DNA of 64,000 nt, taken from contig CAWHUF010000005.1 of the NCBI GenBank assembly GCA_963832495.1, positions 1,813,766-1,877,765 of the forward strand. Direction: 5' to 3'. The notes beneath the pieces were generated by a model. That model saw only the letters and a program-made list of their open reading frames with translations. It was not told the origin of the DNA and searched no databases. Position 1 is the stretch's first letter; each line of letters starts with the position of its first letter. The translations under genes and the position numbers were made by a program. The DNA comes from an uncultured Acidobacteriota bacterium. Its GTDB lineage: Bacteria; Acidobacteriota; Thermoanaerobaculia; Multivoradales; UBA5704. Positions 1 to 64,000 of this stretch are shown here, one piece after another.

Positions 1-384
1 CGCCTCCACCATCACCGAGCCGACGAGAGCCGGGTCGAGGTCCAGGCGGAGGCTCAGGTACGGCCGTTCCGCCGACGCCTCGACGACCTGGGCCACGATG
101 GGCAGCTCGACGGTGGCGAGCAGGTAATGGGCCGGGTCATAGCGGTAGCGTCTGTCCCCCAGCAGCACTTCCTTGCTCCCCTGTGCGATCACGCAGAGGG
201 AAGGCTTGGAGACTCCGTGGAGCGGCTCCGTAGGGTTGGAGAAGCGGTTGAGGTGGAGCCCCTTCAGCGCCTCTACCGTGCCGTCCTCCGGGTTGGCCCG
301 GGCGATGCGCTCCGCCAATTCCTCCTGGTGGGCGTAGGCCCGGTACGTTCCTTGCTCGAATCTCTGGTGGCGTGTCGAGTCCAT
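1..384 (-). CDS. AraC-family transcriptional regulator, N-terminal AraC_N-type domain (partial; continues past window start)
   Basis: Reverse-strand translation from ATG (rc of 382-384) reads MDSTRHQRFEQGTYRAYAHQEELAERIARANPEDGTVEALKGLHLNRFSNPTEPLHGVSKPSLCVIAQGSKEVLLGDRRYRYDPAHYLLATVELPIVAQ... with no stop to position 1. This matches the conserved N-terminal ligand domain of AraC-type regulators that sit divergent to reductase genes. The ORF is not in the supplied track because it runs off the window. Confidence 0.6.
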   Translation of the reverse strand, partial: MDSTRHQRFEQGTYRAYAHQEELAERIARANPEDGTVEALKGLHLNRFSNPTEPLHGVSKPSLCVIAQGSKEVLLGDRRYRYDPAHYLLATVELPIVAQVVEASAERPYLSLRLDLDPALVGSVMVEA

Positions 385-401
385 GCCTCTATCCTAGCCC
401 C

Positions 402-2999
<2,598 letters not shown>

Positions 3000-3020
3000 G
3001 GGGGAAAGGAGAAAACGATC

Positions 3021-3887
3021 ATGGCTAATATCATGGCTAATAAGAAAGTCTGGTTGATCACTGGAGCCAGCCGCGGCATGGGCGTCGATTTCGCCAAGGC
3101 CGCCCTGGCCGCCGGCCACGCGGTCGTGGCGACCGGCCGGAACACCGGCGCTGTCGGCAAGGCCGTGGGTGAGTCGGACGACCTGCTGGTCGTCAAGCTG
3201 GACGTCACCAGCCGTGCCGATGCCGAGGCGGCGGCGCAGGCCGCTGTCGACCGGTTCGGCCGTATCGACGTGCTGGTGAACAACGCCGCCAACTTTTATG
3301 CGGGCTACTTCGAGGAGCTGACGCCGGAGCAGATCGAGCGGCAGTTGGCGACGAGCCTCATCGGCCCGATGAACGTCACCCGCGCCGTCCTGCCAGTCAT
3401 GCGCAAGCAGCGCTCGGGGCACATCATCACGATCTCGTCGAGCGCGGGCCTCGTCGGCTTTGAGTTCTGTTCCGCCTACGCCGCGTCGAAGTTCGGCCTG
3501 GAGGGCTGGATGGAGTCGCTGCAGCCCGAGGTCGCGCCGTTCGGCATTACCACCACCATCGTCAACCCGGGTTTCTTCCGCACGGAGCTCCTCACGCAGG
3601 AGTCGACGGCCTATGCTGAGCCGTCCCTCGAGGATTACGCGGAGCGTACAGCGGCGCAGCAGGAGTGGTGGAAGGCCCAGAACGGCCAGCAGGGCGGCGA
3701 CCCGGCGAAGCTCGCCCAGGCGCTGGTCACGATCGCGAACGAAGAGCAGCCGCCGCGCCGCTTTATCGCCGGCGCCGACGCCATCGCCACCGCCGAGCAG
3801 AAAGTCGCCGATCTCAAGGCGCAGATCGAGGCCTATCGCGAGTTGTCCACGTCGCTCGCTATGGACGAGCCCGTGCTCGCCGGTTAA
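3021..3887 (+). CDS. SDR-family short-chain dehydrogenase/reductase
   Basis: TGASRGMG Rossmann motif, NNAA motif, and YAASK catalytic Y-x3-K. RBS GGGGAAAGGAGAA precedes the start. Confidence 0.85.
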   Translation: MANIMANKKVWLITGASRGMGVDFAKAALAAGHAVVATGRNTGAVGKAVGESDDLLVVKLDVTSRADAEAAAQAAVDRFGRIDVLVNNAANFYAGYFEELTPEQIERQLATSLIGPMNVTRAVLPVMRKQRSGHIITISSSAGLVGFEFCSAYAASKFGLEGWMESLQPEVAPFGITTTIVNPGFFRTELLTQESTAYAEPSLEDYAERTAAQQEWWKAQNGQQGGDPAKLAQALVTIANEEQPPRRFIAGADAIATAEQKVADLKAQIEAYRELSTSLAMDEPVLAG

Positions 3888-3899
3888 CGGAGGAGCAAC

Positions 3900-5026
3900 A
3901 TGCGAGCTCATAGGGAAAAGGAAATGAAACGTTTGCATACCTTCGCGCTGATCACGGCTGCGCTTATCACCTCCGCATGTGCAACCGCGAGTGGAAACAA
4001 CAAACCCGCGCCGCTGCTGATTCAGGAGCAAGGCAGCTTTGCGGCCGGCGGGACGGTCATCACCGCTCCCGGCACTTTCGACCCGATCAAACAGGGTGCG
4101 TACAACCCCGCCGGACCCGATACCGCGGGACAGACCTTGCACGGTGATCACGCCTATGTGTTCTACCAGGTCCCCGTCAATGCCAGAAAGCTTCCTCTCG
4201 TGTTCTGGCATGGCCACGGGCAGTCCGCCAAGACGTGGGAAACGACGCCCGACGGACGTGAGGGGTTCCAGAACATCTTCCTGCGCCGTCGCTTTCCGGT
4301 CTACCTGATCGATCAGCCACGGCGCGGCCGTGCAGCACGCAGCCGATGAACGTTGCGCCCACGCCCGACGAGCAGCTCTGGTTCGGTATCTTCCGCCTCG
4401 GTATCTGGCCGGACCTCTTCCCGGGCGTGCAGTTCTCACGCGATCCGAAGGCACTCGACCAGTTCTTCCGGCAGATGGTGCCGAACACCGGACCCTTCGA
4501 CATGGAAGTCAATTCCGACGCGGTTTCCGCACTCTTCGACCGGATCGGGCCGGGCATTCTCGTCACGCATTCCCAAAGCGGTACACTGGGCTGGCGCACG
4601 GCGATCAAGAACAGGAATGTCCGAGCCATCGTGTCTTATGAGCCGGGCGGCAACTTCTCTTTCCCGGAGGGCGAAGCCCCTGAGCCGATGACCCACGCCG
4701 GCGGCACGCTGAAAGCCGTCGAGGTGCCTCTGCCGGATTTCATGCTGCTCACGAAGATCCCGATCGTCGTTTACTACGGCGACAATATTGGCGGCAATAT
4801 TGCCGAGAAACCGAGCGTGAATCCAGGCCAGGACCAGTGGCGCGTCTTTTTTGCCATGGCAAAGCTGTGGCGCGATGCGGTAAACCGCCGGGGCGGCGAT
4901 GTCACCCTCGTGCATCTGCCGGAGCTCGGCGTTCGCGGCAATACGCACTTCCCCATGTCCGATCTCAACAATCTGCAGATCGCCGACCTTCTGTCGCAGT
5001 TTCTCGAGCAGAAGGGGCTGGACTGA
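3900..5026 (+). CDS. secreted alpha/beta-hydrolase-fold protein (lipase/esterase-like), split by one -1 frameshift near 4322-4345
   Basis: The N-terminal piece (3900..4349) carries a signal peptide ([20 protein letters not shown]), the HGHGQS oxyanion-like region, and [11 protein letters not shown]. The C-terminal piece (4346..5026, other frame) carries the nucleophile elbow HSQSG. The frame 2 reading is open for ~30 codons upstream of its ATG, so this is a single gene with an indel. Confidence 0.6.
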
Positions 5027-5042
5027 TCGCGGGAGGACAGAA

Positions 5043-5864
5043 ATGAGACTGCTCGCTACGGCCATCCTGTCACTTTCTCTTCTCACTTCCGCGTCAGCCC
5101 AGACCATCAGCATCGCACGAAGCGGCACGCAGCCCTCCCGGCCGGGACCGGCTGAAAACTTCACGGGTTCCGTGCGCGTCGATCCTTTGTTCCAGCCGAG
5201 CGATCCTGCGCGCGCGAGCGGCGGGCTCGTCACGTTCGAGCCCGGCGCCCGGTCGGCATGGCACAGCCATCCGCTCGGCCAGATCCTGATCGTGACGGCT
5301 GGCACCGGCCGTGTTCAGCAATGGGGCGGAGCGATCGACGAGATCCGGCAGGGCGACGTCGTTCGCATTCCGCCGGGCATCAAGCATTGGCATGGAGCAG
5401 CGCCAACGACGTCGATGGCGCACATCGCCATTGTGGAGCAGCTCGACGGCAAGAGCACCGATTGGATGGAAAAAGTCAGTGAGGAGCAATACAACATGCC
5501 AGTCCGTAAACAAGAGTCGTCCTCCGCTCCCAAGGCATCCGCGCAGAGCACGCAACCGACGCGGGCTCAACAATTGATCGGCGACTTCTCTCCGAAGCTG
5601 GTCGAGCTCACGGACAACGTGCTATTTGGCGATGTGTGGGCGCGTCCGCAACTCTCTCCACGCGACCGCAGCCTCGTGACCGTCAGCGCGCTGATCGCGA
5701 TGAACCGGCCGGATCAGCTCCGGTCTCACCTCGTCAGGGCGCGCGACAACGGCGTGACACAGGAAGAGCTGGTCGAGACGATTACGCACTTGGCGTTCTA
5801 CGCCGGCTGGCCTAGCGCAATAACCGCAGTCACCGTGGCCAAGGAAGTCTTCGAGGACAAGTGA
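5043..5864 (+). CDS. secreted cupin-domain / carboxymuconolactone-decarboxylase-family (CMD, AhpD-like fold) fusion protein
   Basis: Signal peptide [20 protein letters not shown]. The cupin core is [20 protein letters not shown]...[10 protein letters not shown]. The C-terminal CMD-family region is [31 protein letters not shown]...[11 protein letters not shown]. Confidence 0.7.
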
Positions 5865-5885
5865 CGCGCAAAGGAGGATCCTGCC

Positions 5886-6743
5886 ATGAATGAGGACTTC
5901 GACGAGACCTCCCCACCCGATCTGACGGAAGAACTGACGGAGGACCTGACGGAGGACGAACAGGCGCTGCTCGAGGAGATGCCGGCATTGACTGGCGTCG
6001 GGTCGACGCGGCGCACGTTCCTGGGACAGACCATTGCCGGCGGCCTCGGGTTTTTCGCCCTCGACCTGCTCGAGCTCGAGAGAGCGTTTGCGGCACTGGG
6101 TTCTCCCCCCGGTGCGGCGGCGGCCATGGCGCCCTCGGCGGAAAACCTTGTAAAAGTCGCGCTGAAGGTCAACGGCGCGGCGAAGACGCTGGAGATCGAT
6201 TCGCGCGTGGTGCTGCTCGACGCGCTGCGCGAACGGCTGGAGATGACCGGCACGAAGAAGGGCTGCGACCAGGGTCAGTGCGGGGCCTGCACGATGCTCG
6301 TCGACGGGCGGCGCGTCCTGTCGTGCCTGACGCTCGCCGCCTGCGTTGAGGGGCGGGAGGTCACGACGATCGAGGGGCTCGCGAAGGGGGATGAGCTCCA
6401 CCCGATGCAGGCGGCCTTCATCAAGTACGACGGCTTCCAGTGCGGATATTGCACGCCGGGGCAGATCTGTTCGGCCGTGGGCCTGCTCGAAGAGGCGCGC
6501 CGCGGCCACGTGAGCCACGTCACGGAAGACGTGACTGCGGTGACCGGGGCAGCGACCCGGCTCACGGACGACGAGATCCGCGAACGGATGAGCGGCAACA
6601 TCTGTCGTTGCGGGGCCTACCCGAAGATCGTCGCGGCCATCCAGGAGGTCCATTCAGGCAAGCAGACGGCCCAGACGTGGCGCTTCGCCGACGAGGAGCA
6701 ACTGGCCCGCGTGCGGAAGGAGGACGCCAGTGAGACCGTTTAA
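5886..6743 (+). CDS. paoA: (2Fe-2S)-binding subunit of a PaoABC-type periplasmic aldehyde oxidoreductase (xanthine dehydrogenase family), Tat-exported
   Basis: Twin-arginine motif STRRTFLG. Ferredoxin-like and four-helix 2Fe-2S cysteine clusters are present (GCDQGQCGACTMLVDGRRV; GFQCGYCTPGQICS; CRCGAYPKI). LKVNGAAKTLEIDSRVVLLDALRE closely parallels E. coli PaoA as recalled from memory. Confidence 0.8.
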   Translation: MNEDFDETSPPDLTEELTEDLTEDEQALLEEMPALTGVGSTRRTFLGQTIAGGLGFFALDLLELERAFAALGSPPGAAAAMAPSAENLVKVALKVNGAAKTLEIDSRVVLLDALRERLEMTGTKKGCDQGQCGACTMLVDGRRVLSCLTLAACVEGREVTTIEGLAKGDELHPMQAAFIKYDGFQCGYCTPGQICSAVGLLEEARRGHVSHVTEDVTAVTGAATRLTDDEIRERMSGNICRCGAYPKIVAAIQEVHSGKQTAQTWRFADEEQLARVRKEDASETV

Positions 6744-7735
6744 ATACGTGCGTGCGGCCGACCCGAATGCCGCGGCCAGCGCCGTCCTGGCGAACCCGCG
6801 GGCGAAGTTCCTGGCCGGCGGCACGAACCTCCTCGATCTGATGAAGGAGGACGTCGAGCGTCCGAACGAGCTGGTGGACCTCAACCGTTTGAAGCTGGAC
6901 GAGATCAAACCGCTCGCCGATATCAATCAGACGAGCGGCGGCGTCTCCATCGGAGCCTTGGCGACGAACACGGAAACCGCCAACCACCCGCTCATCCGCC
7001 AGAGCTATCCGCTCCTTACGCAGGCCATTGTCGCGGGCGCCTCGGCGCAGCTCCGCAATATGGCGACCAACGGCGGAAACCTCCTGCAGCGCACGCGGTG
7101 CCCGTACTTCTATGACACCGCGATGCCGTGCAACAAGCGGGAGCCCGGGACGGGATGCGGCGCTCGCGAAGGGCTCAACCGGATGCATGCGATTTTCGGC
7201 TGGAGCGAGAAGTGCGTGGCCACCTACCCGGGCGACATGGCGAACGCGCTCTACGCGCTCGACGCCGTGGTGAGGGTCCGGGGCGCGAACGGGCGTGAGC
7301 GTACGATCCCCATCGGCGATTTCCACCGCCTGCCGGGCGACACGCCGGAGAAAGACAACAATCTCCAGCATGGTGAGCTGCATCGTGGCGATCGATCTGC
7401 CGAAGTCGAATTTCGCGAAGAATTCCTATTACCTGAAGGTCCGCGACCGCGCCTCATACGCCTTCGCGCTCGTCGCGGTCGCCGCCGCGCTGGAGCTCGA
7501 CGGCGGCACGATCCGGCAGGCGCGTGTCGTGCTCGGTGGCGTGGCCCACAAGCCGTGGCGGAGCCGTGAGGCGGAAGCCGCACTCGCCGGAAAACGCGCG
7601 TCGGAAGAGAGCTTCCGGCAGGCAGCCGAGGCGGCGCTCGAGGATGCGAAACCTCTCGCTCATAACACTTACAAAGTCGAGCTGGGGAAGCGGGCCATCG
7701 TCCGCGCACTTATGCGTGCAAGCAAGCTGGCGTAG
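6730..7735 (+). CDS. paoB: FAD-binding subunit of PaoABC-type aldehyde oxidoreductase (CO dehydrogenase flavoprotein fold), split by a +1 frameshift near 7385
   Basis: FKYVRA..FLAGGTNLLDLMK is the FAD-binding motif. The reading frame switches at ...LQHGEL|IVAIDLPKSNF and continues as the ORF 7295..7735, which carries the typical C-terminal domain. It overlaps and abuts the neighbouring subunit genes. Confidence 0.7.
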
Positions 7736-7745
7736 GAGGATTCCA

Positions 7746-9928
7746 ATGCCGAGATACATAGGCAAAGAGATGAGCCGCGTCGACGGCGTGGCGAAGGTAA
7801 CGGGCAAGGCGAAGTACGCGGCGGAGTTCCGGGTGCCCAACCTCGCCTACGGCTTCATCGTGCTGGGAACGGTCGCGAAAGGCACGATCCAATCGATCGA
7901 CACGCGCGAGGCCGAAGGCGCGCCGGGCGTAGTCCGCGTTTTCACGCACCTGAACACCCCGAAGCTCCAGGCCCAGGAAGAGCGGGACAAGTCGTTCCGG
8001 GCCCTCCAATCCGAAAAAATCTTTTTCAACGCACAGCCCGTGGCCCTCGTCGTCGCCGAGACGTACGAGCAGGCGCGGTACGCGTCGCGCCTCGTGAAAG
8101 TCTCCTATAACGCGGAGCAGCACATGACCGATACGGAGGCCGTGCGGGAGAAGGCGCGCTCGCCCCGGCAGGGAGCGCCTCCGAAGCCTCGCGGCAATCC
8201 CGAGGAGGCGATGCGCATCGCGCCGGTGAAGGTCGAGGCCGAGTACCGCATCCCCATCGAGCACCACAACCCCATGGAGCCGCACGCGGCCATCGCCGTG
8301 TGGCAGGGCGACAAGCTCACGATCTTCGACAAGACGCAGGAAGTCTATGGCGTGCGCGAGCACCTGGCCTCGAGCTTCGGCGTCCCCGAGGAGAATGTGA
8401 ACGTTGTCTCGCCTTTTGTCGGCGGGGCGTTCGGATCGTCGCTGCGGCCGAACTACTATCCCGCGCTGACGGCGATGGCGGCCCGCGAGCTCAAGCGCCC
8501 GGTCAAGATCGTCTACACGCGCCGGCAGATGTTCACCGGCCACGGCTACCGCCCGTATACGATCCAGAAGGTCGCGCTCGGCGCGGAGCCTTCCGGAAAG
8601 CTCTCCGCGATGATTCATGAGGCGGTGCACAACACCTCCAGCTTCGAAGAGTTTTCGGACGGCACCACCGGGTTTCCGCGCCAGGTGTACGCCTGTCCCA
8701 ACCTCTACGCGCCGCTGAAGATCACCAGCACCGATCTCAATACTCCGACGTGGATGCGCGCGCCGGGGGCGGTCAGCGGCATGTTCGCGCTCGAATGCGC
8801 GATGGACGAGCTGGCCTATGCGGTGAAAATCGATCCATTGGAGCTGCGCCTCCTCAACTACGCCGAGGTGGACCCCGAGAGCGGGAAGCCGTGGTCGAGC
8901 AAGGCGCTGCGGGAGTGCTACCGGCTCGGCGCGGAGAAGTTCGGATGGAAGGACCGCAAATTCGAGCCCCGCTCGATGCGCGACGGGCGGTTGCTGGTCG
9001 GCTGGGGCATGGCCACGGGCGTGTGGGGCGCGTTCCAGAGGCCTGCCAGCGCCCGGATCAGTTTGCGTGCCGGCGGCACGGCACACGTCGTCAGCGCGAC
9101 CGCCGATATCGGCCCCGGCACCTACACGGTGATGACCATGATCGCCGCCGAGTACCTGGGGCTGCGGCCGGAGCAGGTGAAGTTCGAGCTCGGCGACACG
9201 AATTTCCCGCGGGCGCCGTCGCAGGGTGGCTCTCAGACGACTTCGAGCGTGGGCTCGGCCGTGTACGGCGCGGCCCTGGCCATGGGCGCGAAGCTCTTGT
9301 CGCTCGCGAACCAGGACGCAGGCTCGCCGCTGAAGGAAGCCTCCGCCTCCGACGTGGAGATGCTCGACGGCCGCCTGCAGCTCAAAAGCGATCCATCGCG
9401 TTTCGTTACTGTTTCTGACGTCATGAAGCGGAACGGCCTCACGGAGGTCACCGAGACGTTCGAATCGCGACCGTCGAAGGAGCGCGAGAAATACGCGCTG
9501 TTGGCGCACGGCGCGCAGTTCATCGAGGTGAAGGTGGACCCCGACCTCGGCACCGTCCGCGTCACGCGGGCCATCGAGGTCACGGCCTGCGGTAAGATCA
9601 TCAATCCCAAGGCGTCGCACAGCCAGGAGATCGGCGGCGTGGTCTGGGGCATTGGCATGGCGCTTCAGGAGGCCACGGAGATCGATCACCGCTACGGGCG
9701 GATCATGAACCCGGACCTCCAGCACTACCATGTCCCTGTCAACGCGGACGTTCACGAGATCGAGACGCTGTTCGTCGAGGAGGACGATACGATCGTCAAC
9801 CCGCTCGGCGTCAAGGGCATGGGGAGCTCGGGATGGTAGGCATCCCGGCGGCGATCGCGAACGCCGTGTTTCACGCCACGGGCCGGCGCATCCGGGATCT
9901 GCCGATCACGCCGGACAAGCTGCTGTAA
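7746..9928 (+). CDS. paoC: molybdopterin-binding large subunit of PaoABC-type aldehyde oxidoreductase; -1 frameshift in a G-run near 9822
   Basis: RBS AGGAGGA lies 6 nt upstream of the ATG at 7746 (MPRYIGKEMSRVDGVAKVTGKAKYAAEF). Aldehyde-oxidase/xanthine-dehydrogenase a/b hammerhead and Mo-binding domains are present throughout. The supplied ORF ends GMGSSGW*, but the adjacent frame continues ELGMVGIPAAIANAVFHATGRRIRDLPITPDKLL*, which is the conserved C-terminus. This is consistent with one G deleted from GGGGG. Confidence 0.75.
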
Positions 9929-9931
9929 GCG

Positions 9932-10120
9932 ATGAAAGTGTTCGAGGTCGTCATTGCGCTGCTCCTGGGCGGCGCCATCCTCGCCGCCGTGGCGCGGCGG
10001 CGGCTCGTGGCGCTCCGGACCGACGGCACGATTGGCGACGCCGCGTTCCAGCGTGTCGAAGAGGAGCTCGACTGGGCCGAGCTCGACTGGGCGCAGTACC
10101 TTCGCGCAGCCGCTGACTGA
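9932..10120 (+). CDS. small hypothetical membrane-associated protein (62 aa)
   Basis: Begins 4 nt after the paoC stop. Hydrophobic N-terminus VVIALLLGGAILAAV. No recognisable family, so it may be spurious. Confidence 0.25.
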   Translation: MKVFEVVIALLLGGAILAAVARRRLVALRTDGTIGDAAFQRVEEELDWAELDWAQYLRAAAD

Positions 10121-10192
10121 CCGTACGGGCTCGTCATTTTCATGACGTTCGTTTCGCTGTACGTCGCTCAGGTACTGATACAGTTCAGTCCC

Positions 10193-10561
10193 ATGGATCA
10201 CCGCGCCCTTCATCCTACTCCGTACTCTTACGCCCAAGCCCATGAGATCTCGGGCTTCTCACGCGTCCTGTTCATCAGCGGCCAGGTGCCGGAAGACAAG
10301 GACGGCAACGTGCCGGCGGATTTCAAGAGCCAGTGCCGCCTGGCCTGGGCCAACGTCGAGGCCCAGCTCGCGGCGGCCGGAATGACTCTCGATCACCTGG
10401 TCAAGGTGACGACGTTTCTTTCGGACCGGAAATACCGCCGAGAGAACTACGAGGTCCGGACCGAGGTCCTGGGCGAGCGGTTACCCGCGCTCACGATCAT
10501 CATCACGGGAATCTATGAGGAGTACTGGCTGCTTGAGATCGAGGCGATCGCGGCGGCCTGA
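10193..10561 (+). CDS. RidA/YjgF/TdcF-family (Rid) protein
   Basis: ISGQVP...DFKSQCRLAWANVEAQLAAAGMTLDHLVKVTTFL...IIITGIYEEYWLLEIEAIAA is a typical Rid-family sequence. The in-frame start at MDHRAL is chosen rather than the longer 10142 start. Confidence 0.7.
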   Translation: MDHRALHPTPYSYAQAHEISGFSRVLFISGQVPEDKDGNVPADFKSQCRLAWANVEAQLAAAGMTLDHLVKVTTFLSDRKYRRENYEVRTEVLGERLPALTIIITGIYEEYWLLEIEAIAAA

Positions 10562-10589
10562 GACTCCGTTATAACGGAAGGGGTGAGTC

Positions 10590-10910
10590 ATGGGACGCTT
10601 CGTGATCGTTGCGTACGCGCCGAAGGCCGGCAAGGAAGAGCAGCTTCTGGCCGCGGTCCGAAAGCACCTGCAGGTGCTTCGGGCCGAGCAACTGGTAACG
10701 GACAACCCTGCCTACGTGATGCGTGCCGCGGATGGAGCCATCGTCGAGGTCTTCGAGTGGCGCTCGGCGGAAGCCATCAATGCCGCCCACACCAATCCGG
10801 CGGTTCAGGCGCTGTGGGCGGACTTTGGTGCCGCCTGTGACTACGTGCCGTTCAGCAAGCTGGCAGAGACCCACCAGATGTTTGCCGAGTTTGATCCCGT
10901 GCAGTTGTAG
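10590..10910 (+). CDS. antibiotic-biosynthesis-monooxygenase (ABM/Dabb) domain protein
   Basis: 106 aa, ferredoxin-like ABM fold signature (FVIVAYAPKAGKEE...VEVFEWRSAEAINAAHTNPAVQALW). Preceded by an RBS (GGGGTGAG). Confidence 0.6.
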   Translation: MGRFVIVAYAPKAGKEEQLLAAVRKHLQVLRAEQLVTDNPAYVMRAADGAIVEVFEWRSAEAINAAHTNPAVQALWADFGAACDYVPFSKLAETHQMFAEFDPVQL

Positions 10911-10923
10911 ATCCCGGAAGCAT

Positions 10924-10949
10924 GCGTCCTCGCTGGCCAGTCGAGGACG
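10924..10949. terminator. intrinsic-terminator-like hairpin between convergent genes
   Basis: GCGTCCTCG-ctggccag-CGAGGACGC is a 9-bp perfect stem with an 8-nt loop, 14 nt after the ABM stop. Confidence 0.5.
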
Positions 10950-10997
10950 CGGGATTCATCGGTCACCGGTTACGGCCTTGAGACTGTATCGAGACCC

Positions 10998-11219
10998 TTA
11001 GATGAAGATCCACACATCGAAGGGACCGCCGAGGTTGCCTGATACCATGGCCTCGCCGGCACCCTGCGCGGGCTCGAGGTTCAAGTAGTCCGCCACTGAC
11101 ACGCCGTCGGGGAACTGGCCGGCATAAATCCAGGTCTTGGTGGCAGCGGCGGCACCTCGCAGGTTGGGCTTGGACTGTCCGGCCTTCTTGCTATCTTGAC
11201 TCAAGAGAACGTTTGCCAT
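10998..11219 (-). CDS. small hypothetical protein (73 aa) in an AT-rich islet
   Basis: ATG is preceded by AAAGGA at about 8 nt. The product is MANVLLSQDSKKAGQSKPNLRGAAAATKTWIYAGQFPDGVSVADYLNLEPAQGAGEAMVSGNLGGPFDVWIFI. No family recognised. It lies in the only low-GC stretch (about 10920-11800) of the left half. Confidence 0.35.
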   Translation of the reverse strand: MANVLLSQDSKKAGQSKPNLRGAAAATKTWIYAGQFPDGVSVADYLNLEPAQGAGEAMVSGNLGGPFDVWIFI

Positions 11220-11811
11220 GATTCAATTCCTTTCTATCGATTGTTAGATGTCATTTTTAGTCTTCACAGGGGCGGTGTTCTTCTTCAAATTCCACTGTGC
11301 TTTCGCACCTCCTTTCTGAAGATTTTCTATCACCTGCCCACTGAAGATCTCGTGCCAGTGCGGATCAGGGAGGCTTTGGGCGCAAGGGCCCCTCGACACA
11401 CGACAGTCAGCGGGTTAGGTGGAGGAAGCCTGAAGGCTCGTGCGCCGACGACACAGATCTTGCTCAGGCTCGTTCCAGTCCTACCCAAGCTCCCTATTAC
11501 TTCCGATCACATAGACGGACACGGTTGGAAAAATCACCGCCGAAAATCTGCGCAGCGTCCCATCTTTGGGATCTTTGTTTGGTGCAATTTTTGCATAATT
11601 CTAAAATAAAAAACAGAACTCGGCCCGGTGAGGTGGCTGCCCTGCCTGCGCTGCCCGGGGTGGGCCGCAAGACCGGCGTGTTCATAGAGTGCTGCAAATT
11701 GATCGATTCGTTATCCCGAGAGAACCCGGCTGTGTAACGAAACTGGCCTGGGCACGCCTGTAAGGAGGTGTTCAAGTAAGGAAACTCTTCCCTTACGGAA
11801 AGGACCCCTCC

Positions 11812-13971
11812 ATGCGAAGGCTGATTCTGCCGGTGGTGCTGGCGCTCGTGCTCGCGGCGCCGGCCACGGCCCAGAAGGTTCTCTTCGATGCGAGCCACGG
11901 CCAGACCGCGGGCGAGGCGGACTGGATCGTGGATGCCGACACCTCGCAGCTTTCTTTCCTCAACTTCCGGTGCCAGTCCCAATCGAACCGGCACCACTCG
12001 GGGCAGCGCTTTCCCACACCGCCCCAGAGCCTGATCCAGCAGAACACGCCGGAGACGTTCTGGGAAGGGGGCATCTCCGCCTGGGCCGTCGCCCTGGCCA
12101 AGGACGCTCTCAACCCCTTGCGGGGCCGCAACTGGCAGATCGAGCAGTACGCCTGGGACGGTCAGCCCATGACTTTCGGCAACGCCGGCAATCCCCAGGA
12201 CCTCGCCAATTACGACGTGCTGATCCTGGCCGAGCCCAACACCTCCTACAGCGCGAGCGAGGCCCAGGCCATCCTCAAGTTCGTGGAGGAGGGCGGAGGG
12301 CTGTTCCTGATAGCCGATCATGAGACGTCGGACCGCGACTGCTCGGGTGGACCCAACGGCGAGAAGGAGGACTCTCCGTTCATTCTCAACCGCCTGATGG
12401 GCACCCAGGTGCAATCAGACCCGGCGCCTCCCTATTTCGATCCGAGCGATCCGGACAACGATTTCGGCGTCTTCGGGATCTGGTTTCACGAAAACGGCAA
12501 CGATGATCAAAATGACAATCAGAACAAGAATTTCGACTGGTTCGACGAAGCGGTCAATGACAACGTCAATACCGACCCCTCCGATTCCATCATCAATGGT
12601 CCGTTCGGCAATGGGCGCGGCGGCCTCGGTTTCTTCGGCTCGACGCAGATATCGATCAGCACCGATCCGGTCAAGGGCAATCCCACGGTGCAGGCCCACG
12701 TCTGGCGCAACGGGCAGGGCCATACGGCCAACAGCGCCGGTGTCTCGACGCGGGTGACTTTCGCGACCGCTCGGATCGGCCGGGGCCGGGTGGCCGCCAT
12801 CGGTGACTCTTCGCCCGCGGACGATGATACCGGACAGGGCTCGCTCCATCCGGGCTGGGACAAGGCTTCAGGAGGCGTCGCCAACCACATCATCTTCCTG
12901 AACGCGACCGAATGGCTGGCGGGCACCGAGCCGGACACGGACGCCCCTCGGATCACCAGCGGTCCCACCGTGGAACTCTCCGATTGCCACGCCCGCGTGA
13001 ATTGGACGACGAATGAGCCTGCCCTGGGCACGGTCGACTGGGGGGAGAGCGAGGCCCTGGCCCAGCACTCGGCGGGCGCCGCGCCCACCAGCCTGCACGC
13101 GGTGGACCTCGCTCCTCTGGAGCCCGCAACGGAGTACTTCTATCAGGTTTCCGCGGTCGATCCCGCGGGCAACGGACCGACCTTCGGCACAGTCCTGCAC
13201 TTCACCACGGAAGCGCGCGAGGCTCCGGCGATCACGAGCGGTCCGTCGGCGAGTCAGGTGACCGACCGGTCCGCCACCATCCTCTGGAGCACTGGCGAGG
13301 CGGGCACCAGCGTCGTGCGGTTCGGCACGGACCCGGCCAGCCTTGGCCGCAACGAGCGGAGCGCTGGCGGACCGGTCAGGGAACACTCCGTCACCTTGAC
13401 CGGCCTGGAGCCGGGGACGGCGTACCACCTGCGGGTGGAGACCACGGACGCCTGCGGAGAGATGGTCCAGTCCGCCGCCGCGACCTTCACCACGGCGGCG
13501 AGGCCTGCTACGCGCGACCTCTCGGGCTGGAAGCTGGTCAACGGCCACGCGGACTTCGCGTTCACGTTCCCGGCGGGGACCGAGATTCCGGCAAATGGCT
13601 ATCTGGTGGTAGGCCGGGAGAACGCCAAGGCTGCCTTCGAGGCGGAGTGGGGACCGCTGCCGAAAGGAACGGTTTATGTGAGCTCAGGCAACGAGATCCT
13701 GATCAACGGCACCGCGCGGCCGTACCGCCTGCTGGACGCCCAGGGCAACGTGGTGGACGGCCCCACGGCCGAGGTTCGGGCCGGGCAGTCACGCCACCGC
13801 ACAGCGGGCTGCCAGGGTGGAGCGGCCGGTTGGGGCCAGAGGCCGAGCAGCAGCGCGGACCCCGGCCAGGGCGCGCCGCCCGCCTGCGGCGCCGGGGTGA
13901 TCCTGACCGAGCTGGCGGATGGGAGGGATTTCAACAACGAGTTTGTGGAGATCTTTTTCGACGCTCCTTGA
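11812..13971 (+). CDS. secreted multidomain protein: N-terminal ThuA/GldG-like (DUF4350-like) region, two fibronectin-III/PAP-N-like repeats, C-terminal lamin-tail-domain (LTD) region
   Basis: Signal peptide MRRLILPVVLALVLAAPATAQ. Two repeats of the form APRITSGPTVELSDCHARVNWTTNEPALGTVDWGES...EYFYQV and APAITSGPSASQVTDRSATILWSTGEAGTSVVRFGTD...AYHLRV, typical of the FN3-like N-domain of purple acid phosphatases. The C-terminus has SGWKLVNG...GYLVVGR and VILTELADGRDFNNEFVEIF, which are LTD signatures. The C-terminal order is odd and may hide a frameshift. Confidence 0.6.
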   Translation: MRRLILPVVLALVLAAPATAQKVLFDASHGQTAGEADWIVDADTSQLSFLNFRCQSQSNRHHSGQRFPTPPQSLIQQNTPETFWEGGISAWAVALAKDALNPLRGRNWQIEQYAWDGQPMTFGNAGNPQDLANYDVLILAEPNTSYSASEAQAILKFVEEGGGLFLIADHETSDRDCSGGPNGEKEDSPFILNRLMGTQVQSDPAPPYFDPSDPDNDFGVFGIWFHENGNDDQNDNQNKNFDWFDEAVNDNVNTDPSDSIINGPFGNGRGGLGFFGSTQISISTDPVKGNPTVQAHVWRNGQGHTANSAGVSTRVTFATARIGRGRVAAIGDSSPADDDTGQGSLHPGWDKASGGVANHIIFLNATEWLAGTEPDTDAPRITSGPTVELSDCHARVNWTTNEPALGTVDWGESEALAQHSAGAAPTSLHAVDLAPLEPATEYFYQVSAVDPAGNGPTFGTVLHFTTEAREAPAITSGPSASQVTDRSATILWSTGEAGTSVVRFGTDPASLGRNERSAGGPVREHSVTLTGLEPGTAYHLRVETTDACGEMVQSAAATFTTAARPATRDLSGWKLVNGHADFAFTFPAGTEIPANGYLVVGRENAKAAFEAEWGPLPKGTVYVSSGNEILINGTARPYRLLDAQGNVVDGPTAEVRAGQSRHRTAGCQGGAAGWGQRPSSSADPGQGAPPACGAGVILTELADGRDFNNEFVEIFFDAP

Positions 13972-13985
13972 GCGAGACATAACTG

Positions 13986-14594
13986 TCAGCTTTCGTGCCG
14001 CTTCACCCACTGGAGCGGCACCCCCGTCTTTCCGGCCTCGTAGACCAAGGGATCGGGCTTGATGCCGAAGCCGTCCGCCATGCGGGGGAAGTAGTTGAAG
14101 ATGCTGATGAGGTGGCCGATCTCCAGGAGGCCTTGATCGTCGAAGCCGAGGTCGCGCAGGGGCTGCCAGTCGGCGGCCGTCATGGCCGTGGGCGTCAGGG
14201 TCAGCTTCTCAGCGACGGTACAGAGGGCGCGCTGGCGCGGGGTCAGGTCCGGCAGTTCCTTCCAGCGGTGCTGCTTGATGGCCTCGACCAGCTTCGGATC
14301 GCCTTCCTCGACACGCAGAAACTCTGCGTGAGACTGCGTTCAGTACTCGCAGGACTGGGCCGCCGAGGCGACGGCGGCAACCATCTCCCGCTCGGCGCGG
14401 TCGAGCGCTCCCGGTGCGAACATGATCTCGTAGAAGAGGTCCCGCATGGCCGGGCCAATGCGTGGATGGGCGGCGAGGAGCCGGCCCATGCCGGAGATGT
14501 AGCCGAAGTTGTAAGAGGGCTTGCCGCCGGCTGGCCGGGAGCGCAGCTCTTCGTCGGTGGGCAGGGTGATGAAGGGCTTCTGAGGATCGGGCAT
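13986..14594 (-). CDS. AhpD/CMD-family 'peroxidase-related enzyme' with in-frame UGA at codon 85 (C-E-Y-U, candidate selenocysteine); otherwise a single uninterrupted 202-codon frame
   Basis: Codon-by-codon minus-strand translation gives ...AAVASAAQSCEY-[TGA at 14340-14342]-TQSHAEFLRVEEGDPKLVEAIKQHRWKELPDLTPRQRALCTVAEKLTLTPTAMTAADWQPLRDLGFDDQGLLEIGHLISIFNYFPRMADGFGI.... The TGA sits exactly where the second Cys of the family's redox CxxC motif is expected, and the frame stays open on both sides. The supplied track splits it into 14340..14594 and 13986..14183. RBS GGAGA is upstream of the ATG at 14594. Confidence 0.6.
14312..14330 (-). promoter_or_regulatory. bacterial SECIS-like hairpin immediately downstream of the in-frame UGA
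   Basis: mRNA reads UGA-acgcagucu-CACGCAG-aguuu-CUGCGUG. This is a 7-bp perfect stem starting 10 nt after UGA with a 5-nt apical loop containing GU. Placement matches the bSECIS hairpin position known from fdhF-type elements. Confidence 0.45.
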
Positions 14595-14612
14595 GGAGAT
14601 CTCCCTTGAATC

Positions 14613-15839
14613 TCACGCGACTTTTGAGTCGTGATCCGCCCAGACCAGGCCGGACATCACCTTGGGCAGGAAGCGGGTTGATTTGGGCGGCAACATCTCG
14701 CCGTCCGCAATGGCGTCGGCAAAGGCGGCTGGCTCCATGGGGGGGAGCCAGAGGCCGGTGCCGAGCTCGCCCGCGGCGACCTGGCTCCAGAGCTCGTCCG
14801 GGTTGGAGCGGTAGACCACGGTGCCGTCCGTCGAGGCCTCGGGCGGCAAGCCCAGGGCGGGGAGGAGGGCGTCCTGGAAGAGTCCCACGGACAGCTTGGG
14901 CGCGCTGTCTGAGGAGGCGAGTTGCCAGACCTCCGGATCCTGACCGTGCACCCAGACGCCGAGAGCGGGCTGGGGGGCGGCGGCCACGGCGGCGGCGAAG
15001 TCCCAGCCTCCGGAGCCTGCGAATTTCTCCCGGGCCGTGGCCACGCCGGCCAGCTTGGAGAGGTCGATTTGCTCCTTGAAGGCCCGGTGGATGGGATCGA
15101 TTTTCAGGGCCAGCGAGTCGAGGCTGGTGATGACGGCGAGCTTGGCCGCGGCGGCCGTGCCCGGCTGGGCGCCGTTCTCGCGGGCGAAGCGCTGGCCCAC
15201 CTTGTAGCGGTGATGGCCGTCGGCGATGGCGGAGGGCACGTCCAGAACCTGCTGGTAGAGGGCGATGCGGGCCGGGTCGCCGATCCGGTAGAGCACGTGG
15301 AAGTGGCCGTCCACGTCGCGGTGGCGCACGATGGGTCCCCCGCGATCATTGTTCTGAAGGTCCTCACGCAGCAGGGCGTCGAGCCGGCCCTGGTCCTCGG
15401 AGAGGAGGAGCACGGGCTCCAGGTCCACCTTCATGGCCTCCAGGAGCGCGGTGCGGTCGGCCAGGGGCTTGTCCAGCGTGTGCTCGTGGGGGCGGATGAT
15501 GGTCGCGTCCGCGTAGCCCACGAGCCCGAGAAGGCCCAGCCGCTCGCCGCCGCCCGCGAGCTCGATGACGTAGGGGTAGATCGCCGGCCGGGGATCGCGC
15601 TCGATGACCCCCTCGTTGAGCCACCGGTGGTGGAGGGCCGCGGCGAAGCGGTAGGGATCGCCGCCCTCGGGGGCCAGGGGCCTGGTCAGGTGCACGAACT
15701 GGTGGGGGGACTGCGTGTGGAAGCGGTCCCGCAGCGAATCGTTGATCTGGTCGTACGGCGGCGCGGCGAGCTCTCCGATCTCTTCCGCGGTGCCGGCATT
15801 GGCTGAGTAGTGAAGCCCTTCGAAGGCGAACAGTCGCAT
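14613..15839 (-). CDS. DUF1015-family protein
   Basis: MRLFAFEGLHYS... N-terminus and overall ~410-aa architecture typical of DUF1015. The first in-frame Met with RBS context is chosen (supplied ORF start 15926 is an extension). Confidence 0.55.
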   Translation of the reverse strand: MRLFAFEGLHYSANAGTAEEIGELAAPPYDQINDSLRDRFHTQSPHQFVHLTRPLAPEGGDPYRFAAALHHRWLNEGVIERDPRPAIYPYVIELAGGGERLGLLGLVGYADATIIRPHEHTLDKPLADRTALLEAMKVDLEPVLLLSEDQGRLDALLREDLQNNDRGGPIVRHRDVDGHFHVLYRIGDPARIALYQQVLDVPSAIADGHHRYKVGQRFARENGAQPGTAAAAKLAVITSLDSLALKIDPIHRAFKEQIDLSKLAGVATAREKFAGSGGWDFAAAVAAAPQPALGVWVHGQDPEVWQLASSDSAPKLSVGLFQDALLPALGLPPEASTDGTVVYRSNPDELWSQVAAGELGTGLWLPPMEPAAFADAIADGEMLPPKSTRFLPKVMSGLVWADHDSKVA

Positions 15840-15974
15840 CAGGTTGTCTCCTCCCGTCCTCCAGGTCCGGGCGTATTGTAGCGAGGGAGAGGGGGAAAGA
15901 CGGCACGGACGAGCACGGACTGTCACAGACGGGCACGGACGGCTGAGGACTGGCCCCGTCTCCCGATTTCCCCC

Positions 15975-16035
15975 TCTCCCGGTGAGGGAGGGAGGGGGCG
16001 GGAGAGGGGGCCAGGGGGTGAGGGTCCGGGTGGGG
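15975..16035. repeat. GC-rich REP-like palindromic element (core CCCTCTCCCGGTGAGGG / CTCACCGGGAGAGGG), copy 1
   Basis: ccccctctcccggtgagggagggagggggcgggagagggggccagggggtgaggg. Related copies at 18973-19030 and 52915-53062 share the core CTCACCGGGAGAGGG(G)AAAGAAG. Confidence 0.55.
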
Positions 16036-16044
16036 GAGAGCTTC

Positions 16045-16855
16045 TTACAGACTCTGCGCTTCCGGCCGGCTCTCGCCTTCCTCTTTCTCCTCCTCCTGGG
16101 GCGGGATCACGGTGACCCCGTTCAGCTTGTCGTCGCCCATGCGGCGGTAGAGGGCGCTCGCCCGGTCGAGGGACTGGGCGGCCTTGCCGTATTCACCGAG
16201 GTCGCAGAGCAGGTTGACGAGGCCGCCCAGGAGGCCGGCCTCTTCGAGGACGTCGCCGGTGCCCATCTCCAGGTGCATGCGGGCCTGGCTGAAGGCGAGG
16301 CGGGCGCCGGCGAAGTCTCCGGCGCGGCGGCGGGCGTCGCCCAGGGCGGCCAGGGCGGCGGTCTTGAAGTCAGCGATGCGCTCGGCATCGTAGACCTCCG
16401 GGTCGAGCCGCTCGGCCACGGCCAGGGACAGCTCGGCCAGGGATACGGCGGCGGCGGCGTCCGCGGTGTCCGCCTCGATGGCGGCGCGGCTACGGTCCAG
16501 GAGCAGGTCGTAGAGGCCCCAATGGTGCAGGCGCTCGTCGTTGCGCACCATCACCAGCCGGCGGGTGTGGGGGTGTCCTTCCAGCGAGGCCCACTGCAGG
16601 CCCGCCAAGTGGCGCTCCCTCCTCACCCTCTCGTGGGCTTCGGCGATGCGGAAGCTCGGTCTTGCGGAAGGCCTCGTCGTAAGGGCCCGCTTCTTCATGC
16701 GGCCGGTTCTTGGGGGCACGGGGCTGCGGAGGCGTCTGCCTCGGCGTGCCGGAGAGCATCTGGCGGACGGTGTCGCGGGCGTCCTGCCGGGAGAAGCTCC
16801 GAGCCAAGGAGCCGTTCCATCCTGTCGGTTGAGATCCTGTCCTCCACTTCATCAC
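16045..16855 (-). CDS. hypothetical protein with TPR-like/helical C-terminal region (frameshifted)
   Basis: Two overlapping minus ORFs (16490..16855 N-terminal piece; 16045..16719 C-terminal piece ...DARRRAGDFAGARLAFSQARMHLEMGTGDVLEEAGLLGGLVNLLCDLGEYGKAAQSLDRASALYRRMGD). Family not recognised. Confidence 0.3.
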
Positions 16856-17070
16856 TCCTCATATGAAGAGAACTATCAAACGTCCTCACAAGACATAGTT
16901 GCCGCAGGGCACGGAAAGGGGACAAGAAAGAACCAGGAAAAGTTCTCCTTCCCAGTAGGTTCCAAAATCGCGAATTTTTGTCACCAGCCTGCGACTGACA
17001 CTGTCACCACGGCTCCCTATCCTCGATCTGCGTCCGGGAACCCGGTTCAGGATTCGTGGAGGAGTGCCGA

Positions 17071-18972
17071 ATGTCCATCGTTCTGGAAGATCTGACCAAG
17101 CGCTACGGGGGGCACCCGGTGGTCAACGGCGTCTCCATCGAGGTGGGGGACGGCGAGCTGTTCGTTCTGCTGGGGTCTTCCGGGAGCGGCAAGAGCACCC
17201 TGCTGCGCATGATCGCGGGCCTCTCGGAGGTGGACGCCGGCCGCGTGCTGCTCCACGGCAAGGACGTCACGGACCTGCCGCCCGCCAAGAGGGGGGTGGG
17301 CTTCGTGTTCCAGAGCTACGCCCTGTTCCGCGGCATGTCGGTGGCCGAGAACGTGGAGTTCGCCCTGGCCGTACGCGGCGTGCCGGCGGAGCAGCGGCGG
17401 CGCCGCCGGGAGGAGCTCCTGGAGCTGGTGGGGCTCGCGGGCCTGGGCGGCCGGATGCCGCGCCAGCTCTCGGGCGGCCAGCAGCAGAGAGTGGCCCTTG
17501 CGCGCGCCCTGGCCCATCAGCCGGAGGTGCTGCTGCTGGACGAGCCGTTCGGCGCGCTCGACGCCAAGGTGCGGCTCGAGCTGCGGCGGACCATACGGGA
17601 GATCCAGAGAGAGCTGGGCATTACGACGCTTTTTGTCACCCATGACCAGGAAGAAGCTTTCGAGCTGGCGGACCGGCTGGCCGTGCTGAGCTTCGGCCGG
17701 CTGCTGGAGTCCGGGCCCCCGGACGAGCTCTACCTGCGGCCGGAGACGGAGTTCGTGGCCACCTTCCTGGGTACGGCGAACCTGATGGTAGGGGAGGCCA
17801 CGGCGGAGGGGGTGCGGCTGGGGCCGGTGCAGTTCCCCCTGGGCACCCGCCAGGAGGTCACGGAAGGAGCCGGCCCGCGGCGGGTGCAGGTGCTTTTCCG
17901 GCCGGAGGACGTGGCCGTGCGCGATACCCCCGAAGCTGCCGAGAACGCGACCTTCCCGATCCTGGGGCAGGCCGTGGTGGAGCAGCGCTCGTTCGTGGGC
18001 TCCTTCGAGCGGCTGCGGCTGCGCCTGCCCCCGCTGCCGGGCGTGCGGTCCATCGCGCCCGCGGTGCCGTTCGGCCGGGACGAGATCTGGATCGAGGCCA
18101 CCCGTCCGCAGGACCAGGCGCGCCGCTTCCCCCTCCGTCCGGGCGATTCGACGTGGGTGGGTGTGCAGCGGGTCCACGCGCTGGTCCATCCCGGGCTGCG
18201 GTTCCTGATGCTGACCAACGGTACCCCGCAGTCGCCGCGGTCGAAAGCGGCGCTCACCTTCGGCGGCGAGCTCGCCCGCCGGTCCCAGGCCCGCGTGGCC
18301 CTGCTGGGGCAGGCGGACGGTGAAAACGCAGAGAGGTCTCTTCAGGACGCCAAGGAGTTGCTGGGCACCGGCATCGCGGCCGTCGAGTCCCGCCTGACCG
18401 CGGGTCCGCCGGCTGAAGCCGTGGCCGAAGAGGTCTCGCGCCGGCCGTGCGACCTGGTGATCCTCTCCCTGCCGCCCAAGGAGGGGCTGGAGATGGCGGA
18501 GGAGGTCCTCGGGGCGGGCCATCACCACCTCCTGCTCGTGCCTCAGGATGCGGCAACCAGGGTCCCCGCGCGCCTCCTCATCTGCGTGGCCGTGGGCGAG
18601 CCGGGCAAGGAGGACGTCTCCTTCACAGGCCGCCTCGCCCGCCACCTGGGGGCCGAGGCCACGATCCTGACCGTGCTGCCCGAGGTGGCCCGGGGCGGTG
18701 TGGCCGAAGCGCCGGCCGAGCGGTTCCTGGCCGGCAGCGCCCGCACGCTCCGCCGCATGGGCGTGCCGGTCGACACCCGCATCCGCTACGGCGCCGCGCG
18801 CGAGGAGATCGTGGCGCAGCTTGCCGAAGGGGGGCACGACCTCCTGGTGCTGGGCGCGCCGCTGCCGGGCCGCGATGGGCGGATCGATCTCGGCGGCTTC
18901 GTGGGCAAGCTGCTGCCGCAGGTGGCGCACCTGCCCGTGCTGATCGTCCACTCCCCGGAGGCCGTGTCGTGA
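17071..18972 (+). CDS. cysA: sulfate/thiosulfate ABC transporter ATP-binding protein (CysA-like, with TOBE domain) fused to two C-terminal universal-stress-protein (UspA) domains
   Basis: Walker [10 protein letters not shown], signature [15 protein letters not shown], Walker [12 protein letters not shown], then a TOBE-like beta region, then two Usp-like alpha/beta segments (...[12 protein letters not shown]...HHLLLVP; ...[15 protein letters not shown]...LPVLIVHS). It heads the sulfate-uptake gene cluster. Confidence 0.8.
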
Positions 18973-19030
18973 ACCCTCACCCCCTACCCCCTCTCCCGTC
19001 CCCTCCCTCACCCCCTCACCGGGAGAGGGG
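18973..19030. repeat. GC-rich REP-like palindromic element, copy 2
   Basis: accctcaccccctaccccctctcccgtcccctccctcaccccctcaccgggagagggggaaagaag, immediately after the cysA-usp stop. Confidence 0.5.
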
Positions 19031-19327
19031 GAAAGAAGAATTGCGCAAAATCGAGCACGAGCTGGGGCTCGCTCTGTCCGAAATCCGCTACGGCTCGATC
19101 GAGATCGTCATCCAGGACTCGCGGGTGGTGCAGATCGAGCGGCGGGAAAAAGTCCGTTTCGACCGGGAGGGGAGAGAGGGGAGATGAGCGGATCTCTCCC
19201 GGTTGTTTTCGATCCTACCCGCACGGCGGCCGGCCGGACGACCGGAGGCCCCGAGGCGGCTCTTTTTTCTTCTCTTTCGTTCGCGAGCGACCGGACCTCC
19301 GGAGACGCGGCCTTTCCGGAGACCGAG

Positions 19328-20725
19328 ATGAGATACGAAGTCGTCACGTTGTGCGCCCTGCTGGCTCTGCCGGCGGCATGGGCCCAGGAGCCGGCGCCCG
19401 CCGAGCCGGTGCAGGAAGAGCAGGCCCAGGAACCCGAGCAGCCACCGACCGTGGAGGAGCGGCTGGACGAGATCGACCAGAAGATCCGCGTCCTCGACCG
19501 CAAGACCGAGCTCGACAAGGAGGCCGCGGCCGAGAAGGCGAAGACCGCCGGCCAGGCCACGGCCGGCAAGGATGGTTTCAACCTCAAGTCCGCCGACGGC
19601 AACTTCCAGCTGAAGCTGCGCGGCTACGTGCAGCTCGACGGCCGGTTCTTCCAGAGCGACGACCAGCGGCCGGGGACCGATACCTTTGCATTGCGCCGGG
19701 TGCGGCCGATCCTCGAAGGCACCGTCTACAAGATCTTCGACTTCCGCATCATGCCCGATTTCGGCGGCGGCCAGACCGTGCTCCAGGACGCCTATCTGGA
19801 AGCCCGGTTCAACCCGGCCTTCCGGGTGCGGGCCGGCAAGTTCAAGCCGCCCGTGGGCCTGGAGCGCCTGCAGTCCGGCACGGACCTGCTGTTCGTGGAG
19901 CGGGCCTTCCCCACGAACCTGGTGCCCAACCGCGACCTCGGCATCCAGCTCGGGGGTGACGTGGCGGGCGGCGTCGCCAACTGGGCCGTGGGCATGTTCA
20001 ACGGTGTGCTCGACGGCGGCAGCGCCGACGGCGATACCAACGACGAAAAGGATTACGCGGCGCGCATCTTTTTCCAGCCGTTCATCGCGGGGAGCGGTCC
20101 GCTCAAGAACCTGGGCTTCGGCGTGGCCGGGAGCACGGGCGAGCAGTCGGGCACGGTGACCGCGCCCAACCTGCCGGCGTTCCGCACACCGGGCCAGCAG
20201 ACGTTCTTCTCCTACCGCACGGACGGCACGGCGGCCAACACCGTGATCGCCGACGGCGACCGCACCCGCTTCTCGCCGCAGGGGTATTTCTACTCCGGCC
20301 CCTTCGGCCTGCTGGCCGAGTACGCGACCTCCAAGCAGGCGGTGCGGCGGGGCACGGACGCGCGCGACCTGGAGCACAAGGCCTGGCAGGTGGCGGCCTC
20401 GTGGGTGCTCACGGGCGGTGAGCCCACCTTCCGGTCGGTCAATCCCAAAAAGGTTTTCGATCCGGCGGCCGGCACCTGGGGTGCTTTCGAAATCGCCGCG
20501 CGGTATCACAAGCAGGAGCTCGACGACGAGACCTTCCCGGCCTTCGCCAACATCGCCAGCTCAGCCTCGGCGGCCGAAGCCTGGGCGGTGGGCTTCAACT
20601 GGTATTTCAACAAGAACCTGCGCCTGCTGTTCGATTACGAGACCACCAGCTTCGAGGGCGGAGCCACGAGCGGCGACCGCGAGGATGAAAAGATTTTGTT
20701 CAGCCGCTTCCAGGTTGCCTTCTAG
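19328..20725 (+). CDS. phosphate-selective porin O/P (OprO/OprP) family anion porin with N-terminal coiled-coil
   Basis: Signal peptide [21 protein letters not shown], an acidic coiled coil ([41 protein letters not shown]), then a beta-barrel with alternating aromatic pattern ending ...[10 protein letters not shown] (C-terminal Phe). Position between cysA and sbp suggests a sulfate/anion porin. Confidence 0.7.
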
Positions 20726-20744
20726 GAAAGGAAACTGTTCAATC

Positions 20745-21746
20745 ATGAAGACCCGTTTCGCTCTACCGCTGCTGACCTTGCTGCTACTGGCCGCCCCGGC
20801 CATAGCGCAGGTCAAGCTGCTCAACGTCTCCTACGATCCGACGCGCGAGCTGTACCAGGAAGTCAACACCGCTTTCGCCAAGCACTGGAAGGCCACCAAG
20901 GGCCAGGACGTCACCGTTCAGCAGTCGCACGGCGGCTCGGGCAAGCAGGCCCGCTCCGTGATCGACGGCCTGGAAGCCGACGTGGTGACTCTCGCGCTCG
21001 CCTACGACGTGGATGCCGTGGCCAAAACCGGGCTGATCGCCAAGAACTGGCTGACGCGCCTGCCCAACAACAGCGCCCCGTATACTTCGACCATCGTTTT
21101 CCTCGTGCGCAAGGGCAACCCCAAGAAGATCAAGGACTGGGACGACCTCGCACGGCCGGGCGTGTCGGTGATCACTCCCAATCCCAAGACTTCCGGCGGC
21201 GCGCGTTGGAACTATCTCGCGGCCTGGGGCTATGCCCTGCGCAAGCTCGGCAACGACCCGGCCAAGGCGCAGGACTTCGTCAAGCGGATCTTCAAGAACG
21301 TGCCGATCCTGGACACCGGTGCCCGCGGCGCGACCGTGACCTTCGTCGAGAGGGAGATCGGTGACGTGCTGATCGCCTGGGAGAACGAGGCCCTGTACTC
21401 CGTCAAGGAGCTGGGCGACAAGGGGGAGTTCCAGATCGTGGCGCCCTCCCTGAGCATCCTGGCCGAGCCGTCCGTGGCCGTGGTGGACAAGGTGGCCGCC
21501 AAGCGCAAGACGGTCCAGGTGGCGACCGCCTATCTCCAGTTCCTCTACACGCCCGAGGGTCAGGAGATCGCGGCCAAGCACTACTACCGGCCGCGCAACC
21601 AGAACGTGGTGGCCAAGTACGCGCAGCAGTTCCCCAAGGTGACGCTCTTTACCATCGACGAGGTCTTCGGCGGCTGGGCCAAGGCGCAGAAGACCCACTT
21701 CGCCGACGGCGGCGTGTTCGACCAGATCTACGGGGCGGGACGCTAG
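20745..21746 (+). CDS. sbp: sulfate ABC transporter substrate-binding protein (Sbp/CysP family)
   Basis: Signal peptide [22 protein letters not shown], then [69 protein letters not shown], the conserved Sbp N-terminus. RBS GGAAAGGAAA. Confidence 0.85.
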
Positions 21747-22673
21747 GTGAGGCCGGCCGAGGTGGAGATTCTAGAGAAGGACGCGGCAAGCCTCCCTTCG
21801 CCGTTGCCGGTCTCGGCGCGCCGCAAGGGGAGCCGGTTCCGGGGGGGCAGCGTCCTCCCCGGCTTCGGCCTCTCTCTGGGCTTCACGCTGCTCTACCTCG
21901 GCCTGATGATCCTGATCCCTCTCTCCACCGTCTTTTTGAAGACGGCCACGATGACGTGGAGCGCCTTCTGGGAGACGGTCACCGGCCCCCGGGCTCTGGC
22001 GGCCTATCGCCTGAGCCTCGGAGCGGCTTTCGTGGCGGCGTCGCTCAACCTCGTCTTCGGGGTGCTCGTGGCCTGGGTGCTCGAGCGCTACAGCTTCCCC
22101 GGGCGGAAGCTGGTGGACGCCATCGTGGACCTCCCCTTCGCTCTGCCCACGGCGGTCGCGGGCATCGCGCTCGCCACCCTCTATGCGAAGAACGGCTGGA
22201 TCGGCCAATGGCTCGACCCGCTGGGAATCGAGGTCGCTTACACCCGGCTCGGCGTGGTGGTGGCCCTCACCTTCATCAGCCTGCCGTTCGTGGTGCGTAC
22301 GGTGCAGCCGGTGATCGGAGATCTCGATCCCGAGGTGGAGGAGGCCGCGGCCAGCCTCGGCGCCGGCCGCCTGCAGACGTTCCGGCGGGTGATCCTGCCC
22401 GAGCTCGTGCCCGCCGCCCTGGCCGGCTTCGTGATGGCTTTCGCCCGCGCCATGGGCGAGTTCGGCTCGGTGATCTTCATTGCCGGCAACATGCCGATGC
22501 ATTCGGAGATCACGCCGCTTCTGATCATGATCAAGCTCGAGCAGTACGACTACGCGGGCGCCACGGCGATCGCGCTCGTATTCCTGATCTTTTCCTTCAC
22601 GCTCCTCCTGTTGATCAATTTCCTGGCCTGGCGCCGGGGACGGCGGCTGCGGACCGCGGAAGGAGAAGGCTGA
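21747..22673 (+). CDS. cysT: sulfate ABC transporter permease CysT(CysU)
   Basis: Six-TM permease with EAA-like loop ([20 protein letters not shown]). Start overlaps/abuts the sbp stop. Confidence 0.8.
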
Positions 22674-22674
22674 T

Positions 22675-31929: not shown

Positions 31930-32354
31930 TCACTTCTTCGCGTTCGCCGCAACCGGCGCGAGCGACAGGTCGGGCCGTACCCAGCATGGCGTCGCCGCCG
32001 CGCCGCATCAGGTCTCCCCACTTGGCCTCGCCCTCGGGCCTTGGCGAGCGCAGCGAAGCCGTTATAGATGGATTCGAGGTCGGTGAAGCTGCGGATGGGG
32101 GTGACATAGGTGTACACGTAGTCGTCGCCCGCCACGGTGGTGAAGCTGAACGCCGGGCTGTGCGCGTGGTGCTTTTGCACGGTGGCGATGAGCTCCTTGT
32201 TGACCTCCTCGTACTGCTTGAGCATCGAGGGCTTGGCCATCTCCTGGTGCAGCACGAAGAAGCTGGGGGCTTGTGCGGCAAGGGCCGCGGGAACGAGGAC
32301 CGCCAGCAGCAGGGCGGCCAGCAGCAGGGCGGCCAGGCAGAATTTTCCTCTCAT
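31930..32354 (-). CDS. small secreted hypothetical protein (frameshifted near the 3' end)
   Basis: Signal peptide MRGKFCLAALLLAALLLAVLVPAALAAQA, then FFVLHQEMAKPSMLKQYEEVNKELIATVQKHHAHSPAFSFTTVAGDDYVYTYVTPIRSFTDLESIYNGFAALAKA. The sensible C-terminus (...RPDLSLAPVAANAKK*) lies in another frame ending at 31930. Confidence 0.35.
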
Positions 32355-32600
32355 GTCATCCTCCTGAGATTTGACGGCATCCGGAGAGAGCTACAGGAAA
32401 ATCGCGGATTCCGGATGAAGCCGCGGCGCGGCAGAGCTCCTGGAAGCACGAAAGAAGTAGCACTACGTCTCTGATTCCAATCGGCCAACGTCTTGCATGC
32501 CTGCTAGATTTGGGCGCCGCGTCCTGCTATCATTGTCGCAGTGCGGCATAGCCGGAAGCCGGCGGGCCTCACTCAAGCCAAACCAAAGGGGAAGAAGACA

Positions 32601-34532
32601 ATGTCGAAGGAGCTGGAGCAAATCAGCGAGCTGGAATCGAGGAAAGTGGCGGAGGCTTCTCGCGAGACCGAGTGGAAGCAGCCGAGCTTCCTGCGCGAGA
32701 TGTTCCTCGGCAACTTCCGGCTGGACCTGATCCATCCGTATCCGCAGCCGGAGCAGGAGCGCTCCGAGTTCGCCGCTTTCTACAACGCGATCAAAGAGTT
32801 TCTTCGTGACCAGGTGGACCCGGTCCAGATCGACACCACGGGCGAGTACCCGGAGCACGTGGTGGACGGCCTGCGCAAGCTGGGCGCCTTTGGCATGAAG
32901 ATCCCGAAGAAATACGGTGGCCTGGGCTTCACCAACACCGAGTACCAGAAGGTAATGCTGCTGCTGGGCTCGATCGACGGCAACCTCTCGGCGCTGCTGT
33001 CGGCCCACCAGTCGATCGGCGTGCCGCAGCCGCTCAAGCTGTTCGGCTCGGACGAGCTGAAGAAGAAGTACCTGCCGCGCTGCGCCGCGGGCGAGATCTC
33101 TGCCTTTGCGCTCACCGAGCCGCAGGTGGGATCCGACCCGGCCCGGCTGATGACGGACGCCGAGAAGACGCCCGAAGGGGACTACATCCTCAACGGCGAG
33201 AAGCTCTGGTGCACCAACGGCACGATCGCCAAGCTCCTAGTGGTCATGGCCCGCGATCCCAAGACCAAGAAGATCAGCGCCTTCGTGGTGGAGACGGCCT
33301 GGCCGGGCGTCAAGGTGGAGCACCGGTGCCACTTCATGGGCCTCCGGGCGCTGGCCAACGCCGTGATCACGTTCAAGAACGTGCGGGTGCCGGCTGGGAA
33401 CCTGATCGGCAGCGAGGGCAAGGGGCTCAAGATCGCCCTCACGACCCTGAACGACGGCCGCCTCTCGATCCCCAATGGATCGGTGGGCTCGGCCAAGCTC
33501 TGCCTGGAGATCTGCCGCAAGTGGGCGAGCGAGCGGGTGCAGTGGGGCAAGCCGGTGGGCAAGCACGAGGCGATCTCCCACAAGATCGCGGACATGGCGG
33601 CCAAGACGTTCGCCATGGAGTCGATCGCGGCGCTGGCGACCGCGATGTCCGATCAGGGCGGCTACGACATCCGCCTGGAGGCCGCGGCCTGCAAGGAGTG
33701 GAACTCGGCGCGCACCTGGGAGATCGTGGACGACACCATGCAGATCCGCGGCGGCCGGGGCTATGAGACAGAGACGTCGCTCGCGGCCCGCGGCGAGGAG
33801 CCGATCGGCGTCGAGCGGATGATGCGCGACTACCGCATCAACAAGATTTTCGAGGGCTCGTCCGAGATCATGCACCTGTTCATGGCCCGCGAGGCCGTGG
33901 ACAAGCACCTGCAGGTGGCCGGCGCCATGATCGATCCCGAAAAGAGCGTGGCGGAGAAGCTGGCCGAGCTGCCGAAGATGACGAGCTTCTACGCCTCCTG
34001 GTATCCGACCCGGTGGCTGGGCTGGGGCCAGTGGCCGCGCTACCAGGAGTTCGGCGAGCTGGCGCAGCATCTGCGCTTCTGCGAGCGGAACACCCGGCGG
34101 CTGTCGCGCCAGATCTTCCACGGCATGCTCGTCCACCAGGGCAAGCTGCAGCACAAGCAGGCATTCCTGTTCCGCCTGGTGGACATCGCCAACGAGCTGT
34201 TCGCCATGGCGGCCTCGGTCTCGCGGGCGCACGCCATGGTCGAGGCGGGACACCCCGAGGCGGCCAACGCCGTGGAGCTGGCGGACCTCTTCTGCCGCGG
34301 TTCGCGGCGGCTGGTCCTGCGGCTGTTCCACGAAGTGTGGGCCAACGACGACGTCCGCAAGTACAAGGTGGCGCTCAAGGTGCTGGACGGTAAGCACGCG
34401 TGGGTGGAGGATGGCATCCTCAGCCTGAAGGATCGCGGTATCCACGGGGGTGACCTGAAGCCCGAGGCCGTGGGCAGCGGCAAGGCCGAGCCCGTTGCCG
34501 TGCCGCGGGCGCGGCCGGTCGGCACGCACTGA
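32601..34532 (+). CDS. long (~640 aa) acyl-CoA dehydrogenase family protein with extra C-terminal helical domain
   Basis: [14 protein letters not shown] precedes ATG at 32601 (MSKELEQI...). ACAD N-terminal, middle beta and C-terminal alpha domains (catalytic-base region ...IRGGRGYETE...). Extended C-terminal domain as in FadE-type enzymes. Confidence 0.8.
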   Translation: MSKELEQISELESRKVAEASRETEWKQPSFLREMFLGNFRLDLIHPYPQPEQERSEFAAFYNAIKEFLRDQVDPVQIDTTGEYPEHVVDGLRKLGAFGMKIPKKYGGLGFTNTEYQKVMLLLGSIDGNLSALLSAHQSIGVPQPLKLFGSDELKKKYLPRCAAGEISAFALTEPQVGSDPARLMTDAEKTPEGDYILNGEKLWCTNGTIAKLLVVMARDPKTKKISAFVVETAWPGVKVEHRCHFMGLRALANAVITFKNVRVPAGNLIGSEGKGLKIALTTLNDGRLSIPNGSVGSAKLCLEICRKWASERVQWGKPVGKHEAISHKIADMAAKTFAMESIAALATAMSDQGGYDIRLEAAACKEWNSARTWEIVDDTMQIRGGRGYETETSLAARGEEPIGVERMMRDYRINKIFEGSSEIMHLFMAREAVDKHLQVAGAMIDPEKSVAEKLAELPKMTSFYASWYPTRWLGWGQWPRYQEFGELAQHLRFCERNTRRLSRQIFHGMLVHQGKLQHKQAFLFRLVDIANELFAMAASVSRAHAMVEAGHPEAANAVELADLFCRGSRRLVLRLFHEVWANDDVRKYKVALKVLDGKHAWVEDGILSLKDRGIHGGDLKPEAVGSGKAEPVAVPRARPVGTH

Positions 34533-34561
34533 GGCCTTCCCCTCTGGGGTAGGATGGCGCC

Positions 34562-35536
34562 GTGCGCGCCATCCTACCCACCGATCCTTCTGATTCTCCC
34601 AATCCTCAAGCAGGTGACCTCCCCGACCCGGTGCCCGGGCCGGGCGAGGTTCTCGTGGCCGTCGAGGCCGCGGGCCTCAATCACGCCGACCTCCACCAGC
34701 TCCGGGGGCAATATCCGCCGCCGCCCGGCGAGAGCCCGGTGCCGGGCCTGGAGTGCGCCGGCGTCGTGCTGGAGTCGGAGAAGGGAAGCCCCTGGCGGCC
34801 TGGCACGAGGGTCATGGCGTTGGTGGGAGGCGGTGCCCAGGCCACCCGCGCCGCCATTCCCGCGGGACAGCTCATGCCCATACCGGACAACCTGTCGCTG
34901 ATTGAGGGAGCCGCCATCCCCGAGGCCGGCCTCACGTCCTGGGTGAACCTGGTGGTGGAAGGGGGGCTCCAGGCGGGGGAGACGGTGCTGGTGACCGGGG
35001 CCACGGGGGGCATGGGGAGCTTCGCCGCGCAACTCGCCCGCGAGCTGGGGGCACGGGTGCTGGCGGCCGGCCGCAGCCGCGAGCGGCTGGAGCTGCTGCG
35101 CGGGTTGGGGATCGGGGAGGTCTGCCTCGAAGGCGCGAACCTGCCCAGCCAGGTGCGGGACGCCACGGGCGGCCGGGGCGTGGACCTCGTCCTCGACTTC
35201 ACAGGCGGACCCGAGATCGGCAGCCATCTGGCGGCGCTCGCCTATCGCGGGCGGCTGGTGCTGGTGGGGCTGGTGAGCGGCCGCAAGGCGGAGGTGGACC
35301 TGGGGCCCATCCTCAGCCGGCGCCTCAAGGTGATCGGCTCGGTGCTGCGCGCCCGTCCGCGGGAGGAGAAGGCGCGGCTCACGGCGGACTTCGCGGCCTT
35401 CGCCCTGCCGCGCCTGCGCGACGGCCGCCTGCGTCCCGTGGTGGACCGCACCTTCCCCCTGGAGCGGGCCGCCGAGGCCTACAAGGCCCTGGAGCGGGGC
35501 GGCGTGTTCGGCAAGGTCATTTTGACGATGGCGTGA
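34562..35536 (+). CDS. qor: NADPH:quinone oxidoreductase / zinc-independent MDR-family enoyl reductase-like protein
   Basis: GEVLVAVEAAGLNHADL...; cofactor-binding motif VLVTGATGGMGSFAAQLARELGARVLAAGR; ends ...ERGGVFGKVILTMA. Confidence 0.75.
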   Translation: MRAILPTDPSDSPNPQAGDLPDPVPGPGEVLVAVEAAGLNHADLHQLRGQYPPPPGESPVPGLECAGVVLESEKGSPWRPGTRVMALVGGGAQATRAAIPAGQLMPIPDNLSLIEGAAIPEAGLTSWVNLVVEGGLQAGETVLVTGATGGMGSFAAQLARELGARVLAAGRSRERLELLRGLGIGEVCLEGANLPSQVRDATGGRGVDLVLDFTGGPEIGSHLAALAYRGRLVLVGLVSGRKAEVDLGPILSRRLKVIGSVLRARPREEKARLTADFAAFALPRLRDGRLRPVVDRTFPLERAAEAYKALERGGVFGKVILTMA

Positions 35537-37283
35537 CGCCTCCGCCCACTTCCACCTTCCGGCTCAGGTAGGAGGTGGCGGCGCCGAGCTCGTCGCGCAC
35601 CGCGACCGCCACGGTCTGGGCACCGGCCGGCATCTGGAGCGTCAGGGTGTAGAGGTAGAACTGGCCCAGGGCACCCAGGACCTGCTTGCGGGGGATCTGG
35701 ATGGGCACGGGCACCTGCCGCGGGGGCGAGGTGCCGCCCTTGTCGTCGCCGGTGATGACCAGCAGGCGGAGCTTGCCTTCGTAGGAACCCTGCCGGTTCA
35801 CGACGGTCAGCCGGAACATGGGGATCCGGAGGCGGACGGGCACCGTGTAGCTGCCGTCCTCCGACCGGGTGGCATCGCCGATCTCCATGGTGATCTCCAT
35901 GGGGTTGTCCTCAATGCCGTGGACGAGCGCCGCGAGGGTGCGGTCCACGACCCTCTCCGCGAGCGGCTTGTCGCGGTAGCCCTGGCGGTGGCGGACCTTG
36001 AGGCCGGCTTTCCTGACCTTGACCTCGAGCTGGTGCTGGCGGCCGTCGCCCGTGTGGGCGGGCGTGTAGCCCAGGGAGTAGTAGACGGAGAAGTCCTCCC
36101 GCATGCGGCCGAGGTCGGGGAGGAAGTCGTTGACGTTCAGGATGGCCCGGCCGCCCGTGTCCGCGGCCATGGCGGAGAGCGAATTCTGGACGTTGGTGGT
36201 CTGCACCTGGTGGACCGTCATGAGCTGGAGCGCCCGCTCGCCGGGCTCGATCTCCGCGTCGGCCGAGGCGAGTCCCCGGAGGCCGCTGGCCTGGAGGGTG
36301 TAGAAGGTCACCCGGTTGGCGTTGGCGTGCGCCGTGAGATCCGCAAAGCGGTCGGCGACGCCATGCTTCTGGGCGTCGATGAGCGCCTGCTGGGCCGGGT
36401 ATCCGGCGCTCGCGGGCGCCCGGCCCGCCGTGGCGAACGGATCGACGACGACGAGCCCGGAGCTCCCCGCGCCGCCGCCGCAGACTTCGTAGACCACCTG
36501 GTAGAGCTCCTCGCCGGGGGTCATGGGGAGGCCGTCGCTGACGTAGAGCACAGCCTTGCGGCCCGGGATGCCAGCCAGCGAATTGACCAGGAACTTGAGG
36601 GCCCCGAGAGTCCGCAGGACCTCGTTGCGGGTCTGCTGGGCGTAGGTCTCGATGGGCGCCATCATCGCGTAGCTGCAGGGGTCGAGCGCGTTGATCGAGA
36701 ACATGGTGCGCAAGGCCGACCGCCGGTCCTGGTCCAGCTGGATGCCGCCGGGGGTGGCGACCTTCTCGATTTCCTGGAGGGTCTTGTCGAGGGCCGCCGG
36801 ATCGCCGGTGAAGGGCTGGCGCACCTTGAGGCCCAGGTCGTGGGTGGCGAGCATCACCCGGTCGAGGGGGCGGACGTTCCGGGCGAGGAACTGGCGGATC
36901 TGGTTCACGGCGCGCGTGCGGTTCTCCGGCCGCAGGTGGGCGTTGTCGACCAGCACCACCAGGTTCAGCCAGTCGTCCGGGATGGCCTCGGAGGCCGCCG
37001 CCGGAGCGGCCGGAGCCGCGGGCTCCGTGGCAGCGGGCTGAGAGGGGCTGTCCGGAACGGTCCGCGCCACGGCGGCGAAGTTGGTGATCGCGACCGGCTT
37101 GCCGTCTTCCAGGACCTCGAAGTCTTCCTTCCTGAGGCCGGTCACCCGCTTGCCGTCCTTGTCGGTGACGTAGACCTCGACGTTGACGACATTGACCTCC
37201 ACGACATCGCCGAAGGATTGGGAAGCGGCGGGCGCCGGAGGCCAGGTGAACAACAGGAGCAGGAGAGCGAGCCGGATTTTCAT
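35517..37283 (-). CDS. VWFA-related acidobacterial-type domain protein (TIGR03436-like), paralog 1 of 4
   Basis: Signal peptide MKIRLALLLLLFTWPPAPAASQ, then the family-defining N-terminus FGDVVEVNVVNVEVYVTDKDGKRVTGLRKEDFEVLEDGKPVAITNF, a VWA-like alpha/beta body, and a C-terminal beta region. The supplied ORF start (37403) is an N-terminal over-extension. Confidence 0.75.
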   Translation of the reverse strand: MKIRLALLLLLFTWPPAPAASQSFGDVVEVNVVNVEVYVTDKDGKRVTGLRKEDFEVLEDGKPVAITNFAAVARTVPDSPSQPAATEPAAPAAPAAASEAIPDDWLNLVVLVDNAHLRPENRTRAVNQIRQFLARNVRPLDRVMLATHDLGLKVRQPFTGDPAALDKTLQEIEKVATPGGIQLDQDRRSALRTMFSINALDPCSYAMMAPIETYAQQTRNEVLRTLGALKFLVNSLAGIPGRKAVLYVSDGLPMTPGEELYQVVYEVCGGGAGSSGLVVVDPFATAGRAPASAGYPAQQALIDAQKHGVADRFADLTAHANANRVTFYTLQASGLRGLASADAEIEPGERALQLMTVHQVQTTNVQNSLSAMAADTGGRAILNVNDFLPDLGRMREDFSVYYSLGYTPAHTGDGRQHQLEVKVRKAGLKVRHRQGYRDKPLAERVVDRTLAALVHGIEDNPMEITMEIGDATRSEDGSYTVPVRLRIPMFRLTVVNRQGSYEGKLRLLVITGDDKGGTSPPRQVPVPIQIPRKQVLGALGQFYLYTLTLQMPAGAQTVAVAVRDELGAATSYLSRKVEVGGGVTPSSK

Positions 37284-37293
37284 GGGGTCTTTC

Positions 37294-39198
37294 CTAGGGA
37301 TTGACGGCTGCCTTGTTGGCCGGGGGGACGGTGACGGCGCGGGAGAGGAACGAGGCGGTCGAGGCGATCTCGTCCCGCACGCCCAGCGCGACCCGCTGCT
37401 CACCCGGAGGGAGCTGCAGGGTCAGGGTATAGAGATAGAACTGGCCCATGGCCCTCAGCACCTCGTTGCGGGGGATGCTCAGGGGCACCGCCACCTGCCG
37501 CACCGGCGAGGTGGCGCCATCCTGGTTGCGGGTGATCACGAACAGCCTGAGGCTCCCCTGGAAGGTTTCCTCGTGGTTGAGGATCGCCAGCTTGAAGAGG
37601 GGGATCCGGAGCCGGATGGGAACCGCCACGCTGCCCGCGGGTCCGGGGCTGAGGTCGCCGATCTCGACGGAGATGTCGAGCGGGTTGTCCTCGATGTTGT
37701 AGAGGAGGGCCGCGAAGGTGTGGTCGATGACTTTTTCCAGGGGTGTCTTGTCGCGGTAGGTCTGGCGGTACCGCAGCCGCAATCCGGGCCGCTTGACCTT
37801 CACCTCGATCCGGTGCTCCCGGCCGTCGCCGCTGTGGGCCGGGGTGAAGCCGAGCGAATAGAAGCTCAGCGCATCCTCGCGCACCCGGGCGAGGTCGGGC
37901 AGGAATTCGTTGGCGTCGAGGATCGCGCGCCCGCCCGTTTCGTCGGCCAGGAGCTGGAGCGAGTCGCGGTTGCTCGCCCGCAGGGTGGCGCCGATGGAGG
38001 GGAACTGGAACAGCCGGTCCTCCGGTCCGAAGCTGGCATCGGAGGCATCGGAGGCCTGGAGGCCCGGCTGCAGGGTGTAGAGGGTGACCCGGTGCGCGTT
38101 GGCGTGGGCCGCCAGGGACTGGAGGTTCTTGGCGACGTTGTAGCTCTGCGCATCCAGGGGAGCCTGGGAGGCGGCCTGATAGGCGGCGGGACCGATCTCC
38201 CGGGCGTCGAAGACCTGATAGGTGTTGAGGTCCAGAGCGCCACCGGGTTTCGGTGCGCCCCCGCCTCCGCCATCGGTGGTCCTGCCCGCGATTCCCCCCT
38301 GGCTGAACCCGCTCGTACCGCCGCCGCCGCAGAGCTCGACCAGGAACTGGAACGTCTCCTCGCCGGGAGTGAGGGGAATGCCGTCGCTGATGTGGAGCAC
38401 CGCCTTGCGGCCCGGCACGCCGGAGAGCGAGTTGACCAGGAGGGTGAGAGTGCTGAGCGTGCGCAGCACCTCCTGGCGCCGCGCGGAGGCGTAGGTGTGG
38501 GCGGGGTTCGCGATGTTCTGAGGGCAGGGCAGGGGCTCTGGATCGAGGAGCGAGGCCTCCTGGATGGCGAACATGGCCTGCAAGGCCTGCCGCCGGTCCC
38601 GGTTGATGGTGTCGCCCTGCGCCGACAGCTTGCCCAGGCCGTCGAGCGCCTGGACGATGGCCGCCGGGTCGCTGCTGAAGGGGAGCCGCACGTTCAGGCT
38701 GAAGTCGTTGGTGACCACCATCACGCGGTCGCCGGGAGCGAGCTGGCGGGTCAGGAATTCGCGGAGCTGCCGGATGGCGCGGGCGCGGCTGGCCGGGCGG
38801 ATGTTCTGGTTGTCGAAGTAGACCACCAGGCTCCAGGCGTCTTCCGGAGCCCTTGTTGTCGAGGGGGTTGCCGAGGGGGTTGCCGAGGGGGCTCCCGGAG
38901 AGGTCTCCGAAGGCTCGCCGGCCGGTCCAGCGGCGGGCCGCGAAGGCTGGCCGCCGGTCACGGTTTCGAAGTTCGAGATTTCGACCCGCTTGCCGTCCTC
39001 CAGGAGCTCGAAATCCCCCTTGCGGAGGTCGGCCACCCGGTTGCCGGCCTTGTCCGTGACGTAGACCTCGACGTTGACGACGTTGACCTCCACCACCTCG
39101 CCGAAAGTCTGGGGAGCGGCGGGCGGTGCCGCTTTCTGCGCGGCGAAGGTCGGGGTCCAGGCAACCAGCAGGAGCGGAAGAACGGGCAGGACCTTCAT
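37294..39198 (-). CDS. VWFA-related acidobacterial-type domain protein, paralog 2
   Basis: MKVLPVLPLLLVAWTPTFAAQ...FGEVVEVNVVNVEVYVTDKAGNRVADLRKGDFELLEDGKRVEISNF. Intact 634-aa frame. The 10-bp intergenic gap to paralog 1 suggests co-transcription. Confidence 0.8.
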   Translation of the reverse strand: MKVLPVLPLLLVAWTPTFAAQKAAPPAAPQTFGEVVEVNVVNVEVYVTDKAGNRVADLRKGDFELLEDGKRVEISNFETVTGGQPSRPAAGPAGEPSETSPGAPSATPSATPSTTRAPEDAWSLVVYFDNQNIRPASRARAIRQLREFLTRQLAPGDRVMVVTNDFSLNVRLPFSSDPAAIVQALDGLGKLSAQGDTINRDRRQALQAMFAIQEASLLDPEPLPCPQNIANPAHTYASARRQEVLRTLSTLTLLVNSLSGVPGRKAVLHISDGIPLTPGEETFQFLVELCGGGGTSGFSQGGIAGRTTDGGGGGAPKPGGALDLNTYQVFDAREIGPAAYQAASQAPLDAQSYNVAKNLQSLAAHANAHRVTLYTLQPGLQASDASDASFGPEDRLFQFPSIGATLRASNRDSLQLLADETGGRAILDANEFLPDLARVREDALSFYSLGFTPAHSGDGREHRIEVKVKRPGLRLRYRQTYRDKTPLEKVIDHTFAALLYNIEDNPLDISVEIGDLSPGPAGSVAVPIRLRIPLFKLAILNHEETFQGSLRLFVITRNQDGATSPVRQVAVPLSIPRNEVLRAMGQFYLYTLTLQLPPGEQRVALGVRDEIASTASFLSRAVTVPPANKAAVNP

Positions 39199-39207
39199 GG
39201 CTTCCTC

Positions 39208-41120
39208 CTAAGGGCTTACCGCCACGGCCGCTGGTTCTGAAGGCCTGACGGTCACGGCCCGGCTCAGGTAGGACGTAGTGGCGGAGGTGTCGTCCCGTAC
39301 GCCCACGGCCACCTTCTGCTCGCCGGGAACGAGGTTGAGAGTCAGGGTGTAGACGTAGAACTGGCCGAGGGCGTGCAACACGTCATCCTTCGGGATCCGG
39401 ACCGGCACCGGCACCTGCTTGACCGCCGACGCGCGGCCATCCACCGTGCGGGTGGCCACCAGCACGCGCAGGTTCCCCTCGTAGACGCCGTCTCCCCGGA
39501 GCACGGCCACCTTGGCCAGCGGGATGCGCAGGCGCACGGGAAGGGCCACGGTGCCGGAGGGGCCGGGGGACTGCTCGCCCAGCTCCATCTCGATCTTCAG
39601 CGGGTTGTCCTCGATGTCGTAGAGCAGGGCGGACAGAGTGCGGTCCACGGCCCTTTCGATGGGAGTCTTGTCGCGGTAGCTCTCGCGGTAGCGGAGCTTG
39701 GCGCCCTTGCGCCTGACCCGCACCTCGAGCCGGTGCTCGCCGCCGGCCGCCTTGTGGTTGGGGGTGAAGCCGAGGGAGTAGTAGCTCTCGAAGTCCTCCC
39801 GCATGCGCGCCAGCTCGGGCCTGAAGTCGTTGACGTCGAGCATGGCCCGGCCGCCCGTGCCGTCGGCCATGGCGTAGAGCGAGTTCTGGAGGCTCGCCCG
39901 CTGGGCCGTGCCGATCGAGGCGAACTGGAACAGCCGGTCCGTGGTGCCGGCCGCGGCGTTGGAGGCGGCGGGCGCCTCGGCGCCCGAGGCCTGGAGCGTG
40001 TAGAGCGTGACCCGCTGGGCGTTGGAATGAGCCACCAGGGCACCGAGCTGCTTCACCAGGGTGTAGGTCTGGGCGTCGATGGGCGCCTGCGAGCCGGCCT
40101 TGTAGGACCAGGGGCCGAGCGCCGCCGCGTCATAGACCGCCAGGGGATCCAGGGAGGGCTGCCGCGGGTTCCGGTTGAGGACCCGGCCGTCTTCACCGGG
40201 CTCATCATCCTTGAGAATTTCCGTCTCCTGGGTGTTGCCCGGGGTGCTCCGTCCGAGGCCGGCTGAGCTGCCGCCGCCGCAAAGCTCCGCCAGGAACTGG
40301 AAGACCTCCTCGCCCGGGGTGGCCGGAATGCCGTCGCTGACGTACAGCACGGCCTTGCGGCCCGGCACGCCGGAGAGCGAGTTCACCAGCACGGTGAGAG
40401 AGCCCAGGGTCCGCGTCACCTCGTCGCGGCGGATCTGGGCGAATTCGTGGGCGGGCCTGGCGATTTCCAGAGGGCAGGGCCGCGGGTTCGTGAAGTCGGC
40501 CACCGACGCTTCCTGGATGGCCATGACCTCCCGGAACGCCTGCTGGCGCTGCAGGTCGATGGCGGCGCCGCCCGTCGCGAGCTTTTCGATTTCCGCCAGG
40601 GCCGTGCCCACGGCCGCCGGATCCGAGGTGAAGGGGAGCCGCACGGTGAAGCCCTGTTCGTAGCTCACCACCATCACCCGGTCCCGGGGGCGAGCTCCCG
40701 GCCCAGGAAGTCCCGGAGCTGCTGCAGGACCCGCGTGCGGTTGCCAGGGTGGAGATTGAAGTTGTCGACGTAGACGATGAGGTTCCAGAGGTCCTCGGGA
40801 GCGGCAGCGGCGGCCGCCTCTTCGGCCGCCGGGCGCGCGGGCGGTGTTTCCTCCCCGTCCTCCCTGGAGACGCCCGCCACGACGGCGGCGAAGTTGGAGA
40901 TGTCGATCCGCTTGCCGTCCTCGAACAGCTCGAAGTCCCGCTTCCGCAGGCCCGTGATGGGCTTGCCGTTCGCGTCCGTGACGCGGACGTCGACGTTGAC
41001 GACGTTGATCTCCACCACTTCCGTGAAGGAGGGGGGATCGAGCATCGTCGCGGACTGAGCGGTGGCGAGTGCCGGAACCCAGAAGGCCGGCAGGAGCAGG
41101 AAACCCGGGTGGAATTTCAT
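39208..41120 (-). CDS. VWFA-related acidobacterial-type domain protein, paralog 3 (one frameshift at about 40680 in a G-run)
   Basis: N-terminal piece 40674..41120 (MKFHPGFLLLPAFWVPALATAQ...FTEVVEINVVNVDVRVTDANGKPITGLRKRDFELFEDGKRIDISNF...LAPG) joins C-terminal piece 39208..40677 (...MVVSYEQGFTVRLPF...) across ccggggg. Confidence 0.7.
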
Positions 41121-41146
41121 GGCAAAATCTCCCTCAGGGACTGACC

Positions 41147-43062
41147 TCAGGGACTGACGGCCACGGCCGCCCTGTCCGAAGGCATGACGGTTACGGCCCG
41201 GCTCAGGTAGGACGTGCTGGCGGAGGTATCGTCCCGCACGCCGATGGCCACCTTCTGCTCGCCGGGAGCCAGATTGAGAGTCAGAGTGTAGACGTAGACC
41301 TGGCCGAGGGCGTGCAGGACCTCGTTCCTCGGGATCCGGACCGGCACCGGCACCTGCTTGACCGCCGAGGCGCGGCCGTCGGCCGTGCGGATGGCCACCA
41401 GAACGCGCAGGTTCCCCTCGTAGACGCCGTCGCCCCGGAGCACGGCCACCTTGGACAGCGGGATGCGCAGGCGTACGGGAAGGGCCACGGTGCCGGAGGG
41501 GCCGGGGGACTGTTCGCCCAGCTCCATTTCGATCTTCAGCGGATTGTCCTCGATATCGTAGAGCAGGGCGGCCAGGGTGCGGTCCACGACCCTTTCGATG
41601 GGGGTCTTGTCGCGGTAGCTCTCGCGGTAGCGGAGCCGGGCGCCCTTGCGTTTGACCCGCACCTCGAGCCGGTGCTCGGCGCCGGCCGTCTTGTGATCGG
41701 GAGTAAAGCCGAGAGAGTAGTAGCTCTCGAAGTCCTCCCGCATGCGCGCCAGCTCGGGCCTGAAATCGTTGACGTCGAGCATGGCCCGTCCGCCCGTGCC
41801 GTCGGCCATGGCATAGAGCGAATTTTGGAGGCTCGCCCGCTGGGCCGCGGCGATCGAGGCGAACTGGAACAGACGTTCCAGGGGGCCGGCCGCGGCGTTG
41901 GAGGCCGCCGGCGCCTCGGCGCCCGAGGCCTGAAGAGTGTAAAGGGTGACCCGCTGGGCATTGGCGTGGGCCACCAGGGCATTGAGCTGCTTGATCACGC
42001 TGTAGCCCTGGGCGTCGAGGGGCGCCTGGGAGACGGCCTTGTAGGCCCAGGGTCCGAGCGCCGACGTGTCGTAGACGGCCAGCGGGTCCAGTTCCTGGGA
42101 CTGGCCGGCTGGAGGGCCGCCGCCTCCCCCTTCGCCGTCACCATCTCCATAGTCGTTCTCCGGCGCGTTGCCTCGGTTGCTCTGCCCCAGGCCGGCCGTG
42201 GGGCCACCACCGCAGAGCCCGCCAGGAACTGGAAGACCTCCTCCCCGGGGACGGCCGGGATGCCGTCGCTGACGTAGAGCACGGCCTTGCGGCCCGGCAC
42301 GCCGGAAAGCGAGTTCACCAGAACGGTGAGGGAGCCCAGGCTCCGCAGCACTTCGTCGCGGCGGAGCTGGGCGTAATCGTGGGCCGGCCTGGCAATGTCG
42401 AGAGGACAGGGCTTCGGCTGAGGGTCGGCGAGCGAAGCTTCCTGAACGGTCATGATCTGCCGGAATGCATGCTGGCGGTCGGTGTCGCTGGAGCTGCCAC
42501 GCGTGGCGAGCTTCTCTGTCTGTGTCAGAGCCGCGCTGACGGCCGCGGGATCCGAGGTGAAGGGGAGCCGCACGGCGAGGCCCAGGTCGTAGCTCACCAG
42601 CATCACCCGGTCCCGGGGCCTGAGCTCCCGGCCCAGGAAGTCGCGGAGTTGCTTCAGCACCCGCGCCCGGTTGCCGGGGCGGAGGTTGAAGTTGTCGACG
42701 TAGACGATCAGGTTCCAGGCATCCTCGGGGCTCGCAGCAACCGAGGGGGAGGGGGCCTCTGCCGCTGCCGAGGAGGGCGCGGGCGTCTCCTCCCGGTCCT
42801 CACTGGAGATTCCTCTCTCGACGGCGGCGAAGTTGGCGATGTCCACCCGCTTGCCATCCTCGAACAGCTCGAAGTCCCTCTGCCGCAGGCCGGTGATGGG
42901 CTTGCCATCCGCGTCCGTGACGCGGACGTCGACGTTGACGACGTTGACGTCCACCGCTGCCGTGAAGGAGGGCGGATCGAGCATCTCCTCCTGCGCAGCT
43001 GCAAGCCCCGGGAGGCCGCAGACCAGAGACAGGAACAGGGCACAGGCAAGTGGGGCTTTCAC
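41147..43062 (-). CDS. VWFA-related acidobacterial-type domain protein, paralog 4 (at least 2 frameshifts, about 42000 and about 42230)
   Basis: MKAPLACALFLSLVCGLPGLAAAQ...FTAAVDVNVVNVDVRVTDADGKPITGLRQRDFELFEDGKRVDIANF. The central ~60 codons of the supplied ORF read as frame-garbage, while the 41147..41998 piece is >85% identical to paralog 3. Confidence 0.65.
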
Positions 43063-43134
43063 GGTCGAGCCCCTCCCCGAAGCAGGATTGAATTTTCCTC
43101 AAAGAAGATATGCAAGGTGTGATCCATCCCCCGC

Positions 43135-44193
43135 TCAGAGGGGAGTGGCGACCGGAATGTCCTCCGCAGAAGACGGTCCGATCTCTTTTCGTGGCCGGTC
43201 CGGCAGGCGCCTCCAGAGCACGAGGGTGAGCCCGAGGCCGAGCAGGGTCAACACCACGCTCCCCTCGGGACCGAAGGAGCCGCCGGTCAGCCTCTCGTCC
43301 CCTGAAAGGGACACGTCCAGCAGGTGGAAGAGGCGGATGCCGCTCACCGGCACCGACAGCAGGCAGGCGACGGCGAAGTTCCAGAAGCCGTGGGCGACCG
43401 TCGCTCCCCACAGGCTGCCGCTGCGCTCGACCAGGGCGGCCAGGATGAGGCCGGCCAGGATGATGTTGAACAGGGCGATCACGGAGACATTGGGGTTGAG
43501 CGCGTGGAGCAGGGAGAACAGCACCGAGGAGGCGAGCGCCGCCCAGAACGGCTGCCAGCGCTCCTTGAGGGCATGGTAGATGTAGCCCCGCACGATCCAT
43601 TCCTCCAACCCCCCCTGGAGCAGGAAGAGGACCAGCAGGAGCACCAGGAGGAGCACCGGCGGCAGGGGCCACCAGGCGGGGCCGGCCGAAAACGCCGGGC
43701 TCAGGCCGCCGAAGAGGATCGCTCCGAGGTTCGCGGGGAGGGCGAGGATCAGGAGAACCCAGCTCCCGAGCAGGGCCAGGACTCCGAGGGGCATGGTGGC
43801 GAGCTGCCGCAGAGCCCTCCTCCTGCCCTCCGGCCAGCGGGCCCCGATGCTGGCGAGATTCCGCCGGTCGAGATAGTGGACGAACAGCCAGGTCAACCCC
43901 AGGAGCGGCGGCACCTGAAGGGCGACGCCGAGCAGCAGGAGCTCGTTCGCCTGCCCGATCCCCCCTTCGCGAAAAGCCGAGTCCCTCAACAGGTAGGCGG
44001 CGGCCGTGAAGAGCACACCCAGGACGACCTCGACGGCAAAGTAGGCCAGGAGGTAGAGGCCCGCGCGGACCACGGGGTGCCAGCGGGGCCGCGGCGGAGC
44101 CGGTGCTGTCTCGAGGGGAGGGGATGGCGGGAGCGATGGAGACGGGTTTTCCAAACTGGCGTCCTCCGGGGTTTTCTCCAGGTGAAGGGACAT
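43135..44193 (-). CDS. CPBP-family (CAAX-protease/Abi) intramembrane metalloprotease
   Basis: Multi-TM protein with motif 1 EEWIVRG (E-E-x3-R), motif 2 FSLLH, and motif 3 HGFWN. It lies immediately upstream, on the same strand, of the four VWFA-related paralogs. Confidence 0.75.
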   Translation of the reverse strand: MSLHLEKTPEDASLENPSPSLPPSPPLETAPAPPRPRWHPVVRAGLYLLAYFAVEVVLGVLFTAAAYLLRDSAFREGGIGQANELLLLGVALQVPPLLGLTWLFVHYLDRRNLASIGARWPEGRRRALRQLATMPLGVLALLGSWVLLILALPANLGAILFGGLSPAFSAGPAWWPLPPVLLLVLLLVLFLLQGGLEEWIVRGYIYHALKERWQPFWAALASSVLFSLLHALNPNVSVIALFNIILAGLILAALVERSGSLWGATVAHGFWNFAVACLLSVPVSGIRLFHLLDVSLSGDERLTGGSFGPEGSVVLTLLGLGLTLVLWRRLPDRPRKEIGPSSAEDIPVATPL

Positions 44194-44325
44194 TCTATGC
44201 CGGTGGTTGTCCCCGTCGTCCCCCGTTGGCCCGGCCGCTTGGGGGTGTTTGTGGCACGCGAGTTGCTATCTACGAAAAGCCGGGGAGAGAAACAGACTTA
44301 AACGTCTAACCTAAGGAGGATCGTC

Positions 44326-44598
44326 ATGATTAACCTCATTCTCATTCTGATCGTCGGTGGCCTCATCGGGTGGATCGCCAGCATCGTGATGCGCACGAAC
44401 GCCCAGCAGGGCGTCCTGCTCAACGTCGTCGTCGGCATCGTCGGCGCTCTGCTCGCCGGCTTCCTGCTCGCCCCTCTGTTCGGCACGGGCAACATCACCT
44501 CGGGTGACTTCAGCCTGCCGGCTCTGCTCGTCTCGCTGCTGGGGGCGGTCGTCCTGCTCGCCATCGTCAACCTGTTCCGCCGTGGCGCGGTTCGCTGA
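44326..44598 (+). CDS. GlsB/YeaQ/YmgE-family (transglycosylase-associated) small membrane stress protein
   Basis: RBS AAGGAGGA, then MINLILILIVGGLIGWIASIVM...GVLLNVVVGIVGALLAGFL, the canonical family sequence. Confidence 0.8.
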   Translation: MINLILILIVGGLIGWIASIVMRTNAQQGVLLNVVVGIVGALLAGFLLAPLFGTGNITSGDFSLPALLVSLLGAVVLLAIVNLFRRGAVR

Positions 44599-44624
44599 CC
44601 CGGGCTTTTCCTAAAGCCTCACCC

Positions 44625-44655
44625 AGCCGCGGGGGTTCGGGACGTACGTCCGGAC
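44625..44655. terminator. bidirectional terminator-like GC hairpin between convergent glsB-like and SGNH genes
   Basis: CGGGGGTTCGGGACGT-ACGTCCGGACCCCCG near-perfect dyad. Confidence 0.4.
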
Positions 44656-44731
44656 CCCCGCTCGGCATGTAGACGCAAATTCCTCCCGCAAACGATTGGA
44701 GAGAGGGCCCCCGAAAGGGGGTTTGAATTTC

Positions 44732-45979
44732 TTACATTGCCGGGGTGCGGGTGCTCTTCAAGGCCTTCCGGACCCCTTCCGGAGTCGTCAGCTCCTGTTC
44801 CACGAGGACATCGCGGATCCACTGCGCAGCCATCTGGTTGCCGGCTCTGGGGTAGTGGAGGAAGTTCTTCTTCGCCATCTCCGCCTCGGGGTCATAACGC
44901 GCGAAACCATCCGCTAGATCGATCACGCGATACCCCCGGCGCCGCAGATCGTCGAGGAGCGGCTGATAGGTGACCTTCTCGCCCTCATGGCGCAGGCGCA
45001 CGTCCCGCCGCTGCGGAAAGAGGACGATCACGGGCAGAGACCCGTTGCCCAGGGCCTCGCGGTAGAACTGATCGAGCACCCGGAAGCTCACCTGGTAAGC
45101 CTCCGAGCGGGTGTTGTAAAGGCCGTTCGGCAGCAGGATGGGCTGGTTGAAATACTGGTTCCCGACCACCCGCGCAAAACGTACCGAGGGCAGGAAGTCG
45201 AAGCGGCTCCGCCGGTTGTTGCGCTGGTAGTAGTAGTCATGCTCGCCCAGGCGCGGCAGCCAGGCTTCCGGATCTTTCAGGAGGGCGCGGTACTCGCCGA
45301 TCGACCGGATGGGATTTTCGTGCAGCACCAGCTCGCCGCCTTGGATGGCGAAGCGGGGCTTGCTGAAGGGCAGGCCGCTCCTGGCGAAGTAGAACGGCCG
45401 GAAGGTGTTGACCATCCGGCTGATGTTCTCGCGACATCATGCCGATGAGCACGATGGGCGGGCGGTACGGCTCGCCCTCGCGCCGGTAGCGCAGCAGGGC
45501 CTGATCCGGGGCCGAGCCGGGGATGCCGAAGTTGATCACCTCCAGCCCCGGCTCCAGCTCCTCCAGCCGCTCCTCCCAGGTGAAGCCCGTGGGTACCCCG
45601 CTCGCGTGGGTGAAGGAGTCGCCGAAGGCCGCGACGCGCACACGGTCCGCCGGCGGCGCCGGACGCGTACTCCCGGGTGGCCCGGATCCCCTTGCTGTTG
45701 GCCTTGTACTGAGGCCGGTTGCCGTTAGGACCGGATGGTCCACCCCAGCTCCGGGTCGAACATCATGTAGGACGAGGTGTCGGCGATCTGGGCCTCCAGG
45801 ATGCCCCGGTGCTTGCCGCTCAGGTCTTCGACCGCGGTGGGCTTCTGGTATTCCAGGTTCTTGTACCGCTTGAGCGCCCAGAGGCCGCCCAGGCAGGCGA
45901 GCTCCACCACCAGCCAGAAAAAGGCGAGGAGGATGAGTGAGAACAGGGCCTTCTTGCGAGGGGAGATCGTCGCGGCCAT
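44732..45979 (-). CDS. membrane-anchored SGNH/GDSL-type hydrolase (AlgX/AlgJ-like esterase/acyltransferase fold), multiple frameshifts
   Basis: N-terminal TM anchor MAATISPRKKALFSLILLAFFWLVVELACLGGLWAL. Block I VRVAAFGDSFTHASGVP. The C-terminal part ...LPVIVLFPQRRDV...GYRVIDLADGFARYDPEAEMAKKNFLHYPRAGNQMAAQWIRDVL sits in a third frame. Pieces are distributed over ORFs 45725..46324, 45237..45992 and 44732..45415. Confidence 0.5.
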
Positions 45980-46112
45980 AGGGAGCGCGCATTCTACCCG
46001 ATGCCGCAGCAAGGGCTTGGCATCAGGAGGGAGCCGATCCTGACAGCCAGCAGGTTTGAGACGGGAGCTTGCATTGATTCTCCAGGCATATTGACGTACA
46101 GTAATAAGCAGG

Positions 46113-46508
46113 TTGTCGCAGCTCAGATTTGAAGGAGGCTTCATGCAGCTCCAGCCCAAGATCCGCCGTTTCCCTCGCATCCCGGCCGAGCACGCGGTCA
46201 TGGTCCGCCTCCTTGGAGTGAAGGCCTTCGAGGAGTTCGCCCGCACGCGGGTGATCGGTCCCGGGGGGTGTATGTTCGTGAGCGAGGAGTCGCTCGGCTT
46301 CGGCTCGCTCATGGAGCTGTCCATCGCGGTGCGCGGCCGGGTGGTGAAGACGGACAGCCGGGTCGTCTACGAGATCCGCAGGAGCCCGACCGAGCACCAG
46401 GTGGGCGTCGAGTTCCTGCGCATCAGCCCGGCGGACCGCTCGTACATCGAGTTGGTCGTGGCGGGCCGCAAGAGCGGCGGCACGGCTCCGGTCAGCCTGC
46501 CAGCCTGA
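46113..46508 (+). CDS. PilZ-domain (c-di-GMP-binding) protein
   Basis: RRFPR (RxxxR) motif followed by the D/N-x-S-x-G-G-like VIGPGGCMFVSEESL motif, in a 120-130 aa single-domain protein. Confidence 0.6.
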   Translation: MSQLRFEGGFMQLQPKIRRFPRIPAEHAVMVRLLGVKAFEEFARTRVIGPGGCMFVSEESLGFGSLMELSIAVRGRVVKTDSRVVYEIRRSPTEHQVGVEFLRISPADRSYIELVVAGRKSGGTAPVSLPA

Positions 46509-46969
46509 AGCTCCAGGAACGCCGTCCCCGGGATCGGGTTGAACCGGTAGGGTGGGATCTCGCGGAACCCGAGGGAGCGGTAGAGATCCTGCGCCCGCCC
46601 CATGGACGGAACGGTGTCCAGCCGCATGTGGGAGTAGCCGATCTCCCGCGCCTCCGCGATCACCGCTTCAGCCAAGGCCTTGCCGATCCCAAGCCCCTGG
46701 AAGTCCGGCCGCACGTAGAGCCGCTTCATCTCGCAGACGCCCTCTTCGATCTCCCGCAGCGCCACGCATCCTGCAGCCCGGCCGTCATGGAAGGCGAGGA
46801 GCAGCCGTCCCCGCGGCGGGGCGTAGGCCCCGGGTAGTCCCGCAAGCTCGGCCTCGAAGTCCTGGAACTCCAGATCGAACCCCAGCGAGACGGCGTACTC
46901 CTCGAAGAGGGCGCGGGCCTCCCGCAGGTGGTCCGGTGTCTCGGCCTGCAGGATCTCGGTCGGCGCCAT
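46367..46969 (-). CDS. GNAT-family N-acetyltransferase
   Basis: MAPTEILQAETPDHLREARALFEEYAVSL...GCVALREIEEGVCEMKRLYVRPDFQGLGIGKALAEAVIAEAREIGYSHMRLDT...LYRSLGF, i.e. acetyl-CoA motif A (Q/R-x-x-G-x-G/A). The supplied C-terminus overlaps the convergent PilZ gene by ~140 bp, so the true stop is uncertain and may hide a frameshift. Confidence 0.65.
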   Translation of the reverse strand: MAPTEILQAETPDHLREARALFEEYAVSLGFDLEFQDFEAELAGLPGAYAPPRGRLLLAFHDGRAAGCVALREIEEGVCEMKRLYVRPDFQGLGIGKALAEAVIAEAREIGYSHMRLDTVPSMGRAQDLYRSLGFREIPPYRFNPIPGTAFLELQAGRLTGAVPPLLRPATTNSMYERSAGLMRRNSTPTWCSVGLLRIS

Positions 46970-47060
46970 GGCAATATCATGGAGGAGAACGGAAGGTCTT
47001 GCCAGACGGCTCGCGGGACCGGCGAGACCCCTGACGAGGCCCGTCTCCCAAAGGAAGTTG

Positions 47061-47438
47061 CCGGCGAGAGGCAAAATGAGCCCTGAGATTGGTTCGTTCG
47101 CTCCGGCGAGCCGTTCGTTCCGCTCGGCGGGAGGCCGGTTCCGGCCGGCGAGAGACCCGTTCCGACCGGCGAGCCGATTTTTGACCCGGGCGAGCCGTTC
47201 GTTCCAGCCGGCGAGAGGCTCGTTCCGGCCGGCGAGTCAGGTTTGGGGTCAGGCAGGCCGCTCGTTCCGGTCGGCGGACGACCCGTTCCGGTTCAAAGAT
47301 GAATCGTTCCGGCCGGCGAACGATCTTTAAGGTCCGGCGAGCCACTCGTTCCGGTCGGCGGACGGCTCGTTCCGGTCGGCAGGCCAGCTTTTAGGCCGGT
47401 TAGGCCTTTCGTTCCTTCCGGCGAATCGTCATGGCGGT
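47061..47438. repeat. 17 to 18 copies of an exactly 21-bp degenerate tandem repeat (consensus CGGCGAG-N4-(C)TCGTTCCGG(C/T))
   Basis: Unit starts at 47103, 47124, 47145, 47166, 47187, 47208, 47229, 47250, 47271, 47292, 47313, 47334, 47355, 47376, 47397... (period 21). The array lies in the divergent intergenic region between the GNAT start (46969, minus) and the MNT start (47462, plus). It is open in two frames only because of GC richness; in-frame stops appear in degenerate units. Confidence 0.7.
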
Positions 47439-47461
47439 ATCATGGACGAGAACAGACGGCC

Positions 47462-47764
47462 ATGCCACTGTCTGAGAGGACTATGGACGAAGGAATCCGA
47501 GATCTGCTACAGCGAGGTGCGGCCCTCCTCCGAGACGCCGGGGCGCGGGAGGTCTACGTCTTCGGGTCCCTGGCAGCGGGCAAGGCGCGGGAAAACTCCG
47601 ATGTGGACTTGGCGGTCACGGGTCTGCCCCCGGAGAATTTCTTCACTGCAATGGCCCGTCTGGAGGATCTGTTCGATAGGGGAGTAGACCTGGTAGATCT
47701 GGACGACACGACTCCCTTCACCGCCTATCTCAGACAGAAAGGGCTCCTGCGGCGTGTGGCCTGA
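47462..47764 (+). CDS. minimal nucleotidyltransferase (MNT; HI0073/MntA-like antitoxin-type)
   Basis: VYVFGSLAAGKARENSDVDLAV = GS-x9-SDxD polymerase-beta-type NTase motif, ~100 aa. Confidence 0.75.
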   Translation: MPLSERTMDEGIRDLLQRGAALLRDAGAREVYVFGSLAAGKARENSDVDLAVTGLPPENFFTAMARLEDLFDRGVDLVDLDDTTPFTAYLRQKGLLRRVA

Positions 47765-48236
47765 CCTCAAGGATCAGATCGCGGTCGAAGAGGCCCAATT
47801 ACAACAACTGCTGGATGTCCACCGGCCCCTCTTGGAGAAGTGCCGGTTGGAGGAGCCGAACCCGATCGAGCTGTCGGCTCTGGCGGCGCTGCTGCATTCC
47901 TTCTACACGGGATTGGAGAACCTGTTCCGGCGAGTGGCCGTGGAAATTGACGGCGGGATCTTGCAAGGAGATCAGTGGCACCGGCGTCTCCTGCAGCAGA
48001 TGACCGAGCCTGGAGAGGCGAGACCCGCCGTCATCTCCTCGGAGCTCTACGATCGGCTCCATCCCTATCTCCAGTTCCGGCACGTCTTCCGGAATTCCTA
48101 TTCCTTCCAGCTCCGCTGGGACAAGATGGCGCCGCTCGTCCTCCAGTATGAAGAGACTTTCGCTGCTTTTCTGGCGGAGATCGCCGCTTTCTCAGAGCAG
48201 ATGGACAAGCGGTACGGACCATTCGACGTCCTATAG
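47754..48236 (+). CDS. HI0074-family nucleotidyltransferase substrate-binding protein (HEPN-like partner of MNT)
   Basis: Overlaps the MNT stop by 11 nt (operon). Four-helix pattern with ...ALLHSFYTGLENLFRRVA... and FRNSYSFQLRWD (compare the RN.TSH.Y family motif). Confidence 0.55.
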   Translation: MWPDLKDQIAVEEAQLQQLLDVHRPLLEKCRLEEPNPIELSALAALLHSFYTGLENLFRRVAVEIDGGILQGDQWHRRLLQQMTEPGEARPAVISSELYDRLHPYLQFRHVFRNSYSFQLRWDKMAPLVLQYEETFAAFLAEIAAFSEQMDKRYGPFDVL

Positions 48237-49250
48237 GCTCCTCTTCTCCAACCACCAGCTCCGGGCCACGAAAAAGAGACCTGTAAAGCCGATCATCGCA
48301 AACAGCGGAGAGACCAGCGCAAAGGCGTACTGGCCGTCGATCTCCCGGTTCAGCACCGACTCGGAGGGATACTCGGGATTGACGTAGCAGGGAATCCGGG
48401 TGTCCGGCGGCAGGCTCTGAACCACTTTTTCGGTCTCCTCGCTGTCGCCGACCGAGTTGCCCGAGAACTTGTAGCGGTTGGATTTGTACTGCCGCCCGTC
48501 AGCCGTATAGGTATAAACAACGTCGACGCTGTAGGTGGGGCCGCTTTCGCTGTCGCCCGGGTAGACGTGCACCGCGCTGCTGCGGATGATGCACGGCCGG
48601 GCCGGCCAGGATTTCGCCTCGACCGCCTTGAAAAAGACCGGGACGAAGTAGGACGCGAGGCCGAGACCGAAGATCAGGAAGAATCCGAAGAAGATGGTCA
48701 TGATGCCCCGCGGCCCCAGGCGGCTGAAGGCCTGGTTCACCCGAGCTCCCACCGCCTCCGCCCCGCGAGGCTGCCACAAGCCGTAGAGGCCGAATCCGGT
48801 TACGGCCGCGATCAATACAGAGAAAGGAAAGAAAAGGTAGACCCAGAAGCCCGGGCGCCGCAGCATGGATGACGACGGCTTCCGCGGGTTCACGTAGCAG
48901 AGGGCGCGAGACCCCGCCGGATAGCGGTCGACCAGGCGCTGGGCTTCTCCGATGTCTGTAGAGCTGGAGGGGTCGAACCGGTGGACGTCTCCGGTGTAGC
49001 GCCAGCCGCCGACGGTATAGCTGTAGAGGACCTGGAAGCTATAGAACTTGCCCGTATCCTCCGCGTGCTCCTCCACATTGCTGCTGAGGATGGTGCAGTC
49101 CCTCTCCTCCCAGGCATACGTTGCCGCCATGCGGAAGAAGCTGTAGACCAGGAGACCGCTGAACCACACCGTCCCCACGAAGAAAGGCAGGAGAAAGAGG
49201 CTGCTGAAGATCTTGCCCGGCAGGCCGGGGGGATTCCTTCCCATAGCCAT
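48231..49250 (-). CDS. membrane protein with two tandem DUF3592 domains
   Basis: Two repeats of TM-helix plus beta-domain, with ...CTILSSNVEE...YSFQVLYSYTVGGWRYTGDVHRF...CYVNP and ...CIIRSSAVHVY...YSVDVVYTYTADGRQYKSNRYKF...CYVNP. Confidence 0.6.
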   Translation of the reverse strand: MAMGRNPPGLPGKIFSSLFLLPFFVGTVWFSGLLVYSFFRMAATYAWEERDCTILSSNVEEHAEDTGKFYSFQVLYSYTVGGWRYTGDVHRFDPSSSTDIGEAQRLVDRYPAGSRALCYVNPRKPSSSMLRRPGFWVYLFFPFSVLIAAVTGFGLYGLWQPRGAEAVGARVNQAFSRLGPRGIMTIFFGFFLIFGLGLASYFVPVFFKAVEAKSWPARPCIIRSSAVHVYPGDSESGPTYSVDVVYTYTADGRQYKSNRYKFSGNSVGDSEETEKVVQSLPPDTRIPCYVNPEYPSESVLNREIDGQYAFALVSPLFAMIGFTGLFFVARSWWLEKRSL

Positions 49251-49265
49251 CCCCTCCCAGGAAAA

Positions 49266-50389
49266 CTACTGCGGTAATCCCCTTCCTGTCACCAGATAGG
49301 TCGCGAAGCTCCCCAGCCAGTGGCCGCCCTCGTAGTGCTCGCCGGTCACGGACGCCAGGCCCGACTCCCGGTGGGCGGCGGCCGCGGCGCGCAGGGCCGG
49401 CAGGCGGGGATCGCTCGAGGGCAGGCCGGCGGTGATCCCCTCCAGCATCCAGGCCCGGGAGAGGTTGAGGCCGTCCAGGTGGGCGAGCTTGCCGTCCGTG
49501 GGATCGGTGACAACGGCGGGCGTGAGCCAGTCCCTGGCCGTCGCCGAATCTGCGGCAGGAAGGCGGAGAGCCAGGTGGCGAATTCTCCGGTGGGCAGGAT
49601 CCGGCGCATCAGGTCGGCCTCGCCGAGGCAGGGGGAGAGGAAGTCCTCGCCCGAGGGCTCGTAGGCGAGCGGGCAGGCCTTGTCTTTGCCGATAGAGCTC
49701 GCGGGCGCGCGTCTCGAAGAGGGTCTGCGCGTCCCGGTCGCCGGATCCCCGCGCCCAGTCGAGCATCAGGCCGAAGCGCGAAGGCGGTCTGGTTGTGCTC
49801 GCCCGTGCGGATGGGGTGGGAGAGCTTGGGCAGCCACGTCCGGATGCGCCCCGCCGCGGCCTTGACCAGCGGCTCCAGCGCCTCGGCCCAGCGCGCGGGC
49901 CTGGGGATCGTCCCACTCGCGGAGCTCGGCCGCGAGCTGGAGCAGCCAGGCGAGGCCGTAGGGCCGCTCGAAGGTCGCTCGTCCCGTGCCCTCCAGATAG
50001 CGCACCTCGGCCGCGATGTTGGCGGCCGTGAGGCTCTTGTCGAGCGCCTCCCGGGCCTTGGCCGCGAACGGCGCGTCGGGGAACTGGCGGGCCAGCCGCG
50101 CCAGCAGCCAGTGGCCGTGCACGGCCGAGTGCCAGTCGTAGCAGCCGTAGAAGGCGGGGGTCAGCTCGCGCGGCGGCTTGACGTCGGCGTCGCCGTTCAT
50201 CACGTGGGCGATCTTGTTCGGATACTCCTTGTGGACGCAGGCGAGCGCCAGGTTGGCGAGACGCTCGGCCGGCGGCCTCGATGGAGCGGGGGTGGCAGGG
50301 TACGGCGGCGGCCATGACCGGCAAGAGGAGAGCAGCGGCGAGAAGCAGGGAGAGCCCGTCGGAGGATCATGGCCGCAGGATGGTACCAT
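49266..50389 (-). CDS. DUF2891-family protein (at least 3 frameshifts)
   Basis: N-terminal piece (49766..50389 frame) ...RLANLALACVHKEYPNKIAHVMNGDADVKPPRELTPAFYGCYDWHSAVHGHWLLARL...; C-terminal piece (49266.. frame) ...DWLTPAVVTDPTDGKLAHLDGLNLSRAWMLEGITAGLP...VTGEHYEGGHWLGSFATYLVTGRGLPQ*. The middle lies in a third frame. Confidence 0.5.
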
Positions 50390-50409
50390 CCGCGCCCGGG
50401 AGGGGCCCC

Positions 50410-51078
50410 ATGCCTGAGACGCCCGAGACGCGGGAGGCTCTGCAAGCTATTCGCCGCGGGAAGAGATCGCCCACAGCGTGATCCACGGCGTGGGGATCCT
50501 GCTGAGCATCGCGGGCCTCATCGCGCTGATCGTGGTGGCGCGCCGCACGGGCGATCCCTGGCACGTGCTGGCCTGCGCCGTCTACGGCGCCACGCTGATC
50601 CTGCTCTACCTCGCCTCGACCCTCTACCACAGCATCCCGTCCCCGCGGCTCAAGCCCCTCCTGCGGGTGCTCGACCACTCGGCGATCTACCTGCTGATCG
50701 CGGGCACCTACACGCCCTTCACCCTGATCAGCCTGCGCGGGACCCTGGGGCTGGACGCTCTTCGGCCTGGTCTGGGGCATGGCCTTCCTCGGCATCGCCC
50801 TCAAGGTGGCGGCCATCGGCCGGTTCCGGTGGCTGTCGATGGTCCTCTACCTCGGCATGGGCTGGCTCGTGCTCGTGGCCCTGGAGCCGCTCCGGCTGGC
50901 GGTGGACGCAGGACGGCGTGGTGCTGCTCGTTCCTGGGCGGCGTCGCCTACACCTCGGGAACCCTCTTCTACGGCTGGCGCCGCCTGCCGTACCACCACG
51001 CGGTCTGGCACGCTCTTCGTGCTCGCGGGCAGCGTGCTGCACTTCTTCGCTGTCTTGCTCTACGTGGTCCCGGTATAA
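50410..51078 (+). CDS. hemolysin-III / PAQR-family (YqfA-like) channel protein, multiple frameshifts
   Basis: MPETPETREALQAIRRG|EEIAHSVIHGVGILLSIAGLIALIVVA...YGATLILLYLASTLYHS...LRVLDHSAIYLLIAGTYTPFTLISLRG, then ...MAFLGIALKVAAIGRFRWLSMVLYLGMGWLVLVALEPL... and ...LFVLAGSVLHFFAVLLYV in other frames. The first junction is explained by GGGG read as GGG. Confidence 0.55.
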
Positions 51079-51129
51079 CCCAGCCCCTGCCTTTTCCGTA
51101 TAGAGAGGGCCATTGAAAGGAGATCCCCT

Positions 51130-52910
51130 ATGCGGGCCAATTTGCGGCTTCCATTGTCATTGATCACTCTCTTGCTGGTTTCCACCGCCGCCTGGGCCGC
51201 CGACAAGCCCAAGGACGACCTCCAGGCGCGGCGCGACGCCCTGAACAAGCTGCTCGCCGAGCAGTGGGAGTACAACCTCTCCACCTCCCCCGAGTTCGCC
51301 TCCATCCTGGGCGACAAGCGCTGGAACGACCAGATCTCCGACTTCTCCCAGGCCGCGATCGACGCGGACCTCGCCAAGTCGCGCGAGTTCCTGACGCGGT
51401 TCGAGGCCATCGACACCACCGGCTTCCCCGAGCAGGAGGCCCTCAACAAGGAGCTGATGGTGCGGGGCCTGAAGGAGGGGATCGAGGGCGCCAGATTCAA
51501 GGGCTGGCTGATGCCGGTGACCCAGATCTCCGGCATCCACCTGATGGTCCCCCAGTTCCCGCCGCTGCTCAGCTTCACCACCGTCAAGGACTACGACGAC
51601 CTGATCACCCGCTACAGGAAGATCCCCAGGGTCTTCGACCAGACGATCGGGCACATGCGCGCGGGCATGGCCGCCGGCCTGATGCCGCCCAAGTTCCTGC
51701 TGGAGAAAGTCGTGGGGCAGGTCGAAGGGATCGCCGCCATGAGCCCGAGCAGTCGCCCTTCGCCGAGCCGCTCGCCAAGTTCCCCAAGGACATCCCCGAG
51801 GCCGAGCAGAAGCGCATCCGCGAGGAGATGCTCGCTGCGATCCGCGACTCGATCCTCCCGGCCTACGCCAGTTCGGCAAGTTCGTGAAGGAGGAGTACCT
51901 CGCCCAAGGGCCGCACCGAGCCCGGCATGTGGTCCCTGCCCGACGGCGAGGCCCGCTACGCCTGGGCCGTCCAGCAGTCCACGACCACGAAGCTGACGCC
52001 GGAGGAGATCCACCAGATCGGCCTGCGCGAGGTGGCGCGGATCGAGGGCGAGATGCTGGAGATCGCGAAGAAGCTCGGCTACCAGGACCTCAAGAGCTTC
52101 AACGCCGCGATCGAGGACGATCCCAAGCTGAAGGCCCGGTCGCGCCAGCACATCCTCGATCTCTACCGGAAGTACATCGACCAGATGTACACCAAGCTGC
52201 CGGAGCTGTTCGGCCGCCTGCCCAAGGCCAAGGTCGAGGTGCTGCCGGTCGAGGAGTTCCGCGAGAAGGAGGCCGCGGGCGCCCAGTACAACCCGGGCAC
52301 GCCGGACGGCTCGCGGCCCGGCCGGGTGATGGTGAACACGGGCGACGCCACCTCGCGCAAGACCATCTCCATGGAGTCCACCGCCTACCACGAGGGCGTG
52401 CCCGGCCACCACATGCAGCTCACGATCGCCCAGGAGCTGCCCGAGCTGCCGCCGTTCCGCCAGCAGGGGGGCTACACCTCCTTCGCCGAAGGCTGGGCCC
52501 TCTACTCCGAGCGCCTCGGCAAGGAGGTCGGCTTCTATCAGGATCCCTACAGCGACTACGGCCGCCTGCAGGACGAGATGCTGCGCGCCATCCGCCTCGT
52601 GGTGGACACCGGCTTCCACTACAAGCGCTGGACCCGCGACCAGGTGGTGCAGTTCTTCCACGACCACTCGGCCATCGACGAGGTCGACGTGCAGAGCGAG
52701 ACCGACCGCTACATCGTCTGGCCCGGCCAGGCCCTCGCCTACAAGATCGGCCAGCTCAAGATCCTGGAGCTGCGCGAGCGGGCGAAGAAGGAGCTGGGCG
52801 CGAAGTTCGACATCCGCGAGTTCCACGACGAGGTCCTGGGCGCCGGCGCGCTGCCGCTCGACGTGCTGGAGGAGCGGATCGACGCGTGGATCGCGGCGGA
52901 GAAGGGGTAG
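51130..52910 (+). CDS. secreted DUF885-family protein (two frameshifts around 51740-51930)
   Basis: Signal peptide MRANLRLPLSLITLLLVSTAAWAADKP. DUF885 N-terminal helical region. C-terminal part has YHEGVPGHHMQL (HE..PGHH) and ...IVWPGQALAYKIGQLKI. Confidence 0.65.
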
Positions 52911-52914
52911 GCCC

Positions 52915-53062
52915 TCACCCTACCCTCTCCCGACCCCTCCCTCCCGACCTCACCGGGAGAGGGAAAAAGAAGCAGCTCCAACCCACTCCCTGCCTTCTCC
53001 CTCCTCTCCCGGTGAGGGGGGGGAGGGAGGGGTCGGGAGAGGAGGGCCGGGGAGGTGAGGGC
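52915..53062. repeat. GC-rich REP-like long inverted repeat (copy 3) between convergent DUF885 and phoA-like genes
   Basis: Left arm gccctcaccctaccctctcccgacccctccctcccgacctcaccgggagaggg. The right arm is its imperfect reverse complement (ccctcctctcccggtgagggggggagggaggggtcgggagaggagggccggggaggtgagggc). Shares the core with 15975-16035 and 18973-19030. Confidence 0.6.
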
Positions 53063-54610
53063 TCACCAGAACCCGAGCGCCTTCGCCATCACCCAATAAA
53101 TCGCGTTTTCCTCCATCGTCCCTTGGAACAAATGGGCGAAGGGGCCGCGGGCGAAGATCGCCACGTCCTCGCCGCCGTGGGTCTCGGAGTCGAAAGGCAC
53201 GAGCGCCTGCTGTTTGAAATCTTTCGCTTTCGTATCCACCCCGGTCAGGTCCGGACGGTCTCCCGCGACGGCCCCTGGACCGTTCTGGTATCCGAGCGTC
53301 GTATAGGGTTTGCCGTCCTTGGCCTTGTCGGGCTCCTTCCTGGGCAGGCCGTCCGGACCGTTGCTGACTGCCAGGCCCAGGATGTCGTTGCCGCGAGTGG
53401 GGTAGCCAGCCATCGTGAGGACGTGGCTGTGGTCCGCCGTGACGATGATCAGAGTGTCCTCGCCCGTCATGTTCACGGCCTTCTGGACCGCGCGTGAAAG
53501 CTCGATGGCGTCGTTGAGCGCCCGCATGGCGTTGCCCGCGTGGTTGGCGTGGTCCACGCGCCCGCCTTCCACCATGAGGAAGAAACCGTTCGGTCCGCGC
53601 TGGAGGATCTGGATGGCCTTTTCCGTCATTTCCGTCAGCGAGGGCTCGTTGGTCCGGTCCACCTCATACAGCATGTGGGAGGGCTCGAAGAGGCCCAGGA
53701 CGGGACCCGTGGTGGCGGAGTCGATCTTGTTGAAACCTTTCTGATCGTAGACGTAGACGCCGCCGGCCGATTCCCAGGCCTTGGCCAGGTTCTTGCCGTC
53801 CTTGCGCTTCCCCTTCTTGCCGGATTCAGGATCGGTATCGTTCACCGTCAGGAAGCTCTCGCGGCCGCCTCCCATGGCAACTTCCAGGCCCTTGCTCTTG
53901 ACGCCGTTCATCATCGTCTCCTGCATGGAGAACTCGAGGAGCTGGCGGGCGATGTCCTTGAATTTTGCCGCGGCGGCGCCGGGGCTCAGGTCGGCGTCCG
54001 ACTCCCAGTCGCGGTTGGGCGTATGGGCGTAGCAGGCGCCCGGCGTCGCGTGGGTGACGCGGGCGGTCGAGACCACACCCGTCCACATCCCCCGCCTCTC
54101 GGCCTGTTCCAGGATGGTTTCCAACCGGTTCGCGGGATCGGACGCGCCCGTGAAGTCGTCGCTGCTCAGGATTCTGGGATCGATCGACAGCATGCCATCG
54201 TTGGTCTTGCTGCCGGTGACGATGGCCGTCATGGTGGGGGCGGAGTCGGGCACCTGCTGGTTCGCCTGGTACGTCTTGGAGTGGGCAAGGTAGGGGAACC
54301 TCTCGAAGCTCAGCGAATTCTCCTCGCCGCCGTAGGGGCTCTTCTTCTGCTGCCCGTCCAGGATGCGGGCGGCCGTGATGGTGGTGATCCCCATACCGTC
54401 GCCCACGAACAGGATGACGTTCCTGGCCTTGTTCGTATTGGGTGTCAGGCGCTGGTTGGCTTCCACCTGGGCCTTGGCCCGCGCCATGAAGTCGTCCCGG
54501 GTCTCCCGGATCGCGGCCTGCGCTCCGGCCGGAGTGAGCCCGCCGGCGGTCAGCAGGGCCATCAATTGGACACAGAGGCCCAGACACAACGTTCCTCGCA
54601 TCGATTTCAT
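53063..54610 (-). CDS. phoA: alkaline phosphatase (PhoA family)
   Basis: Signal peptide MKSMRGTLCLGLCVQLMALLTAGG. NVILFVGDGMG (metal-site Asp), DSAPTMTAIVTG (active-site Ser region D-S-A), and ...VEGGRVDHANHAGN...TADHSH. Confidence 0.85.
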   Translation of the reverse strand: MKSMRGTLCLGLCVQLMALLTAGGLTPAGAQAAIRETRDDFMARAKAQVEANQRLTPNTNKARNVILFVGDGMGITTITAARILDGQQKKSPYGGEENSLSFERFPYLAHSKTYQANQQVPDSAPTMTAIVTGSKTNDGMLSIDPRILSSDDFTGASDPANRLETILEQAERRGMWTGVVSTARVTHATPGACYAHTPNRDWESDADLSPGAAAAKFKDIARQLLEFSMQETMMNGVKSKGLEVAMGGGRESFLTVNDTDPESGKKGKRKDGKNLAKAWESAGGVYVYDQKGFNKIDSATTGPVLGLFEPSHMLYEVDRTNEPSLTEMTEKAIQILQRGPNGFFLMVEGGRVDHANHAGNAMRALNDAIELSRAVQKAVNMTGEDTLIIVTADHSHVLTMAGYPTRGNDILGLAVSNGPDGLPRKEPDKAKDGKPYTTLGYQNGPGAVAGDRPDLTGVDTKAKDFKQQALVPFDSETHGGEDVAIFARGPFAHLFQGTMEENAIYWVMAKALGFW

Positions 54611-54733
54611 GGAATCTCCCTTCTTCCCTCTTGAAGAGAGCCGATTATGGCACCAGAGAGCTGGCACCAGAGCTGGAGGCCTCAACGAAATCCCTGGCAC
54701 TCCCGTAAGCTCTTGAAAACTGAGGAGGACTCT

Positions 54734-55961
54734 ATGAGCTTCTTGCGATCTCTCATCCTGATGCCGGTCCTGGCCGCCTTGGTCTCGACTCCCACGCTGG
54801 GGCAGAGGCCCACCATTGAAGAGGATCTCCTCAGCCCGACCGGCAATTTCCCGGCGATCGACGCCGACGGTCAAGGCGGCTTCGTGAGCGTCTGGGCGGA
54901 GGTCCTGGACCCGACGGACCGGGGTCAGGAGATCTTTGCCAGCCTGGTGCCGCCCGGCGGATCGAGCCCAGGCACGCCGTTCCAGGTGAACACCCGTGTC
55001 GCCGGACCCCAGGTCCGTCCCCGCGTCGCCGCCGGTCCGCAGGGTGATTTGATGGTGGTCTGGCAAGGAGGCACCTCCGAGGATCCGGCGGGAGGAGACG
55101 GCGACGGTACGGGCGTGTTCGGCCAGACCTTCAGTCGGACTGGAGCCCGGGTGGGGCCTGAGCGCCGCCTGAGCGAACGGATCACAGCCCCACAGATGAC
55201 CCCACAGGTGGCGGCCCTGGAGAGCGGCTCCTTCGTGGCGGTCTGGGAGGACGGGAGCACGGCCCGGGGTGAGATCGTCGTCCGGCTTTTCTCCGCCGCG
55301 GGCCCTCCCTTGGGCCCGGAACAGCGTCTGGCGGTCGCCGGGCCGCGCAACATCATCCCGCGGATGGTCTCCTACAAGAATGGCTTCGCCGTGTCGTGGA
55401 CGGAGGAGCTCGCATGCCCTGACGTCCGCCGGCCCGCCCGCCGCGCGGTGATCGCCCGTTTTGATCGATCCGGCCGGCGGACGGGAAAACTGATCCGGAT
55501 CGGGCGCCTCACCTGCGGAGAGAGCACCGCCATCGTGGCGCTGGCAGGGAGCCGGGCCGGCGCCGTGGCGGTCCTGCGGACCAGCTCCGGTCACTCGGTC
55601 CAGCGGTTGGGGCCGTCTGGAGAGGCTCGTGGGCAAGCCGGTTGAGATCTCTCGCCGGCTCTGCCAGGGAATCGGCGAGGGAGCCTTTTGCAGGTACGTC
55701 AAGGACGTGGCCATGAACGATCGGGGCCGCTTTGCCGTCGTCTGGGAGATCGCGGGCTCACCCACGGTCTACTACGCTCAGGTCTACAGTCCGAACGCCA
55801 TTGCGGGAGCGAACAGCGCTGAGCTTGCTGTCGTGGGCAGCACCTCGCCGAATCCCGCCATAGCCCTGGCCAACGACGGTACCGTTGGCGTGGTCCTGCG
55901 GCGTGACACCGGGATTCCTGAGGATGCGGGTCTCTTCCTCCAGCGGTTCCGGTTGCCCTAG
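54734..55961 (+). CDS. secreted repeat protein with recurring ...F(V/A)(A/S)VW(E/Q)... beta-strand motif (one frameshift at about 55630)
   Basis: RBS GAGGAGGA, then MSFLRSLILMPVLAALVSTPTLGQ. Repeats GFVSVWAE / LMVVWQGG / FVAVWEDG / FAVSWTEE / FAVVWEIA occur every ~50-60 aa, suggesting a beta-propeller-like fold. The tail sits in ORF 55629..55961. Confidence 0.45.
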
Positions 55962-56001
55962 GAAACCGGTCTACAATGGGTGAAACACCAAGGGGGAAGT
56001 C

Positions 56002-56436
56002 ATGTCCGACACCATCGTGGACTTGAAGCAGGTCGTCGAGGGCCATGACGGGATCTCCGTCATCCGGGGCAGCGGCGTCTGCCGGGGCTGGAACAACATC
56101 CAATATAAAGCGGGGCTCTCGGCCAAGAACGTCAACGCCAGGAAGCTGTCGATGAACGTGGCCACCATCCCGCCGGGAGGCGTGGCCTACGCCCACATCC
56201 ACGTCGACTTCGAGGTCATGCTTTACATCCTCCAGGGCCGTGTCCGCCACGAATACGGCCCCGGCCTCAAGAAGTCGGTGGACAACGAGGCGGGAGACTT
56301 CATCTTCATCGAGCCCGGCGTTCCCCACGAGGTCTTCAACCTCAGCGACACCGAGCCGGTCATCGCCGTGGTCGCCCGCTCCGACGCCTCGGAATGGGAG
56401 AACATCGTCAACTACGACCGGAAAAGCGAAGGGTAG
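56002..56436 (+). CDS. cupin-domain protein
   Basis: VATIPPGGVAYAHIHVDFEVMLYILQGRVRHEY...GDFIFIEPGVPHEVFN is a canonical two-motif cupin. RBS AAGGGGGAAG. Confidence 0.7.
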   Translation: MSDTIVDLKQVVEGHDGISVIRGSGVCRGWNNIQYKAGLSAKNVNARKLSMNVATIPPGGVAYAHIHVDFEVMLYILQGRVRHEYGPGLKKSVDNEAGDFIFIEPGVPHEVFNLSDTEPVIAVVARSDASEWENIVNYDRKSEG

Positions 56437-56518
56437 AACTGTGACCCTTACGGGGGCGCAAAAATCGCGGTCCCGCTAGGGACCACCGTAGGTAGCCAGG
56501 GATTTCAATCCCTGGCTA

Positions 56519-57681
56519 GTGTAGTGCGTCCCAGAAGGCGCAACTTTTGTTATCCTCCGGAGTCGCAGACACCGAGAGGAGGAACATGCGCGTCGCGCCC
56601 CCAGTCATTTTTTCCGAGGAGCAGCGTGAGCAGATTGAGAAGCTGTCGCGAGGACGGTGTGTGGCCGTGCGTGTGGTAGAGAGAGCGAGGATCATTTTGC
56701 TTTGCGCTGAAGGCAAGCAGAACCGAGAGATCGCGGAGCTTCTCGGGACTACGCGCCGGACCGTCGGTCTTTGGCGCCGCCGCTTTGTCCAGAACGGGAT
56801 CGCTGGCATCGAGAAAGACGCTCCCCGTCCAGGGCGGCAGAAGCCGCTTGCCGAAGAGGTCGTTCAAGAGGTCGTCCGCAAGACCACACAAGAGCAGCCT
56901 CCCAAAGGGACCCATTGGAGCAGTCGGAGCTTGGCCAAGGTGATGGGGTTAAGTGCGAGCACTATCCTTCGGGTCTGGAAGCGCCACGGCTTGAAACCCC
57001 ATCGGGTGCGGACTTTCAAGCTCAGCAAGGACCCGAAGTTCGTCGAGAAGTTGGAGGACATCATTGGTCTGTACCTCAGCCCCCCAGAGCACGCGTTGGT
57101 GTTCTCGGTCGACGAGAAGAGTCAGATCCAGGCTCTCGACCGGACGCAGCCTGGACTTCCGCTGAAAAAGGGGCGCTGCGGCACGATGACTCATGACTAC
57201 AAGCGCCATGGAACGACGACCTTATTTGCAGCCTTGAACACGCTGGACGGGACGGTGATCGGCACCTGCATGCCGAAACATCGCCACCAGGAGTGGATCA
57301 AGTTCCTGAGCCTCATCGATCGGAAGACTCCCGAGGACAAGCTCATTCACCTGATCGCGGACAACTACGCCACCCACAAGCATCCGGAAGTCCAGGCCTG
57401 GATGGCCCAGCACCCACGGTTTACGATTCACTTCACTCCGACGAGCGCCTCATGGCTCAACATGGTCGAGCGCTTTTTCCGCGACCTGACCCAGAAGCAA
57501 TTGCGTCGAGGAGTCTTCCGCAGTGTTGAGGAACTGATCGCGTCCATCAATGCCTACCTTATTCAGCACAATGCAGATCCGAACCCCTTCGTGTGGACAA
57601 AGTCAGCCAACGACATCCTTGAGAAGGTCACCCGCGCCCGCCAAGCTCTGGTTAAGACCACCTCTTTGTGACGCACTACAC
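56519..57681 (+). mobile_element. IS630-family insertion sequence with TA target duplication
   Basis: TIRs GTGTAGTGCGTC (56519-56530) and GACGCACTACAC (57670-57681). Flanked by TA at 56517-56518 and 57682-57683. 1163 bp, single transposase ORF. Confidence 0.75.
56586..57671 (+). CDS. IS630-family (Tc1/mariner-like) DDE transposase
   Basis: N-terminal HTH (RCVAVRVVERARIILLCAEGKQNREIAELLGTTRRTV), then the DDE domain with FSVDEKSQIQAL (D1), LIADNYATHKH (D2), and ...SWLNMVERFF (E). Confidence 0.8.
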   Translation: MRVAPPVIFSEEQREQIEKLSRGRCVAVRVVERARIILLCAEGKQNREIAELLGTTRRTVGLWRRRFVQNGIAGIEKDAPRPGRQKPLAEEVVQEVVRKTTQEQPPKGTHWSSRSLAKVMGLSASTILRVWKRHGLKPHRVRTFKLSKDPKFVEKLEDIIGLYLSPPEHALVFSVDEKSQIQALDRTQPGLPLKKGRCGTMTHDYKRHGTTTLFAALNTLDGTVIGTCMPKHRHQEWIKFLSLIDRKTPEDKLIHLIADNYATHKHPEVQAWMAQHPRFTIHFTPTSASWLNMVERFFRDLTQKQLRRGVFRSVEELIASINAYLIQHNADPNPFVWTKSANDILEKVTRARQALVKTTSL

Positions 57682-57740
57682 TAGGTGGCGGCGCTGAACA
57701 TTGCTGAGGCCGCCTCTAGCCTTCGGCATTCTCGCCTTCA

Positions 57741-59291
57741 TCACGACCCCAGCACCGCCTCCGCCGCCAACCACCCGGCCGTCGGCCGCACACCCCCGCC
57801 CGGGTGGCTGCCGCTGCCGCCCAGGAAGAGGCCGGGGACGGCCGTCCGGTACCGCGCCGCGGAGGGCGACGGGCGCATCACCAGGAGCTGGTCGAGGGCC
57901 AGCTCGCCGTGGTGGAGCTGGCCGCCGGTCAAGGCGAAACGGGTCTCCAGGTCGGCGGGAGTCAGGACCTCCCGCGCCACGATCCGCTGGCGCACGTCCG
58001 GGGCGTGCTGCTCGAGAACCGAGATCACGGCGTCGCCCAGGCGCTCGCGGGCTTCCTCCGTCCAGCCGCCTTCGAGCTTGTAGGGCGCGAAGCTCGCGAG
58101 GATGGAGACGACGTGGTGGCCGGCGGGCGCGAGGCTGGGATCGGCGACGGTCGGGACGCGGATCTCCAGGTTCGGACGCTCGGAGAAGCGCCGGTATTTG
58201 ATGGCGTCGAAGGCGCGTTCGAGGTCGTCGACGTGGCCGCCGCCGATGCGGATCGCCTCGTCGAGCCGGCCGTTGCTTCCCGCCAGCTCCAGGGGACCCG
58301 AGAGCGCCAGGTGGACCTTGGCCGCGGTGCCCCGGCTGCGCAGGTGCAGGAATTCCTCTTCGATCCGGAGCGGCAGGGTTCCCGGCGCGAGCAGAGAGAG
58401 CATCGTGCGCTTGGGATCGGCGGAGGAGAGGACGACCGGCGCGTCGAGGGTCTCGCCGGAAGCGAGGGTGACCCCCGAGACCTTGCCCCGGTCGAGGCGG
58501 ATGCGCTTGACCTCGGCGCCGGTGCGCACCGCGGCCCCGGCGCCGCCGGCCGCGGCGAGGAGCGCCTTGACGAGCGCCGGAGGACCACCCTGCAAGGCCT
58601 CGCCGCCCGCGCACTCGCGCAGCAGGAAGTTGGTCACGGTGCCGGCCGACCACGGGCCCGACCAGGTGGAGGCGACCGCGGGCGCGGCGAGCGCTTCGAC
58701 CAGCAGCGGCGTCTCGAACCGTTCGTTCAGGAAATCGGCGACGCACATCGGCGCCACGCGCGCCAGCTCGACGAGGTCCTGCCGGCTGATCTTCCACAGC
58801 GCCAGGCCGCGCTGCGCGAGCTGCCAGAGGTCGCCGGCCGATCCGGGCGTCAGGCGCGGCGGCGCTTCGTCGAGGATGGCGCTCAGGAGCGGCGTGATCC
58901 GGCCGAGGAAAGCGTGCAGGCGCTGGTAGCTCTCGGCGTCGTGCTGGGAGCGCTGGCCGATCGCTTCGGCGGCCCCGGAGGCCTCGCCGGGAAGGAGGAT
59001 GCCCGGCCCGTTCGCTTCCGCGATGTACGTGGCCGGAGGCTTGCGGAAAGCGAGGCCCTGCTTGACGAGGCCGAGCCGGTCCGCGACGGCACGGGGCACG
59101 AGGCCCTCGTCGTGAAGCAGGCCGGGGACGGAGTAGCCGGGGTGAAACTCGTGCTTCGCCGACAGGCCCCCCGGCGCTTCCGCGCGTTCGAGGACCAGGA
59201 CCTTGCGTCCCGCCGAGGCGAGCCTCGCCGCGGCGGCGAGGCCGTTCGGACCGGCGCCGATGACGATGACGTCAAGGACCTCGAAGCCCAT
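57741..59291 (-). CDS. CrtI/phytoene-desaturase-family FAD-dependent oxidoreductase (copy B)
   Basis: MGFEVLDVIVIGAGPNGLAAAARLASAGRKVLVLERAEAPGG (GxGxxG Rossmann). Ends ...FLGGSGSHPGGGVRPTAGWLAAEAVLGS, the conserved CrtI-family C-terminus. The start overlaps the upstream gene's stop (ATGA). Confidence 0.75.
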   Translation of the reverse strand: MGFEVLDVIVIGAGPNGLAAAARLASAGRKVLVLERAEAPGGLSAKHEFHPGYSVPGLLHDEGLVPRAVADRLGLVKQGLAFRKPPATYIAEANGPGILLPGEASGAAEAIGQRSQHDAESYQRLHAFLGRITPLLSAILDEAPPRLTPGSAGDLWQLAQRGLALWKISRQDLVELARVAPMCVADFLNERFETPLLVEALAAPAVASTWSGPWSAGTVTNFLLRECAGGEALQGGPPALVKALLAAAGGAGAAVRTGAEVKRIRLDRGKVSGVTLASGETLDAPVVLSSADPKRTMLSLLAPGTLPLRIEEEFLHLRSRGTAAKVHLALSGPLELAGSNGRLDEAIRIGGGHVDDLERAFDAIKYRRFSERPNLEIRVPTVADPSLAPAGHHVVSILASFAPYKLEGGWTEEARERLGDAVISVLEQHAPDVRQRIVAREVLTPADLETRFALTGGQLHHGELALDQLLVMRPSPSAARYRTAVPGLFLGGSGSHPGGGVRPTAGWLAAEAVLGS

Positions 59292-60884
59292 CAGACCGCC
59301 CTCTTGTCGAGCATCGTCTGGGCGCAGAGAGCGCCCGGCGCGCCCATGATGCCGCCGCCGGGGTGGGTGCCCGACGCGCACATCCAGAGGTTGCGGACCG
59401 GCGTCTTGTAGCGGCTCCAGCCGGCCATCGGGCGCAGGAAGGCGAGCTGCTCCAGCGACAGCTCGCCGTGGAAGATGTTGCCTTCGGTCAGGCCGTAGAT
59501 CTGCTCCAGGTCCCAGGGCGTGAGCACCTGGCGGTGCAGGATCCGGCTCTTCAGGTTCGGCATGTACTCCGAGAGCGTGTCGATGACCGCGTCGCCGAAG
59601 GCCTCGCGCTGGTTCGGCCAGTCCGCGGCCCCTTCCTTCAGGTGGTAGGGCGCGTACTGGACGAAGATCGACATGACGTGCTTGCCCGGCGGGCGCCACC
59701 GTCGGATCGGTCATCGACGGGATGAGGACGTCCATGAACGGCCGGCGGGAGAAGGCGCCGTACTTGGCGTCGTCGTAGGCGCGCTCCAGGTAGTCGATCG
59801 ACGGCGCGATCGTGATGCCGCCCTGCAGGTGGGGGCCATAGCCCGGCAGGCAGGCGAGCTCCGGCAGGCCGTCGAGCGCCAGGTTCACCTTGCCCGAGGA
59901 GCCGCGCATCTTGAACCGCTTGACCTGCTGGGTGATCTCGGGATCGAGGTGCTCCTCGCCGACGAGCTTCAGGAACGTGCGGTGCGGATCGAGCCCCGAG
60001 ATCACGGCCTTGGCGCGGATCTCGTCGCCGTTTTCGAGCACGACGCCCGCGGCCTGTCCGTTCTTCATCAGCAGATGGGCGACCGGCGCCTCGGTCCGGA
60101 TCTCGACGCCCAGCGCGCGCGCCGAGCTGGCGATGGCGTTCGCGATGGCGCCGGTGCCCCCCTTGGGCAGTCCCCAGGCGCGGAACGAGCCGTCGATCTC
60201 GCCCATGTAGTGATGGAGGAGGACGTAGGCCGTGCCGGGCGAGCGCACGCCGAGGAACGTGCCGATGATGCCGGAGATCGCCATCGGCGCGATGAGCTGC
60301 TCGCACTCGAACCACTCCGAGAGGAAGTCCACCGCGCTCATCGTCATCATCTTGACGTTGGCGAAGAGCCAGGCGTCCCCCTGGCCGCGGATCTGTTTGC
60401 CGAGGCGCGCGATCCGCAGCAGCTCCCGCGGGTCGCGCGACAGCGGATCGGGGGCCGGCTCGTCGATCAGCGGCTTGATCAGGCGGCCGAGCTCGGCCAT
60501 CTCCTGGCCGAAGCGCTTGTAGACCTCCGCGTCGCGCGGCGAGAACTGGGCGATCGAGCGGCGCGTCCGCTCGGGATCGGTGTCGCGCATCAGGTACCGC
60601 CCGTCCGGGAACGGCGTGACGGTCGCTTCCAGCGGCAGGATCTCGTAGCCGTGGCGCGGCAGGTCCAGGTCGCGGATGATCCAGGGCCGCAGCAGCGAGA
60701 CCACGTAGGAGCAGCAGGTGTACGTGAAGCCGGGGTAGATCTCCTCGCTCGTGGTCGCGCCGCCGACCTGATGCCGCCGTTCGAGCACCAGCACCTTGCG
60801 CCCGGCCTTGGCGAGATAGGCCGCGCAGACCAGGCCGTTGTGCCCGGCGCCGACCACGATGGCGTCGTATTTCGTGCCCTTCAT
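59291..60884 (-). CDS. CrtI/phytoene-desaturase-family FAD-dependent oxidoreductase (copy A; frameshift at about 59690)
   Basis: MKGTKYDAIVVGAGHNGLVCAAYLAKAGRKVLVLERRHQVGG. The C-terminal piece is ORF 59291..59674 (...WMCASGTHPGGGIMGAPGALCAQTMLDKRAV). The start overlaps the gcvT-like stop (ATGA). Confidence 0.7.
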
Positions 60885-62097
60885 GGCTTGCGCTTCCTCT
60901 CCGGGTCGAAGAAGGGGGGCGGCGCGACGGTCGCGGTGACCTTGCGCCGCTCGTATTCGACCGTGTGCTCGATCTGGAGCTTCGTCCCCTTCGCCTCGAG
61001 CCGGGGCGGACCGAGGCGATCGCCAGATATTTCTTGAGGATCGGCGACCAGGTGTGGCTGGTCGCCTGGCCGACCTGGCGGCCGTCCTCGTCATAGACCG
61101 GCAGGGCGTCGCGCCGCGCGGTCGCCGGCAGGCTCGGCGGCAGGTTGAAGCTCGCGTAGAGCGCTTCGAGCTCCTCCCAGCTCACCTCCAGGCCGACCAG
61201 ATGCCAGGCCGGGCCGCGCTTCATCTCGGCGGCGATGGCGTCGCGGCCGATGAAGTTGCCGCGCTCGAGATCGACCATCCAGCCGAAACCCAGCTCGAGC
61301 GGCGTCGACTTGCGCGATTCGAGGACCACCTTGTGCGAGCTGAAGTAGTCGACGCCGAGCAGGATGAAGCCGGCTTCGATCCGCACCACGTCGAGCGCGT
61401 CGAGCCCCGCGGGCTCGATGCCGTGCGGCTGGCCGGCGGCCATCAGGGCGTCCCAGACCGCCAGCGCGTCCTCGCGCTCGACCCAGACCTCATAGCCCAG
61501 GTCGCCGGTGTAGCCGGTGCGGCTGATCCAGACCGGGATGCCCGCCCAGCCTGGGCAATTGTCGCGCGGGTGACGCCGAAGAACTTGAGCGCGTCGAGGC
61601 CGGCGTCGCCGCCGCCGCCGCTGACATCGCGCAGGATGGCGCGGGACGTGGGGCCCTGGAGCGCCAGGGCCGCCAGGCGCGCGCTGGAATCCTCGATCGT
61701 CACGTCGAAGCCGCGGGAGAGCGCGTGCAGCCAGTGCAGGGTCGGATCGGCCGCGGTGACGCGGAAGTGCGTCTCGCCCAGCCGGGAGACGGTGCCGTCG
61801 TCGATCACCTTGCCGTCGTCGTCGCACCAGCAGCTGTAGGCGACCCGGCCCACCTTGAGCTTGGACACGTCGCGCACCATCATGCGGCGCGAGGAGGGCC
61901 TGGGCGTCCGGCCCGGAGACCTCGTACTTGTAGAGCGGCGTCACGTCGAGCAGGCCGGCCGATTCGCGGAAGGCGAAGTACTCGCGCTCGTGCGACGTGT
62001 CGTAGCTGCAGACGGCGCAGTAGCCGGCCCAGTCCTTCCAGCGGTAGCTGGTGCACAGCGACTGCGTGCGCTCGTGGAATGGCGTAGGGATCGGCAT
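60881..62097 (-). CDS. aminomethyltransferase (GcvT/DmdA/LigM) family folate-binding protein (at least 2 frameshifts)
   Basis: MPIPTPFHERTQSLCTSYRWKDWAGYCAVCSYDTSHEREYFAFRESAGLLDVTPLYKYEVSGPDAQALLA... (N-terminus). Middle piece 61443..61883 (...GRVAYSCWCDDDGKVIDDGTVSRLGETHFRVTAADPT...). The C-terminus ...VGQATSHTWSPILKKYLAIASV... ends ...IEHTVEYERRKVTATVAPPPFFDPERKRKP*. Confidence 0.6.
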
Positions 62098-62175
62098 CGG
62101 TATCGTGTCGGCTCCGCTGAAGGCGGCGGGAGTGTACCACCGAATCCGGCGGGCGATGCTAGAATTCCACCCGCC

Positions 62176-63311
62176 ATGAGACCACGCACCGCCTTCGGCC
62201 AGCACACCCTCTCCGGCGAATACTTCACCTCCGAGGAGATCTTCCGCGCCGAGCGCGAGCGGATCTTCCACCGCTCCTGGCTCCTCGCCGGCCACGTCTC
62301 GCAGCTCGCCTGCGCCCGGCAGCTTCTTCCTCTTCGAGCTCGACCGGGAGAGCGTCATGGTCGTCCGCGACGGCGAGGGGACGGTCCGCGCCTTCCACAA
62401 CCTCTGCCGCCACCGCGGCAGCCGCCTCTGCCTGGCCCCGCACGGCGAGCTCGGCCACGCCCTCCAGTGCCCGTACCACGCCTGGACCTACGGGCTGGAC
62501 GGAGCCCTGCGCGCCGCGCCCAACATGGCCGAGGTCGCCGGCTTCGACTCGCGGGATCATCCGCTCAAGCCGGTCGCGCTCGCCGACTGGCAGGGCCTGC
62601 TGTTCCTGAACCTCGCGTCCGGACCCGGTCCCCTTCGCCGAGGCCCTGCCGGGGCTCCAGGGCAAGTTCGAGGCCTGGCGGCTCCCCGAGCTGCGGTCGG
62701 TCCACCAGAGCGTCTACGACGTCGAGGCCAACTGGAAGCTGTTCTTCCACAACTACAGCGAGTGTTATCACTGCCCGAAGGTCCATCCGCACCTCAACAA
62801 GCTGACGCCCTACCGCAACACCGAGAACGACCTCGACGAAGGGCCGGTCCTGGGCGGGCCGATGTGGATGAGCAACCCCGAGGGGAGCATGACGATCGAC
62901 GGCGGGCGCTGCGCCGCTCCCCTTCGCCGGGCTCTCCCCCGAGGAGCGCGGGCGCGTCTACTACTACACGGTCTTCCCGAGCGCCTTCCTGTCGTTCCAC
63001 CCCGACTACGTGCTGGTCCACCGCGCGCAGTCGCTCGGCCATCGAGCCGCACCCGCATCGTCTGCGACTGGTACTTCCATCCGGACGCGATCGCCGCGCC
63101 GGGCTTCGATCCCCAGCCCGCCATCGACTTCTGGGACCTGACCAACCGCCAGGACTGGGAGCTGTGCGCCAACGCCTACAAGGGCGTCTCCTCGAACGCC
63201 TGGGAACCGGGACCCTATTCGGAGCTCGAAAGCCAGCTCGCCGCCTTCGACCGGCAGTACCTGCGGGCCCTCGCGCCGGACGCTCCGGCAGCCGTTCGCC
63301 GGCGGGCGTGA
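62176..63311 (+). CDS. Rieske [2Fe-2S] non-heme-iron oxygenase alpha-subunit-like protein (at least 3 frameshifts)
   Basis: MRPRTAFGQHTLSGEYFTSEEIFRAERERIFHRSWLLAGHVSQLA... Rieske motif CRHRGSRLC...CPYHAW. The catalytic domain has ...NYSECYHCPKVHPHLNK... (His ligands) in ORF-frame 62565..; C-terminal ...RIVCDWYFHPDAIAAPGFDPQPAIDFWDLTNRQDWELCANAYKGVSS... in ORF 62862..63311. Divergent from the gcvT-crtI-crtI operon. Confidence 0.6.
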
Positions 63312-63403
63312 AGAGACCAGAGCCGTCCCTGCACCTTCCGCCCCCGAGTATCTAAGACCTTGGTCCGATTTACCCGCGAGTAACTCGCTGGCATTCTCCT
63401 CAA

Positions 63404-64000
63404 GTGGAGAGAAATGTGAGATGGCAAGTCCTGGTGCTCGCCCTGGCGGCAGCTCCGGTCCTGGGCGACGAGCTGTTCCTCAAGGGCGGCGGCAGGGTCA
63501 CGGGCGAGATCGTCAAGGAGACCGACGACGGCGATGACCGTCGACATCGGCGCGGGGAACATGACCGTCCCGAAGTCGTCCGTGGTGCGGGTCGAGAGGA
63601 GCGCCTCGCCGCTGCAGCAGTACCGCGCGCAGGCCAGCGATCCTCGCGCCCGAGGACGTCGAGGGCTGGAGGAAGCTGGGCCGCTGGGCGGCGGGCCAGG
63701 GGCTCACGAAGCAGGCTCGCGAGGCCTTCACCAAGGTGAAGGCCATCGTGCCCGACGACCCGGAGGCGAATCGCGCCCTCGGTCTGGTTCTGCTCGACGG
63801 CCACTGGGTCACCGAGAAGGAAAGCTTCACCGCCCGCGGTTTCGTGCAGTTCGAGGGCGAATGGATGACGCCGGCAGAAAGGCAGGCGATCCTGGGGGAG
63901 CGGCAGGCCAGCGAGGAGGCGGACCGCCAGGCGCTGGACGCCCAGATCGAGGCCGACCAGGCGGCGCGGGCTGAGCAGGAGGCGCGCGAAGACGCGGAGC
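63404..64000 (+). CDS. secreted hypothetical protein with coiled-coil C-terminal region (partial at window end; frameshifted)
   Basis: GTG/ATG start near 63404-63418, then signal-like RWQVLVLALAAAPVLG...; downstream frames give ...MTVDIGAGNMTVPKSSVVRVERSASPLQQYRAQAS and ...EGWRKLGRWAAGQGLTKQAREAFTKVKAIVPDDPEANRALGLVLLDGHWVTEKESFTARGFVQFEGEWMTPAERQAILGERQASEEADRQALDAQIEADQAARAEQE. Confidence 0.35.

Follow-up and report, generated by a model that had tools for sequence, protein, structure and literature searches.

A probable selenocysteine codon and bacterial SECIS-type hairpin in an AhpD-like (TIGR01926) gene of a Thermoanaerobaculia-like acidobacterium

AhpD-like proteins of COG2128/TIGR01926 with a CxxU motif constitute an established selenoprotein family (PMC1088965, PMC2398784, PMC9312934, PMC13188914). 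The family was among the new selenoprotein families found in a 2005 analysis of the Sargasso Sea, with 27 sequences, ranked as the fourth most abundant selenoprotein family in GOS, with 299 sequences, and is named "AhpD-like protein, TIGR01926, CxxU" in current reviews. In AhpD proteins with Cys at both positions of the motif, a five-residue proton relay has been described for Mycobacterium tuberculosis AhpD (MtAhpD; Glu118, Cys130, His132, Cys133, and His137) and for Pseudomonas aeruginosa PA0269 (Glu36, Cys48, Tyr50, Cys51, and His55; PMC3141380). A knockout of DR1765 is sensitive to H2O2, and the CxxC cysteines of this protein are needed for full complementation (PMC8945050). Selenocysteine (Sec) decoding has been documented in Acidobacteria/Acidobacteriota (PMC1794560, PMC12013277, PMC13582414), and our search of the accessible literature for Thermoanaerobaculia together with selenocysteine found no paper.

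We analyzed a 64-kb stretch of DNA, here called the window, for which a sequence-only reading had proposed a selenoprotein gene on the minus strand. Translation bore out the continuous frame on which this proposal was built: positions 14594 to 13986 form one 202-codon frame plus a terminal stop, and the sole internal stop is a TGA at codon 85 (Table 1). The peptide around this codon is AAQS-C82-E-Y-U85-T-Q-S-H89-AEFLR, which appears in a plain translation as ...AAQSCEY*TQSHAEFLRVEE..., and the ATG start agrees with the N-termini of aligned homologs. As had also been noticed, the mechanical ORF list breaks the locus into an 84-aa piece (14340 to 14594) and a 65-aa piece (13986 to 14183). When we scanned the window for more genes with an in-frame TGA, every candidate proved to be an ordinary gene end with a neighbor in the same frame behind it. 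On the evidence presented below, we consider it highly probable that a single gene at this locus encodes an AhpD-like thiol/selenol oxidoreductase of 202 residues, an enzyme of antioxidant type for which the UGA at codon 85 would be decoded as Sec by means of a bacterial SECIS (bSECIS) hairpin.

Table 1. Coordinates of the AhpD-like gene and of its sequence elements in the window
Feature	Position	Strand	Evidence
AhpD-like (TIGR01926) selenoprotein gene, complete, 202 codons including predicted Sec85, plus terminal TGA	13986..14594	-	Translation, profile match, purifying selection 5' and 3' of the TGA, orthologs
Shine-Dalgarno-like AAGGGAG, 6 nt 5' of ATG 14594..14592	14601..14607	-	Read from sequence
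Glu70 codon, proton-relay Glu, 12 residues before the first Cys	14385..14387	-	100% conserved in 78 aligned genes; PMC3141380
Cys82 codon TGC, first residue of C-x-x-U	14349..14351	-	Cys in 78/78 aligned genes
In-frame TGA, predicted Sec85, second CxxC position	14340..14342	-	TGA in the window gene and 80/80 fetched loci (best 80 of 173)
9-nt spacer ACGCAGUCU between UGA and stem	14331..14339	-	Length invariant
bSECIS-type hairpin, overlapping codons His89-Val95	14312..14330	-	MFE, bSECIS criteria, pairing, frozen synonymous sites
His89 codon, His of CxxUxxxH in the proton relay	14328..14330	-	Invariant in aligned genes; PMC3141380
True gene terminator, also TGA	13986..13988	-	Translation

The assignment to the AhpD/CMD family held in profile searches. 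With U replaced by C, the protein scored 120.9 bits against TIGR01926 ("peroxidase-related enzyme," COG2128; curated cutoff, 81.8 bits) across residues 28 to 182 and profile positions 24 to 177 of 178, and PF02627 (CMD) also matched with U read as C. The closest solved structures were 2oyo (E = 7.6e-27) and 6k40 (E = 3.2e-26), over about 165 to 180 residues, 3c1l, 2prr, and 2pfx matched as well, and homology to these structures predicts an all-helical AhpD/CMD fold for the window protein. The two closest structures, DR1765 (DrAhpD, 6k40) and its Deinococcus geothermalis homolog (2oyo), share the E...CxYCxxxH layout but, unlike the window protein, carry Cys in place of Sec as the second motif residue and consequently have no SECIS. 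In alignments, the second Cys of their CxYCxxSH motifs (CLYCAVSH in 2oyo and CVYCAVSH in 6k40) falls at the TGA column, as does a Cys in the Cys-form homolog P0002 (CFYCTQSH). Because Cys-form homologs and solved structures both have Cys at this column, the TGA occupies the position of the second Cys of CxxC, as the sequence-only reading had it.

The predicted relay of Glu70, Cys82, Tyr84, Sec85, and His89 has the same spacing as the relays of MtAhpD and PA0269, which have Cys where the window protein would have Sec and are only distant in sequence (PA0269, E = 2e-08). Among 78 aligned genes, the relay Glu, Cys, and His were invariant and the Tyr was 91% conserved. In AhpD, the residue that acts as nucleophile toward AhpC is the second Cys (Cys133), and the placement of Sec at the second CxxC position would fit this role. 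Within the relay, Sec85 would replace the second Cys of CxxC and cycle between a selenol/thiol state and a Cys82-Sec85 selenenylsulfide, reducing peroxides or an oxidized peroxiredoxin-type partner, with both the substrate and the reductant presumed. By analogy with DR1765 and MtAhpD only, the protein may have peroxidase or peroxiredoxin-reductase activity. Membership in NF041238 (AhpD_rel_CFYUT; the Sargasso Sea "hypothetical protein 1") was ruled out at 54.5 bits against a cutoff of 175. That family shares the C-[FE]-Y-U-T motif type and an AhpD-related domain, but its proteins have 357 residues, and only the C-terminal 125 positions (216 to 340) align with the window protein.

The genes around the locus provided no clue to a redox partner, as neither ahpC nor another peroxiredoxin gene was present among the window genes scanned; an AhpC-reductase role is therefore unsupported by gene context. 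A DUF1015 gene lies upstream on the same strand, with its stop codon 18 nt before the AhpD-like gene, and the downstream neighbor is a convergent gene for a secreted FN3/lamin-tail protein. The adjacency to DUF1015 was found only in the nearest relatives (L002 and L014), and the other neighbors were clade specific. A conserved operon partner was thus ruled out, and no functional partner can be inferred from neighbors that vary by clade.

A pattern scan with one genome per species yielded 173 relatives, and we fetched the best 80 of these 173 loci. The closest (74 to 89% identity) came from metagenome-assembled genomes (MAGs) of Thermoanaerobaculia and other Acidobacteriota, the nearest being a member of Thermoanaerobaculia at 89%, so that the window most likely belongs to the class Thermoanaerobaculia. 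The remaining fetched loci were from Chloroflexota/Dehalococcoidia, Binatia, Actinomycetota, Thermodesulfobacteriota, and some other groups, so that the reference genomes behind the 80 loci represent at least five phyla. TGA was present at the same column in every one of the fetched loci (80/80, the best 80 of 173), and the frame 3' of the TGA was always open for 112 to 123 codons. Relative to the nine nearest loci, dN/dS was 0.12 to 0.34 downstream of the TGA and 0.09 to 0.24 upstream. Two or three paralogs occurred in several MAGs (L028/L030/L043 and L020/L041), and every copy had both the TGA and the hairpin.

This conservation bears on the possibility that an error in sequencing or assembly, or a recent nonsense change from TGC or TGT, produced the TGA in what is really a Cys-type gene or a pseudogene. 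The TGA is one base from either Cys codon, and the window has possible frameshifts at other sites, a hint that its sequence is imperfect. On the other side, TGA stands at this column in 80 of 80 independent related loci (the best 80 of 173), and the window carries the exact hairpin of the Sec type, whereas the Cys forms use other codons and lack the hairpin. We therefore regard an error or a fresh nonsense mutation as very unlikely.

The automated annotation of relatives resembled that of the window, as the sequence-only reading had anticipated. Public protein sets contained N-terminal fragments ending in ...QDCEY, C-terminal fragments starting with MSHAEFLR, or proteins with a W at the TGA column (P0001, P0004, P0008, and P0012). 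The W in these gene calls could be taken to mean that the UGA is read as Trp, or otherwise as Gly or Cys, through a reassigned code or a suppressor, with the hairpin merely stimulating read-through. However, the W is an annotation artifact: the DNA underlying P0001 is TGA, and translation of its gene with table 11 differs from the deposited protein. TGA is also the real terminator of 61 of the 81 family genes, including the window gene, so UGA is a normal stop in these genomes and an internal UGA needs a local signal. Moreover, the position is that of a redox Cys, where Sec and Cys are a classic pair, and the hairpin agrees with the bSECIS consensus of the SelB type. Taken together, these observations leave decoding as a standard residue with very little probability and favor insertion of Sec.

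In two metagenomic loci, the family appeared in tandem. L088 (JGI 3300079576 Ga0619411_00040812, 2138 to 3415, plus strand) is a single unbroken frame of two tandem AhpD-like units with TGAs at 2405 and 3068; both lie in CHY-U-TQSHAEFLR and have the same hairpin after them, and L089 has the same arrangement. These look like genes for a tandem AhpD-like protein that is about 425 residues long and would contain two selenocysteines, an arrangement that explains the proteins composed of a C-terminal half plus an N-terminal half (P0013 and P0017 to P0019).

The perfect 7-bp hairpin that had been noticed downstream of the UGA was confirmed. Its 5' arm CACGCAG (14330 to 14324), loop AGUUU (14323 to 14319), and 3' arm CUGCGUG (14318 to 14312) begin at the 10th nucleotide after the UGA, and in an alternative fold the loop A and the last loop U pair to give an 8-bp stem with a 3-nt loop. 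Published bSECIS criteria (PMC13188914, Fig. 2) are four in number: an apical loop of 3 to 9 nt on an upper stem of 4 to 16 bp, a G at loop position 1 or 2 (pattern N1-G-[G/U]-N-N2), a UGA-to-loop spacing of 16 to 37 nt, and a minimum free energy (MFE) of -7.5 kcal/mol or lower. The window hairpin conforms to all four, with a 5-nt loop, a 7-bp stem, the loop A-G-U-U-U, a spacing of 16 nt (the 9-nt spacer plus the 7-nt arm) that was the same in 81 of 81 genes, and an MFE of -10.8 kcal/mol; 80 of the 81 Sec forms had an MFE of -7.5 kcal/mol or lower. Like the Escherichia coli fdhF-type SECIS, it is a stem-loop in the coding region after the UGA, with a small loop and G-U at loop positions 2 and 3. 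It differs in having no sequence likeness past this consensus, and its spacing is at the lower limit of the published range.

The hairpin was conserved in orthologous loci. All seven pairs were present in 77 of 81 genes and six pairs in the other 4, and the loop was AGUUU in 77 of 81 and AGUUC in 4. Across 73 distinct sequences, 99.2% of the cells were paired; the changes that preserved pairing were nine to wobble pairs and one compensatory change from A-U to G-C (L079), and four changes broke pairs. In a covariation analysis, the observed score was reached by 49 of 500 shuffles, a nonsignificant result because the stem hardly varies and leaves the test without statistical power. The thermodynamic z-score of the 60 nt after the UGA (-0.83, in sequence of 66% GC) was not significant either. 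Searches of Rfam returned no match in the whole window at gathering scores and, at E values up to 10, only noise on the opposite strand in the region from 14150 to 14450; Rfam does not seem to cover this hairpin element, so that the lack of a match carries no information. Within the window, 21 of 1,413 TGAs on both strands (1.5%) precede a perfect Watson-Crick hairpin of at least 7 bp that obeys the bSECIS rules for position and loop G. On its own, the hairpin is thus only modest evidence, but its occurrence beside a TGA that lies at the CxxC column in an open, conserved frame, together with conservation in 80 of 80 loci (the best 80 of 173), is far beyond chance.

Synonymous sites within the hairpin provided a further line of evidence. 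Codons +4 to +9 after the TGA (His-Ala-Glu-Phe-Leu-Arg) were fixed at 92 to 100% on CAC GCA GAG TTT CTG CGT, whereas equally conserved residues elsewhere in the gene used four to six codons each. Some of the hairpin codons are atypical for GC-rich genomes: outside the hairpin, Ala, Phe, and Arg favor GCC, TTC, and CGC, and the hairpin has the GC-poor GCA, TTT, and CGT. Synonymous diversity was 0 to 0.14 in the hairpin codons versus a median of 0.48 at 45 other conserved codons (Mann-Whitney p = 6.8e-5, indicative only, as the sequences are phylogenetically related).

The Cys forms of the family served as a natural control. L083, L084, and L085 (P0002, P0007, and P0005, respectively) have TGC at the Sec column and encode the identical HAEFLR peptide with GCC, TTC, CTC/CTT, and CGG/CGT codons, without a stem, and their MFEs were -3.1, -3.1, and -1.4 kcal/mol, respectively, compared to -10.8 kcal/mol in Sec forms. 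The stem was therefore present with TGA and absent with Cys (Fisher p = 1e-5, likewise indicative only given related sequences and just three Cys forms). At the level of sequence comparison, this control settles the tie between the hairpin and the UGA. It also bears on the idea that the hairpin is kept for another reason, such as mRNA stability or the codon preference of the peptide, and lies after the TGA by coincidence. In favor of coincidence, HAEFLR also occurs in Cys forms, so that the protein fixes two-thirds of the hairpin nucleotides, and the covariation test is without power. Yet the stem is made by third-codon positions that are frozen in TGA forms only and relaxed in three of three Cys forms, and the fixed GCA, TTT, and CGT oppose codon usage in the rest of the gene. 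We assign coincidence a nearly negligible probability.

These results favor a model for Sec decoding in which the hairpin 9 nt past the UGA, with its 7- to 8-bp stem and AGUUU loop, would act as a bacterial SECIS and bring SelB-GTP-Sec-tRNA(Sec) to the ribosome paused at the UGA, leading to insertion of Sec at codon 85 in place of termination. The terminal UGA of the same gene, which has no hairpin, would terminate translation.

One family member had a Gly codon at the Sec column. L087 (ENA ERZ27253378 k141_2157277, 261 to 893, plus strand; P0003) has GGA and mostly retains the hairpin in a weakened state (CGT to CGC; MFE, -7.6 kcal/mol), and it looks like a recent Sec loss or an inactive variant. 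An ORF with an EF-Tu domain 2 beside L087 was considered as SelB and ruled out, as it encodes a small standalone protein.

We also searched for Sec machinery. ARAGORN found no tRNAs in the 64-kb window, hence no tRNA-Sec, and no tRNA-Sec in 60 related loci. Searches by tblastn with E. coli SelA, SelB, and SelD gave no match in the window and 85 loci, and Pfam annotation of about 40 window genes revealed no Sec-machinery gene. Since the window is about 1% of the genome, the lack of sel genes in it is expected and uninformative. ARAGORN did call an unusually long (89-nt) "tRNA-Thr (cgt)" in L039 (2359 to 2447, plus strand), with its anticodon at position 30; it lies some 550 nt 5' of the AhpD-like gene in this Acidobacteriota MAG and was not called as tRNA-Sec.

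A further alternative is that Sec decoding has been lost in the source genome, leaving a recently dead or relic gene that yields only an 84-residue fragment. The window contains no Sec machinery, it shows signs of decay or assembly indels elsewhere, for example, in a DUF885 gene split over two frames, and relic states occur in the family, for example, in L087 with its GGA and decaying hairpin. Against a relic stand the perfect hairpin and the 117 open codons downstream of the TGA, which have a dN/dS of 0.17 versus L001, as well as the retention of the gene in close relatives, some with several paralogs; missing sel genes in 64 kb, roughly 1% of a genome, do not weigh on either side. We consider a relic unlikely and Sec decoding the better account. 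Because the TGA and the open frame downstream of it are conserved in related loci, the presence of Sec machinery in the source genome is a strong inference.

Several other features of the window were recorded. A second CMD-domain gene (4899 to 5864, plus strand) encodes a secreted cupin-CMD fusion without a CxxC motif. Immediately downstream of this gene is a molybdenum hydroxylase cluster (5886 to 9839, plus strand) with three subunits (2Fe-2S, FAD binding, and MoCo binding) of the CO/xanthine dehydrogenase type. A cluster at 17056 to 23544 (plus strand) encodes an ABC ATPase/universal stress protein fusion, a phosphate-selective porin O/P, an SBP_bac_11 solute-binding protein, and two permeases; it looks like an uptake system for oxyanions of the sulfate or molybdate type, and any tie to selenium oxyanion uptake is pure speculation. 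Transposase genes lie at 470 to 1705 and 23639 to 25033 (both plus strand), one of the IS4 family and one of the DDE_Tnp_1/DUF772 type, and the protein encoded at 26495 to 30502 (minus strand) has 1,335 residues and numerous RTX calcium-binding nonapeptide repeats. Six large ORFs with strong coding signal occur in a row at 35517 to 43062 (minus strand) with almost no Pfam matches, namely, weak VWA_2 matches alone in two of the six.

The DUF885 gene occupies two frames, 51130 to 51996 (plus strand; profile positions 1 to 158) and 51927 to 52910 (plus strand; profile positions 209 to 532), and its split represents a frameshift, a pseudogene, or an assembly indel. Nearby, the match of a DUF2891 ORF (49266 to 50324, minus strand) is confined to the last 90 profile positions. 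A perfect hairpin of 12 bp, GGGTAGGATGGCGC...GCGCCATCCTACCC, at about 34559 to 34591 (plus strand) follows the stop TGA (34530 to 34532) of an acyl-CoA dehydrogenase gene, and a similar hairpin, GGGTAGGG...CCTACCC, at about 52887 to 52919 (minus strand) follows a minus-strand TGA (52950 to 52952). Either terminators or a small repeated element may account for these two hairpins.

Compared with the AhpD-like selenoprotein family described from the Sargasso Sea and GOS ("AhpD-like 1"), the window gene belongs to the same HMM family, has CxxU with the predicted Sec in the second position, and carries a bSECIS-type hairpin directly downstream. There is no difference in kind; the window copy is Thermoanaerobaculia-like, and most of the published counts come from marine metagenomes. 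The locus is thus an unannotated member of a selenoprotein family catalogued since 2005, and the sequence-only reading was right that Sec-containing AhpD-like proteins were already known. Existing knowledge of selenoproteins is left unchanged by it. The practical yield is a correction of annotation, both for this gene, which would otherwise be called as two fragments or a pseudogene, and for the many fragments and mistranslations of the family in public protein sets. In addition, one peptide encoded by two codon sets, with a stem only where UGA is present, offers a natural experiment on a SECIS overprinted on coding sequence.

What is mildly new is the lineage (Thermoanaerobaculia), a single SECIS sequence that is invariant across phyla, the dominance of Sec forms in the clade (all 80 of the best-matching genomic loci), and the tandem two-Sec fusions in metagenomes. 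We tentatively suggest, as a possibility that we hold with less than even confidence, a near-obligately Sec-using clade of TIGR01926 in soil and sediment that spans at least five phyla, including Thermoanaerobaculia, Binatia, Dehalococcoidia, Actinomycetota, and Thermodesulfobacteriota among its phyla and classes, and that has an essentially invariant 19-nt SECIS coencoded with HAEFLR, multiple paralogs in some genomes, and two-Sec fusions. The source organism, a Thermoanaerobaculia-like acidobacterium, is a probable selenium user. If the suggested clade is real, it would mark Thermoanaerobaculia as a Sec-decoding class so far undescribed as such, and one SECIS/peptide module would have persisted unchanged across very different SelB backgrounds, either by spread or by constraint.

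Follow-up and report, generated by a model that had tools for sequence, protein, structure and literature searches.

A CPBP protease gene and four TIGR03436 paralogs in an operon-like acidobacterial array with apparently inherited gene order

The locus lies in a 64,000-nt stretch of DNA (the window) from an uncultured Acidobacteriota bacterium. From 44193 to 35517, the minus strand carries a gene for a CPBP intramembrane protease followed, 5' to 3', by four VWFA-related paralogs (A, B, C, and D). This is the order given by the initial annotation, and the operon-like layout holds.

44192..44301, minus strand: upstream intergenic region of the operon, aligned across 15 loci
43135..44193, minus strand: operon gene 1, CPBP/Rce1-like glutamic intramembrane protease, 352 aa
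41147..43062, minus strand: paralog A (A-type), ORFs 41995-43062 and 41147-41998 as assembled
39208..41120, minus strand: paralog B, ORFs 40674-41120 and 39208-40677 as assembled
37294..39198, minus strand: paralog C (C-type), intact, 634 aa
35517..37283, minus strand: paralog D (D-type, last-copy clade), intact, 588 aa from ATG 37283

The operon consists of these five genes only. It is bounded on one side by a divergent Transgly_assoc gene and on the other by a convergent quinone oxidoreductase (QOR) gene, which the 3' end of paralog D overlaps by 20 nt. The spacing from the CPBP gene to paralog D measures ∼72, 26, 9, and 10 nt, in line with the short gaps reported before. Neighboring genes encode Transgly_assoc, GDSL-like, PilZ, GNAT, QOR, and ACAD proteins. 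The window holds no fifth member of the TIGR03436 family, and Rfam and tRNA scans of it returned no RNA genes. A terminator consensus scan found no terminator-like site within the operon. Alignment of the upstream region revealed a conserved CATAGAATG element (TAGAAT at 44192-44197) that abuts or overlaps the annotated CPBP start. Because a sigma-70 consensus scan gave no promoter site, we regard this element only as a putative promoter element. The true start of the CPBP gene may be CTG 44181 instead of ATG 44193.

The CPBP protein matches PF02517 with 72.2 bits (cut-off 22.4). Membership was taken to require the Pfam gathering score together with the EExxxR, FxxxH, and HxxxN motifs, and all three catalytic motifs are intact (EEWIVR at 197, FSLLH at 226, and HGFWN at 268), so the family assignment is borne out. 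The same motifs are invariant across 25 CPBP orthologs. Orthologs at 56–87% identity carry the name Thermoanaerobaculia CPBP. The protein has ∼8 hydrophobic segments.

A resemblance to CAAX-protease (Abi) type bacteriocin immunity had been proposed for this locus. Nothing except the name of the CPBP family points to an immunity or anti-phage defense cassette. No bacteriocin-type gene is found nearby; a small precursor peptide gene, a C39/ABC exporter, and a toxin domain are all absent from the neighborhood, and a PADLOC search with CPBP, C, and D returned zero matches to defense-system models. The partners of the CPBP gene are 600-aa Sec-exported VWA proteins. The gene content of the neighborhood effectively refutes this reading, which we consider extremely improbable.

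All four ∼600-aa paralogs of the initial annotation are present, although A and B are split as assembled and the start of D has moved. A 1-nt deletion near 42218/42219, visible against paralog B, splits paralog A, and paralog B is split by the loss of a single nucleotide from a C run near 40689/40690. Adding one base per site restores full-length proteins of 638 aa (A) and 637 aa (B). The most plausible start of paralog D is ATG 37283 (MKIRL..., signal peptide), not GTG 37403. Frame-broken genes are also found at the following positions.

44735-45973: frame-broken GDSL-like gene
49269-50269: frame-broken DUF2891 gene
51181-52904: frame-broken DUF885 gene

Because neighboring conserved genes are frame-broken as well, the breaks in A and B are probably assembly indels. 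The two single-base deletions could also indicate a decaying array, in which A and B have become genuine pseudogenes, each inactivated by its frameshift, and C and D alone still function. However, at least four further frame breaks occur in conserved neighbor genes within about 10 kb, and related long-read-style MAG loci (L001 and L007) show breaks of a like kind. Besides the two deletions, the reading frames of A and B are free of internal stops, and every conserved position is retained. Pseudogenization is therefore distinctly unlikely.

The four paralogs all match the TIGR03436 (acidobact_VWFA) profile, for which the NCBIfam cut-off is 81.25 bits. The intact paralogs score 185.3 bits (C) and 220.3 bits (D), and the fragments of the split paralogs score 125.1 and 75.3 bits (A) and 66.7 and 107.2 bits (B). 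The conserved N-terminal module described in the initial annotation is present in each of them. Each paralog comprises a signal peptide, a β-module of ∼45 aa, a linker of ∼30 aa, a VWA domain, and an Ig/FN3-like C-terminal domain; in paralog C, these domains span residues 41–81 (β-module), 84–114 (linker), about 122–480 (VWA), and 486–625 (Ig/FN3-like). The β-module and VWA body are covered by the TIGR03436 model, whereas the Ig/FN3-like domain of about 150 aa lies outside it. Close homologs carry the names “VWA domain-containing protein” (NCBI) or “VWFA-related protein” (JGI).

The VWA domain assumes a Rossmann-like fold with helical insertions and thus qualifies structurally as a VWA. The MIDAS signature of functional domains (DxSxS after strand β-1) is replaced by DNFNL (A and B), DNQNI (C), and DNAHL (D). 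At this position the 600-aa family has D-N-x-N-[IL], with N or H in the fourth place once paralog D is included. The MIDAS serines are absent, yet the later SDG aspartate is retained. In the lack of these serines, as in their occurrence as a variable array at a conserved locus, the paralogs differ from what the TIGR03436 model describes. When the family profile was searched against PDB sequences, only marginal VWA matches (E about 1) were obtained.

The N termini of the paralogs are hydrophobic (median Kyte-Doolittle 1.88 over 51 family members), and Sec export through an N-terminal signal peptide is predicted from sequence. A lipoprotein signal was ruled out on the N termini, the lone nearby cysteine (LVCG in A) having a valine at −1. 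After the signal-peptide region, exactly two cysteines are found in 51 of 51 members; these invariant residues probably form a disulfide. From the fold alone, the paralogs would be extracytoplasmic, metal-independent scaffolds or adhesins that bind proteins or matrix, and they may act in mixed assemblies that combine types A, C, and D. Related folds occur in extracellular matrix proteins that combine VWA and FN3 domains and in biofilm scaffolds of the FN3 type (examples are the collagen VI VWA domains and RbmA), with which the paralogs share a VWA domain followed by an Ig/FN3-like sandwich within a secreted protein. The likeness to BatA/BatB of the Bacteroides aerotolerance Bat/MoxR operon is at the fold level only: the domain architecture differs, and the scanned neighbors include no genes for a MoxR ATPase, DUF58, or TPR partner. 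A literature search on TIGR03436 or the acidobacterial VWFA-related family, or on CPBP with von Willebrand proteins, found nothing relevant.

Paralogs A and B are 79% identical at the protein level, and B is a recent duplicate of A. Their last 700 nt are 88–95% identical in DNA, and the 5' part is 53–91% identical (mostly 69–86%), a pattern that is only suggestive of gene conversion between the two. In a neighbor-joining tree, paralog D clusters with the copies that come last at other loci. The array combines at least three ancient paralog types with a recent duplication, and at this fixed locus its size ranges from 0 to 5 copies.

Among the Thermoanaerobaculia, 27 copies of the locus are informative, and in 23 of them the CPBP gene adjoins the array, on the same strand and with gaps of 10–100 nt. 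Such adjacency, orientation, and short spacing, L081 included, are also expected of a functional unit. The neighborhood as a whole is syntenic (DUF3592-GNAT-PilZ-GDSL-Transgly_assoc, then CPBP-array, then QOR-ACAD), so adjacency is not independent evidence for a functional link. Loci L008 and L009 have the CPBP gene without the array, and L090 and L101 have the array without the CPBP gene, whereas L081 retains the CPBP-array unit although its downstream flank differs. Between loci, CPBP and the paralogs are about 56–65% identical, compared with 80–95% for flanking genes; this stronger divergence of both would fit co-evolution. Outside this locus, no CPBP gene was detected near the ∼600-aa family with a broad CPBP HMM in a second context (∼60 metagenome loci, many on short contigs, with flanks of at most 10 kb on either side), nor within 8 kb in a third context (three Thermoanaerobaculia loci). 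The linkage anticipated by the initial annotation therefore does recur in related genomes, but only by common descent, as inherited gene order, and it was not seen in either of the other contexts.

The initial annotation further placed the CPBP protease in a position to act on the paralogs. In such a dedicated maturation system, CPBP would cleave or anchor the exported proteins, for instance within or close to the signal peptide or linker, and the locus would be an enzyme–substrate cassette. A known precedent is found in myxosortase-type systems, in which the CPBP proteases MrtX, MrtJ, and MrtS serve substrates with MYXO-, JDVT-, and Synerg-CTERM signals; the C terminus of these substrates combines a signature motif with an invariant cysteine, a transmembrane helix, and an arginine cluster (bioRxiv 10.1101/2023.06.07.544157; PMC11980579). 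Our locus likewise encodes a CPBP intramembrane protease near exported proteins. Its catalytic motifs, the conserved same-strand adjacency, and the persistence of the unit in L081 would all suit a processing enzyme, as would weak similarity to the sorting proteases. However, CPBP stays under every Mrt cut-off (MrtJ, 42.1 versus 75; MrtS, 27.1 versus 130; Mrt_core, 26.7 versus 100) and scores 48.5 against a cut-off of 435 with the ABC_perm_CPBP model; these values of 27–48 bits are far under the cut-offs of 75–435. The tripartite C-terminal signal is also lacking. A C-terminal transmembrane/cysteine sorting signal occurs in 0 of 51 family members, none of which has a cysteine in the last 50 aa, where the median maximum 17-aa hydropathy is 0.78.

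A conserved processing site after the N-terminal module was likewise sought and not found. The linker is rich in Pro, Ala, and Ser, predicted to be disordered, and variable; the only conserved stretch around it is the “PEDAW” entry to VWA strand β-1. Given the synteny, the single losses of either partner, the CPBP-free contexts, and the missing sorting signal and linker motif, adjacency is all that remains of the maturation and immunity analogies, and a dedicated maturation system is unlikely. A more specific form, in which CPBP matures or anchors hetero-oligomeric MIDAS-less VWA-FN3 proteins (A, C, and D) without a C-terminal signal, is quite improbable. Here, CPBP might, for instance, act through the flexible linker to free the N-terminal β-module or to tether it; for bacterial CPBP proteases, both the class of substrate and the mode of action would then be new.

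The locus is best explained, with somewhat better than even confidence, as an envelope operon of five genes, vertically inherited in a Thermoanaerobaculia (Acidobacteriota) genome, for uncharacterized exported VWA paralogs, in which CPBP is no more than a facultative partner and the frameshifts are assembly errors. The CPBP gene would be co-transcribed with the array because of shared envelope biology, and its product would not be an enzyme dedicated to processing the paralogs. Both the CPBP proteases of bacteria and the large TIGR03436 family of acidobacteria are abundant and have hardly been characterized, and a true enzyme–substrate pair would have given both a testable function; the evidence points to inherited order instead. 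For the widespread ∼600-aa family, the analysis provides a defined architecture and shows that its members tend to form tandem arrays of variable copy number at fixed loci. The loci in which CPBP and array stand apart can guide a genetic test.

The ORF list for this operon contains a gene for a CPBP/Rce1-like intramembrane protease (CPBP) followed on the 3′ side by the ORFs of four tandem paralogs, labeled A–D in transcription order:

43135–44193, minus strand: CPBP ORF, 352 amino acids
41995–43062, minus strand: A, 5′ piece
41147–41998, minus strand: A, 3′ piece
40674–41120, minus strand: B, 5′ piece
39208–40677, minus strand: B, 3′ piece
37294–39198, minus strand: C, 634 amino acids
35517–37403, minus strand: D as an ORF

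The initial annotation had described CPBP and four clean paralog genes at 35517–44193 (minus strand). The ORFs are indeed present, but A and B are each split into two pieces. The most plausible start of D is the ATG at 37283 (MKIRL...). Three-frame translation and DNA alignment with the sister copies locate a single missing base in A near 42218/42219 (site GGCGG-GCTC) and another in a C run of B near 40689/40690. Inserting one base per site yields proteins of 638 (A) and 637 (B) amino acids, both of which align with C and D end to end. Searching with proteins of a related locus (tblastn), we also found nearby conserved genes to be frame-broken, although their homologs in related loci are intact:

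44735–45973, minus strand: GDSL-like lipase gene, spread over three frames
49269–50269, minus strand: DUF2891 gene, frame-broken
51181–52904, plus strand: DUF885 gene, frame-broken

Because these genes, as well as the related loci L001 and L007, contain the same type of break, we attribute those in A and B to assembly indels. Indel density across 44735–52904 is roughly one per 2–3 kb, a pattern that suggests an unpolished long-read assembly.

With the gene models corrected, the original observation stands, and both family assignments are right. NCBIfam assigns every piece to TIGR03436 (cut-off 81.25 bits), with 185 bits for C and 220 bits for D, the pieces of A spanning model positions 4–191 and 198–321 and those of B positions 5–100 and 105–321. 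In Pfam, the paralogs match VWA_2 alone, below threshold. No further family members were found elsewhere in the window. The CPBP protein matches PF02517 (Rce1-like; 72.2 bits, Pfam) and possesses about 8 hydrophobic segments. It retains the EEWIVR, FSLLH, and HGFWN motifs in full, and these are unchanged across 25 orthologs.

The AlphaFold2 model of C (pLDDT 79) comprises a small four-strand module (residues 41–81), a low-confidence, presumably disordered linker (residues 84–114), a VWA-type α/β domain with long helical insertions (about 122 to 480) that contains a low-confidence loop (residues 298–326), and a β domain (residues 486–625). The MIDAS motif DxSxS is replaced by DNFNL in A and B, DNQNI in C, and DNAHL in D. 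All 51 family members examined feature a hydrophobic N terminus and exactly two cysteines past the signal-peptide region, which probably pair as a disulfide; none of the 51 has a cysteine within the last 50 residues or a hydrophobic C-terminal segment. Judged from the predicted fold and the export signals, the paralogs most likely act outside the cytoplasm in a metal-independent binding or scaffold role. The best-supported reading of the locus is an inherited envelope operon that encodes exported VWA-plus-Ig/FN3 proteins lacking the MIDAS motif.

Two genes bound this operon:

44302–44598, plus strand: Transgly_assoc (GlsB/YeaQ/YmgE-like) gene, divergent, upstream
34562–35536, plus strand: zinc-type dehydrogenase/quinone oxidoreductase (QOR) gene, convergent, downstream, followed by an acyl-CoA dehydrogenase (ACAD) gene

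Given these flanks, the operon consists of CPBP and the four paralogs and nothing more. The operon-like layout proposed initially is borne out by a common strand and gaps of about 72, 26, 9, and 10 nt; a ribosome-binding site (GGGAGGGG) precedes A, and no terminator-like sites were found within the operon. CPBP is probably co-transcribed with the paralogs. The annotated CPBP start at 44193 may be wrong, since relatives start at a TTG-GAA codon pair farther downstream, whose counterpart here is CTG-GAG at 44181. A CATAGAATG motif (TAGAAT, −10-like; 44192–44200, minus strand), kept in most CPBP-carrying loci, lies immediately 5′ of or overlaps the annotated ATG. Facing away from the operon, a perfect σ54-type −24/−12 element (TGGCACGCGAGTTGCT; 44252–44267, plus strand) lies about 35–60 nt 5′ of the Transgly_assoc gene; it is the single match in the window (0.03 expected by chance), and its core is invariant in 15/15 aligned related loci, both CPBP-less ones included. 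Between the GNAT and GDSL-like genes, and opposite to them in strand, sits a PilZ-domain gene (46095–46508, plus strand) that overlaps both ORF calls, an arrangement kept in related loci. About 5 kb past the array, a 1335-amino acid ORF (26495–30502, minus strand) carries RTX calcium-binding nonapeptide repeats (HemolysinCabind, 180 bits) and shows atypical codon-position GC.

When genomes were scanned with an alignment of CPBP orthologs, 12 orthologs from Thermoanaerobaculia/Acidobacteriota (L001–L012) and 68 distant CPBPs came up. Using an HMM built from the four paralogs, we detected 1–4 full-length copies immediately 3′ of CPBP and co-oriented with it in nine of the 12 ortholog loci and none near the distant CPBPs (0/68). 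The entire neighborhood is syntenic (DUF3592-GNAT-PilZ-GDSL-like-Transgly_assoc / CPBP-array / QOR-ACAD). Two more homologs that were looked up led to the same locus, with a different downstream flank in L081, and a metagenome scan added 11 CPBP-plus-array loci. Including the window, 23 loci have both partners, two have only CPBP, which directly adjoins QOR (L008 and L009), and two have only the array, straight after Transgly_assoc (L090 and L101, metagenome); a locus carries between 0 and 5 paralog copies. The recurrent linkage expected initially therefore exists, but it is confined to one syntenic, inherited locus.

The protease had been proposed to act on the paralogs. Nothing other than adjacency speaks for this, and in four loci either partner stands at this position without the other, leaving a functional coupling unproven and weakened. 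Known CPBP sorting systems need a C-terminal Cys-motif/TM/Arg signal (Haft, bioRxiv 10.1101/2023.06.07.544157; PMC11980579). In contrast, the paralogs lack such a signal, and the CPBP scores far under the Mrt model cut-offs. A dedicated maturation role, moderately interesting if true, is unlikely. The suggested resemblance to bacteriocin immunity found no support. An anti-phage defense reading of the operon was likewise considered and found none.

The family extends beyond this locus. With phmmer against 1.8 billion representative proteins, 17,114 relatives were retrieved at E ≤ 0.001; the stricter limit of E ≤ 1e-30 left 1,442. Full-length proteins (about 560–620 amino acids) with 35–40% identity are numerous. 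No CPBP was found with a broad HMM from 83 diverse CPBPs near about 60 metagenome loci of relatives (up to 10 kb fetched on each side, many contigs being shorter). Among these, the 29 loci of at least 8 kb again contain arrays, in which as many as about five family genes follow one another in tandem. In L108–L163 (more distant members), the arrays occupy a second conserved, housekeeping-type syntenic locus, whose order, from translations read by eye, resembles lgt, ypdA-like reductase, array, small membrane protein, nnr, tsaE, hbd, phoH. The tandem arrangement therefore characterizes the family as such, and a neighboring CPBP characterizes a single inherited locus. Directly 3′ of the array in 20/29 long loci lies a roughly 200-amino acid two-TM membrane protein, the sole candidate partner at the second locus. 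A third group, from Thermoanaerobaculia, is single-copy and 37–45% identical to the metagenome relatives; its neighbors are tmk-holB-dsbA-like or unrelated genes, with no PF02517 genes found within 8 kb.

In a neighbor-joining tree of 34 paralog copies, first, middle, and last copies from different loci cluster by position, indicating that at least three paralog types are old; these types might be combined in mixed assemblies. L001 has, at 20340–20846 and about 1.6 kb past its four-copy array, an isolated piece of a fifth paralog that covers only the C-terminal part (HMM positions 456–625) and is likely a remnant of array turnover. A and B form a recent duplicate pair in the tree, with 79% protein identity. 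Their 3′ 700 nt (39208–39900 versus 41147–41840, minus strand) are 88–95% identical, versus 53–91% (mostly 69–86%) in the 5′ part, and might represent a gene-conversion tract between adjoining copies.

Follow-up and report, generated by a model that had tools for sequence, protein, structure and literature searches.

The array of 21-bp tandem repeats described here lies in a 64,000-nucleotide stretch of DNA (the window) from an uncultured Acidobacteriota bacterium, which homologs of a neighboring GNAT gene assign to the Thermoanaerobaculia. It is probably an old copy, by now partly decayed, of a modular repeat (a leader, a number n of 21-bp units and a tail) that does not code for protein and occurs in multiple copies in the intergenic DNA of soil Thermoanaerobaculia. 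The array belongs to a dispersed family; it was inserted into a short spacer between two divergent genes, part of the spacer was duplicated, and its palindromic units follow one another in a strict register that does not encode protein. It is also independent of the toxin–antitoxin pair beside it. The closest known kinds are the interspersed repeats BOX, REP clusters and MIRU, and the array carries the defining tags of none of them. Literature searches on the motif, on 21-bp intergenic tandem repeats and on repeats in Thermoanaerobaculia found no description of the repeat family.

An array of 21-bp units in a single register

When the sequence is set in rows of 21 bp, about 20 units can be followed in one unbroken register from 47019 to 47438. 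Sixteen unit starts run from 47103 to 47418, spaced as the initial annotation had them, and four further degenerate units lie upstream at 47019, 47040, 47061 and 47082. The array, its coordinates and its period therefore stand as first described, with the count of seventeen copies revised to about 20 units in register. The period of exactly 21 bp, or two helical turns, is confirmed by the row layout, by Tandem Repeats Finder (period 21 at 47116-47173 and 47189-47380, with higher-order periods of 63 and 84 bp) and by the self-identity of the array, which is 0.51 at a lag of 21 vs 0.18-0.37 at lags of 15-27.

The core motif of the unit is CCGGCGAG-N5-CGTTCCGG, and the tail of some units reads CTTTTGAC or CTTTAAGG. 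CCGGCGAG heads the rows from 47019 to 47418, and the tail CGTTCCGG is found in most of them. A single consensus had been proposed for the units; the CGTTCCGG tail is absent from a second type of unit at 47166, 47229, 47313 and 47376, which has the T-rich tails TTTTTGACC, GTTTGGGGT, CTTTAAGGT and CTTTTAGGC, respectively. At two helical turns per unit, the T-tracts all fall on one face of the helix. The 16-mer at the unit junction, CGTTCCGGCCGGCGAG, has 22 matches in the window with up to 3 mismatches, half of them (11) inside the array, where all are on the plus strand and in register. Shuffled sequences gave 4.3 +/- 2.1 matches and never reached 22. A search of the 64-kb window by nhmmer with related arrays found no second array.

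Misassembly is a well-known hazard with tandem repeats, and an inflated repeat number or a chimeric join has to be considered. Such an artefact is given almost no credence here. The units are heterogeneous and the longest exact repeat inside the array is 20 nt, so an assembler working with k >= 21 resolves the array uniquely. The order of the units is colinear with independent copies from other samples, and two assemblies, an SMAG MAG and IMG contigs (apparently made from the same soil data), give identical sequences for five related arrays. The features of the locus are collected in Table 1.

Table 1. Features of the array and its flanks, in window coordinates
Feature	Position	Strand	Remarks
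Left copy of the duplicated target	46964..47004		From the GNAT start codon (just inside) into the original GNAT–MNT spacer; direct repeat of 47427-47467
Inserted repeat element, whole, 422 bp, head-to-tail 21-bp units	47005..47426	+	No counterpart in L151/L152
Leader, degenerate units with conserved sequence	47005..47102	+	CCGGCGAGaCCCCTGA..., CCGGyGAGAGGsaAAAyGAGC, CCTGAGrT..CGTTCGCT
Core, 11 strict-register units	47103..47333	+	Mostly hairpin-type CCGG-CGAG-NNN-CTCG-TT-CCGG; T-rich at 47166 and 47229; the last is the first CTTTAAGGT unit (47313)
Distal units, increasingly degenerate, ending the element (...CCGGCGAATCG)	47334..47426	+	Right-hand limit of homology with L134
Right copy of the duplicated target, now the MNT-proximal spacer	47427..47467		Aligns to the single spacer of relatives
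GNAT acetyltransferase gene, flanking	46367..46969	-	Pfam PF00583, E = 1.9e-19
MNT-type nucleotidyltransferase gene, antitoxin-like, flanking	47483..47764	+	Pfam Polbeta and NTP_transf_2
HepT-like (HEPN) toxin gene, flanking	47754..48236	+	Pfam PF20797, E = 1.1e-33

Insertion into the GNAT–MNT spacer

Pfam confirms that the array sits between divergent GNAT and MNT/HepT genes. The GNAT protein and P0010 have a common N-terminus and 90% identity over 155 aa, and the N-termini of the orthologs fix the start of the gene at 46969, where it had been placed; its ORF is 200 aa, and the orthologs stop after ~158 aa. The MNT start, initially put at 47462, moves to the ortholog-supported 47483 (MDEGIRDLLQ...). 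For the flanking genes examined within ~4 kb on either side, the Pfam families are GNAT, PilZ, MNT, HepT, DUF3592, DUF2891, HlyIII, an Rce1-like protease and Transgly_assoc, and two more ORFs to the left of the array have no Pfam match. The neighborhood as a whole is syntenic with chromosomal loci in relatives (L150-L152), which were reached through GNAT homologs of 88-90% identity. The MNT protein is 90% identical over 93 aa to its counterpart in L151; the HepT gene is truncated in L151 and absent in L150.

Two of these relatives, L151 and L152, carry the divergent gene pair but no array, and the distance from the GNAT to the MNT start codon is 51 bp in the first and 45 bp in the second. By blastn, window positions 46065-46993 and 47427-47791 align to adjacent, overlapping stretches of L151, and 46994-47426 has no match. 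Since relatives with 90%-identical GNAT and MNT genes have a spacer of 45-51 bp and no array, the array of the window (~47005-47426) is an insertion. The same comparison indicates that the array is dispensable at this locus and does not form part of the control region of the two genes.

The inserted DNA is bracketed by a 41-nt direct repeat that had gone unnoticed in the initial annotation. The two copies are 80% identical (z = 9 vs shuffles), and each can be aligned to the one spacer that the relatives have (CATGGCGGTATCATGGAGGAGAACGGACCGGTCGCGCTA...); for example, L151 1359-1388 aligns to window 46964-46993 and also to window 47427-47456. Read from the alignment, the two copies have derived states in common that the relatives do not have, which places the duplication in the lineage of the window. 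The comparison of filled and empty sites indicates that an element of ~420 bp entered a divergent spacer of 45-51 bp, with ~41 bp of the spacer duplicated so that one copy now lies beside each gene. At 24 other arrays, flanking direct repeats were not significant, and the copy in the window is the only one where they are. The ~41-bp duplication, seen solely here, may be the accident of one event.

A dispersed family of intergenic arrays

A degenerate pattern covering two and a half units was scanned over one genome per species, with mostly single chance matches. The exceptions include seven contigs of the Thermoanaerobaculia MAG SMAG_U9264 (L003, L014, L019, L041, L045, L083, L112), two contigs of SMAG_U6494 (L033, L104) and one of SMAG_U1959. 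The family-specific 19-mer CTTTAAGGTCCGGCGAGCC was used for a scan of soil metagenomes and matched 27 loci, nearly all of them arrays of 6-18 recognizable units; five of these loci are the same DNA as the MAG contigs. After removal of duplicates, the family stands at 26 non-redundant arrays with 414 units, at least seven of the arrays in one MAG. A scan of viral contigs gave 5 chance matches and no arrays. The initial annotation had suggested looking for the 21-mer elsewhere, and the same family indeed recurs in at least 26 arrays; the repeat is not confined to the one promoter region in which it was first noticed.

Similarity among these loci is limited to the repeat. The window array matches related arrays by nhmmer with E = 1e-34 to 7e-46. 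Outside the arrays there is no DNA or protein similarity between the window and the loci of the genome scan, and megablast of the window against the metagenome loci matches the array alone. The neighboring genes differ at every array locus, with a dipeptidase, an FMN reductase, an IS630 transposase and a DarT/DarG pair among them, and they occur in both orientations on both sides without bias. These orientation counts come from manual reading of ORFs with a few Pfam checks, because a GC3-based gene caller proved too crude (it missed the GNAT gene). Array contexts include convergent as well as divergent gene pairs, and several arrays abut stop codons, with gaps as small as 0-17 nt.

The arrays of SMAG_U9264 are much cleaner than that of the window. 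They consist of 63-bp super-repeats of three unit types, CCGGCGAGCCGTTCGTTCCGG, CCGGCGAGTGACTCGTTCCGG and CCGGCGAGTCAACTTTTGACT, and CCGGCGAACGAACTTTAAGGT units are overrepresented in the distal part of every array. Across the 414 units there is almost no variation in the head CCGGCG or the tail CGTTCC, and the variable part is positions 7-13.

The copy in the window can be followed unit by unit in three arrays at unrelated loci (L134, L104 and L033), from ~47006-47019 to ~47425. The colinearity covers the distinctive leader, which matches all three position for position, and degenerate units that are identically placed. From the CCTGAG unit of the leader to the first CTTTAAGGT unit there are 11 units, with equal spacing in the window, L104 and L033, and the differences in length between the window array and the three others are whole 21-bp units only. 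Unit-by-unit colinearity at three unrelated loci indicates that the array arrived as a whole module.

The ends of the element are conserved as well. Leaders are of two types; TTGGCGTGGCGGACCTGGCGGGAAGCGGGAAAAyCCGTCCGTTCCAC, also conserved, is the leader of a second subfamily, which has the conserved tail CCGCTCGTTCCGC|TCAGGCTTCGGACGTGAGCTCGTCGG. The tail ...CCGCTCGTTCCGC TCAGGCTTCGGACGTGAGC... is likewise conserved. A hand comparison of the major leader with the tail gave 9/14 matches, which is not convincing as a terminal inverted repeat. Neither an associated transposase nor a RAYT gene was found in 8-15 kb pieces of the array-bearing genomes.

Open reading frames across the array

Two open frames do cross the array, as the initial annotation reported, one of 120 aa on the plus strand (46968-47330) and one of 122 aa on the minus strand (46977-47345). 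A heptad-repeat protein could in principle be read from PASRSFR (plus), RRPERxx (minus) or GExxVPx (third plus frame), and a period that is a multiple of 3 without frameshifting indels would be in keeping with one. Unrelated arrays from other phyla that matched the scan pattern also resemble coding GGxxVPx linkers. A protein product is nonetheless extremely unlikely. Each super-repeat of the well-preserved copies has stops in one minus frame and in all of the plus frames. When the four colinear copies are compared, none of the six frames is free of stops in all of them, and pN/pS is 0.7-1.3; together these results indicate that the array is not coding. The ATG of the plus-strand ORF, at 47075, is ACG in L134 and L104. 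Variability falls in a contiguous block (positions 7-13) and not at third positions; with conserved blocks of 8 consecutive bases and this one variable block, there is no 3-base periodicity. The suspicion that the heptad ORFs were an artefact is in this way borne out.

Database comparisons are in line with these results. Pfam matches none of the array ORFs, searching with the minus-frame ORFs returned only 2 database proteins in a field swamped by low-complexity candidates, and the JGI annotation calls no gene in the L155 array. The multi-match loci from other phyla (L069, L057, L048, L058, L063 and L061) were set aside as unrelated; they carry GGxxVPx heptads and look like coding linkers. In L069, the GGxxVPx heptads follow a CxxCH motif.

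Signs of constraint on the units at the nucleic acid level

The standard unit is an imperfect palindrome, CCGG-CGAG-NNN-CTCG-TT-CCGG, with which T-rich units (CTTTTGACT, CTTTAAGGT) alternate; in the better-preserved copies this alternation produces the 63-bp super-repeats. For 109 distinct units, 86.8% of the cells of the unit hairpin are paired vs 24-57% with slid partners. Covariation in the hairpin is weak, with a score of 0.151, which 20 of 500 shuffles reach, vs 0.137 in shuffles. Colinear copies are 77% identical at core positions vs 62% at middle positions, and a conserved block of 16 bp crosses the unit junction and contains a CCGGCCGG palindrome.

The register is kept over considerable divergence. 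Of 291 head-to-head spacings, 269 are multiples of 21; most of the others are spurious internal matches that compensate one another in pairs, or fall at the edges of arrays and in flanks. The four colinear copies differ at 20-35% of sites, yet no small indels separate them within the arrays, and alignments of the surrounding DNA with relatives contain ~1 gap for every 9-24 mismatches. Imperfect palindromes, together with the lack of any small indel that breaks register in any array, suggest that the units are constrained as nucleic acid. The strict register may have one of two causes, i.e., unit-wise recombination purges units that are off register or the phase itself is selected. A purely selfish element would not need as much selection as the absence of small indels and the conserved order of units suggest.

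A structured RNA as a possible product of the array

The array might instead be transcribed into a repetitive structured RNA that acts on the HEPN RNase or on some other RNA-binding protein, as a type III antitoxin of the ToxI kind or as a sponge of 21-nt hairpins. It sits just before the MNT–HepT genes, on their strand, an arrangement reminiscent of ToxI, where tandem direct repeats immediately precede the operon of a ribonuclease-type toxin. Hairpin folding is possible for the units, and within subfamilies the leader and tail sequences are conserved. A consensus segment of 126 nt folds well on both strands (z = -4 and -5).

Despite these likenesses, such an RNA is judged very unlikely. Both strands of the consensus fold equally well, and the copy in the window, with z = -1.4 on the plus strand and -2.2 on the minus strand, is not clearly stabler than shuffles. 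The arrays occur in both orientations relative to their flanking genes, and the link to HEPN/MNT is not conserved, as L151 and L152 have the MNT gene without an array and the other arrays examined have unrelated neighbors. A place in the ToxI class was rejected for want of this consistent toxin linkage, and the units differ in size as well (21 nt vs ~34-45 nt for ToxI). The HEPN/MNT pair is presumably a protein–protein (type VII-like) system that needs no RNA antitoxin.

Searches for expression signals and known RNAs gave little. Scans of the window array and two other arrays found no consensus promoters in or beside them. Terminator-like matches are no commoner than in shuffles. Around the window array there are 3 vs 1.3 expected, a chance-level number, and one of the 3 (minus strand, 47074-47058) overlaps the leader; none overlaps the two other arrays. 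Rfam gave no match at gathering thresholds or at E <= 1, and scans for tRNA and tmRNA returned nothing.

A possible platform for protein binding

The initial annotation likened the array to iterons or to tandem regulator-binding sites in the GNAT–MNT promoter. A link to that promoter does not survive the comparison with at least 26 unrelated intergenic contexts and with relatives that have the gene pair without the array. A broader version of the idea is that the array is a cooperative platform on double-stranded DNA (iteron-like, centromere-like or nucleoid-organizing), in which a protein, encoded by the host or by the element, would bind CCGGCGAG/CGTTCCGG sites spaced exactly two turns apart. 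Phased T-tracts every 42-63 bp might then aid bending or wrapping of the DNA in a role that is selected, and the platform could silence or insulate divergent promoters locally. In form, the array resembles iterons and the centromeres of ParR-type or omega-type systems. The exact 21-bp register, free of small indels in all 26 arrays while neighboring DNA gains indels, argues for such a platform, as do the conserved block with its palindrome at the unit junction and the occurrence of the same unit types in different genomes.

Other observations make this platform an unlikely account overall, though it is the main rival of the favored reading. No candidate gene for a binding protein is linked to the arrays, the neighbors of which are unrelated, and at the GNAT–MNT locus the array can be done without. 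Tandem amplification can preserve a period by itself. GC content is 0.6-0.71 across 46.9-47.6 kb, and neither an AT-rich region that could serve as an unwinding element nor DnaA boxes were found beside the array. A nearby Rep/initiator or integrase gene, a possibility raised by the initial annotation, did not materialize; Pfam searches of ~4 kb on each side found no Rep, Par, initiator, integrase or cas gene.

For the more specific roles the outcome is firmer. With at least seven arrays per genome, many of them wedged directly after stop codons, a role as an origin or a plasmid centromere is excluded. The array shares direct repeats of ~17-22 bp, at about two helical turns, with plasmid and phage iterons and with parC-type direct-repeat centromeres. 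It differs from both in having no Rep or Par gene, in being present many times per chromosome and in being absent from the same locus in relatives. Replication-origin iterons were rejected as a class on this basis: the two-turn direct repeats are there, but the Rep gene, the AT-rich element and the restriction to few loci per replicon are not. The array is not CRISPR-like either, as had been recognized from the start, given that the sole variable part is ~5 nt inside each 21-bp unit and that the flanks have no cas genes.

Comparison with known interspersed repeats

The BOX elements of Streptococcus pneumoniae and S. suis, with the structure boxA-(boxB)n-boxC, are dispersed and intergenic and combine end modules with a variable tandem center (PMC3049150). 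They form hairpins, do not code for protein and are seen as dormant non-autonomous elements able to perturb neighboring genes (PMC3049150). The arrays described here likewise have end modules, i.e., a leader and a tail, around a tandem core, and these are conserved within subfamilies. They depart from BOX in having units of 21 bp (45 bp in BOX), with up to ~20 per array. The number of boxB repeats per element is smaller than this. Further differences are the three unit types in 63-bp super-repeats, the GC-rich sequence and the different phylum. A BOX-like composite would have terminal inverted repeats like those of an IS element and short target duplications. By hand comparison no such inverted repeat was seen between leader and tail, and the target duplication at the one site where it can be analyzed is ~41 bp.

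REPs are short imperfect palindromes that are extragenic and present in high copy number, sometimes in large head-to-tail clusters and often just after genes (PMC3733652). Their defining mark is a tetranucleotide, GTAG or CGTC, that tags one palindrome end (PMC3733652). The units of the arrays are similarly short imperfect palindromes in many copies, dispersed and intergenic as in REP/BIME, but the consensus CCGGCGAG-N5-CGTTCCGG has no GTAG or CGTC tag at its end, and CGTC occurs only within some of the variable middles. The array units are strictly head to tail with zero spacer, while REPs are typically head-to-head dimers with variable linkers. The entity that is copied also appears to differ, being the whole array here and not a single unit.

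The mycobacterial MIRUs, minisatellites that form VNTR loci, provide a third point of comparison. They are intergenic tandem repeats at many chromosomal loci that sometimes abut stop or start codons, as the arrays do. MIRU units, however, are 40-100 bp, lie in operons and contain small ORFs coupled to the flanking genes, while the units here are 21 bp, their frames are closed and arrays also lie between convergent or divergent genes. Four attributes distinguish the arrays from these known kinds: head-to-tail 21-bp units, three-unit super-repeats, copying of whole arrays and a long target duplication at the one analyzable site.

Possible origin and significance of the family

A ready-made module of ~420 bp inserted whole into the tiny divergent GNAT–MNT spacer and, on the favored reading, that of a modular interspersed repeat, it has since decayed. 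Duplication of ~41 bp of the spacer left each gene with its own start-proximal sequence, which may explain why the insertion was tolerated. The element could be largely selfish or neutral, copied between intergenic sites in the manner of BOX, REP clusters/BIME and MIRU. Its units might act as hairpins in single-stranded DNA or RNA, on either strand, or as phased sites for a host protein on one face of the double helix. Any effect on the GNAT and MNT genes would probably be incidental, a consequence of ~460 bp of structured spacer between starts that were formerly back to back.

A more adventurous proposal is that the arrays are an undescribed mobile or copied module in which a dedicated protein assembles on the phase-locked units and the DNA is inserted at breaks staggered by as much as ~40 bp. 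Such breaks would be comparable, by analogy, to the duplication of repeats by Cas1-type integrases. If true, this would explain both the 41-bp duplication and the indel-free register in 26 arrays, but it is quite unlikely.

The family matters in several ways that do not depend on its mechanism. The persistence of an exact two-turn register through long divergence is a hint that some protein or structure recognizes the array. If there is such a partner, the family would give workable access to nucleoid or repeat biology in a phylum with almost no genetics. A false lead is also removed, as the array does not point to a plasmid or phage origin and does not belong to the HEPN/MNT system. For annotation, the arrays give rise to spurious ORFs of 100-190 aa, arginine-rich or of the PASRSFR type, and should be masked as repeats in MAGs of Thermoanaerobaculia and other Acidobacteriota.

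The GNAT–MNT locus also provides a clean pair of filled and empty sites for an uncultured lineage. It illustrates that a structured array of 420 bp can enter between back-to-back genes with each retaining a copy of the start-proximal spacer. A second array-free comparison comes from the dipeptidase gene next to the L083/L155 array, the 78%-identical orthologs of which have a spacer of 20-30 bp and no array. Downstream of the dipeptidase, synteny with the L083/L155 locus is lost in these orthologs.

Variation at the GNAT–DUF3592 locus

The locus between the GNAT and DUF3592 genes looks like a hotspot that exchanges toxin–antitoxin genes and minisatellites. In the orthologous locus L150, on a 117-kb ENA contig, the position equivalent to that in the window lacks both the window-type array and the MNT/HepT genes. 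It holds a different tandem repeat built from hairpin-like subunits of ~21 bp, e.g., AGCACAGGCTCCGAAGCCAAA, and bordered by what is left of the MNT-end/HepT-start sequence. A second orthologous locus, L151, lacks ~1.4 kb that the window has, a stretch comprising HepT and most of DUF3592. Given this loss and the HepT stub, MNT is an orphan there.

The window GNAT gene itself is extended, with an open reading frame of 200 aa versus 154–176 aa in ~120 homologs, which align to its first 155 residues only. The usual stop codon appears to have been lost or shifted. Elsewhere in the window, four paralogous units with a start-to-start spacing of ~1.78–1.95 kb are probably a tandemly duplicated gene family.

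Coordinates of features in the window, at orthologous loci of relatives, and at other repeat loci
Feature	Location	Details
Different tandem repeat	L150 4730–4874	64-bp period, 2.2 copies
Truncated HepT gene	L151 1000–1060	28-codon stub; compared with window 47754–49205
GNAT ORF extension	Window 46367–46508	Extra 40-odd codons, overlapping convergent PilZ gene (46113–46508)
Tandem paralogous units	Window 36000–43000	Four units, ~1.9 kb each, 60–89% identity
Second interspersed repeat (...GAGCCCGGAGGGCGCCAGACTTTTAGCCCAGGGCGTGAGCCCTGGG...)	L019 2444–2739; L118 10703–10998; L132 ~4100–4200	Unrelated to 21-bp arrays
Head-to-head junction	L045 486–548; L140 ~3760–3816	A few reverse-orientation units abutting forward-array start
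Head-to-tail repeat	L011 3579–3956	~18 copies, 21-bp unit TCGGCGAGTGCATCGTTCCTG; Akkermansia muciniphila MAG
Different 21-bp-periodic region	L101 5480–6340	Super-repeat ~252–273 bp (CCGGCGGCTCGTCCGCC... units); Thermoanaerobaculia SMAG_U1959

Genes and repeats adjoining other arrays

The surroundings of the arrays are often variable and contain many accessory genes. A DarT/DarG toxin–antitoxin pair (a single-stranded DNA ADP-ribosyltransferase and a macro-domain protein; 3641–5355 on the Thermoanaerobaculia contig L019) lies 1.3 kb from one array. The L118 array is flanked by Uma2-family nuclease genes, and the L033 array, one of two in MAG SMAG_U6494, by a gene for an IS630 transposase. Several arrays are adjoined by the GAGCCCGGAGGGCGCCAGACTTTTAGCCCAGGGCGTGAGCCCTGGG interspersed repeat, found in either orientation, which also gives rise to spurious "REPGGRQTFSPGREPWG" open reading frames. 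The head-to-head junctions at two array loci suggest occasional inversion or the insertion of one array into another.

Other 21-bp-periodic repeats

The Akkermansia repeat starts directly after the stop codon of an opposite-strand gene for a XerC/XerD-like recombinase, and its third frame translates as GECIVPV. Its unit is similar to the family motif (CGGCGAG...CGTTCC), a likeness that may result simply from selection by the search pattern. The periodic region in SMAG_U1959 may be a coding repeat, and it is not an obvious member of the array family.

Follow-up and report, generated by a model that had tools for sequence, protein, structure and literature searches.

What reaction is carried out by a bacterial gene cluster in which a relative of the glycine cleavage T-protein is encoded together with two paralogous flavoproteins and a Rieske oxygenase? 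The cluster lies at positions 57741–63311 of a 64,000-nucleotide stretch of DNA (the window) from an uncultured Acidobacteriota bacterium. The initial annotation described it as three co-directional minus-strand genes with a divergent Rieske gene, and they are found as claimed. It also recognized no named pathway in this arrangement, in agreement with a literature search that returned neither a pathway name nor a paper. What could be established for the locus is the content and order of its genes, how they are joined at the coupling junctions, that they are conserved as a unit, and which characterised proteins are their nearest relatives.

Layout and conservation of the cluster

The operon starts with a gene for a GcvT-like protein (60881–62097, minus strand; ~405 residues after frame repair), followed by the genes for two FAD oxidoreductases, the PYROXD2-like CrtA (59291–60884, minus strand; ~530 residues after repair of one 1-nt insertion) and its divergent paralogue CrtB (57741–59291, minus strand; 516 residues, an intact ORF). 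CrtA and CrtB share 35% identity, which bears out the paralogy noted initially. A putative divergent control region (62098–62174, unstranded), measuring 77 bp instead of the 78 bp first given, separates the GcvT-like gene from the gene for the alpha subunit of a Rieske non-haem-iron oxygenase (62175–63311, plus strand; ~380 residues after repair of five 1-nt insertions). ATGA overlaps had been claimed at both junctions within the operon. The one at 60881–60884 is present, with the CrtA start overlapping the GcvT-like stop, but the one at 59288–59291 is not: the CrtA/CrtB junction reads GTCTGATGGGC, in which the CrtA stop codon TGA (59293–59291) and the CrtB start codon ATG (59291–59289) together form TGATG, with a 1-nt overlap at 59291. 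TGATG is also present at this position in the five closest loci, and judged by its sequence the junction is still of the coupling type. The control region contains a TAGAAT box (62160–62165, plus strand), 9 nt 5′ of the Rieske ATG, and a TGGTACACT box (62139–62131, minus strand) upstream of the GcvT-like gene. An alignment of 24 intergenic regions reveals that both boxes, which are putative promoter elements, are kept in closer relatives; a generic sigma-70 scan of the spacer gave no match.

Dozens of genomes contain this gene set, and the cluster is therefore not a product of chance. The GcvT-like, CrtA and CrtB genes are contiguous in every locus with enough flanking sequence, in Thermoanaerobaculia, Bacteroidota and other genomes, and most junctions in the other genomic contexts viewed have stop/start overlaps of 1 to 4 nt. 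CrtA is 57–94% identical across the Acidobacteriota and Bacteroidota loci, with values of 71–90% among 40 proteins including relatives from outside the Thermoanaerobaculia, and of 57–68% to the Bacteroidota and Elusimicrobia copies; CrtB is the least conserved of the four gene products (43–90%). The neighbourhood comparison thus upheld conservation of the cluster as a unit, and the lack of conservation that had been named beforehand as speaking against it was not observed. Among the 62 loci with a whole GcvT-like gene, 50 have the Rieske gene linked to it, in two phyla: it is divergent and upstream in 45, co-directional and upstream in one (L055), and co-directional and downstream in four Bacteroidota loci, where it lies inside the operon with gaps of 86–114 nt. 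That the linkage arose repeatedly and independently speaks for a function in common. No Rieske gene is present nearby in five Thermoanaerobaculia loci with 5–7 kb of upstream sequence (L008, L011, L017, L027 and L036), nor in five other genomic contexts. The conserved core is the three-gene operon, with the Rieske gene as a frequent but dispensable add-on. Beyond these four genes no conserved neighbour was found across 54 loci, which indicates that the module is self-contained. The contexts of the core operon that were examined contain unrelated housekeeping genes, and no transporter, regulator or folate-recycling gene, so that a catabolic island is not established. Housekeeping surroundings and the frequent absence of the Rieske gene are unusual for a catabolic pathway, an observation that counts against N-demethylation.

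Comparison with five homologous loci located ~10 frame-breaking 1-nt indels in the Rieske, GcvT-like and CrtA genes, all within 4 kb. They include five insertions in the Rieske gene (~62312, 62618, 62915, 63040 and 63045), three breaks in the GcvT-like gene (~61888, ~61550 and ~60999) and one insertion in the CrtA gene (~59694); CrtB, with a length of 1.55 kb, is the only intact ORF of the four. One further break lies past the Rieske gene, within the final 600 bp of the window. The breaks might be real mutations in a decaying pseudogene array beside an IS630-family transposase; this would bear on the condition of the present copy, whatever the function of the family. In agreement with such decay, the homologues examined are unbroken except for a few long-read MAG loci (L006, L041, L063 and L067), an intact DDE_3 transposase adjoins CrtB, and the crude frameshift density is ~1.5 per kb here versus a window average of ~0.4 per kb. 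We nevertheless consider decay unlikely. Breaks of the same kind affect many unrelated genes across the window, with equal density at 44–52 kb, and assembly error is therefore the more likely cause. In addition, the indels are nearly all single-base insertions without stop-codon or large-deletion decay, CrtB is untouched, the repaired proteins are still 88–94% identical to their orthologues, depending on the gene, and the pattern fits a locally under-polished long-read assembly.

Relatives of the four proteins

Pfam searches support the family assignments made initially (aminomethyltransferase, FAD oxidoreductases and Rieske oxygenase), while all four proteins stay below the curated family cut-offs. 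The GcvT-like protein contains the folate-binding domain and the barrel of the glycine cleavage T-protein (GCV_T, 220.9 bits, E = 2e-65; GCV_T_C, 46.5 bits), and its sequence displays IDD and TGYTGDLGYE motifs, the residues of which presumably have the roles ascribed to them in T-proteins. Of the NCBIfam models, that of TMAO demethylase (Tdm) is matched best, over its C-terminal half (303 bits at model positions 388–760, against a cut-off of 1100), and the top PDB match of the protein comprises residues 411–784 of Tdm (9Q5A, 201 bits), compared with 154 bits for true T-proteins, 114 bits for SoxA and 106 bits for DMGO. The C-terminal domain of Tdm is a better match than T-proteins, SoxA, DMGO, DmdA or LigM, and Tdm-type DUF1989+GCV_T proteins are among the nearest non-orthologous relatives; a Pfam search of the GcvT-like protein itself found no DUF1989 domain. 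The scores remain below the GcvT equivalog cut-offs (TIGR00528, 177.5 versus 235.85 bits; PRK00389, 232.4 versus 300 bits) and below those for DmdA, LigM and DesA (126.9, 77.2 and 75.8 bits versus 410, 580 and 800). Neither gcvH nor gcvP is a conserved neighbour across the 54 loci, no GCV_H or GDC-P domain occurs in the Pfam-annotated contexts, and a search for natural fusions of GcvT with a flavoprotein yielded none, which counts against N-demethylation.

The Rieske protein comprises a Rieske domain (66.7 bits) and a Ring_hydroxyl_A domain (139.1 bits). It has the features of an alpha subunit, i.e., a CXH...CXXH motif and a catalytic domain with an iron-binding His pair, present as CRH...CPYH and NWK..N..ECYHC....HP, of which CRH...CPYH and ECYHCPKVHP align with Stc2. 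Its top PDB matches are Stc2 (3VCA; 182 bits, E = 1.6e-52), 4QUP and 3N0Q, and then CntA (6Y8J, 135 bits), whereas the best NCBIfam model is GbcA (NF058607), matched with 220.3 bits in two stretches. Stc2, GbcA/BmoA and CntA have the same pair of domains and the same CXH...CXXH and NWK...E-C-Y-H-C-x4-H motifs, and by its nearest relatives the Rieske protein would belong to the quaternary-amine N-demethylase group. It differs from GbcA in falling short of the equivalog cut-off of 670 bits and in having no adjacent gene for a GbcB/CntB-type reductase; no dedicated reductase or ferredoxin gene accompanies the Rieske gene among the conserved neighbours in the 54 loci, and the lack of a nearby reductase is a further point against N-demethylation.

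Pfam assigns Amino_oxidase and NAD_binding_8 domains to CrtA, and Amino_oxidase, DAO and NAD_binding_8 domains to CrtB. The best curated match of both is the CrtO model NF045689 (327.8 bits for CrtA and 206.6 bits for CrtB, with an equivalog cut-off of 1000 bits). On the model of the phytoene desaturase family (CrtI; TIGR02734, crtI_fam) they score 147.8 and 130.8 bits, below its cut-off of 238.1, and the earlier description of the flavoproteins as CrtI-like is thus too loose: they sit with PYROXD2 and CrtO-type proteins. Mouse PYROXD2 reaches a similar CrtO score (276 bits), which implies that a match to this model marks a broad subfamily, and not a function. CrtA and PYROXD2 also score alike on crtI_fam, and they align over their full length with 40% identity (358 bits, mouse protein), compared to 33% identity and 182 bits for CrtB. 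A neighbour-joining tree, midpoint-rooted and without an outgroup, places PYROXD2 with CrtA and not with CrtB; orthology of CrtA and PYROXD2 is suggested. In a fold search with the predicted CrtA structure, carotenoid desaturases rank first, with 4REP and 4DGK (gamma-carotene desaturase and CrtI) on top, and flavin amine oxidases second, the latter (monoamine, putrescine and nicotine oxidases) being general fold matches only. The model is poor (pLDDT <50) in the putative substrate loops 203–234, 466–487 and 504–511. By sequence, too, the nearest solved structure to the flavoproteins is CrtI (4DGK). By structure and by HMM, CrtA and CrtB are therefore most closely related to carotenoid enzymes, which act on C–C/C–H bonds of lipids and not on amines, and this counts against N-demethylation.

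PYROXD2 is a mitochondrial flavoprotein in human and mouse, and animals do not make carotenoids. The mammalian PYROXD2 proteins searched, for which precomputed Pfam domains were used, contain no GcvT domain. Human genetics points to the metabolism of N-methyl-lysine and methylamines: variants of PYROXD2 are associated with urinary trimethylamine and plasma dimethylamine, trimethylamine being higher where PYROXD2 expression is lower (PMC3169529), and one PYROXD2 SNP accounts for ~50% of the variance in plasma N6-methyllysine and for 48% of that in N6,N6-dimethyllysine (PMC8109053). These data are genetic associations, transferred across 40% identity to CrtA, and fit an enzyme that consumes N-methyl amines. 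The bacterial cluster, widely conserved yet uncharacterised, offers a testable lead to the function of PYROXD2.

Proposed function and alternatives

The locus may constitute a tetrahydrofolate (THF)-coupled oxidative N-demethylation module built on a new type of flavoprotein; this is the best reading of the locus, and we regard it as evenly balanced between right and wrong. In this scheme the FAD proteins CrtA and CrtB would turn tertiary and/or secondary amines into iminium ions by oxidation of the N–CH3 bond, perhaps each acting in one demethylation step or both together as a heteromer. The leaving C1 unit would pass to THF bound by the GcvT-like protein, giving 5,10-methylene-THF without a release of free formaldehyde, in the same way as the GcvT-like domains of dimethylglycine oxidase/dehydrogenase, sarcosine oxidase and TMAO demethylase capture C1 units on THF. 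A flavin amine oxidase cannot attack a quaternary nitrogen; where its gene is linked, as it is here, the Stc2/GbcA-like Rieske oxygenase would take the first methyl group off a quaternary trimethylammonium or betaine-type nitrogen. Jointly the four proteins would convert R-N+(CH3)3 to R-NH2. Like this chemistry, any physical complex, the electron acceptor, a reductase partner for the Rieske protein and the substrate are inferred, and as substrates N-epsilon-methylated lysines, glycine betaine/dimethylglycine/sarcosine and tri- or dimethylamine are candidates. Of the methylated-compound catabolism that was suggested at the outset, the relatives of the proteins (Stc2, GbcA and CntA, and the C-terminus of Tdm) retain the demethylation, narrowed to N-methyl or quaternary amines, but a catabolic role is not established. 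A methoxy-aromatic substrate, which had also been considered, is disfavoured by the ~76-bit scores on the LigM and DesA models and by a Rieske protein that is not VanA-like.

The proposed logic, flavin-dependent N-methyl oxidation combined with C1 capture on THF by a GcvT fold, is that of dimethylglycine oxidase/dehydrogenase, sarcosine dehydrogenase and heterotetrameric sarcosine oxidase. Those enzymes use a DAO-type flavoprotein, whereas the flavoproteins of the cluster are of the PYROXD2/CrtO type (amine-oxidase/CrtI fold class), occur as two paralogues with a separate folate polypeptide and have no SoxB, SoxD or SoxG equivalents. The GcvT-like protein has its closest characterised relative in Tdm, which combines DUF1989 with a GcvT-like domain that conjugates released formaldehyde to THF. 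Unlike Tdm, the cluster lacks the DUF1989 catalytic domain, and the demethylating partner would be a flavoprotein.

The carotenoid relatives of CrtA and CrtB raise the alternative that the cluster serves to modify lipids, carotenoids or isoprenoids. Here CrtA and CrtB would be CrtO/CrtI-type desaturases or ketolases of a hydrophobic polyene or the like, which the Rieske protein would hydroxylate, with an accessory C1 role for the GcvT-like protein. The leading position of CrtO among the curated matches (328 and 207 bits), of gamma-carotene desaturase and CrtI among the fold matches of the model and of 4DGK among solved structures favours this alternative, and the fold and FAD-binding motifs are held in common. 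We consider it very improbable, since both flavoproteins fall far short of the CrtO (1000) and crtI_fam (238) cut-offs, animal PYROXD2 has a similar CrtO score, crtB/crtE/crtY-type genes are not among the conserved neighbours, and the Rieske protein groups with quaternary-amine demethylases. Folate-binding and betaine-demethylase-type partners are foreign to carotenoid pathways, and we know of no such pathway that uses a folate-binding T-protein homologue.

A reversed flow of C1 units, in which the GcvT-like protein donates the methylene group of 5,10-methylene-THF and the flavoproteins reduce it, would amount to a housekeeping methylation or aminomethylation with a loosely related Rieske gene, in analogy to the folate/FAD enzymes ThyX and TrmFO. 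T-protein chemistry is reversible, and the high conservation of the core operon as well as its housekeeping surroundings without catabolic accessories agree with such a role. Nothing points positively to an acceptor substrate, however, and the independent linkages to an Stc2/GbcA-type gene and the PYROXD2 metabolite associations fit removal rather than addition of methyl groups, which makes this reversal very improbable too. That the Rieske gene is a mere neighbour, functionally unrelated to the three-gene operon, would explain the loci in which it is absent, but is hardly credible in view of its linkage in two phyla and three arrangements, its position inside the Bacteroidota operons and the conserved boxes in the divergent spacer.

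The N-demethylation reading can be extended to the PYROXD2-type family as a whole, which would then consist of N-methyl amine demethylating oxidoreductases. In this extension, which we think doubtful, the bacterial module would be complete and yield the free amine from N-epsilon-trimethyllysine or from a different trimethylammonium compound; the Rieske protein would remove the first methyl group, and the other two would be taken off by CrtA and CrtB and captured on THF. If true, human PYROXD2 would encode the enzyme responsible for a long-orphan activity, that of N6-methyl-lysine oxidase (epsilon-alkyllysinase, EC 1.5.3.4).

Organization and integrity of the locus

In the six-frame reading of 57600–64000, within a window of ∼66% GC, the minus strand of the locus carries three co-directional genes, encoding a GcvT-like protein (60881–62097) and two flavoproteins, CrtA (59291–60884) and CrtB (57741–59291), and the plus strand a divergent gene for a Rieske oxygenase (62175–63311), as described in the initial annotation. 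The family assignments made there agree with Pfam, which identifies GCV_T and GCV_T_C in the GcvT-like protein, Amino_oxidase/NAD_binding_8 in both flavoproteins, and Rieske and Ring_hydroxyl_A in the oxygenase, and CrtA and CrtB are indeed paralogous (35% identity). The GcvT-like gene overlaps CrtA by ATGA at 60881–60884. The second ATGA overlap, placed at 59288–59291, is not found at the CrtA/CrtB junction, which reads GTCTGATGGGC, the genes joining as TGATG with one shared base at 59291, and the divergent spacer measures 77 bp instead of 78 bp.

An alignment of 24 divergent spacers reveals two -10-like boxes that are conserved in closer relatives, TAGAAT on the plus strand (62160–62165) and TGGTACACT on the minus strand (62139–62131), upstream of the GcvT-like gene. 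The Rieske ATG follows the TAGAAT box by just 9 nt, a distance suggestive of a nearly leaderless transcript. A generic scan of the divergent region for sigma-70 consensus promoters returned no sites, and neither a riboswitch nor any other Rfam family was found in or around the cluster. GC-rich hairpins are present in many GcvT-like leaders (5′UTRs), for which no consensus structure was obtained.

Among the four genes only CrtB is an intact ORF. Alignment with five homologous loci reveals about ten frame-breaking indels in the other genes, nearly all of them single-base insertions: five in the Rieske gene (∼62312, 62618, 62915, 63040 and 63045), three in the GcvT-like gene (∼61888, ∼61550 and ∼60999) and one in CrtA (∼59694). 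All protein comparisons relied on intact orthologues or on sequences with repaired frames. When codon usage is traced along the entire window by a Viterbi pass, comparable switches of frame without apparent cause turn up in many unrelated genes; about 23 lie outside the cluster by a crude test within the window, in 44000–52900 and 63428–64000 and at ∼40686 and ∼42201, and their density at 44–52 kb resembles that of the cluster. The affected genes include a hemolysin-III-like gene (50460–51069, plus strand), an SGNH-like gene (44744–45979, minus strand), a DUF885-like gene (51184–52904, plus strand), a minus-strand gene in five pieces (49290–50260) and tandem paralogues at 39–43 kb. This distribution suggests that the accuracy of the assembly is uneven along the contig. 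Since similar switches occur in unrelated genes, the breaks in the cluster are read as the product of a locally under-polished long-read assembly and not of operon-specific decay; real pseudogenisation of the window's copy, with which the many breaks in three of its genes would also be compatible, is rather unlikely.

The tandem paralogues belong to an array of four minus-strand genes (35534–42996), whose products of ∼600 residues have N-termini resembling signal peptides; no Pfam family matches the intact copy (35534–37301), and copies 3 and 4 are frame-broken. Elsewhere in the window, one or more large minus-strand genes (26454–30411) contain long runs of GGxGxD-type repeats (RTX-like, calcium-binding) and appear to switch frame at ∼26727 and ∼27139. 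Adjacent same-frame stop-to-stop ORFs separated by one stop codon occur at 1851–3884, 13989–16106, 20247–22670, 37297–41133 and 50728–51993, and may represent either normal gene neighbours or erroneous in-frame stop codons. An intact IS630-type transposase gene (DDE_3 and HTH; 56547–57671, plus strand) abuts CrtB at its 3′ end, and the stretch just upstream of the transposase gene (56496–56545) weakly resembles the Acido-Lenti-1 RNA motif (21.4 bits against a gathering score of 37; E 0.19). A DDE_3 transposase likewise lies near the core genes in one homologous locus, L088.

Conservation of the gene cluster

With CrtB as the query, a search of genomes sampled once per species yielded 80 loci. 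Most of these are found in MAGs of Thermoanaerobaculia/Acidobacteriota, with CrtB up to 90% identical, and the remainder in Bacteroidota and one Elusimicrobia-labelled MAG, with CrtB 43–47% identical. According to tblastn with the four repaired proteins, the GcvT-like gene, CrtA and CrtB are contiguous at every locus with enough flank, and a Rieske gene is present in 50 of the 62 loci in which the GcvT-like gene is complete. A lack of conservation as a unit, named in the initial annotation as a refutation, is thus not observed. The Rieske gene is divergent upstream in 45 loci (gaps mostly 48–350 bp), co-directional upstream in one (L055) and co-directional downstream in four Bacteroidota loci, where all genes form a single four-gene operon with overlapping or closely spaced members. 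Five additional genomic contexts, reached via CrtA homologues, contain the three-gene core with no Rieske gene close by. These counts and contexts indicate a conserved core made up of the three-gene operon, to which the Rieske gene is a common addition that has become linked more than once. Chance adjacency of the Rieske gene, with which the contexts that lack it would agree, is very improbable beside its presence in most loci.

All-against-all clustering of flanking ORFs did not reveal any further conserved neighbour, be it a transporter, a regulator, a reductase or an enzyme of folate metabolism or recycling; the other clusters common to at least 10 loci are antisense shadow ORFs of the same four genes. 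In one Bacteroidota MAG (L075) the four-gene operon is immediately followed by a saccharopine-dehydrogenase-family gene (12951–14090), an isolated and anecdotal pointer to lysine or polyamines; this gene is absent after the operon in L072, L078 and L079. In one lineage (L082–L084) an ETF-ubiquinone oxidoreductase gene (4129–5811), not conserved near the core in other loci, lies ∼3 kb upstream of the core operon and could take up the electrons of a flavoprotein dehydrogenase.

Relatives of the encoded proteins

All four proteins score below the curated NCBIfam cut-offs. The best model for the Rieske protein is GbcA, the glycine betaine monooxygenase (220 bits; cut-off 670). Its best matches in the PDB are the stachydrine demethylase Stc2 (182 bits), with which its Rieske and iron motifs line up, followed by 4QUP, 3N0Q and the carnitine monooxygenase CntA (135 bits), while aromatic ring dioxygenases score below 100 bits. 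The GcvT-like protein is most similar in the PDB to the C-terminal domain of the TMAO demethylase Tdm (201 bits), followed by genuine T-proteins (154 and 140 bits), the sarcosine oxidase subunit SoxA (114 bits), dimethylglycine oxidase (106 bits), DmdA-like proteins (88 bits) and LigM (53 bits). It also scores 303 bits with the NCBIfam TMAO demethylase model, and Tdm-type DUF1989+GCV_T proteins are among its nearest non-orthologues in a search of 1.8 billion representatives. The LigM score and the proximity of the Rieske protein to Stc2 and GbcA argue against methoxy-aromatic O-demethylation of the LigM/VanA type, one of the options considered initially. A search for natural GcvT-flavoprotein fusions, which would have served as Rosetta-stone evidence, among the representatives and in Pfam returned only Tdm-type, HTH-fused and duplicated GcvT proteins; the sole apparent fusion, P0355, was rejected, being itself a frameshift-ridden fragment.

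CrtA (148 bits) and CrtB (131 bits) miss the phytoene desaturase family cut-off of 238 bits, and their best NCBIfam model is CrtO (328 and 207 bits; cut-off 1000). Their sole notable solved relative by sequence is CrtI (4DGK, 104 bits). A fold search with an AlphaFold model of a 91%-identical CrtA orthologue (pLDDT 74.8, pTM 0.83) ranks carotenoid desaturases first and flavin amine oxidases second, without discriminating between the two classes. A search with CrtA gives at least 8000 matches, and the family has generic database names such as "phytoene dehydrogenase-like" and "NAD(P)/FAD-dependent oxidoreductase". As candidate reductases for the Rieske protein, CrtA and CrtB were set aside, since their fold class would comprise a single FAD-binding dinucleotide domain and no Fe-S/ferredoxin module.

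CrtA resembles mammalian PYROXD2, a mitochondrial flavoprotein. A PYROXD2 query sequence matched named PYROXD2 proteins (ape) at 98% identity, and all comparisons were made with the mouse protein from the database (P0224). CrtA shares 40% identity with mouse PYROXD2 over its full length (358 bits), and CrtB 33% (182 bits). In a crude neighbour-joining tree, rooted at the midpoint and built without an outgroup from three PYROXD2 proteins and seven CrtA/CrtB pairs, PYROXD2 joins the CrtA clade. PYROXD2 also matches the CrtO model (276 bits), so that a CrtO match indicates membership of a broad subfamily rather than ketolase activity.

The mitochondrial protein PYROXD2 is described as having no assigned biochemical function (PMC8777681). 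Urinary trimethylamine and plasma dimethylamine are associated with its locus, lower expression going with higher trimethylamine (PMC3169529). For N6-methyllysine and N6,N6-dimethyllysine, its common variants rank among the strongest metabolite QTLs on record, a missense SNP accounting for ∼50% and 48%, respectively, of the variance of these two compounds in plasma (PMC8109053). N-methylpipecolate and trimethyllysine are also associated with PYROXD2 (PMC8109053; PMC13352909). Such a metabolite pattern would be expected if an N-methyl amine-consuming enzyme were lost.

A candidate folate-coupled N-demethylation system

There is roughly an even chance that the FAD, GcvT-like and Rieske proteins remove methyl groups from nitrogen in a tetrahydrofolate-coupled manner, a reading to which three independent lines point, i.e., the relatives of the Rieske protein, those of the GcvT-like protein and the genetics of PYROXD2. 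The FAD proteins would oxidise the N-CH3 groups of tertiary and secondary amines, and the GcvT-like protein would take the C1 unit onto tetrahydrofolate. Quaternary nitrogen is beyond the reach of flavin chemistry, and the Rieske enzyme, where present, would act on it. Gene composition, coupling, conservation and the closest relatives are observed; the reaction, the substrate, the electron acceptor, any complex and the Rieske reductase missing from the cluster are all inferred. Carotenoid- or lipid-type chemistry, to which the CrtI match and the fold ranking could point, is improbable beside the missed desaturase cut-off and the relatives of the partner proteins. Little probability is likewise given to C1 transfer running in the opposite direction.

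The N-demethylation scheme follows the same logic of C1 capture on tetrahydrofolate as dimethylglycine oxidase, sarcosine oxidase and Tdm, and by likely activity the cluster is probably closest to such folate-coupled N-demethylases. It belongs to none of the known ones, however, as its flavoproteins, a paralogous pair, come from a different family and its folate module is a separate polypeptide; a literature search for this gene combination found nothing. If the proposal is correct, the cluster would represent a third architecture of folate-coupled N-demethylation, next to the DAO-type enzymes for dimethylglycine and sarcosine and Tdm, and would be relevant to methylated-amine turnover in soil Acidobacteriota and in Bacteroidota. 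The main interest lies in the huge unannotated family and in PYROXD2: a function would be provided for the very large, cross-phylum and now generically named CrtA-type family, and the bacterial gene context would offer a concrete, testable biochemical hypothesis for human PYROXD2.
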